A stretch of 51,850 nt of DNA, the filler included, from Bipalium vagum (taxonomy: Eukaryota): assembly GCA_037834085.1 (NCBI GenBank). It is 3 parts of 3 records of this genome, joined end to end, with 100 filler letters (N's around TTAATTAATTAA, not from the genome) between each part and the next. Parts side by side here need not be neighbours in the genome. Positions count along the whole stretch, not along the records: positions 18,723 to 36,213 come from JBBMKC010063385.1; 2 more parts are not named here. One strand, given 5' to 3'. Position 1 is the first letter of the stretch. Each line of letters opens with the position of its first letter. The position numbers were made by a program, and so were the translations under genes. The notes under the pieces were generated by a model that made no database searches, was not told where the DNA came from, and worked only from the letters and a program-made list of their open reading frames with translations. Positions 1 to 51,850 of this stretch are shown here, in pieces.

Positions 1-28
1 GTTATTATTATTATACTTACTATTATTC

Positions 29-63
<35 letters not shown>

Positions 64-135
64 GTTATTATTATTGTTATTATTATTATTATTATTTATA
101 AATTAATTTATTATTATATAAATTAATAATTATTG
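1..135. repeat. (ATT)n microsatellite inside a COE intron
   Basis: Imperfect ATT/GTT trinucleotide run seen directly. Confidence 0.9.
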
Positions 136-161
136 TTTAAAAAATTTATTTTTCACTTTAC

Positions 162-1646
<1,485 letters not shown>

Positions 1647-1879
1647 ATATTACATCTCAAAACAAATTAGTTTACCATATTATGAGATAAGCCTCTTAAT
1701 TGATCCAGGGCTGATAGTGTCAGACTTTAATTTGAAAAAAATATTGATTAAAATTGAGATTTTTATTTGTTTATTTTTCTTTTTTATTGTTATTTTCTTC
1801 AATTCTTTTATTATTTTTATTAATATTAGCGGCTTCAGATGCTTTGGGATTTCTATTTTGGATTGTAGATCTAATCAAG

Positions 1880-2300
1880 CGGTAATTCCACAGAGGAACC
1901 TGGTCTCCAGAGTACCAGAGGTGGCTGCGTTTTTCACTTAAATAGGCCGGCACACACACACGAACAGGGACATTGATCTGTTACGATGCTTTTTGCTTCA
2001 TTGGTTAGAGCCCGTTCGAATTCTCTCGTTCTATTCCCACTGCCCGCATTTCCCTAAACGGTGTGGTTGCATGCGACCCAATCTCGCGGGAATAATAATG
2101 GATACTCACCATCTTGAATTATTAACGAGCCAATCAAATAACTATTTGAAATACATACACTGACACACAAACGAGTCATGTTTTTTGTTGAACAAAAGCG
2201 ACCAATCAATTCTATTTAATTTCATTTAAAATTTTTCTTTAATAATATTTTAAATTTTACATTCCTCTTATATATTATAATATCGGCCAATCAAATGTCA
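1880..2300 (-). promoter_or_regulatory. Putative proximal promoter/5' regulatory region of coe
   Basis: Local GC-enriched island directly upstream of the coe start. It has several CCAAT boxes (about 2000, 2078, 2130, 2202, 2287), an imperfect palindrome GGTTGCATGCGACC (2065-2078) and a COE-site-like AATCTCGCGGGAAT (2080-2093). Confidence 0.55.
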
Positions 2301-2868
2301 TGTAATATTAATTTATTTTTCAATCAAACAGTTATTGAGACAATAAATGTTAATAAATTATATTTTCGGTATTTTTAATTGATAATTACAGCACATGAGA
2401 TATTTTAAAATATTAATCATGATTTTTATAATAATGTCAAACTTTATTTAAATTTTAATTCGAGCGTAAGTGGTAAAGCAGAGGTAAAATCTTAAATGAT
2501 AATTTTATACATAATTATTAATTTTAAAAATATTATTATTATTTTATTTATAAATCTTACAATGTCACAAGAAATTAAGATGGTTACTTAATATTCAATT
2601 CATTGTTACTATTTTGAAGCAATTTTCTACTGTTACCAAGAATATTTTTTACACATTACTCTGCCCTATTCCATTAATTTGTCAATATAATTCATAGACA
2701 ATCTCCACGAACAATGTTATTATCTCATTAATAAGAATATTAATAAAATTTTTATAATTAAAATAGTTTTATTGGTTTTTTATATTAAGGGAATGTAATT
2801 TTTTAAAAAACAATTTTTCATCATAAAAAGAATTCTGAAAAAAGGAATTTAAAATTTTTGATAAAATA

Positions 2869-3420
2869 TATTAGGTGTTATCATAAGGTTCTTCGCGTTT
2901 TGATAATCTATTTTTCTGTTATCAAAATAAATAAGTTTAATAACAATTCTCTAAAGATCGATATCATTGATATTTTACTGTCAAAATATATTTTAAGTAT
3001 TGTTTAAATAAACAAATCAATGCGTTTATTTGAATTTAAAATGAATACAAAAAATTACAATTCGAGGTTTGAACCGTCATTATTAAAAGAGGATTTACTA
3101 TTGCTACCACAGCAATGAATATTTATGATATTGAAGGAGAAGTTGCCGTTGCCTTCACCACAGTTTCAGATTGATTTAAAATTATTTCAAAGCGGAGATA
3201 ATAGTTACAAAGATAAACCGTATCAAGAAAAATTTTCATTGATAGATTAATTAATTAATTGATCCCTCACACGCCAATTACACCAGATTTATCTACGATA
3301 ATTGAGCCATTGAAAGACACCATTAATCATTACCTGAAAAAATTGATACAACTATAAGCGACCATGATTAGATCTGCCATGAATTATAGGAACTTTGGAC
3401 TGAAAGACGCTTGGACAGTC
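2869..3420 (+). mobile_element. Degenerate mariner, 5' portion
   Basis: TA followed by TIR-like TTAGGTGTTATCATAAG, then a frameshifted mariner HTH-like peptide (..ATTAMNIYDIEGEVAVAFTTVSD*FK..SGDNS..). Confidence 0.6.
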
Positions 3421-4352
3421 CGGCGATTATGAAGGATGACAAACATCCCAGCCCAAGGGTCAATAAATTGTTCCTGATTCCAAATATGTGAGATCTGGTA
3501 TTGTCATGTTGTAGAAAACACCTTTCAAATTTACCAATATTAGATGCTTTTCGTGGATTGTATTGTTACCTTTGTCAGTTGGGAACAGTAAATATATGAA
3601 TTAATCGTTTGGCAGGATGATAACACCTTGTAATAAATTATAACTTTAAATTCCATCAAACAGAAAGTCTGACCTTCTTTGGGTACATTTCTGCCTTTAG
3701 TGGCTCACCTCACGAGCTTTGTGGACCACATTGTAATTGACAACCAACTTTTCATAACTGGTAACCAATTGCTTCAAGAATGCACGTTTTTCTTACAATT
3801 TCAGCAATGAATCACATATTGATATATTTGCTAATAAAATTACTTCCGTTAATGTCTGCGGTATTGAGTCACGAAACAAGTCCCATATTACGCAGAGTAT
3901 TTCCTACCGTTGTATGTGCTAACTTTAGTATCGTTGCGATTTCCAGAATCGTGTTCTTTGGATTCTTTTCGATAATGGACTCAGTAGCATTTGGATTTAT
4001 GTGATATGTTCGTTCATTTAAAATTCTCCACGACTGAAGTTGATGAACCATTTTTGGCATACCGTATTGATAAAATATCATCTCCAAATACTTAACATAT
4101 TTTCCTTTGTGCATCCGAGGCTCTCTTACCTTTTTAAAGCTAATATACTATTATAAATAATATAATACTTATCTTTCTCAAAATAAAACAACAAAATATG
4201 ACGAAAATGCAGTTTTTTATGTTGCATAGTGATATTTTAATTATCGCGTAAGACTATTATATTATTTAAACAACATCTGAATGATTAATTTATGAAAATT
4301 TGATTTGCAAAATCCAATTTTAAAAAGCGCATGGACTTTATTGCCAACCCAA
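3421..4352 (-). mobile_element. Degenerate mariner (DD34D) remnant
   Basis: TIR TTGGGTTGGCAATAAAGTCC at the right end (minus strand). ORF 3869-4114 is mariner HTH-like. Degenerate TSYEK (TGDEK) and VFLQHDNTRSH (HDNARPH) motifs follow. Confidence 0.8.
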
Positions 4353-4899
4353 AAATTTGTAAAATGGTTTAAGAAGAAAATAAAGGATACCTCAGTTTGA
4401 TAATAATAATAGAATCTTCAAAATAACTTTTCAGGAAATTCTAAACAATGTTTTTCAATAATAACAGTTCAAAATGTTCGCGATAACTTTGTGAAATAAT
4501 ATAGTACAGAAGTCTTATATATTCAAAATAAATAAGCTTTTGTCTATCAATATATGAATTCAGTTCTTTTCTTTTAAGTTGTTCAAATAAGTTTCCACTT
4601 TTCGTAATTATAAACTCAACTTGACTTCGAAATCTTAGGCACTTTTTAATAGAACTCCGTTATCTAATGACATCATAACATTTTAATTTTAACCTGTAGA
4701 GGGTCTATATTGATACGTTTTTGCTTATTTACATCTCTTTCACAAACCCTCCATATAATCAATAAACTATTATTATTATTCCGCTTTTTATTTTGTTCTT
4801 TGAGATTTTTAAATTACTTAATATCTGGTTAATTGTGCTTTAATTGACTGTAAATTTACCAAATTTCAAAATCGTATCAAACAAATCGCTATTTCTGCT

Positions 4900-5300
4900 G
4901 TTTTTAGCTGATGACACACTTAAGGTCGCACACATACAAATTCAACATGCAGCGATGCGTTCTACTATATTTTTATTTCTTTCACTTGCAGTTTTCCAAA
5001 TCGTTTCTATTTGTTGAGTATTGGCTACAGTTAATAGGCTAACAAAACTGACAGAATGATTAACAGTTTCATGTATAAATCCAGTACCAGGAATTGTCAC
5101 AATACAGATATGTTCAACATTGTGCAAAAATTACTTTAGTTCCAGATCATATTGGATCAGTAATAATTGGAATCAGTTGCCGCTTTTCTTTTAGATATAT
5201 TAAACAAAAAACATTCATTTCACTCCCTACAAATACCGCCGAAAACCCAATGCTGTGGTAATTCGATTAAGAATAGATCTACGATGTGATTATTTCTACA
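4900..5300 (-). mobile_element. Merlin / ISXO2 (IS1595-like DDE) transposase remnant
   Basis: QHWVFGGICRE..ECF, LIPII, and GFIHETVNHSVSFVSLLTVANTQQIETIW match the Merlin motifs WVFGG and H.TVNHS..FV....AHTQ.IE..W. Confidence 0.75.
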
Positions 5301-5719
5301 GTGTTACGGATCGTGAAATATCCAACGTTCTTATTAGAATCATGTACTATTCAGTTCTTTTGTCTCTTACCAATGCAGATAAATTATAATGACAAAAAAT
5401 TCACTTATTAAAAGCAGAGTTTTGATAAATTTTCGGCGATATAAAGGGGATAACAACATTTTATTTTCAAGTAAAGCTTCTAATAGCACGACAATAACTG
5501 ACAATAATAGACTAATCACAAATAATTTCTTTAAGAACATACTGTTTTCAGAAATTGTCCATCATCTCTAATGTATTTTTTTGTTAATTCTTAATGACTC
5601 AAATAAAATTGTTTTAAATTATTGATTTTTTGGTGATTTTTTGAAATATGTTTACGATTAAAGATTTCTAAATGAATGTGGTATTACATTACAAAAAATG
5701 ATATATAACATTGACAAAA

Positions 5720-6040
5720 TGTGGCCTGAGGACCATATTACCAACTGTGTTCTTTATTAATTTGTTATAAGGAAACAGCATTCCGAATCACTAAACATTA
5801 CATTAAATTTTTCTCGATATTCTTGGTTTGAAGAAAGGATAGGTATGGTATTTCTTTTTCAAAGTTGGAAACTTTGATTTGTCAATAATCTATATCGGAA
5901 CAGAGAATACTCTATAGACATCATTTTGATGAAGAATTATGAATTTTCGTTGGAAGGCAAAACTAATTCACCGAAGTTTCTTAAATATGGACAAAATGAT
6001 CAAAACAGGAGCTGGGAAGCGGAATTTAATGAGAAGCGAA
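5720..6040 (+). mobile_element. Heavily decayed mariner N-terminal fragment
   Basis: DHITNCVLY, GNFDL and HFDEEL resemble the mariner segments EHIRHCLLY..SGDFSL..FDEERL. Confidence 0.45.
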
Positions 6041-8260
6041 AAATTGTTAAAATATTGCATTAACCAAGCTGTTTTTCTGAGTTTTTCATTTTTTCACGGA
6101 TAAGTTCAACAAGAGTCCTCGGTGTAATAATTCACAAATCGATAAAATGTATTATTCTTCGACGTCACAACAAATGGACACAATCATGTCAATAAGTTTA
6201 CAAACTGTCAATCACTGTAAATAATCAACAATTTTTCGAATTTTATTCCCTCCAGTTTAGCTCTGAAAAATATAACGCCAATAAGCCTATCTGCTACACG
6301 TTTGATGTAGTATTAATAATCGATATGATGAAAAAATAATCAAATAAAATAATATTTTTATCAAATAATATAAGCAACGAATTTTAATTAGACAATGAAA
6401 GAACTGTAATGACGATACGAAAAAAAATATTATTGATAACAAGGTACTGTTAACTAATCAAAATGAAAATGAAGATAATTAATGGTCGTCATCAATTAAG
6501 AAAATGACCAGGTTCCTGAGTCAACAACGAATTCCTTAATATGTATTTCGTTGTTTGCTGAGATCGGTGAAACACAGACCTCCTTTCAACAAGAATACTT
6601 GAAGTCTCCAAAATTTGATAAATGAAATTTCTTTGAACAACAAAATTTCCAATCCCTTTCTGTTAAAATAACAATTTTCAAACAGCTGTCTTCTATTCAC
6701 TTTTCTGATTTGCGAACTCATTTGTGATTCACACCAGCCGATCAGAGAACACAGAGCTGACATTACTTTCGATTTGCTTTCTTATATATACTAGAAGCAT
6801 ACAGAGGTATTTGTCCAATCATAAGCAGCAACTGGAGTTTCTGAAATAACAACAAAATCATTAGTTTAGGCAGTAGTAATTGCTTATTTCCCATTGATTC
6901 TTATCAAGAAAATCATTTTCTCTGGCTAAGGAAGTTGGGCAATTTTCTTTAAAAATAAGGTTTTCTCTCTGCATGATGAGACTAAGTAATAATAATAAGA
7001 ATAGATTTGTTATTATTACTATTATTTTCTTTTGTAATATTTATTTATTTTATTATTCATTTTTATATGGATGGACAACCCAACATAATCATGAATCATG
7101 AATCATAAGGTTTTGGGTGATGGTTCAATTTCATTGCTCATTATAATATGTCACCTATAATTCGTGGAGATCGAACTACAAGAAAATAAAAATACTCAGA
7201 ATTTCTTAGAAGACGTGTTTTCGCAAGGATTTTTTAATGGAAATATAAAAATAGCACAATTTTTTATTTTTCTTTAAAAAAAATTCCCTTTTTGGTTAAC
7301 ATTTTAAATTTTACAAAAGTAAATTAATGTTTCTTATATTTTTGTAGGGTTTTTAAGTTTTCAAATTAACGAAAATTTTTCCCATTAAAAGATAATAAAG
7401 ACGAAAAATAGTTCTCAAAGCTCAATTAGCATATCCATATGTTCGAGAATTATTTTCAGTTTGCTCTTCATTTTTTCTAGCCCGAATTTCATTTATTAAT
7501 ATCACATGAATCAATTTTTGTTTTAATACGAATCCATATGTCCGTACATTTTAAAACGTAATTAAAAATCACGAACTTAAAAATTTAGTTAAAAAAATCT
7601 TCAGAAACGATTTTCATACTTTTCATTTAATTATTAATATAAATATAATAATTATTAATTATATTTAATTATTAAATTCAAAAAAATGTTAAATTTATAA
7701 ATAAAATATATTAGTTGTGTGCTTAAATCATGTCAATTTTAAATAAACAACATTTTTTGATTAAATTAACTTTTTAAAGTTTATTGTTTATTTTCTAATA
7801 GTAGTTTATAAACTAGATATATATATTGATATATAATTAATTAATAATCAAATTAAATCATAATAAAATTGATTATTGTAAAAAGATATTAATTAATAAT
7901 TAAATAAGTTGATTTATGTTAAAAGTTGAAGTTTTCTCAAGATATATCAATAAAATAATTGTCGAATTTATTATTTTACTCAAAAATTTATAATCCTTAA
8001 AAATAATTTTAGAAAATTTCTCAAAGAACAAATAATTTAATATATTAATAATAATATAAATAATATATAAATAATATAAGATTCTGATTTCGATGAGAAT
8101 ATTGTTGAATTTTTAAATTAGTAACATTTTAAAATTTTTATTTTAAAATTTATTTCGTGTATAACTCGCAATAATTACTTATTAAAAAATCATCTTTTTT
8201 TCTTATATAACCCTCGGATTATTTACGGAAATTTAGGGTAAATAAATCGAAATATTAACA

Positions 8261-8428
8261 NNNNNNNNNNNNNNNNNNNNNNNNNNNNNNNNNNNNNNNN
8301 NNNNNNNNNNNNNNNNNNNNNNNNNNNNNNNNNNNNNNNNNNNNNNNNNNNNNNNNNNNNNNNNNNNNNNNNNNNNNNNNNNNNNNNNNNNNNNNNNNNN
8401 NNNNNNNNNNNNNNNNNNNNNNNNNNNN
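8261..8428. other. Assembly gap (N run)
   Basis: Run of N. Confidence 0.99.
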
Positions 8429-9079
8429 TAATTTTACATTTTCGGCACTTGCCTGTTTTCTAAGAAATTATACTATCCAACAAATATTTAATTCATTTTA
8501 TAAGACTTCTGTAAATATTGATTTTAAAAATAATTAAGGAATTTAATAATCCAAAAAGTTTGTTTAAATAAACAGTCATTTTTTTGAGAATTTTCAATAT
8601 AATCAATTCATAATTTCATTATTCCTTCCATTTCAAGATATATTAAAAAACGATTTAAAGATTAAATTAAAAAATTATTGGAAATTATTTTTTAATTATT
8701 GAACACCATTATTTTTAATTAAGTTCCCATTTTTTTGTTAAAGTGAGAGTTTTTGCAACTGATGTTCCCAACAAAAATTTATTAGATCTCTAAGTTCTAT
8801 ATAGAATTGTTTAACATATTTGACGTAAGGTGTACTACTTCACATAATTTTTTAAGAATAGAATCTCACTTTTCGAAGACCTATTATAAATAATAGAAAG
8901 TTAAACATTTAAGTTTTCCCTCTCATACATTTTTTTCCTTGTAATAATATAAACTTTTGATTCAGAATCTGATTCAGCAAGAAACTTCAATCTATTAAAA
9001 ACGTTTCTTCCTTCCTCCTATATAAGATTTGTCTCTGAAACAGGAAATTTTTATTAAATTATTTAGATAGAAAATTAAT

Positions 9080-9640
9080 GAAATTATTAACGTACATAGT
9101 TCTTTTCAAAATTATGTTGCCATAGATAATAATCAAGGGGATTGTGGTTAGGATTGAAAGAAGGCCATAAATCTGGTGACCAATGGTGGTTTTTCATAAA
9201 CCAATGTCTGAGTGTTTTTTGTTTTATAACCCTAGAAGAGTCATATTGGAATACATCGAATTGATTCAAAGTTTCACAAGAGTTTCCAATATGTTGATAT
9301 ATCTCTGCGTGGACAACAGGGCCTTTCTCCAAAAAGTGAAGCACGTGTTATCATCTTCGCATAATTTAACAGTCAACACTATAACCAATATTGAAAACTT
9401 AGAATTCATGATCAAAAAGAATATAAACAGATCCAGTGATTATTCTGATAATTGACTTTTCTGTCTTGGGCAAAGTATTGCTCATCAATGAAAAACTTTA
9501 AAAACTCGGTACCACCATTTTTCATGTCATTAAGTAAAGCATGGGCCTTAAAGCTTACTGGTAAATTTTTCCTATTCTCTCAAGAGATGTCTTCATCAGA
9601 ACACACCAGACTTTTAGCATCATTACAAAATGCCATATTA
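9080..9640 (-). mobile_element. Tc1-mariner superfamily (maT/DD37D-like) transposase remnant
   Basis: FFIDEQYF..DRKVNYQNN, VFQYD, and WSPDLWPSFNPNHNPLDYYLW resemble FSDEK..N.QN, FQQD and WPPSSPDLNPLDY.VW. Confidence 0.75.
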
Positions 9641-11243
9641 TTTATTTCTTTTAGCTTTACTATGTTAAAGATTGTAAAAAATTTGAAAAATTCAACACAC
9701 AACCTCCTATATATCAAGAAGAATATAATAAAAATAAATTCTCTACAGTTAAGACTGTTTAAGAAAGAGCAAAAAATGCAATAATTGACGCAGAAAATTA
9801 AAACAAAATGGTGTTTATTTTCAATATTATACTATTTTAAAAAATAATTAAAAAAAAACATTAGAAAATTTAAATCAATTGATGAGCACAAGACCTCTTA
9901 AAATGATCATAAATCAAACTGACAATTATCAGAAATAAATGATATTTGAGCTGTGGTAAACCATTTCTGGACTAAAAGCCAAACAATTTCTTGTTCAAAG
10001 CTCTGAGTCTAATGAACATTAATAAATTATCTTTTTGATCTCTTTTCATTACGAAAACAATGAGAAAATATGGATATATTGTATACGTGAAATACGTCGC
10101 AGCCGAAAAGAGCGCCAATTATTAACAGTATTATTTACCCTGGCTTTAGAAATCCACTGATGAAATAACTGAAGAAAACTGAATATATGATATATATATA
10201 TATTTATTTATTTATTTATAAAATAAGAAGAAATCTTGAAAATATATTTATATCTATCAATCCCCGATTGTCTGTCATTCTTATGCAGAGAAAAAGCGAA
10301 AAACAATCCGTTGTTTAAAACAAAAATTAATATTTCGTTTTTTTATTTATTTTTTCCTGATATCCAATGCTTAAAATAATTATAAAACGATAAAATATTA
10401 ACGTTCGATAATTTTGTTCCTAAATTCGTTGGAAAGACTGTCATTTTTATTTAATTTGAGAATATTTTATTTAATTAATACAATTCCAAAGGCACTTTAG
10501 ACATTTTCTTATTATTGAATTAAATTTATAAATACTTATTTTTCGTTTTAATCAATTAAGGTTGATTTCTTTTCTTTCATATAAACCTTTAGAATTATTG
10601 AAATTTCCTTTATAAATTATAATTATTAATTAATAATCATAATTGTTATTAATATTAGAGACTTACGCAGACTTATAAATCCGGAATGTCTAATATCGTA
10701 GACAAAATTTTGCACCTGGTTACAATGGTACCATTATAAGTGAAATGGTCATTATTTCAATTGGGTTTTTAAAAAAAATATTCAGATAATGTTATAAAAT
10801 AATTAAACTATTATAACTAATATAATTAATATAATTAATACATATATATATTGCATAATAATGATACTAATTTCATTAATATTACCACTTGTACTAAGCT
10901 TCGGTTTGTGTACTTTAATATTTGATGGAGGAGCATTAGTTAATTTATAATATTATATCCGATTCCAAATTAAAGTAAGTAATATTAATATCTCAATCTC
11001 ACAATCCGGTGCAATTATTTATTTGGTTTTCCTAATTTTGATAAATTAATGATTTTATTTTTTTAATAAAAATTAATTAATTATCAACGAATTATTTTAC
11101 AATTGGAAATTATATTTTATAATTTAATGGTTAATAATAAAAATATTTCCAATGAATTCCTCCACAATAATAATAAAATATTAATAAATGACTTTGTTTT
11201 AATAAGTATTTTAAGTATCAATAAAAATTGTGTTACATGATAG

Positions 11244-12012
11244 TACGATGGTGAATCAAAAAGTAAAAATAAAAGCATTATATTATTTTATTTTCAAAGA
11301 TTATAACATATCATATATGTAACATATGATATACAGACAAAATGCAATCATGTTTCGTCACCAGTGATTATTCTCCTCAGAAATGTTTCATCATTCTTGT
11401 ATCGTTCCAAATGTTGCATACAGAGTCGTTTGCGGCTTAGTTTTTGATCTTCAGACAATTGTTTCAGTACCAATCTGGGACAAAGGTTATTGTATCCCAG
11501 CTCGTTGTGAATCATTGAATAGTGTGATCCATAACTGACATCAAGTTCAGAAAAAATTTCAGTAACTGTAAGTCACCTGTTTTTTCTGACCGTTTCTTCA
11601 ACGTGTTCAATGTTGTCAACTCTTTTCGATGTTTCAGCTCTTCCGGACTGATCTCCATTCTTCAGGCTTGTTCGTTCATTTATGAATTTGTTTACCCACT
11701 TATTTACATTTTGTCGGTTAAAACAATTTACTCCATATTGGTAAGCACTCTTCGGTGAATATCAGCTGCAGAAACACCTTCTACATCCTAAAAACGAATA
11801 GCACCTCTTTGTTCTTCTTTGGTGCAATTTTTTAAAACAGACTCCATGTTTTTTTATCTAAAATTGATATAAAAATATTCATTTAATCAATATTTCTACG
11901 ATCAATATGTCGTATTTGATTATAGAAAAAAAATTTAAAAATATTATTTACTACTTATTTATGAAAAAAAAATTAAACGCTTTGTATCTTTACTTTTTGA
12001 TTCACCCACGTA
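11244..12012 (-). mobile_element. Internally deleted mariner (irritans-like) with both TIRs and TA flanks
   Basis: Left end TACGATGGTGAATCAAAAAGTAAA; right end reverse complement TACGTGGGTGAATCAAAAAGTAAA. The transposase starts at ATG 11847 (MESVLKNCTKEEQRGAIRF*..SAADIHRR) and runs to ITGDET*, then is deleted. Confidence 0.88.
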
Positions 12013-12829
12013 AATACCTATCACCACCAGGTCGTCGATTACATGATCCGATAAATAAAAAATTTCTTAAAGGATCTAGATACATTTTTGTGATGTATTC
12101 CTAGCTTTCTTCTAATATCTCTGTCACTGTAACCTTCTTCTTTAAGTGTAATAATTTTTCCATACATATCATCAGTAATATCTTTCTTTTTTCATATGAC
12201 AGTTACAAAATAGATACAAAAAACCCTTTAATGAAATTTCAAATGTTTTTGAAACAGCGCAATTATATTAATTGATATTTTACATACTTAAACAAAATAC
12301 ATGAATTAAAAATTGTCAATAAATATTTTAAAATATCTTCACATGATAGAGAATCAATTCATAATTGTGTATCAGAGGTGCTAATTTTTCCGGACTATAA
12401 GAAGCAGTTTTCGAGGACACACCCTGAAATTAAGAGAGACTTAATGTTTTAATGAAAATCAGAGAGCTCTAATTTTGTGTTTGTGTTATTGTGAAATTGT
12501 TCTTTATTATTTGATTATTAATTTACTTTTTCAGCTCATAAAGCTGAAAATGCTGTTGAAGGAAATGTTTTAATACAATACAATTAATGAATAATATTAT
12601 ACCTCTAATTGGATTTTTGGGTATTATATATTATTAGAAAATACACCAGGAAATGTAAAGTGGTTTACAACTTGTTTCAAATAGTGAAAATAAAATTCGT
12701 AAAAATAATGAAAAATTAAAATTATTTTATTTGCATTTTAATTATATATTTTTATGTATATGCATAATATTTAAAAGAAATTGGACAATTACATTTTAAA
12801 AATTAAATATATAATTTATAATATATAAT

Positions 12830-13193
12830 CATAGACATAATATATAATCATACTCGTTTAAAACAAAAATAATCAACTAATTCCCAACTGAATTTATTAA
12901 TCTAAGTGAGTTCAAATAAAAATGTAAGTAATATTATCTTAAAATGGTTCAATTTGCATTCCTGGACATCTACGCATTTCTGTTATCTTGGCAATACAGA
13001 TCTGCAAACCTTCTGACAAACGTCTACTGAAATCAAACTGATTTCTTCATAATGTTTACCAGTCATTTATAATATACTTATACTTTATCAATGATTTATC
13101 TGCAATAATATATAAAAACCATTCATGTTCATTGACTAATTGATTAATTTTTATTTGTTTAAGCGTGCATAAATATGTATGAAGCACCCTGTA
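12830..13193 (-). mobile_element. Tc1-like non-autonomous remnant
   Basis: Terminus TACAGGGTG on the minus strand. Internal EEISLISVDVCQKVCRSVLPR*QKCVD resembles the C-terminal tail of Tc1-like transposases. Confidence 0.5.
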
Positions 13194-13608
13194 TTAATTA
13201 AGTTAATGTTAATTAAATTTCATATTAAATTTATTATTTTTTAATGTCTAACTTTATTAACCAATGTAATGATAGATCTATGATTATAGATCGCAGAAAA
13301 TAATATCTGTTATAATATTTGATATTAAGCAAAAAAAAGATCACTACTGAAGACAGCAAATCGAAAACAAATACAGTGACATCGGAGTTTTCTGAACACT
13401 TGTTTAAATCGAACAATTTTTCACGTACACAGCTTCTGCACTCTAAGTTCACCTTTGTTGATTGATCATTGGTCACTTGAATAATTTTTGTGTAATTAGA
13501 TTACCCGTTAATTTGGACAGTCAATTTAAAGAATTTATTTCAATATTGAATTGTTTAGTTTTAAACTTTTATTACAGCAATACTTTAATTTTAATATTTT
13601 AGCTAAAA

Positions 13609-15240
13609 TATGAGAAGGAAAAGATTCCTAATCAAAGGCTTGGAAAGATTAAAAGTAATCGAAGAAATAAAAAGTGGCAGCCAAAAATTATGGAACTTCA
13701 ATACGTACTAATGAAGGTTGCACAAAGAAATGAAATCGCAGAGATTCATCAAAAAAGTGATTTCAAACAAAAGGTGGTCAAGATTAATTGGAACTTTAAA
13801 TTTATTAGACGAGCGAATATATAATTGGCTTGCTGCAACAGGATCTCATAATATTCTAATTTCTTGGCTTATAATCCAGGACAACAACAACAATAGAGGT
13901 TGAAATGTTAATGCTTCGTGATTTGTAAGGCTGTACACTGTTGGCTTGAGCTCTTGTTGGAGATAGTGCTAAAATTGAAAATCAGATCGCACTAAAACCA
14001 ATACTTTCCAGATATCATTTAAATATTAAAAATGAATACGAATGACGTAATATTTCGTAGTTAAATGAAATGGCTTACTCTGGTATAGAGAATCTCAAAG
14101 AAATCTGTAAATAAAAAAAGATGAAGCAAAGTTAGAGAAAGTATGTTTCACCTGTCCCTTTTGTTCTGCACCTACGCTTAGAGATTTCAACAAAGTTATT
14201 AAAGATGATATTCTTTACCTATGAACTAAGAAATCGTAGATATCAGCTAAATTATTAATGAAGTTTTAGGTTGGAGCATAAGTTCTGGAGCACTTAAAAA
14301 AAAATTAAATTTATGACAAAAATTTAATAAGCAAATCAAAAACAGTGGAATCTAATTTTCAAAGTAAAAACCGCCATTCCTTACCATGTTTTCCCACTGA
14401 TCTGCAAGCAACCGAATATGATTGAAATACAATTCCCTGAACTTTGATGGAAAGAAATCATTTCATGCTTCTTCAATTTCATCTATCAGCCTATCTTGCA
14501 GATAGGGCTGCATTGAGCGAAAAAGTCCATAGTCAGATGGTACGGCATCGGGACTGTAAATTGGAGGCGGAAGAACTTCGATCACGTCGAATTCTTTAAA
14601 CTTGTTGGTCTGTGAGGTTTAACATTATCATGTAGGAACAGAACCCCTTTTCAACGAACCAGCATTGGATATTTTTTTAAAAGTTTTTGAGAAGACTTTT
14701 TTTGAGAAGTTAATAGCACTGCCATCAAGATTAAGTTCAAAATGAAGCATACCCTTGAAATTCCACTAAACAGACTTTAAAAATTACGTTAATGAATTTA
14801 ATATATTAAGAATATTTTAAAAAGCAGAGCAGCAATAATCAAATATTATTATTGATTAGATTTAATATTCTAATATTTCATAAGTGCTACAGAATTTATG
14901 CCCCAACCTAATATTTAAACCATTTTAATAATTTTATAGCAAAACAAACCCAGAAGATTTTATTCCTCGTAAACGAAACTCTATGCCATTCAGATATATA
15001 TTTACAAAAACATAACATTACTTTATTCACCCCCTAATACAACTTCAGAATGACAAATACTCGACCCATGAATAATTACTGCTTTCAAGGTTGAATATCA
15101 CCAATTATTACTGAATTCATAATGAAAATCAATTTCATTTTTATCAAATTCAGTGCAAAATTAATAATTAAAATCGACTAAAGAAGATTCAATAAAATAA
15201 TACCATCATTTACGTATTGTGAAATCAATAAATTATATTA
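13609..15240 (+). mobile_element. Tigger/pogo-like transposase fossil interrupted by a mariner insertion
   Basis: MRRKR..LKVIEEIKSG (psq-type HTH) and LDERIYNW..NILIS..IIQ (CENP-B HTH) come before the insert. After it come KILFLVN..CH and PNTTSE*QILDP*IITAFK (DDE_1 PPNTTS.LQPLDQGII..FK). Confidence 0.75.
14266..14913 (-). mobile_element. Internally deleted mariner with both TIRs, nested in the pogo fossil
   Basis: Left TTAGGTTGGAGCATAAGTTCTGGAGCACTTA versus right reverse complement TTAGGTTGGGGCATAAATTCTGTAGCACTTA. Internal GVLFLHDNVKPH and PPIYSPDAVPSDYGLFRSMQ. Confidence 0.88.
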
Positions 15241-16230
15241 AATTAAAATTCTGATTGGCTAAATTGAATTTAATTGTAAATAAAGCAATTAATCACAAAA
15301 TTAAATAAATTAATTATGAAAAATAAAATTTGTAAAAAAAATATGGAACTATATAAAAAAAGTATTTCTCAACAAAAAATAATTTGGCTGAAAATTAAAA
15401 TTAAGAAAACCTAACAAGAATTAATATTTCATGTTATATTTTAAATAAAAGAAAATTAATGATAATATTTTCTGAAATCTTTGGATATTTAAAAGGGAAT
15501 CTGTAAATATATTGCATTATTCCTCAAAAGTCGATCCAAAGCTCTCAAATTAAGCAGCAAGATTATTTACAACTCACAGAACAAATTCATTAGAACTCTT
15601 TAACAGAACTCTCAGATTTTATGAGAAAGATATACATATTGGTTTTATTCAATTAAGATCTTGAATCAGGTTTTATTCTTCAAATACAGGGCAAACAAGA
15701 GACAACATAGGCAGACTGCTCAAATAATATTTATTGTTTTGTACATAAATTATTATTCTTCACCCTTGACACAGCACGTCTCAAATAAAATATTTTTATT
15801 AATTATATAAAATTATCGTCTTTGTTTTATCATTTCAAATTTATTTAACTTTTACTTGTCCGTTTTGATAATTTCTTCATATTTAAATTATATCATTATA
15901 TCCAATAAAATATTATTTAAATAAAATTTATAAAAAAATAAATATTAAATTAAATTAAAACCAAATATAAAATAATAACTTTAATTTTGAAAATGTTTAA
16001 AAAATGCCCTTAAAAGTTAAAATTTCCTTTTAAATGTGATTTGATGAATCTACTTTACATAATTTCCTTCAGTATTGAAATATCCCATTCATTTAATTGG
16101 CAAAGCTTTTTACTTATTTACATTTATTCAAAATATAAATATAAATATAAATATTTAAATAATAAATAAATAGTAAATAAGTAACAAATATACTATACTT
16201 AATATTTATTAATTAAATGGTAACAAATAA

Positions 16231-17505
16231 TATTGGGGTTGTCCATAAGTTTTTTCGTATTTTTAATCAAAAATTAAAAACAAATTAGAACAAGAATAAA
16301 TGTTTGTTAAGCCTCAAAATAAAGACCATTTGAATTAATAGTTTGAATTCATCTATCGGCAAATTGCTGGATCCCGCGTTGATACCAGTCTTTGTCTTTG
16401 GAGTTGAAAAGGTTTTGGCAATCTTTTTATCTTATCCAAAATATTGAAACAGGATAATGTGTCAAAATGTGTCAAAGATCTGAAAAGATGGCGCGAGATC
16501 TAGACTGTAATCTGTATGTGGTAAAATTTCAAAGGTATTCAATTCCCTTTTTTCCTTTGTTTTCCTGACAGTATGCAGTTTGGCGTTTTCGTACTGTAGT
16601 AGTATTCTGTTTCGATTGATCAATGCTGGATATTTTTCCTTTAACTTTGTGTACATCTTATCCAATCGAGAGCAATAGAGGTTTTGGTCAACGGCCACAT
16701 TGTTTTTAAGACGTTAGAAGTGGATTTCGCCTTCAAAATCTACCAAACTTTTTATAATACTTTTTTAGTAAACCGTTCTCTCTTTGAAACCTGTTTTTGG
16801 AAATTGTCCGTAGTCAGGCTATTAATTGTAACTGTTATGGTTATATAGATAGACCCATTTTTCATACGAGGTAACAATTCGGTGTATAAAACTGGCATCT
16901 AAAGAATTTGAAATCAGTTTTTGGCACATCTCAATACGCAGTTTTATTTTATTTTCTCTCAATTCGTGAGGAATTTGTCGACAGCATCTGTTTATTTATC
17001 CATTGAATGAAAATGTGTAAGAACTAATTTTTTTTGAATACCGAGTTTTTCAGATAATCTTCTAGTGCTGGTCGATGGATTAACTTCAACTGCGTTGCGT
17101 GTAAATCCGAAATCCATGGTTATCGGCCTGCTGGATCGTTCTTGATCTTGAAAGTGCTCTTGGCCTTGATTAAATTTTTTAAACCAATTTTGGATCATAC
17201 GAATTAAGAGATAAAGTCAATCCCCTCCACCTCACACATCTTTTTGGCCGCTTTTGTTGCACTGACATTTTGTTTCCAATAATGTCTTAACAGTACTCGA
17301 ATTTAAAATTTATTCCTATTTTCTTCTAAACAAAAGAAAGCAGTATATTTACAATAATTTAATAAATATTAATATACCGTTTGACAATGGAAGTTTTTTT
17401 TCAAAATGATATATAATTGTATTGATTTAAATATTTATATCAATTACAAAATTAATTTGAAATGGCAAAACAAAAATACGAAAATACTTATGGAACACCC
17501 CAATA
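16231..17505 (-). mobile_element. Near full-length (about 1.28 kb) inactivated mariner
   Basis: TA-flanked TIRs TTGGGGTTGTCCATAAGT / TTGGGGTGTTCCATAAGT. ORFs 16992-17198 (WFKKF..QERSSRP) and 16462-16698 (LLQYENAKLH, HTDYSLDLAPS), plus HRIVTSYEKW. Multiple stops and frameshifts. Confidence 0.92.
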
Positions 17506-18622
17506 TATAAATATAAATAAAAAATATTAATATGAATATGAATATTTTTATATATTTAAATATAATTATATTTATAATTTTAAATTTAAACATAAATAAA
17601 AATACAAATATAAATACAAAAATAAGTATAAATATAACAGATTTTTATTATTATTTTTTATTTATTAAACCAGTAAAGGGCTATTCAGATTATATAATGA
17701 AAAAATACCATAAAAGTATTTTAATCAGCATTAAATTTTTCTTTTTTTTTTGTCGAAAAGTACATAATTATCCTTAAGATTGTCGTTGTTGCCAAAATTG
17801 GAATATATAAATGAATTGAACTATTACTGTGAAACAATAAACGTCGATTCCCCATTAAAACGATTTCAATGGGTAAAATGGGAATCGTTTTTAAATGCAG
17901 TAAAACACAGTGTTCATACGGAATTCTCCAAAGAACGTTCAGAATTTCCATTTTTGCTCAAAAAAGTCCTCAATGATAATCAAGGAAAGCAACCAGTGAT
18001 TATTGTCAACGACTGGGGGTTTTATCCGTCTAGGAGGAAAAAGATAATATTTTAAGAGGATTTTCAGGCTTTTTGAGTTTTCATAATAATAATAATAATA
18101 ATTTGGAAATCATGTTTAATATTGATTGATTTTAAAATAATTAAATCTGTGATTAATTTAATTATTTATTTAATGTTGTTTTTCCAAATGTCTTTTAATT
18201 ATCTTTCTGCAGACACTCTCAGAACTTACCAAATGATTCTGATGTTTGCAATTTTATTAAAGAGAAGAAAGGTTTTCAAGAAAATTTGGCCAGACAAATG
18301 TTTTAAATATTTTTTTATGTAACCGTTTTGAAGGGAACGCTTCATTATATCAGCGATTATTTCGGTATTTCCAAAATTCTGGGAAAATCTCAGAGTTGCA
18401 CGGCGGAAAAAAAGCGGATAATTTTCTGCGAAAAATATCAGATAAATACTTTTATAAAATATTATTTTTAATATTTTTATTCTCAGTCGGTGAAGATATT
18501 AAAATATTTAATATTATTGTTTTTTTTTAATAAATAAATATTTATTTTGAAAAGGATATCTTTGTCAATTTACTGTCATAAAATAATGTGTAATGAACCG
18601 TGAAAATATCATGGAAATTAAT

Positions 18623-18722
18623 NNNNNNNNNNNNNNNNNNNNNNNNNNNNNNNNNNNNNNNNNNNNTTAATTAATTAANNNNNNNNNNNNNNNNNNNNNN
18701 NNNNNNNNNNNNNNNNNNNNNN
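18623..18722. other. Artificial contig spacer N44-TTAATTAATTAA-N44
   Basis: Exactly 100 nt. The 12-mer gives stops in all six frames, and an identical spacer occurs at 36214-36313. Confidence 0.95.
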
Positions 18723-19009
18723 CAAAGACAAATTCCTCAGATTCCGTACAATTATCATCATTTTCTAAGGGTATACATTCAAATTTTTTATAAACCTGCT
18801 TTATTAATTGACATATGTACATATGAAATTGACGAATTTTATTACCTATTTCTGAATATTTTATTTTTCCAAATAAATGTTTGAATTATCTAATTTAATA
18901 TAACAAGTGGAAGATTAAAATTTTCTCTAATATAATTATAGTATAAATATAAATTATATATTTATACTTTTCATAATTTGAGAATCTCAGGAACTGAAGT
19001 TAAATAATG

Positions 19010-19808
19010 GTTAACTATGAATTTCGAGTGCTTCACGAATTTAAACGTGGCCACAATTCACCAAAAGCAACATGAATTTTCAACAAGGCAATGAAAACAG
19101 GTTCAGTTTTGGAACGCACAACTCGTTGCTGTTTCAAAAAAATTTGAAGGTACAAGAGTATTGGAGATTAGGATCACGGTTAATGATGATCAATTGAAGC
19201 AGTTAGTGGAATCAAATTGATGTTATACGATAATTGTAAAATATCTGCAAAAATATTTAAACAAAAATGAATCACCAAAACAAATTTGCATCCAAAAATG
19301 GCAATTGTTACAGTATGGTATTGTAATAGAGGTATAATCCATTACACCTTTCTTAAAATTGATAAATACCGAAATAGACAAAATGCACAAAAAAAATTTT
19401 CTGAAAAGATGCAAGCACTTATGAACAGAAAAGATCAAATGTTATTAGACGACAAAGCCACACTGTATACCTCACGACGAAAGATGCAAAATTTAAAACA
19501 GTTATATGAAGCTCTATCATATCCACTTTATTATCCGGACTTATTACTAACTGATTTCCATTTTCTAGAACGTTGAATTGATTATCCGCCAAAAGAACTT
19601 CACTAATTAAACAACGGTTGAAGAGACTTCGGTGTCTCAGAATCAAGGATACAAATTTTAACAGTAATAAAATAGAAAGCTTTGTCTCACGTTGTAAAGT
19701 TTTAACGATTGACAGAATATTTTTTCTTAAATTAATTTTTGACAAAGTTATGACGTTTTCTTGAAAATCAACATAAAAAACGGTAATTTCATATATAACA
19801 ATCTAATA
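19010..19808 (+). mobile_element. Degenerate mariner with internal deletion
   Basis: HEFKRGHN N-terminus. ORF 19286-19576 has KMAIVTVWY..GIIHYTFLK, LLDDKATLY (HDNARPH) and YPLYYPDLLLTDFHF (HPPYSPDL). A 3' TIR-like end CAATCTAATA is present. Confidence 0.85.
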
Positions 19809-19829
19809 TAATCATAAGCTCAAAATGAT

Positions 19830-21057
19830 GATTTTTATTTCTTCTTTGTTTTCAAGCACTTGCACCTCTGTTAAATTACCGATGTTTTTGAATAGTTTCT
19901 AAATCAAGAATGTCGTCTTGATGTAGAATAGCTTATTTTCTATTAAGAATATTAGCTATTCTATCTTCAACTTTCAATTATTTTCCAAATTTTAGAAATC
20001 CAGCAGTTTTCGACGACCATACAAAGTTAGCGAGAAATTCGAAAAATTAAAAATTAATGTGAAAGAGACAGATTAACCAAATTAGCTGTCTATTCGTGCT
20101 AATTTAAATAAGGTGGCTGTAAAGAAAATGATAGAGAGCATTGGAATCTGAAAATTATGCATTCGACCCCGTGTTTTTATAGAAAATATGCGAGAATGTG
20201 AATAACAGGAATACCAAAAAAAACTGGTTATATTTCATGCTCGGAATTTTTGAAGAATATTATACCAGAGAATGAGCTACTATTGTGCCTTTGTTAAATA
20301 CAATAAGAAACAGTTTCGTGAATGGGTTCTCAAGAAGAAAATCCACAAAAAATTCGTCCTTCGAAAATGCTTCATATCTGTGTGGTTTAGGATAAGAAGG
20401 TGTGATTCCTATTTTTTAAAAAACCAATTTTTCATCTGTGGTTAATATGCAAAGCAAAATGAATCGATTTTATTTCATGAGAGCAATGATGAGTTCACCT
20501 TCAACCGCCCAAGTTTATAATTCTCTTCGAGTTCACGAGGAACCAATCCATTCATTTTCTTTGTCTTCCCAATAATTTTTAAATACCACCAAACTGTTGC
20601 TAGGCTAACAATAAGATCTTTTGCAAGCTCTCTTACTGCTACACGTAGATTTCTTTCAAAGAGAAGAGTAAACTTTTAATTAATAATTTTTAATTTCAAC
20701 ACGGTGTCAGGATATTCGCGACTTTCATTTTCAAGCGTTGTATAGCTGGATTGAAATTTACCAAACAAAAATCTAATTGAGCGGTCCTTCATAGTGTTGT
20801 CCAAATGTTTTGATGTTTTCTGGAGCTTACTTGAAGTTATTACCCAATTTGTATTCGTACAAAATTAAAGGCAACAATCCAAACTTTCCATTTTAAAATT
20901 AATCATTTAATAATTAGAAAATATTTAGATACTGAAAGTATAAAACTTACTCTTTCAAAAGATATCAATCACCTTATAAAATATATGAATATCTAAAAAA
21001 ACTGTGATGTGAAAGTCCCATTTTTGTATTGGCAGCTTTATATGAAACAACCTAATA
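19830..21057 (-). mobile_element. Degenerate mariner
   Basis: TIR TATTAGGTTGTTTCATATAAAGCTGCC at the right end (minus strand), plus WIGSS(WVPH-like)ELEEN and LTTDEK motifs. Confidence 0.7.
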
Positions 21058-22149
21058 TTAAAAGGAGATCGAAAACTGAAAAAAACTCATTTTCATATTC
21101 ATTTTATTCGTTTTACTATTATTATTTGTTTCATATTATGTTGAATAATAATTAATAAAGAGATGATCGATTAATCTATCCACTTGTAAATGTAGTAAAG
21201 AATAGGTCTATCCATCGAAATGGTTTTCTTTTAGACATTGTGATTAACTTTAAAAAATCCGTGTTTCGATATTATTAAAGAATTCTATTGAATATCTTTA
21301 TTCAATGACTTGGAAATTAAATTAGACTAAAAATATTAATATCAATTAATCTAAACATTTTCTGCTTTAAAATTAAACTGGAAAACTTATCTAAATAGGT
21401 CGATATTTTTTATATCTCCCAAACTACATTTATCTATTATTGGACTCATTGGAATCCCGACAGAATCAGAAAAATGTACCCTGCTTGAAAGCTTAACAAA
21501 TTACTGAAAAGACATTTTATAATGGAAATTAATAAAGAATAAAATATTGGTAAATCTACTAGTTGGGAAACTTGAGACTTGTGGATAAGAACTCCAATAA
21601 AAATATCTCCACAAGAATATTGATTAGAAATAAAATTCCAAAACAGTTTTTAAATTAACACTCTTGTTTAAATGCCCGTGTGAACTTGGAAATTCTAATA
21701 AAAATGAAGTGAGAAAGACTCAAATTACAAGAAATCAAAAACTGAAAAAATGTAAATATTGTAGTTTTTCAAATGTAGTTTTTAATAAATATTTTAATAA
21801 ATAAAGACAAAATAACCTTGGTTCGATAAACTGGAAAAATTCTTAAGTTAAATTTGTAAAAGTTTAATAGATAAGAAATAAAATAACAAATTAAATCAAG
21901 ATAACTGAACAACAAAACTGAAAAAAATTACCCATGATTTCGTGAAAAAATAACAAATTGCTAAAGAATTACGAATATATTCTCATTAACTAACAAAACT
22001 AATAAATTAAAATTGGAAACGAATTCTGATTTCTGGTGGAATATGTGAAGATAATAGATTATCAACACTTAATTATTATTCCATCAAAGATAAAGATTCG
22101 TGAATTAGAAATAATAAAACAATATCGGTGATTTACTAAAGAAAGATAC

Positions 22150-24463
22150 CTGAAAAGGTTTGAGAATCTGATTTGAAAATGACTGGTCTGTTGCATTCAC
22201 AATTTTCAGTATAGTACTCGTGGGAGTATGAGTCGCTTCCGTAATGTTTTGACCACCGCGTTTTAGCATTAATAACTGACTGGCGCTCATTGCTGTAGCA
22301 GGACAAACCAAGTCAATGACTTTAGAGCTGGTGGCTTCTTCTGCAGTTTCAGTTTTCTTTGAAAGATCAATTGAAACCAAAGACGTTGTTGTGGGCTCAC
22401 TAGCAAAATTATTGATTGAGCTGATGTTACTTTTATTTTTATTACATAGCTCTGTGACAGAGCTAATTGTATTAGAAACATCATTATTTTTCATTGATCC
22501 AGTCAAATTCTCAGTTGTCAGAGACGATATCGATTTGATCACTTCCGTTATCATAGGCTTAGAAACTATTGATATTGAAGAAATATGTGATGAAATCGTC
22601 GTGAGCTGAGGATAAAAAGATACAGGTGTTGCATGCTGATTGTGACTACCAATGGGATCCGAGGAGCCAACCACCGGTGATTCCTGTGAGACTGAATGTA
22701 TAAGATTTTTAGGCACCGTTAAAGACTGACTAGATGCAGGTCGAGTGGCTGATGACACGAGTTTATCAGAGCGGTTCAAAATTTGAGATCTTGACAAAAT
22801 GTTTGGCGTATTTCCCGATTGAGTGTATAGCTTGCGCACTTTTTTCACTGACCTACTTTTAGGACGAATCCATAATGGAGAACAATCATCGATTTTGTAA
22901 ATGTTATTTATCGATTGTGTCATTTTGGAAACTTTATTTTGATCGACAATAGGTTTGTCAGTCAGTAAAACCTTTTTCCGATCCGACTGAAATTGTGAGT
23001 TGACCAATTTCCTTTTTACTGTATCTTCAATCCTTCCTGGTAAAGAACCCTTTGTTTCAATTACAATATCAGTATTCCTCAAAGGCAAATTTAACATTTT
23101 CCGATCAATTGTTGCACGAGCAGTCTCCTGTCCATTTTTATCATATTCAGCCTCGATATTTTTGAAAGTTGCAAGTCCTTGTAATCGACTTTGTAATGTA
23201 TTTAAATCGTCAAGACTGAGATTCTGAACGATTATATCCTTTTCCGTTTGGATTATTGTACATTGCAGCCCCAAGCGTAGCTTATCCAACAAATTCAAAG
23301 CTTTACTTTCTTTCGGTCTCCAGCCTTTACGGATATTTAAAGGACACTTGGACTTGCATGGCTGGTCAGTTTCTTTAATGGTTAAAAGCCCACCAGATTC
23401 ATCCGAGACCTCAGTCTCATTTGGTGGTAAGACTTCCACTACAGATGACGAATCTGAATCAAGAATTTCAAACAATTCTTTCTCACACTCGCTTGACTTA
23501 ACGCCATCACTATTGGAATCACCACTTTTTCGATTGGGAATTTTATGTCGATCATGATAACAATATTTGAAATCGAGCTTTGGAATCTTTTGTTGGCGTT
23601 TCGGACGACTAAGTGTTACATTTTGATAATTTGAACTTTCCAGATCCTCATCGCTTGATACACCAGAATTTTCATTACACAATTCCTTTTCAATGCACTT
23701 TTCATCAATTGATCTGTTCTTCTTCATAGGTTTTCTAATCGTTCGTCGATTCGTCTTCTTTTGAACCTCTGATCCAATATTAAATACGTTATACTTTCCC
23801 TTACAACGAAAGACAATTGGTCGATCTTCCAATGATTTCAGTGATTTTAGAACATTGCTATTATTAAATTTTCGAGAAGGACGACTGATAATGGTTCCAT
23901 CAAATAATTTCGTAGGCTTAGGGTTTGGGCGTAGTCTTGTTCCTCGCTTGAGTGAATCTTCTAAAGCTTTTCGTTTATTGTAGATCTTATCCTCCATATT
24001 GACACCCAGAAGCCCAATGCCACAGAAATAGACTTCTTTATCGAAAGACGATTCTACATACTTCTTACTATTCACAAATCGAACATAGATGGAATGTAAA
24101 GAATTTGGCAAGACGGAATCGATTCCTGGATCTACTTTGTTCATTTTCAGCACTGAGCTAATAATAACCGTTTGTGATAATTTCACTTGACCAAGATTTA
24201 GACATTCAATCTTGTTATTATCCATTTCTTTGACCGTTTTCAATGACTTAGACTTCTTCTTTAGCTTAACATTATAATCATCACAATCAGTAACCTTATC
24301 CGGACACGGAGAGTTTTCTGTGTCTTCTATTTTTGAACTCAGATAATTCTTTTTTATAAATTTGGACTTTTTTATCACATCTTTCCTATTTCTCTGTAGA
24401 TATTTTAACATTTTGACTTCAGCCAAATGTTGAGATTGTACAGTGAGATTTTGTTCATCCAAT
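22150..24463 (-). CDS. Large intact exon of an uncharacterised K/S/T-rich, probably largely disordered protein
   Basis: 785-codon uninterrupted ORF with host-gene-like composition. Acceptor ttaag|A at 24464/24463 and donor CAG|gtatct at 22150/22149. A possible upstream mini-exon ATGATGGTTAAATACAG|gt at 24618-24602 is in compatible phase. No domain recognised. Confidence 0.8.
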
Positions 24464-25269
24464 CTTAATCATCAATTGATTACATTATTAAAATAATAAG
24501 TTAGTAACTTTGTAGAATTGTTAACATTAGAATTAGACTTTTCAATATTACTGGAACATAAAATTCATGTACATTAGGTTAAAATATAAAAACTGTAATA
24601 CCTGTATTTAACCATCATAAGTAAATATCTAAAACTGAAATACAATGGTTAATTAGGAAATATAAGCACTCCAAAATATCTTACAAAAAAATTACAAAAA
24701 AATTATGTCATATATTAAGCTAATAATAAATTATGTATTATACATTATTTAAAAAGTTTAAATTAAGAGAAACAAATCAAAAGCTGTGTAATTGAAATTG
24801 AAACAAAAATATTTATAATCTGCGCTTTAAAAATACAATGACCTACAAATCTAATTCGCATTATTACATTTTAACAGCATTAAACAATGGTGGAAAATAT
24901 ATAATTGTCAGAAATTAATAATTTACTTCATAATATATCTATAATTTCATAAATCTTAGAGTCAATATAAATATTAGAAGATTACCATTTTAAATCATTA
25001 TAGATAAAATTTTTAAATAAAAAATTATTTAACATCTTAATAAGAAATATTTATTTTCGAAAAATAAGAATTAATACTTTTTATTAAATTAAATGTTTAT
25101 ACTTTTAAATAAAATATACGAAATATGTATCAGGATTATTAATATTTTAATATTTTTACGATATAAGGATTTTATATTAGTAATTTCTGCCAAAACAGTG
25201 ATTCTGTGTTGTGTGTTCATTTATGGTGTCTGAACCTTAATTCTGTGAACGCACGCTGTCAACTTTCAG

Positions 25270-26156
25270 TACTTATTCTTCAATTTTTTCTAAGTATGAA
25301 ATCTCCTTCATCATGGCATGAACTCTTCTTAGCATGTCACAATAGACATTAAAATTAATGGTTTCCCCGGATTTGAGAAACTCCTTATAAATAATTCCAC
25401 GAGAATCCCACCAAATGCATGAAAGAACTTTGTTTCGTGTAAAGTTGCGTTTTTCAATTTTTTGCAAAAGCTCTCCTTTCAACGACCACAATCTTCGTCT
25501 GGTTATGTTGTCATGATAGATCCACTTTTCATCGAAGTGACTATCCGGTCGAGAAAAGGATCATTTCGGTCTCTTTCTTGAACAAATTTCAATGCAATTC
25601 TACTTGTTTTTTTTCAGTTAGTTGGTGGGGAACCCATTTGTCGAGTTTACAAGTGAATCCTAACACTTTCAGTCTGTTTCTTATAGATGTATTGCTTATA
25701 TTTAACTCAGAAGCGATTTATTTAGCACTAATTGATCTGTTTTGTTCAAGAAGATTCATAATTTGATAATCCTCCAACGCTTTTGCCTTTTCAGACCTCT
25801 CTTTGTCTTTCAATGAAAAATCGCCACTATTGAATTTTTTGAACCAATTTTCCACTGTTTCCCAGTTGTATTGTTCCTTCACCAAGCAGCTCGTTAAGTT
25901 TTGAGACAGTTTCATTTGTTATTTTTCGATTCGTAATACATAATTGCACAAATTTTTGATTTATCCAGCGAACTTTTGGAGCACCTATTCCAGAGGATAT
26001 TGGTTAATAACATTAATTATGTAGTAAATTTGAAACTCACATGTTTAAGCAGCAAACTAAAACAAAGAAAATTTAAATCGGTAGATAAATGGGAATCTCA
26101 GGGGCTAACAAATTTAAACAAGTGAAAAAACGAAAAACTTAGTTCGTTACCTGATA
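25270..26156 (-). mobile_element. 3'-truncated mariner
   Basis: TIR-like TATCAGGTAACGAACTAAG; WFKKFNSGDFSLKDKERS, KWVPHQL, DEKWIYHDN, and KVLSCIWWDSRGIIYKEFLKSGETIN. Confidence 0.9.
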
Positions 26157-26599
26157 GTAACAATTTTTTGAGTATTGTAAATTGCAAAATATATTAAATA
26201 ATATTTGAAAAATGTCAACAACTTATATGACACATTTTAGATATAATGAATAATCGACACGTGTTGATGAAGCACAGAATAATAATTATAGAATTGATGG
26301 TGGAAGGGCATCGTACTTGCTCAATACATCTAAATAATAAACTAAAACAACAGTAATTTCTCTTTTAAAATCTAATAATCATAATGAAACTTTAAATAAA
26401 ATATGTAATAATATAAATAATAAATAATATTTTTAAATAACGGCCTGGAATCGATTCTATACATATAAGTGAAATTAAATTTGGAGAGAAATCTAAAAAA
26501 AATAATTATAGATAAAAAAATTTTAAAATCAGTAAGAATGAATTAATTAGGTTTATTCAAGATAATAATAATAAAATATTTATCAAGATGAATTAATAG

Positions 26600-28050
26600 A
26601 CATAGTTAAGTATTATTTAAATATATTAACAATAAATTGAGTTATCAAATTTTTATTAAACGTAAATTTATTCACCCATTCAAAATTTCTTTAGATACAA
26701 ATAAAATGAAATATTAATAAATCAATTTTATTCACAGCCAGAAAATAAATATAAAAGAAGAAATAAGAAATACACAGTTTTTATCAAACTTCGAAAAATT
26801 AAATAAGTATATAGAAGAAAAAGAATATGATTGAAAATTGGATAAAATAAAATCAATTAGACTAAATTTATTTAATTATCAAAGTTTAGTTAGATCATCA
26901 TATATAAGATTACCATTCAAATCACAATCTACAGTAAATATAAAAATAATGATTATACATGTTTCGTTTATTCTGTAATTGCTTATTTACATGTACCAGT
27001 GATTGAGTAAATAAATATGTTCCACATATAAATAAATTAAATTTAAATGATATAACCTTTCCTATGAAAAAAAAAGATATTAAAAAAATTAATAAATAAA
27101 TTAATATTTCAGTAAATATATTTGAAATTGATGAGAATAAAATAATAACATCAATTCATATAAAACATTTTATAGCTCATCTAACTATAGAAGAAATGTA
27201 TTTGGTTATTATATATTAACCATTATGTATTAAGTAAAAATATGACTATTTCATCTAATGTAAAATTAAATAGTAATCATGTGTGCTTAGATTGTTTTAA
27301 TTCTTAACGTTCAGAAAATTTATTAAAACAATATATAAGTATTTGTCAATAATTTAAAAAATCAAAAGCAACATTTCAAAACTATGAATATTGTCAATTT
27401 AATAATTATTACTTTATATTATTCTGAATTATTCAAATCAAGTTATTTTAAATTCTATGGAGAAAATGCTTTTAATGAATTTATTAAATCAATAAATGAC
27501 AATAATAATCATCTGGTAAAAAATACAAGTGATTATTATAAACATAAAATAATTATATCTGAAGAAAAAAAAATTAATTATTCAAATTCTATAAATATAT
27601 TGTCAATATTTTATATATTGACAAGAAGATTTGGAAGATGATAATGAAATCATTTTAAGTTAAAAATCATGATCATTTAAATGGAAAATAGAGTAGCACT
27701 TCCCAATAATTGTAATATAAATTATAAGTCAATTTAAAAAATTTAATTCTATTTTATTTTCATAATAGATTTGGATGAGATTTTCATTTATTTTTTAAAG
27801 AATTAATGAAAAAATCTCAAATGACATAAAATATATAATGCCCTATACAAATGAAGATTATATAACTTTTAGCTTTAAGAATATTAGATTTTTAGATTCT
27901 TTAAGAATTTGTTCAAATATTTCTGTTAAAGCTATGGGAGAAACTTTATTAAAATCTTATAAATTTTAAAATCATATGAATTAAAAGCTAAGAAATCATT
28001 TTATCCTTATGAGTATATAAAAGTTTCTAATAATAATGGAATTGATAAAT
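26600..28050 (+). pseudogene. Fossil Polinton/Maverick-type protein-primed DNA polymerase B, N-terminal/exonuclease half
   Basis: Colinear frameshifted motifs: SSYIRLP..VNIK.NDYTCFVYSVIAYLH (about 26895-26990), ITFPMK..ISVNIF, NHYVL, HVCLDCFNS, FYGENAFNEF, VKNHDHLNGK..NNCNINY (DHCHLTGKYRG..CN), FHN..G*DFH (FHNLSGYDSH), NEDYITFSF..IRFLDS, KKSFYPYEY (KGVYPYEY). I did not find the catalytic DxxSLYP or YGDTDS motifs. Confidence 0.8.
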
Positions 28051-28309
28051 AATTATTTTTAGCTGCGATATCAACAAAATCAGTCATAGTTTGAACAATA
28101 TATTTTGAATGTCTTTTTAAAACAATGATACTTAAACAAATTTTCCATTCTTAATGAATTAATACTATATATTGTGCCATTAAATATTAAATTCATTTCA
28201 ATAAAAAATATTTTAAAATAAATATTAACAGTAAATTAAAAAAATATTAAAATTAAATTTACAATAAATTAAAAATTTAAATTAGGCACAATATAAAAAT
28301 TTAAAAATT

Positions 28310-29920
28310 AGAAAAGTATCATTTGCTAAAAGAGGAAATAAAGTTCTTGGGTCATGTGGTGAGTAGAAAGGGGGTAAAGACAGACACTTCAAAGTTTGAG
28401 GGGATTAAAATTTTTGAAAGGCCGAAATGTGTAAAAGGATTGAGAAGCTTTTTAGGGATCTGTAACTATTATAGAAGATTTATAAAAAATACTCGAAAAG
28501 TTCTAGGCCCTTGAAAAGAGCGTGTGGAAAGAGTGAGAAAAAATTAATGTGATCACTTGAGATGGAAGAAGCGTTCAAGGAAATGAAAACAACATTAACA
28601 TCAAGTCCTGTATTATGTTTCCCCGATATTAAGAAGGAATTTATTCTAGATATAGATGTAAGCTTTGATTAAGTTCTTTCTCAACTGGAACGAGTGATAG
28701 CATTCGGCTCTCACACCATGAACAGCCATGAAATTGGTTACTGTATTACTCGAAAGGAATTGCTGTCCATTTATTACTTTTATTACTTTCAACATTATTT
28801 ATACTTAATGAGGTTCAGACTGAGAACGGACCATAAAGCAATCACCTTCAAGATGAGTACGATCACGTCGCAATTCTGGATTAATTACTTGAGCAGTTTT
28901 GACATTAAGTTCGAATACAGGAAGGGTTCTATGCATATGAAAGCAGATCGGTTATCTAAAGCAAGATGCGAAACATGTACTCACTGCCACTTAGCGCATA
29001 AGGAGGCTAAGAAGGGAAAGATGAAAGTCAGGATGTTGGATGCAATAGGGACAGAAGACGTTAAAGATGCAGAAAAGAACTTAATATGGCATGTTCATAG
29101 AGGGTTGGCTCATGCAGGTACTGAGAAGGTCGTGGAATATCTGAAGGAGAAACATGATATAAAGGGCTTGTGGAGTAAAGTTCGGAGGGTATTGTCAGGT
29201 TGCGAAGTGTGTCAGAGGCATAAAGTGGTTACATCAGAGACAAAAGAGGCCACAGTGAAATTAGAAGCATCTGAAATGTTTGAGAACATTTATGTCGACA
29301 TCTGCGGTTCGTTAACGGAAACCAGGAGGAAGAAAAAGTACATCCTAGGCATAATAGATCAGTACAGTAAATATATCTGTTTAACTGCGATAGCAAGGCA
29401 GGGCGAAGAGATAATTAGAGGTGATAAAAAAAGTTGAGTTTTCAAGTTTGGTAGTCCCAAGATAATCAATGTGGATTGCGAAAAAATATTTGAGTCAAAG
29501 AAGATGGCAGAGTTCGCGAAAAGTATAAATTCAGAACTACGGTTTTCAAGCCCCTACCACTACAACACTAATGGCCAGATTGAACGATAATTTAGAACTA
29601 TTAGGGAGCGACTGAGTACAGATAGAGAAGAGCAAGGAAGGATTGAGAGGAACTATTGCCAGAGGTCGAGTTTTCATTGAATGCAACAACAAAGAAGACG
29701 ACAAGAAGGAGCCCCACAGAGATTATTTTTGGCAGGCGCATAGACCGAGAAAGATGGTATCCGTCGAGAGAGAAGGTGGATAGGATGAAAGTGAAATCGA
29801 TGACGAAAAGGAATTTTGTTGTTGGTGACGAAGTCCTGGAAGAAGTTTAAACGAGGAATAAGGACCAGCAAGGAGACGAAGGTCCATATCGAATCCAAAG
29901 AAAGATACATGGAAGGTAAT
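28310..29920 (+). mobile_element. Ty3/gypsy LTR-retrotransposon pol fragment (end of RT, RNase H, zinc-binding and RVE integrase), degenerate
   Basis: IKFLGHVVS, LRSFLGICNYYRRFI, SPVLCFPD..KEFILD, YCITRKELL, LRTDHKAI, ADRLS, H..H..C..C, IYVDICG, YILGIIDQYSKY, SPYHYNTNGQIER. No LTRs seen. Confidence 0.93.
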
Positions 29921-30331
29921 GTGTTAAAATTAAAATTCATAAAATTTTGAAATTTATAAAAATTCTGAAAAATTGAAAACTATCATTACAAAATTGAATT
30001 AAATTTAAAAAATTTAAAAATTGCATTTCATCCTATAAGCTTTTAGCAAATGTAATTTCAAGTAACATAATATTGTAACATAATAAACTTTTATACTTCA
30101 AAAGGTTAAATAAAAAAAGACTGAAAATTATAAATAAAATGACTGACAAAATATTGTTGGCGCAACTCTTATCAAGCACACCTGACCTACGCTGAGGTTG
30201 CTGTGGGTCTACCTAAAAAGCTCGTTACAAAAACACAAAAACAACTATTCCAAAAATATATTAATAAAATGAGGGTAAGACCCTTTTAATTACAACAATA
30301 AACTGCAACAGGCAGTCTCAACGCAAACACC

Positions 30332-30408
30332 AAATCTTAATTAAAAGCTTAATCTTAATTAAAAGCTTAATCTTTATTAAAAGCTGTGCCAAATCTTAAT
30401 TAAAACCC
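30332..30408. repeat. Short tandem repeat, about 4 copies of AATCTTAATTAAAAGCTT (18 bp)
   Basis: Seen directly. Confidence 0.85.
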
Positions 30409-30879
30409 TGGTCAGCAAGAAAAAATTACAAGATTAAACATTACCTTTAATGCAATTTTCTGGGCGAAAAATAATGAATTTTCGCTGGCTTATATAATGT
30501 TTTACTGTTCATTTTAGCGTCTCTGATTGACTAGTTAAGCTGTCAATCATGACTTACTTTCTATATTTAATTAGAACTAAAAATAAAATAAATTTCTAAA
30601 AATTGAAAATTATAATATTATAAATACATGTTACTGACTAAAAATCAGTAGTTGATTCTATTTAAAATTTATTTTATTAAAAATTAATTATAATTTAATA
30701 ATTTTAGGATAACATGCTTCTGATTAAAAATCAGTATTTGCTCCTAAAATAATATTTAAAATTTATTTAATTAATTTTAAATTAATAATTAATAATTTAA
30801 AATTGAGATTTGGTTTTAGTTTTACAAGATTACTATTTTCGTTTGACTTATTTTTTTATACTTACTTCATTGGATTGAT

Positions 30880-31300
30880 TAAGGGTTTCGACTGCTTTGT
30901 TGGATTTTTATTGTTATAAAAATTAATTAATTGAGGTAATTTTCTGTTTTCATGTCTGTAAATGTTTTAAACATCATATTATTCAGACTTGTATTAAATC
31001 TTTCTGTTACAACAAATTTCCCCTGATTTTCGATGTTATTTTCTTTACAAAATATATAACTTCTATAAAAGTAAAGTAAAAATTTTTATTGTAAAAGTCT
31101 GTGCCTTTATCAATTTAAAGTTTTGTAGATCTTTTTTATACACTCCAAATATTTCATCAAAAACATCCCTTATATATTTTCCAGTTTTATTTTTAAGGGA
31201 ACAGCAAAATCATATTTTGTGTATAACTCAATAACTGTTAGAATTATTTTATATGATCCGGCTTCTCGTACAAATTTTAATTGCTCTTTCTAGTTTTTCT
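30880..31300 (-). pseudogene. Fossil Polinton/Maverick-type RVE integrase
   Basis: GSYKIILTVIELYTKYDFAVPLKNKTGKYIRDVFDEIF, IDKGTDFYNKNF, VTERFNTSLNNMMFKTFT, FYNNK. Compare Polinton integrase YKYILTVIDVFSKYAWAVPLKNKTG / TDKGKEFYNK / ERFNRTLK. Confidence 0.8.
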
Positions 31301-32689
31301 CATGGAGTTCGATTTTGAATTTTATTCATTTTATTTATTATTTATATTACATCGAAAACACGTCTCTTTACATAATATTTTATTGTGACTTGATCAATCC
31401 TATTTATTGAAATTTTATTTTGTTTTAGAATTAGGAGAATTTATAATTCTCCTATTTCATAATGAATAAAAAATAAAACTCTAATAAGTGAATCAAGAAA
31501 TATAAAAAGAGAAAGAGAAGCTTATTAAACTTTTACACCTTAATATATTTTAGACCAATTTGTAACTTCAAGAAAATATTTAGCTGCAATAAAAGCAGGT
31601 ATTAATGATATTGATCGTTTAATTTTTAAAATATTGAAAAAGACTGAAAGAAGAGAAAACAATGAAAAATAAACATTGCAATAAAATTAAAGATAGATGT
31701 AATTTACATTCAAATTAATGTTTTACTTATGTATAAATTTTAAAAATCTATTTTGTAAGAATTTTTATATATCAGGTGTCACATAGTTTTTCATCTTTCA
31801 GATATCAGTTTTATATAGTGTTGGGGTTTTTTATTGCCTCGACTTATTTGTTTTAATTAATAGAGCTCACCAACTTTTCAGAAAGAAGTGAATTTAATAA
31901 GAGAATTTGAAAAAAACTTATAAGCTAATCAGACCTGGGGAATTTTTTAATTATTTTAATTATTTATTTTAAATATTTTAATTATTTTAAAATATTAACA
32001 AAGTAGGAATGAAATTTCCAGGTTTGAGAAAATTTATTATAATATTATTTGTTATATCACTTAATAAATATATTCAAAAAATGTCTTCTAATTCTAATTG
32101 ATATTAACAAAACTAAAGTAACACTTTTGTTTAAAAATATGTATTTGATTTATCACAGTTTATACACAGCTCTTTATAACAATAGCACACCTTTTATTAT
32201 ATTATTATAATATTTATTTAGAAAAATTATTATTTTCACCCTTGATTGCCGAAAAATCAAGGAGTCCCTTTGTTAGAATTAGAAGTCTTACTTTAAATCC
32301 TAGAGGTTAGTAGAGTATGGTGTATAAGAAAACAGAAATTGCAAAAGGAGCAAAAGAATCGAGAATGTAAAGAAGATTTCTTTAATTGCGAGGTGTTAAA
32401 TTAAATTTCGTTTAATTATTAATTTTAATAATTTTATTATAATTTTCGTTTAATTTTTCGTTTTAATTCGTCTTTTGGTTTTTTAACTTTTTGAAAGTTA
32501 TGTTACCGTATAGTTTTGCATCTTCTCTTGATAAAAATTTTGTCTGCCTTTATGACTGAAAACAGGGGTTTATATAGTCCTATTTCCAGCCTTTGATGTT
32601 CCTGATTGGCTTAATTTTTATTTACCAATTTTATTGCAATCTTTCTAATATTGCTAGCGTTTGCTGGTGAATATTTATTTTAGGCCTTG

Positions 32690-33189
32690 ACATACTCATA
32701 TTGGATATCTTGAGTCTTTCTACGATTGATCTTGTTGCAGAATGGTAATCTTTTTTCAATTATTGATTCTATGTAATCATCATCTACTTTAGAAGACCTT
32801 CCACTGAGCTCCTTATATACCACTTTTGAACCTTAAAAACCATTGACTGGCCACAGTCTGGACAACGGTCCGTAGGTATATGAAAAAGTGGTTTATGAAT
32901 CATCTCCATAAAGAGAGCAAATCTTCTTCATTGACTCCGAATCACTTTTACCTTTCCGGTAATAAAATAATAAGATTCCTAAAATTCATTTTATTTTGTT
33001 CCATTTTAAAATAATATTAAGTAATCGAAGTTTTTAAAAATTATATCGATAATACTTTCAATTGGTTCGTTTTAACAATAGCTTTCAGAAAATGTATATA
33101 CATATACATGCTTATTCACGATTTATAATTCTCTTTGATGTTAAAAGACAATTGTTTAAAAAAGTTACGAACTATGTTACAATCTAATA
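32690..33189 (-). mobile_element. Mariner 5' fragment
   Basis: TIR-like TATTAGATTGTAACATAGTTCG; YYRKGKS..SMKKICSLYGDD, QWFLRFKSG, SGRSSKVDDDYIESIIE. Confidence 0.8.
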
Positions 33190-33257
33190 GAAAGGCAGCG
33201 ATACGTACAAACACAGATTTGTTATCTAGACCTTCACATATCCCATAACTGAGTACG

Positions 33258-33980
33258 TTTTGGGATATGTGAAGGAGAAACATGATATAAAGTTTTTGTA
33301 TAGTAAAGAACGTAGCGTATTGTCAGTGTGTGAAGCGTGCCAGTCGCGTAAAGTGGTTACATCGGCGAAAAAGGAGATCACCGTGAAATCTCAAGCATCT
33401 GTGATGCTTGAGAACATTTATGTCGACATCTCAGTTCTTTAACGGAAACCAGGAGGAAGAAGAAGTATATCATAATCATAATAAATCAATATGGTAAATG
33501 TACCTATTTAACTGCGGTAGGAAGGCAGGCCGAAGACAAGATTATAGAAGTGATAAAAAGTTTGGTGCTCAAATATGATAGTCACAAGATTGTCAATGTG
33601 AGTTGTACAAAGAAATTTTAATCCAGGTAGATGGCGGAGCTTGTAAAAAATATAAATACTGAACTATGTTTCTCAAGATTTTTCTTCACAACTCAAATGG
33701 CCATATCTAACAGCAATTTTAAACAATTTGGGAGAGACTAAAAGCAGCGAGAGAAGAGCAAGGAAGAAAGGATTTGGAGGAACTGTTTTTGGATGTCAAC
33801 TTTTCATTGAGTGCAACAACCCAGAAGACAACGAGAAGGACCCGTGGAGATTTAGTTTTGGAAGACCGATAAAGATGTTACTGTCGAGAGTGGAGGTGGA
33901 TGAGACAGAAGTGAGATCGAGCACGAAAATAAATTTTGAAGTCAATAACGGCTTCCTGGTCCAATGTGCTAAGATGAAAT
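33258..33980 (+). mobile_element. Second, more decayed Ty3/gypsy integrase fragment of the same family as 28310-29920
   Basis: Aligns by eye to about 29135-29850 (YVKEKHDIK vs YLKEKHDIK; shared TTGAGAACATTTATGTCGACATCT and TAACGGAAACCAGGAGGAAGAA). Confidence 0.88.
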
Positions 33981-34309
33981 AAACCAAATATTTATAATTG
34001 ATATTCTTTATATTTACTATATAATATGATTTAAATGGAAACTTTATATATGAAGATCCTACTAAAGATTTATATGAATTTAAATCTACTTGATTGTATT
34101 TATATTTTTAAAATTCCATTCCTAGAAATTTATTTCTTCTAAATATATTCATTTAACTTTAAAATATTAAACTTAATGTTTGTCTTATTTCCTTTTCACT
34201 TGTTTTTACAATTGGCTTTAAATAAAATGAGAAATCCTCATTTTTATCATATTTATCATATTTAGAACTTAATATTATTATAATTTTAAATTTTTTATTA
34301 CTTTCAAGA

Positions 34310-35300
34310 TACCGTGTTTTTCCTATTATAAGCGGCCGCTTATATTATTTTCCGATGAAAAAATTTGGCTTCCGCTTATACATGTATTTGAAGGACCGCT
34401 TTTTTCAAAAGATACAGAAATCTTAATTTAACAGTTGAATCGTGCTCTTCATCGACATCTTCAAAAATCAAGATTTTGAACTCTTTCTATTAATTCCTGT
34501 GAATTAAGTTTATCTTTGATAAGTGATTCTAATTTCTCATTTTTTCCTACGAAACTTTCATTGAATGAAACCGAAATGTCCAGATAGGCAGCCTTCAAAG
34601 TTTTTTTTGACAGTTATATTTATTTTATCCCAGGTATTTCTAACTCACTTGACTATTTCTTATAGATTCGATTTTAGAAAGTTATTTTTTCATTTATCAT
34701 CATTTTCTTCTCAATATACTCATTGATTTACAATCTAAAATTGTCCTTATATGGCTTATTTATCACCAAATCTAAACTTTGAAGATACCCTGTAATTCTA
34801 GGTGGTATCATTATTCGATCAACCTATCTCTCTTTAAGAAAATTTTTCATATCATTGATACGATGAATGCTGACTGAATCCCGTATAAGTAAACCTTTTC
34901 TATTGCCTCTCAAAACCATTGGCAACATTAGGTCAATCCATTTACTAATTGCTGCTTGGGTACTCCATGCCTTTTCTGTTTCCAGAATGTACACACCAGA
35001 CAACTGCTCAATTTTATTTTTCTTTCCTTTAATAATAATAAAAGGCTCTGACTTTGGTCCATCCAAAAGAAGTGCAAGAATACAGGTAAACCTCTGGCTT
35101 CCATAATCTGTTGATTGATGATGTCCCACGAATGTCTACCATAAATACAGCTGTCTCATCAATTGCAATCATATACGACAATTGGTATTTCTGAAAATCA
35201 ATATTATCGACAAATCTCTTATATACATCATTGTGTCAAAACAATTTCATTATCCTTTAACTTAAAAAGAGAAGTTCCCTTTCAAAAAGATAATTCATTT
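34310..35300 (-). mobile_element. pogo/Tc2-like DDE_1 transposon remnant
   Basis: Terminus TA+CCGTGTTTTTCCTATTATAAGCGG; MIAIDETAVF, RFTCILA, KAWS, LLIRDSVSIH, IPPRITGYLQSLDLVINKPYK. Confidence 0.85.
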
Positions 35301-36213
35301 ATTACTCTTAAGATTTAAAATATAAAAAGAATTTTCACTGTCAGTGACTACAAGGTAAACCTAAAATTTTATTTTTTTCTTTTCAATTTAATTTTTAATT
35401 AATTATTCTTGCACTTTTCTTTCACTTATTAGGCATCCAGTTTCTTTTTTTAATATGATTTTAATTACTTGTTGAGTTAAATTTAGTGAAGCAGATAATT
35501 GTTATTGCGCTTGATTTCAATAGTTCGTCAGGGTTTTCCATGAAACATACTTTTGCAGAAAAATATTCTTATGAAACTATATAAAGCAAACTTTTATTTA
35601 TTTTATAGATTAAACGTTTAATTTACTGGGTTTTTCAAAGTTATAGTTATATCACTTCATATTTATATTTACAAAGACAAGGTTTTCACTAAAAAAAAAG
35701 TAACAGGAAATCAACACAAAAATTTCTTTATTCAAGTTATATTTTTATGTATTCATTTTAAATAATTCAAAATCAAAGCAATAATAATATATTTCGTTAA
35801 ATCCGATCACTCAAACAAACTTATCAAACTTGGACCTCACCTTTTTTTAAAATTAAATTATTTACTTTTATAAAATTTACGAAAATTTATTTTATATATT
35901 TAAAGAAACCGTAACATTATAATTTTTTAAAACTTTAAATTAAAAACATTTAATAATTGTTAATTTAGACGTGAGATCCTTATTTTTAAAAATTTAAGCA
36001 AACTAATTGTTCGAATCACTCCTTATAATTCACACTGGCGCTACCACACCCCCAGAAATTCAGAATGATACGATAGTTTACCTATCTTAATGCATCTATG
36101 GACTCTTCAATACTCAAACTCCAATGATGACTGATATGTGGAGATCATCAACCAAGAAGAGGAAGGAATGAGGCTTGGAAAGGCTTGCAGTATCACCGAA
36201 CATTGTTATGACT

Positions 36214-36313
36214 NNNNNNNNNNNNNNNNNNNNNNNNNNNNNNNNNNNNNNNNNNNNTTAATTAATTAANNNNNNNNNNNNNNNNNNNNNNNNNNNNNNN
36301 NNNNNNNNNNNNN
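36214..36313. other. Artificial contig spacer N44-TTAATTAATTAA-N44
   Basis: Identical 100-nt construct to 18623-18722. Confidence 0.95.
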
Positions 36314-36474
36314 GAGACTGAACTGTAAATGGAATTTGATACGCTAAATACATTATATCTGTATGACGTCATATACATGTTACATAATATTTATACTTCG
36401 ATTTAACGAAACTTTGATATAGCGAAGTAATTTGATCGGTCCCTTGAAATTCGTTATATCGAGACTGAACTGTA
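36314..36474. mobile_element. Tigger-like transposon/MITE end(s)
   Basis: Reverse complement TACAGTTCAGTCTCGATATAACGAATTTCAAGGGACCG with repeated subterminal CGATATAACG-like motifs. GAGACTGAACTGTA occurs twice (36314-36327 and 36461-36474). Confidence 0.7.
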
Positions 36475-38641
36475 TAGGCTTAGAATTCAGAATTAAATCA
36501 CTCTTCGACAAAGATTTTTCTTAAAATCTTAAGAATTCACAAACAATTTAGTGAGCTTTGTCGCGAGAGACTACCAGGTATATTTTTTTCTTAGCCAGGT
36601 TAATACTTGAATAATAATTTCTTAACCTTATTTTCCTTTTAATATAATGAGAAAACGTACTTCAATGAATTTTTCTTTTGTCTTTAGTTCCTGTTAGCAT
36701 GAGCTCAAAATTATTATTTGTTGATTCCAAATTCTAATTGATATTTCTATTGTAATAGTAATAGTACGTTTAGTTATTTTCACATTGTTATTTTTAAATT
36801 TCAATGTAAGAACTACTCAACAGGAACTTATAAGGATATTTGTTGAATTAAGTGATACTTATTATGTTATTTCTATTATTATTAACATGCTTTCATGTGA
36901 TAACTGTAGAAAAATCTCTTTCTCATTTGTATAGTACTCAGTTCTATTTCCAGGAAATAAAGTAACAATAAATTATCCAAAATTGATAAATTAAGAATAA
37001 ACTAACTTCTAGGGGATAGAAATCTTGAAATAATTGTAATTTAAAAACAAATTATTGCAGGTCTAACAAAAACAACGTAAAATATTATTGGAAAGTGTAG
37101 TATAAATATAAATATCATCTCAGAACGCCTTAAAAGAATGTTGAAAAAATATTTTACCTTATGAAATGGAGGGGGGGGGGTAGTAACAGAAAACAATTAA
37201 ATCTGTATACAAAAATTCTTAGCCTTGGTAAGGTATTATGTATAAAAAATCAGATATTTTGTCCATTCAATGTTGATTGGTGTTTATAATAATAATATTA
37301 ATAAGTCCAAAAACCAATAGAAAAATGTTTTTAAAAAATTAAATTGAAATAAATTTTTAATTAAAAATTATGCTCACTATTAATTTCATCCCCATAATAA
37401 TAAATGCAAGTTTTCTTTTCAAGTGAATAAAAGAATTCTTATAATTGATTTAAAAATATAATGCAATATCGTGATTCAACGAGATAAAATAATAATAATA
37501 ATAATTTATGTTGCAAGAGAGGATAGAAACTATTATAATTTATATTAAAATGATAACTTTAAAAATTTTTATTGTTGATATTATTTACATCTTTTCAGAA
37601 AGTCCAGATGAATTTACAAAATAGGAACTCTAATGTATATTGACTGGATATCTGTGAAATCTACATTTATAATAATATCAAATAAAATTTTATTTAGCTA
37701 TCATATTTTTTGCATTGGAAGCTTTCTGTGACCCTGTTTACAATCAATTTAAATAATATTTATCATCCATAACAAATTAAAATTGAAAGAAAAATGATTA
37801 AGAAAACAAGCAGCTGAAGATATGATGCACATGATAATCTGTGTTTGTTAAATATAAAAAGAAAATAAATTGCATATTTACTTAATCAAGTCTATCTAAA
37901 TTTTTAACTGATTCGAAATTCATAATTTTTCTTGCACATTGGAACTGTTAATATTTATATTAACCAAAATAAAATTTCTGACTAATTTCACAAAATGTGG
38001 TTAGATTTAGAAATAACTTTATTAACAAAAGTTCATGAAATAATACACTAGTCTTTATTTTTATGATACAAATAATTATGCGATAAATGTCAATAAGACT
38101 CAAAACTAAAACACAGTTAACAAATAGTAGCCAATGATTTCCGAGTCGTAATCCAAAGAATCTATCACGACAAAAATATAAAATGCCAATAAGTTTCTGC
38201 CCACACTCTTCGTATACCTGATTTACTATACTGCAAAAAAAACTAAAGGTAACTAATCCACATGAATCACTTTTTGAGCTATCGTTAAATTTTTGCTTAT
38301 TTCTGATTAAAACTTTTCTTAGTGTTCTCTTTATCATTTTGATAAACGTGTTTTGTTAATGTTAAAATTAAATAGTGATTCTTGCAACTAAAAATAAAAT
38401 TATTTAATTTAAACATTTACTAAGAGATTTGTAAATTGTAATTTCCTTTGTGAATCTTAAGTGCATATTTTTATTTATATTTAATATCTGAAAGAACCAT
38501 GTGAACAAAATACAAATCATAAAAAATATCAAGACGTAATATCCATAAAAATTTATTCAAAAAATTAAATAATAAAAATATAATAATAATAATTCAAATG
38601 TTTGTTTGAAAGAAGTCAAAATTTTGAGCAAATGATAATTT

Positions 38642-41600
38642 TTAAACTAATTTCATTTCTTTTGAAAAGCGTCTCAAATCTGATGGAAAAGACTGATTCA
38701 AGTAATTACTGGAAGTTTTTTCATTCGATAAAGCCAAACTGCTGTCAACAGATTCGAAATTTGGGTAATTTAGCTGATACCACTTTTCTTCGCCTGACAT
38801 TGTTGTTGAGATTGGCAACACGATAGACCCTAAGCAAAAGTTTTCTCCTAATACTTCATTATGCCAAACTGATACTTCGACCTTGGTGGAGGATTTGATT
38901 TCGATGTTGTTGTACGTGATCTATTGATACGTTCAACTTTTTGAAAATTTTCATCATTATTTCACTTACAATATCGTTAAATGAGGGATTGCAGTTCTTT
39001 ACAATGACTTTAGTTTTCCTTTTTTCCATAAAACCAGGTAAAATGTACGTTTTCACATAAGGGTTCGGTGGTTCACTGAACCGATATGCACTCTGAGAAT
39101 AAAAACGTTTTTTTTACTAATAAAAACAATGCAACGAAAGAATTTTTATATGGTAAAAGATAAATAAATTTTCAATGAAAATATAATTAGCTGTCTGCAA
39201 AATCCATTGAGCATTGAGAAATGTAATTAATGGTGAAGACCGAGCAATAACATAAAGCATGCTCATTACAATTTAAAGAAAATTCAGAACTATACCTACG
39301 CATCGTAGGAAAACATAAAAGTTTGCTCATTGTTGATAAATAAAATATTGAATAAAGAAAATTAATAAATGATGAAATTATAAATCAAATGGAAATACCA
39401 TAAAGATAACCTGGAGCATTTTAGAAAATTCAAAATAAATATCATAAGTACAACACAAAAAGAGAAAAAAAGAGAATACGAGGTAATGATTTACAAAACG
39501 TTTTGTTAAATGAAAATATATTCTAAATTACTAAATCACAAAATCAAACCGAAGAGGATACGTTTCCATTAGAAAACTTTATATCCTCAATGGCACGAAT
39601 ACATTTAATGTTACAAACTAAATCTCTTATAAAAAATTTTAAATCAAAGCATTTTTATATTTGTTTTAATTTATCAATTAAAATATATTATTAAACTAAT
39701 AAAAACAAATTTTATTGAACGAAATAAGTGAAATCAATTTTTTATTTAATTAATAATAATAACAATAATAATCATAAATACTACTACTACTAATAATAAT
39801 CGAATGCAGTTAGAAAATAAACTTATTGTGTATAATTTCAAGTGTATGCATTAAAAAATATTTTATAACTTTACCTTTGAATGTCCTAAAATGAAAGTGA
39901 TACATTTAATATTTTTTCTATTGATTTCAAATCCAATTAGTTTTAGAGATCAGAATCAAATCAACCGCACAAAATCTATTACATTCTCTAAAAGTCATGT
40001 GAAAACCCTTAAGATTGAGCAAAAAATCACAATATTCACAGAAAAAGTTTGAAAAATGTAAATTTGAAGATAAAGTTGCATTTTAAAAGTCAGAACTTAG
40101 AAAACTAACTAAATTTCTTGCATGTTTCACGAAGATTTCTAATTTTGTTCCTCTTTTGGAAACATGGAACTTGAGTTGAATTTCTGGATTTCCGGGCTTC
40201 AGAGTATCGTTTGTTTCTAAATTTTTTTTAATTAAAGAAATTTAAAAATTAAATTTTATAAATATCATAATTTAAATTATTTTATGTCGATTGAAAGGAA
40301 CTCCATTATAAACAATTGTTAATTCAATAAATAATAAAATATTTATTTGAAAAACAAATGTCTTTTTTTCATCGTAAAAACGACGACCGTCAACAAACAG
40401 ATCACTTTTCAAACAAGAAAAATCAATTTTTTTTATTGATTTTCATAAAACAACAATGAAAATTTTATAATAATTTCTACAAATTAAATGCATTTACCAT
40501 TTTGCTAATATTATTAAAACTAGAAGATTTTAAAAATTAAAGTCAATTCATATTTTTGAATTTATATCGAAAGTCTCAACATATCTATGAAAAAACTGCC
40601 AAATTAAGACACAATTATCATACATAATTAAAAACCTGATTTTTTTATATTTATAATATAATAAAAACATTTAAACTATTAATTTTTCACTAAAGATGAG
40701 AAAATCGCATTTAACTTGAATTCATTGTAAAGCTTTTACAAATTTCAAATGGAAATATATGCATTTAATTTTAGTAAAGAGTAAATACAAATCAATTATT
40801 ATAAACATAAAAAATCCAAAGATTTATATAAGACGATTAAATCTTGAATAAATAAAACTATTTTATAAAACCGACAATTTTTTGGACCAGAATTATATTT
40901 ATATTTTTTCTCTTAATTTATAACCAGCGAAAAATTTTTGATTCGATTTTTAACCATTTATGAATTTACTTAAATGTGACTTTCAAAACTGAAGATATAC
41001 GGGGACGGTTCAAGGGGTCCGTCAAAAAAAAACCGGAAAATCATATATTTTTCTATATAATACTTTTAGTAAGTATTATTTATCTAAACCTTCAAAACAG
41101 ATTTTTACTTCACAAATGAGCTCATAATTTAAACTAAATAATTTAATTTTCTAATCGTCTTTTTTCATGTGGAAATTGAAAAAAATATCAGACGAAGCTA
41201 ATTCAGGAAAACCCTAAATTTGAATGTAAATTATAATGATATGCCAGCAGCATGAACAATCTCACACACTTTAATTGGGCGGTTAACTAAAACCACAGGA
41301 TGAATATTTTTTTATCATTATGGATATTATTTCTTTATTCGGGAATCAAGGACATTCACTATATAATATTATTCTTCAGCGGAATTGTGTGAACCATTTA
41401 CGATCTATCTAGCTTGGATTCTGATTCTGTAATAGTTTTCTCATTTAAAAAAATTTTCTTAAGGATCCGAAATTGTGTTCATTTTTTCTTAATTGGGAAT
41501 ATCTGCAGAATTATAACAAATTCATTTATTTGTCTGAAATTGAATATCTAAGTTATATTTGACAACCATTTACTTATATAGAAAATGTTATCCCCCACCA

Positions 41601-44600
41601 TATTGTGGCATTGAGTTATTTTTCTCACATGTTATTTATTTAGAATGAAATAAAATATGGAAAAACCAAAATGTTATTACTATATTATCGAAATTCGTTC
41701 AATTTTTCTAGAACTGCTTGAACCACCCGGGTATTTCAGAAAATAAGATTTTAATATATTTCACTGATTAACAAGAACTAAAAATAGATTTGATCAATGG
41801 TTTTTTTTAATGACCTTCTACGGTAAAGTTTCTTTAAAAAGGAAAAAATCTTTAAAAATCAAAGAAAACAAATTTCATTCACATATTTTACAGAAAAAAC
41901 TCTCCATTATATTTTTGTTTGTTAAAATTTATTGCATCATTGGAAGAAGAAAAATCTTTATTTGTGCCCTTCAGTACAACAATGAATCTTAGAACACGAA
42001 ATCGCCACAAAACCAATCATAAATAAATCTAAAATTCTTTACTTGGTACGAACATATCTTCTTCCTTGAACTGCTCATCGGACAGAGTGGAATAGAAGAA
42101 AGTTTGAATCAAATCGCATTGAGAAATTTCATCTTCCATATTCAAAACACTATTCGAAAACTGTTGCAGAATACTTCGCTTGTTTTCAGCAGTGACGATA
42201 TTGTTGGGCGGTCCACACTGAACGATGTGCTGGTAATGTTTCGGAAGCATGCTCAACGGAAACTGGGCTGCCAGTTGCTGACTTAGTTCAAGGAAATGTT
42301 CAAATCTTCGAAACACAATTTCCGGTTTATTGACATCATTTTCTTTGTATACATAAACCTGATATGTCTGAGAAAAGAAAGTGTAAAATGAGAAAAAGAT
42401 TGATATGGTGATTTTTTTTCGATTACATAGTATTTTGAAGGAATCCTGACTCGTTTCACACTTTCCAATGAGACCTTTACAATTTTAGCACCATTTCTAA
42501 ATGTCAAATAAAAAACAATAGTCACCATAGTTATACAAGCAAAGTTCAAATGAAACTTGTGAATTTTTGGCGTGAAGCTAAACAGAGACCCCTCAATGTT
42601 ACTGGAGTATTTCATTTGTGCCAAATTATGTATAAAAAAATTCACTGGCACAAATTTAGAGCTGACAGATTTTCTGATCAAACTAAATTACAAATAGAAC
42701 ACAATTAAATGACAAATATTTTTATATTGCGATTTTAAAAAAATATTCAAGGAAGAGAAAATTGGAGAAAAGAAATTGACAAAAAAATTTTCTTTCTCCA
42801 TCAATTTTTATTTTTCTCACCTATCAACAAGTAAATTCATATTTGAATTAAATCTAAATGAAAGATTTTAGTCATACAACTCAGACATTGCTCCAACAGA
42901 TATCCATATATTTATATATATATTTGAAACACTTGTTTTGTTGGAGAAAGATTTCATTTGATTTAAATATGAATTTGTTTTAAATCATCAATTAAATCAA
43001 AAATAAGAAGAAATATGTTTTTCTTAATATATATATTATAGAAAATATATTATATATATAGAAAAATTATTGTGAATTTCATATAAATTGTTTGAATTAA
43101 TTGAAGTCACTAAATAACTTTATTTTTCATATTATCTTGTATTTTATTTATTTATTTATTATTACGGATTTTTAAAAAAATTAATGGTTATTATTAATAT
43201 TATTATGACTTTTTACTTGATTTATTTATTATTATAATTAATATAATTATTTTTTATATTTTAATTGTTTTATTATTATTCGATTGGAGATAATATTTTT
43301 TTACTTAACGAAAAAACATACTCGGTGAACTGTTCGCTAGCCTGAATATCTGAGCATTCCAATCGCAACATCTTCACGACATATTGTATACTTTTACTAT
43401 TTACTCCAGGAATGTTAGCTTCCGATGCCTTAAAGAAATATATTAATGGCTTAAAAAATAAATATCCAATAATTGCCATCGTCAATATTGCATATAGAGA
43501 AGACCAATGTCGTCTGATTATATTGTATGCCTCGCAACATTTGTCTATCAATAATTGCATCCCGTTCCTACGATCATTATCTTGAGGATGGTAATCATTA
43601 AGAACATAAACCATTTCTTGTGTCAGTACAAAAGGAACTCGATCTCTATTAGAAATTTAAAATTCAATTTATTTTTAATGGTAAAAATAATTATTTTTTA
43701 ATTACATTGAATGCATTTCTCAGAGTTTTTTAAGTCTAAAATATTTTTCGAGATGAATATTCATTATTTAATTATACTATTAATACTAAAAGCTTTACAA
43801 AATAATTAGCTTAAAAATCAGATGTGTAAACTTTTGAAAGGACAGATTTTTGTGATCAGCAATCCGAGATGCATAATAAAATGATTATCTTATCTCAGAA
43901 AAATTTTGGACCTCGGATAGTGAGAAGATGGTTGTCATATGAACTGAAAGAAAGACATGATGAGGCGGAAAACAATGTATGAAGTCTGATTTGAAAGGCA
44001 AAGAAAAAGTTTAGCACGATAATATCTGGTGATATTTCTTGTAGAAAGGCAGTTCATAATAACAAAACCAATTCAATAGTTGAAAACAACCCACATTTAA
44101 CAACATTAAAAATTGAATTGTGATAGATATACATCATGTCACAATTGGGAGACTTTCTAATTATAAAGTTTTAATATTACCTGATTTCTTTGAAAACTTT
44201 AGAAATACACGTTTAAAATATTTTGATCACTTTCATTTTTAGGCGCACAATGATTAAAGTTATGAATTAAATAAGTTAAAGAAAAGAATTTTCCAATGAC
44301 GAAAGGCTTCAGTTTTTCAGAAACATATTGCAAACAATATAAAATATTGTTTCTGTCCTTTATATATTTTGGTAAATATTAGAGGGTGTGTAACTAATAG
44401 AGGGAATATTTATTATTAATAGAAAAAAGGAATTAGAAGATGAATATATATTACTATTATTAAATAATAATATATAAATTAATTTTAAATAATGAAAGAC
44501 AAGCCAATATAATACTGCAACTAATTATAGCCATATCATATTGATTTGTTACGTTTGGCTGTTAATAAATGATTTCAAAATATAAAACCTATTGCAATAT

Positions 44601-47600
44601 TAAACAATTGCGTATATTATATTAAAACAATTGTGTAACAAAAATCATTTTAAAAATTCAAAATCAATAACTTATATATTTTGAATTTTTTAAACCGCTT
44701 TTGAACAGTTCTTATGGACACTGGTTTGTCGCCTTCAATTTCACATATATTTTGCAGCATCTATGGCTCTGAAATTCTGCTTCCCGTAATGTTTCAGAAG
44801 TATACGGATTGTTAATTTATCTATGCTTTTTTTCTGAATAAATATATATACACCAACTACATATAACGTAATATAATTAAAAGTATATTACGCATCTCTT
44901 TCTCATTTTTCAAATGGTGTGAAACTTGTTAATATTTAAATAAATAATATAGTAAAATTTGCTTTTAAAGTTTATATAGAAAAAACGCACGAATTCTTGA
45001 ATCAACCCAATAATAAATAACTAACCGAAAAAATTACAACATCATTAAATAAATAATAATATATTAAAATGGTTATCAAATTGATAATTATTATATTTTA
45101 CAAAATCTTTTATATTAAAAATAAAAAAAATGGAATGAGAAATATTTATGAACTAAATGATTAAAATCATCAATAAAGTAATTTAAAAATTTTTAATCAT
45201 TTTTGCTTAAAAAGAGTAAATGGTCATTTTTTAGTTTTAAAAATAAATTCTGTTTTTAAGAACAAAAAGTTAGTGCAAAGAACCCCTAAATTATCGGATG
45301 ATACCTTTTAATTCCAGCAAATGTCTGAGCATCCCCAAGAATTTTAGCAAAATCTATATGAAAAAGATTGCCCGTGGTTTGAATCATGATGTTATCATTA
45401 TGCCTATCTCCAACACCGAGCAAATAGGTACTGACGCAGGATGCAGCACATGTTAGAAGAAAATTATTGATACTCTAATGATTATTTCACTGGTAGATTG
45501 GAAATCTTATAATTGAAACATTTACCTCATAATATGAAGCCTTTGTTGGATTCTGACATTGCAGCCATTCGCTAATGGAGCCTTCACTGGTCAATGGAGC
45601 AGTAATGCCTTTACTCTCTTGTATTTTACGTAACGTCATACAATCTCCAACCTGAATGACAATGGATATATCATAAATATATTTTTGAAGTATTTCTTAC
45701 ACTTTTTGGAAAATAACATGAAGGAATGTTAAATTTTCCTTTGAAAAATATTTTAGAAAAAGTGTAAAAACTATGCTTATTTTCTACTTCAACCCTTTCA
45801 GTTTTAATGCAGATAGTATTCACTGTTAAAAAATTATATTCTTGATTTGCTACTGATAGAGAATATTCAAGATTAGCTTAAAGATATAATGCATAGATTA
45901 TATAATAATAAAAAATAATAATTTAGATGAAATTAATTTTGAAACTTTGAATTAATAATTTATTATTTAAATCAGTTAAACAAAACATTTAAAATCACTT
46001 TCGAATAATTATTGTATTTTATTATAATAACTGTTGCTTTATTTAATTACTGAAAGACAAATTATTTTAAATATTATTAGATATTTTAAAACTCAAAATA
46101 ATAAAACAATAAAATTAATAATATTATTAAGAATTAAACGACATTTTACATAAATTTCTTTTATCGAACTCAAAACAAAGAAAATGAAATCTTTTGTAAG
46201 ATTCTGGGTTTTAAAAAAATTTAATCAAAATATTAATTGTATTTCTATAATATTTACAATAAATTTTTATAAATAAGCTATAGTATATTTACTTGTTAAA
46301 TTTTTGAATAAAAATTTGTTAAAAATATTAAATCTACTTCTTTTAAGTATGAAAAACAATTGTGTTACAAATATAATGACCAAAATAGATAAAAATCAAA
46401 CAATAATTAATTGACTTCAATAAAATCTAAAAAAATTATTTTCTTAAAAAAAATTTAAGTTGATGCTTTAAGGAGTCGATAAATATTTTTTAACATTACT
46501 ACATTAAAAATAATGGATCAATAAGTAATTACAAAAAGAGTGAATATCGTGTTAAGATTTAACAAATAAATGAAAACATTAAGAGCAAAATCAAAAGAAA
46601 TATTACATCGATTTCAAGTAATTAAAATTAATATAAGAAAAATACTTTAAACTATTAAAATTCATTGGATTACAGATACTCTTCCAAACGTGAATGGCAA
46701 AAGTTATAGAAAGTAGAATAAGAAATAAAAATTAAACGCCTTAAGACAGATAAACCATGGACAATTTAAAATGCATAGAAAAGTAAATCAACGAATTAAG
46801 GTTTATTAAAATCAATTGAAAAGACTTGATTTATAATGAAAGGGTGCTTTTCTTCATTCAGAAGCTAGAAAAAGAAAATTTAGAAATCTAATCATCAACA
46901 TTTATAATTTTAATTATAGTCTTTATTTTATTGTTTCGATGCACTTCAAATTTCAGATTTTGTTAATAAATTTAAATCTATTAAAATAAATATTGGTTGA
47001 GAGAAACGCACATTTATTAACGTTAGTTACTAAAATTTTTTGGCTTGAAAAATCAGAATTATTTCATTATTCACCTTGAATTAATTATTCAATATTGATA
47101 TCAAACTATTTAAAAATTTTAATAATTTTTGTTTAAAATGTTTAAATTTTTTGGAATTTTTTCCATAAATGTATCAATAATCAAGTCTGCTATTGAAAAA
47201 TAAATATTATTGTTAGTGAAAATTAATCGGAGATACCGGGATTCGAACCCGGGACCTTCACATGCGCATGCACTGCTCTGACCGCTGAGCTACATTCCCC
47301 GACTAACTTTCAATTTATCTCACATCCCCCTCCTTTAAAGCTCACATCCATACCCTTAACCGCCCTGAGTTATTTTTATGAGATATTATCGATTGAGATC
47401 GATTCCAAATTAATACTTTAGATAATCACATATGGACCTTTCAATTTACAAAACAGTGCATACTAATTAAAATACTTTTAAAATATATACTTCTTTATAC
47501 TAATTAAAATACTTTTAAAATATATAGTTCTTTATTTTACATTAAACTTTATAAAACGAAAAATAATAAACAAACCAGTTCAACCAATCCACTTCTGTGA

Positions 47601-49690
47601 CCAGTACTCATAACTTTGTAATGGACCATCTTCAAATCTAAACCCTCACTAATCCATATATCATCCATTAACTTGAACAATTGCAGGACAAGAATATCTT
47701 GTCGAAGGTCATCTCCGCTCTAATATTTTGATTAATTAAAATATATGGTGTGAAAATCATACCTTGAACATGACTTCAATTCGACTGGTATCTAAACCCT
47801 TGAATATTATTCTCAATGGAAGTGTATTGGAATTAAAATAAGAACAATCCTAAATAAAAATTAATAATCAAGAATAACGGCCAAAACGAAACAGTCTACT
47901 ATTTGTAACCAATATTTGTAATGTTCGATACTAAAGATTTAAGGCATTCTGAATATTTCAATAAAATATAAACAGGATAACAATGGGGCATTTTGCATTC
48001 GTCTGTATCACATGTAAAAAATTCATTCAAAGTGACGGAGATAAATAAGTTTTAACTATCAACATTAAGAAGCTGTGAAGTCCATAACTTCAACATTATT
48101 TCTTTTTCTTTTTACAAATCGGAATTTTCAAATAAATATAATTATTAAATCATGGTTATTTCAATTCCTGGATCATGTTTAGTTTTTAACCCCATGTTCA
48201 ATATGGCATTATGATCTTTCTTTAGAAAATTTTGCCTCCAAGTTCATTCAGTCAAATAAGACTCCAGTACCATTCCATATATTCACCTCAGATATATTGA
48301 ATTCTATAGGTACTGACATCGGTTTCTTTTAAGGAAAATTTCGCAATATGGATACACCAATATCCTGAACTGCAGCCTTTTGTGGTCGCTCCATTGTCCA
48401 ATAATACATGAATTTTGTTGAGCGATATTTTGAATATGAAAAAAAATTTCCTACTAATTGAATAGTAGTGCGTGTAAGAATGAAACTTAACATTTACACA
48501 ACGTCAGAAATTCCATCATTATTTTGTATTGATGGAGATAGTTTCACCTCTTCCCCTCACGAATCACAATTATCTAAGGCAATAAGTGAATAAATTATTA
48601 CAAAAATTTATCATACGTCCTACTGCTTAATGTCCATATTTTCTCAAAAATGATACGGCGTCTTGACAGGATCCGCTAATTACATTAATGATATTCTTAT
48701 ACATGTTTTAAAAAGTAATTCTGTTAAATATTTTAAAGGAATTTTTAACATTTTTCTTAATCCCTTTTTCTGAACCCATAGATGTCAAGGTTTTTGAATC
48801 TTTATATCAAGTATTTTATCTAACCAAAATGGGTTGAAAACTAAACATGATCCGAATTCATTTATAATTGATTTAATTTAATTATAAAATGTAATTTTGT
48901 TAATAACTTAATTAAAAATCAATATTATGTTTAAGATTAGGTATATGTAAAATAAACTATCGCTTTTATTAAATATTTATTGTAATAGCTTCAGTTAATT
49001 TAAATCGTAAATTTTATCACATTTAATCTTTTAATGTATTTTAATTTAAATTATGATTTTAAAATTACTTAAAAAGAACTTTTGAATTTCATGCAGACCA
49101 CCTGTCATAGACAGTGTATTACAATCATGTGTATGCTGGGAATGCCTATAGATGCAAAGTTTAAAAATATTGATTACATCATCCATTATGCATTTTAAGT
49201 AGTTAATTATTCTCAAAGTATCGGATTAAATACTGGGGGAATAAATTAAAAAATTTATCAAGGCTTTTGATATATTTAACTATTTTAAATTTTAGATATG
49301 AATCGAGTACCTTGACTTCTATCTTTTTCAAAACTAATCCTGGATGGTATGGAATCCTATATGAGCACAACGGGTGCGAATTCACATTTTTGTCAAATGT
49401 ATTTCCATTTTCAATAAGATCATATAATTCTTCAAGTCGGTTATTCAATGTATTTTTGCGGTCTGATGGATTTTTAATATTTTTCACAGTTGTAGCTATA
49501 TGAAAGAATCAAATTAAGTTAATGTCAAACAAATACAGTTTTTCAACCTGTTATTTGTAATTTCTCTACAACTGTTAATTGCAGATTCCACATTTCTAAA
49601 ATTGCATTATTTACCAATGATCGTACAGTTCCAAGTAATAACATAGCTTTGTATCCATGTATGTCTTTTGCATTTACCGAACTCAAGTAC
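38642..49690 (-). CDS. pik3c2: Class II phosphatidylinositol 3-kinase (PI3K-C2), 3' part: end of helical domain, kinase, PX and C-terminal C2; 5' exons not found in the window
   Basis: Manually spliced, phase-consistent exons: 49690-49548, 49495-49311, 47849-47763, 47719-47576, 45651-45526, 45474-45305, 43645-43477, 43428-43322, 42682-42557, 42496-42427, 42367-42043, 40216-40110, 39092-38970, 38920-38642 (TAA). Motifs [64 protein letters not shown] (VFRRFEHF), C2 ([24 protein letters not shown]). The PX+C2 tail defines class II. Confidence 0.95.
40998..41733 (-). mobile_element. Deleted mariner-like element in a PI3K-C2 intron
   Basis: Imperfect TIRs TACGGGGACGGTTCAAG / TACCCGGGTGGTTCAAG. 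Internal WFTQFR and [16 protein letters not shown] (compare DRRIKVREIA..GIS). Confidence 0.6.
43850..44100 (+). mobile_element. Mariner fragment in a PI3K-C2 intron
   Basis: [10 protein letters not shown] and RIISGD (compare WVPHELTER and HRIVTGD). Confidence 0.55.
44680..45012 (-). mobile_element. Mariner 5' end fragment, similar family to 16231-17505
   Basis: TATTGGGTTGATTCAAG terminus; [30 protein letters not shown]. Confidence 0.7.
47228..47300 (-). tRNA. tRNA-Ala-like sequence, probably a pseudogene or SINE head (anticodon arm disrupted, nearest CGC)
   Basis: GGGGAATGTAGCTCAGCGGTCAGAGCAGTGCATGCGCATGTGAAGGTCCCGGGTTCGAATCCCGGTATCTCCG. Intact A box/D stem (GCTC/GAGC), a perfect T arm (CCGGG TTCGAAT CCCGG) and a G3:U70-like pair. 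The anticodon stem does not pair canonically. Confidence 0.7.
47461..47534. repeat. 37-bp tandem duplication
   Basis: TACTAATTAAAATACTTTTAAAATATATA(C/G)TTCTTTA occurs twice. Confidence 0.85.
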
Positions 49691-49899
49691 CTGAAAATAT
49701 TGTAAAAAATCCATAAAATGCTTATTCGTAGAACAAAGTATTAAAATCATAAATTATTCGGAAATATTAGGTATGCGAAAAAGTTTGTCATTTTATAAAA
49801 ACTGAAATTGAATTGAAAAAGTAAAAATATATTCTTTCTGATAATGATAATATTTTTTGCAATTTCTCTAAGAGTCATTACTTAATAATATAATAATAA

Positions 49900-50290
49900 A
49901 ATCTTGGATTTTTTGAAGAAAAATGTTAACAAAAATTATTCATATTACCGAATCGAAATGAACTTTACATTATTTAGAAATTTCTACACGGATCTATATA
50001 AATAATAATCTGACAATTCGGACTATACGGTTGATACATCATTACTTCTCAGTTACACTCTTTCAGTCTTTGCGGAACTTCAAAGATATATATGTTGTGG
50101 CATTGTGGTCGAATACAGCTGTATTAGCTTTTATCACATTTGAATTAGTTTTTACAATCTCTTGCTTTAATCTTGTAACCTCTCAACAATACCACATCAT
50201 CATAATATGTAAAATTTTTTCTTGAAGCTTGTTCTTATTTTAATACAATTTTAAAAGATATCTCATTTCTTTTTTTGATGTGTCCGTTAG
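49900..50290 (-). mobile_element. Decayed mariner C-terminal fragment
   Basis: FDHNATTYISL, QPYSP and SDYYLYRS resemble HDNARPHTSL / HPPYSPDLAPSDYYLFRS. Confidence 0.55.
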
Positions 50291-50449
50291 TACTTAAGGA
50301 ATGTAAAAATGTTTTAAAACTTAAAACATATTTGTCTTTTATTTTTATATTTTCACTTAAAACATTAACACTTAATTAAATATAGTATTCAACTTTTATA
50401 AAACACGAAAAACTCTTTACTGCACAAAATATATTGCCGATAAATATAA

Positions 50450-50935
50450 TACTGTAAAATCCCGAGTATAAGCTGCACCATTTACGTTGAAAACACATAA
50501 TTTTAAAATCAGCAACTTATCATTAAAAAACAAATTTCACCGTGACAATAACCATTTTGTTTTAATAGTTTATATTGTTTATTGGACTCTTTTGAATCCT
50601 TGATTAAAATGGATAACGATTGCCAAAGAGATGAAGATTGAAGGATTTGTCGCGAGCTCTCAATGGACTGATAATTTCATGAAACGCAAGGATATTTGTG
50701 TTCGACGAAATGAAATGAAAGTGAACGAGTCTGATTCAAAAATTGTCGAATTACTAGAAAATTTCACTTTTATTGTCAATGAAAAGTGTAATGGTTTTGA
50801 GGAGTGTGATGTTGAAAATTGGAATAAATAATCTTATCTTTGATTTTAATTGTTTTTTACTTGTATAAGCTGTAATTCTAAAATGTTGCCTTTATATACC
50901 ATTTAGCTGCAGCTTATACTCGGGATTTTACAGTA
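50450..50935 (+). mobile_element. pogo-derived non-autonomous element (MITE-like) with perfect 26-bp TIRs and TA target duplication
   Basis: CTGTAAAATCCCGAGTATAAGCTGCA at 50452-50477 and its exact reverse complement at 50908-50933. Internal FVASSQWTDNFMKRKDICVRR is a CENP-B HTH fragment. Confidence 0.93.
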
Positions 50936-51850
50936 AATCTATTCAAACAACTTTAGAATATTTAAAAAAATATAGATTAACAATTTTACAAATTATATTT
51001 TCATAATGTTTAACCTATTGTAATTTTAATTTAACTTATTCTAAGAATTTACATTCTTCAACTATTTAATTTCGTAGTACTTGATTGTTTTAAAATAATA
51101 TACGAAAGTATAATTTGTAGTACATTTAATTTACTAAATAAACTGTTATTTGTTAGATTTTAAAACAAACAATAAATAAAGATTTATTTATATAAAATAA
51201 ATAAATAAAATTTATAAACAATAAAAATTATAGAAACTTATAAATATAATTAAAATAATAAAAATATAATAATAATAAAATTAAAAAAATATAATAGAAA
51301 AATAATATTATACTTATAAAATTTATGAACAATAAGTAAATAAATATTTTTTTTGAAAAAATTATATAAATTCTTTTGAATGTAAAGATTAGTAAAACAG
51401 GTTTTTCATAAATGAATTAAAGAATAATATATAAAAGCATAAAATTAGTATCATTTATTAAAGCGATATTTGATGAAAGTAATGTTAATTAAAATAAATA
51501 CAAATTTACCAGAATAATTTTGTCGAAAAGTTAATATTGATTAAAGAAAAGTAAAGCAGCAAGCTTTCCAATCCGGAGTCATTAATATTATTATCAAATT
51601 TCAGAGCCTAAAAAAATATAAAACAAAATAAAAAAATAATGAAATTATAATTTACAATTGTATTTTTAATACTTTCAAGTAGTTAAAGCTGTTATTCGTG
51701 TGTGGTATTGGGATTTCAAATATGAAAAAATTTAAATATACACAGCTGGACAAAAAATGAGGCTTACACAAAAATAAAAAATATAAAACTGTTTAAATAA
51801 AATTAATGAAATTAAAATTAAAAAAAGGAAATTAAAAAATGAAAAATGAA

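Follow-up and report, generated by a model that had tools for sequence, protein, structure and literature searches.

Polintons (Mavericks) carry the gene for a protein-primed DNA polymerase of family B (pPolB) for which Krupovic et al. (2024, PMC11161782) give the domain order TP-vOTU-EXO-PALM, a link between the terminal-protein and Y-family little-finger folds, and a homing-type nuclease insert. The POLB of Sf Maverick 1 and 2, from Spodoptera frugiperda, is described as having recombination endonuclease VII and DNA polymerase B2 (PMC5803895). Adintoviruses (Starrett et al. 2021, PMC8502044) have an OTU-bearing PolB, and the same source reports degraded endogenous copies, broken by nonsense and frameshift mutations, across animals and defines a bidnavirus-related Alpha class with an OTU domain and a pfam03175 PolB; Drosophila-associated adintovirus 2 comes from PMC8363768. 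In 960 eukaryote genomes, 20,702 pPolB1 homologues linked to an integrase have been counted (bioRxiv 10.1101/2023.08.22.554363), and piRNAs are known to target Polintons in a planarian (PMC8532177). Endonuclease VII in Maverick polymerases, degraded endogenous adintoviruses and planarian Polintons are already in print in PMC5803895, PMC8502044 and PMC8532177, respectively.

We analyzed a stretch of 51,850 nucleotides, filler included, from the genome of Bipalium vagum (GCA_037834085.1), hereafter the window. Very probably, the bases 26490-28031 are a broken, truncated copy of a pPolB gene, the decayed and functionless remnant of a Polinton/Maverick (adintovirus-like) insertion. The relic and its relatives have the published Polinton domain order; compared with that layout (PMC11161782), the relic is a pseudogene with ExoI deleted and without ExoIII, PALM and ends. 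The TP and vOTU domains were mapped onto 26490-27248 from the folds of relatives, with the Cys and His still readable, which would give the ancestral protein an OTU-bearing PolB like that of adintoviruses; unlike adintoviruses, as far as PMC8502044 describes them, the window yielded no virion genes. The relic may be kin to the Alpha class, the PF03175 scores of the relatives being weak or absent. The Sf Mavericks, unlike the relic, are intact elements, and are likened to it by description (PMC5803895).

Table 1. Features of the polymerase relic and its neighbors, in window coordinates.
Feature	Position	Strand	Basis or remark
pPolB pseudogene, 5' part	26490..28031	+	alignments; about residues 78-594 of relative P0002
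Terminal-protein (D1) domain remnant	26490..26880	+	fold of P0013 residues 78-201, mapped to window
YIRLPFKS	26901-26924	+	translated motif
OTU-like protease domain remnant	26913..27248	+	OTU fold of relative
NNDYTCFVYSVIAYLH	26945-26992	+	translated motif
LNLNDITFP	27037-27063	+	translated motif
INISVNIFEID	27100-27132	+	translated motif
LLYINHYVL	27206-27232	+	translated motif
CLDCFNS	27284-27304	+	translated motif
CxxC...C zinc-finger-like motif	27284..27346	+	stop at 27305 interrupts
Internal deletion site, ~38-47 codons	27407..27417	+	ExoI block removed
Endonuclease VII / HNH-type insert, heavily decayed	27534..27740	+	Pfam PF02945 on relatives
DHLNG	27671-27685	+	translated motif
LPNNCN	27699-27716	+	translated motif
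FYFHNRFG	27752-27775	+	translated motif
Exonuclease remnant: ExoII (FHN..G-stop-D), RFLDS, YPYEY	27752..28016	+	alignment and motifs
IRFLDS	27883-27900	+	translated motif
YPYEY	28002-28016	+	translated motif
Mariner transposase remnant	25224-26128	-	Transposase_1, E 4e-18; directly upstream of the relic; very high contig depth
Gypsy pol remnant: RT end, RNase H, H2C2 finger, integrase	28310..29890	+	neighbor, outside the Polinton
Likely Polinton-type RVE integrase relic, N-terminal and catalytic part	30930..31440	-	~4 frameshifts, 2-3 stops
Second gypsy integrase piece	33248..33938	+	75-78% identical to 29120-29818
Second pPolB scrap, end of terminal-protein domain to OTU start	33960..34330	-	inverted relative to first scrap
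Pogo/Tigger-type DDE_1 transposase remnant	34824-35135	-	E 1e-04; upstream of second polymerase scrap

Extent and alignment of the polymerase relic

A first-pass annotation had placed colinear pPolB motifs, spread across frameshifts, at 26600-28050. Six-frame translation recovered the motifs in order over all three forward frames, and the frameshift-aware alignment to pPolB proteins on whose outcome that annotation had let its reading depend gave a significant colinear match. By frameshift-aware local alignment, residues 159-654 of P0010 matched 26727-28022 (144/429 identical, 10 frameshifts, 8 stops) and residues 78-594 of P0002 matched 26490-28031 (184/464 identical, 10 frameshifts, 12 stops), so that identity with protein-primed family B polymerases is 34-40%. 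P0010 and P0009, two proteins that the window query itself had not found, scored 308 and 348; the highest values among 60 shuffles for each were 55 and 53. When 46 window tiles were scored, values above 54 occurred in the second scrap alone (105 and 75). The pPolB homology of 26490-28031 is far above chance. Its limits are firm from ~26700, the first 200 bases being supported by a single alignment, and it begins somewhat before the start first proposed. The relic has about ten frameshifts (near 26944, 27006, 27196, 27413, 27609, 27658, 27689, 27742, 27813 and 27965) and 8-12 in-frame stops. Read-derived contigs from one run, which may be the source of the window itself, equal it without difference at 26228-26691 and 26796-27194, which excludes scaffolding errors as the cause of the breaks in those parts; at least one further copy is indicated by a 317-base contig that departs from the window by 41 letters and 13 gaps.

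A phmmer search with one frame of 26939-27817 (X for stops) against 1.84 billion proteins yielded 6 matches at E<=0.001, P0002 among them; word-indexed protein searches with single frames gave no match at E<=10 from 47 and 507 candidates. Pfam reported no family on the three raw forward frames of the relic and no relevant family on two short pieces; the DNA_pol_B_2 family that had been expected there was detected on the relative P0002 (PF03175, E 4e-16), which also has a zinc finger and an Endonuclease_7 match just under the cut-off (E 9e-05). The 85-aa open frame noted earlier is real (27339-27641; 85 aa from the first Met, 100 aa stop to stop) and follows the polymerase frame in its later part only. 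Sequence skipped by Pfam and ORF calling can thus be old Polinton debris, and annotation probably understates how much of AT-rich animal genomes is virus-like. Taken alone, the relic is of little importance and adds no new mechanism.

Domain composition

We modeled the relative P0013 with AlphaFold (mean pLDDT 78, pTM 0.40) and matched four of its parts to solved structures, with structural Z-scores all at or below 8; Foldseek against the PDB with the four-domain model gave no match at E<=0.001. Residues 78-201 resemble the Y-family little finger (Z 8.0, rmsd 2.5, 92 aligned), in keeping with the fold link noted above, and a stop at 26832 occupies the site of a Ser-Gly pair in relatives, a candidate priming residue. 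Residues 212-335 resemble OTU proteases (Z 7.3 with the whole model); folded alone, this domain reached a pLDDT of 90.5, and the top 25 rows were OTU-type proteases (best Z 7.4, rmsd 3.8, 105 aligned). Its Cys is present in 66/71 and its His in 69/71 aligned relatives, and both codons, at 26960 and 27221, can be read in the fossil with two frameshifts and one stop between them. Because the fold of that domain is OTU, the first motif of the first-pass annotation holds the likely catalytic Cys, that of the codon at 26960; the N-terminal motifs listed there are present and can now be assigned to terminal-protein and OTU domains.

Farther downstream, the Cys residues of the zinc-finger-like motif are invariant (71/71 rows of the relatives' alignment A2). 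The ExoI gap is seen against P0010, P0002 and P0013, P0009 aligning otherwise there. The proposed endonuclease-VII-like insert held up, with PF02945 on relatives and a resemblance of P0013 residues 473-545 to the beta-beta-alpha-Me nuclease Hpy99I (HNH-type; Z 5.3, rmsd 2.2, 58 aligned). P0013 residues 396-593 resemble the phi29 polymerase exonuclease (Z 6.5). Among the exonuclease motifs claimed earlier, RF.DS and YPYEY are both readable and FHN is in place, while GYD reads G-stop-D (stop at 27776) and the ExoI block is absent. The relic stops just past YPYEY, short of ExoIII and PolA/B/C, all found farther along P0002 and P0010; the core motifs and TPR1/TPR2 are missing from the window by truncation and are retained in relatives such as P0010. 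No polymerase-core remnants were found at 28000-28400, 29800-31000 or 31300-33300 (scores of 33-59 with 9 queries, equal to background). Truncation before the core, ahead of a gypsy fragment, had thus been rightly seen, except that ~280 bases of AT-rich filler lie between the end of the relic and the gypsy piece.

Relatives and their elements

With a profile of 7 such proteins, 678 of 7994 scored sequences qualified as relatives at E<=1e-20. As loci encoding relatives we took the best 80 of 390 from metagenomes, together with 4 viral contigs and 9 from prokaryote bins; Pfam was run on 3 proteins and on 124 ORFs taken from 13 of the first 84 loci. Double-jelly-roll capsid (PF21738) and A32 ATPase occur in L054, L083 and L084, rve also in L054 and L083, and an adenovirus-type protease in L084 and L023. 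Using HMMs built from the loci themselves, the 16 loci of at least 9 kb showed an integrase in 11, an ATPase in 12, a capsid cluster in 6 and a protease in 5. L054, L083 and L084 are like the Sf Mavericks in integrase, A32 ATPase, protease and PLA2-like gene (PMC5803895). The best viral structural match of P0013 is a protein of Drosophila-associated adintovirus 2 (E 1e-25, 21% identity), followed by MELD-virus and bidnavirus-like polymerases. The company of retrovirus-like integrase, A32 ATPase, double-jelly-roll capsid and protease, together with this adintovirus match, bears out the Polinton-like identity first suggested from motifs.

From 199 scored proteins, 149 passed score and coverage filters and were thinned to 57 relatives, giving with the fossil a FastTree set of 58 rows. 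In this tree the fossil groups with the environmental pPolBs P0002, P0013, P0065, P0012, P0008, P0010 and P0014 (up to 40% identity) with an SH-like support of 100, its row having been read by alignment to P0002 and having a long branch (1.03) and deviant composition. The subclade is absent from the fetched locus rows of the tree, and DNA scans found it in 0/188 and 0/10 stretches in viral contigs and 0/184 in prokaryote genomes; the relic draws attention to a subclade of polymerases, P0002 and P0010 included, with no gene context found in the DNA scanned.

Several loci carry other genes. In L045, a Polinton-type element, the polymerase is preceded by a PARP-domain gene (E 2e-11; 2966-4156) and immediately followed by a TBP-like one (PF00352, E 2e-04; 8143-8682), L081 has Tet/JBP-like oxygenase cargo at 5751-6626 (E 3e-07, under the cut-off), and L078 has BIR-RING (IAP) and dUTPase cargo at 2864-3394 and 7303-7770. 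Residues 1023-1135 of P0009, in the polymerase core, gave an intein-splicing match (E 5e-04, under the cut-off). The nine loci L085-L093 are Polinton-type contigs in bacterial or archaeal bins, and another relative, P0016, is labeled Sulfurimonas, likely through binning contamination.

Integrase relic, second scrap and neighboring elements

Two further pieces, missed by the first-pass annotation, lie within 6.3 kb of the first scrap: a second polymerase scrap and an integrase relic. The latter, judged by sequence, is likely of Polinton origin, scoring 134, 123 and 119 with the integrases of L070, L054 and L083 (maxima of 55, 53 and 46 in 50 shuffles each) and 37 with the window's gypsy integrase. 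Only these 3/17 related integrases reach at least 119, the 14 others scoring 72 or less, and as the L043 integrase scores 144 on the gypsy integrase, Polinton and gypsy types cross-match. The relic lies 2.9 kb downstream of the first scrap in convergent orientation; the same arrangement, with the integrase directly after the polymerase, is found in 6/20 related loci that have both genes, and the three top-scoring integrases come from non-convergent loci. The second scrap is 65-71% identical to the first over ~390 nucleotides and is cut off at the end of a gypsy integrase piece.

Capsid, ATPase, protease and PLA2 genes were absent from the window in searches with 50 cluster HMMs and with 10 frameshift-aware queries (best score 57, equal to background), the queries coming from distant relatives and the relic being truncated. 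Polintons have long terminal inverted repeats and a short target-site duplication. Neither was recognizable in 24500-36200, where the ends may be lost or decayed. With no capsid, ATPase, protease or terminal repeat in the window, membership in an element rests on two genes. We lean slightly against the three scraps (two polymerase, one integrase) coming from one element.

The window is rich in A and T, with 17-39% GC per kilobase. The gypsy piece matched RT_RNaseH_2 (E 1e-14), rve (E 2e-08) and Integrase_H2C2 (E 2e-07). As it starts inside its reverse transcriptase (~28310), its junction with the relic looks like a deletion between two scraps and not like a clean insertion into the polymerase gene. 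With few frame changes, the gypsy piece is probably the younger of the two. The locus is most likely ordinary debris in a transposon graveyard.

Alternative explanations

The polymerase could have come from a different kind of pPolB replicon, such as a cytoplasmic linear plasmid, a bidnavirus or a virophage, since TP-vOTU-EXO is common to cytoplasmic plasmids and vOTU-like domains occur in bidnaviruses (PMC11161782), and bidnavirus-like polymerases did appear in the fold search. These, however, were only 12-15% identical and took ranks 3-9, below the adintovirus match, while the sequence relatives at 30-40% identity adjoin integrase, ATPase and capsid genes. If the locus were instead a functional gene with introns, the breaks would fall at introns, for which 429 aligned codons within 1296 bases leave no room; with stops in frame as well, we ruled this out. 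To either version we give almost no credence. It is also very improbable that the decayed 5' half multiplied as a non-autonomous repeat, in many copies with common breaks and end points. Contigs are fragmented over the fossil, with a summed depth of 1200-8900 against ~20 in single contigs, and none of the 12 indels listed (there are 28 more) falls at an inferred frameshift; yet contig depth does not measure copy number; AT-rich mismapping probably raises it, and it was discarded as unreliable for that use. The best-supported differences over the fossil are all G/C to A/T, a signature of low-complexity mismapping, and because 13 contigs leave the alignment at 27908 the copies have no one common end.

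The two inverted polymerase scraps might be the arms of a single decayed, mirror-doubled, polymerase-only Polinton derivative around an integrase (a helper remnant). They overlap over ~390 bases with family-specific residues in common, the integrase relic sits between them, and three Polinton pieces cluster inside 8 kb. Long, near-identical inverted arms with matching flanks were nevertheless not found: identity is just 65-71%, the upstream flanks (78 against a maximum of 91) and inner flanks (174 against 179; 191 against 226) score at shuffle level, and the gypsy pieces that adjoin the arms lie in direct, not mirrored, orientation. Moreover, a contig elsewhere in the read run is ~83% alike to the first scrap, closer than the second. 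We rejected the mirror-arm reading on these grounds and regard it as distinctly improbable. It is likewise very unlikely that the debris in the window was left by a Polinton derivative, mirror-doubled or bipartite, from a polymerase subclade with undescribed and maybe capsid-less intact elements. We retain the decayed remnant of an ordinary Polinton/Maverick insertion as the best explanation.

Probable history of the locus

Judging from the intact relatives and PMC11161782, the ancestral protein would have used its own terminal-protein domain to prime the replication of a linear genome, and its OTU protease would have released this domain; its exonuclease would have served in proofreading, a homing-type nuclease insert would have been carried along, and the RVE integrase would have put the element into the host chromosome. 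Insertion was presumably followed by point decay and then by deletions and later gypsy, mariner and pogo insertions, which would have removed the core, the structural genes and the ends. Nothing in the sequence suggests a present function.

Other features of the window

Mariner-like scraps also lie at 19271-19576 and 3869-4147. A ~1.4-kb unit at 16142-17588 has 35-base inverted repeats (16230-16264 / 17472-17506, 91% complementary) and is probably mariner-type, and a ~770-base unit at 11244-12012, with 49-base inverted ends that are 76% complementary, is a possible non-autonomous DNA transposon. On the reverse strand, a 787-aa open frame at 22105-24468 is rich in Ser, Lys and Thr, has no Pfam family and Atlas leads below 0.9 only, and is probably a large host exon, and 38642-43656 contains class II PI3 kinase exons (kinase, PX, C2), the best match of the PX domain being PI3K-C2-alpha (E 2e-11).
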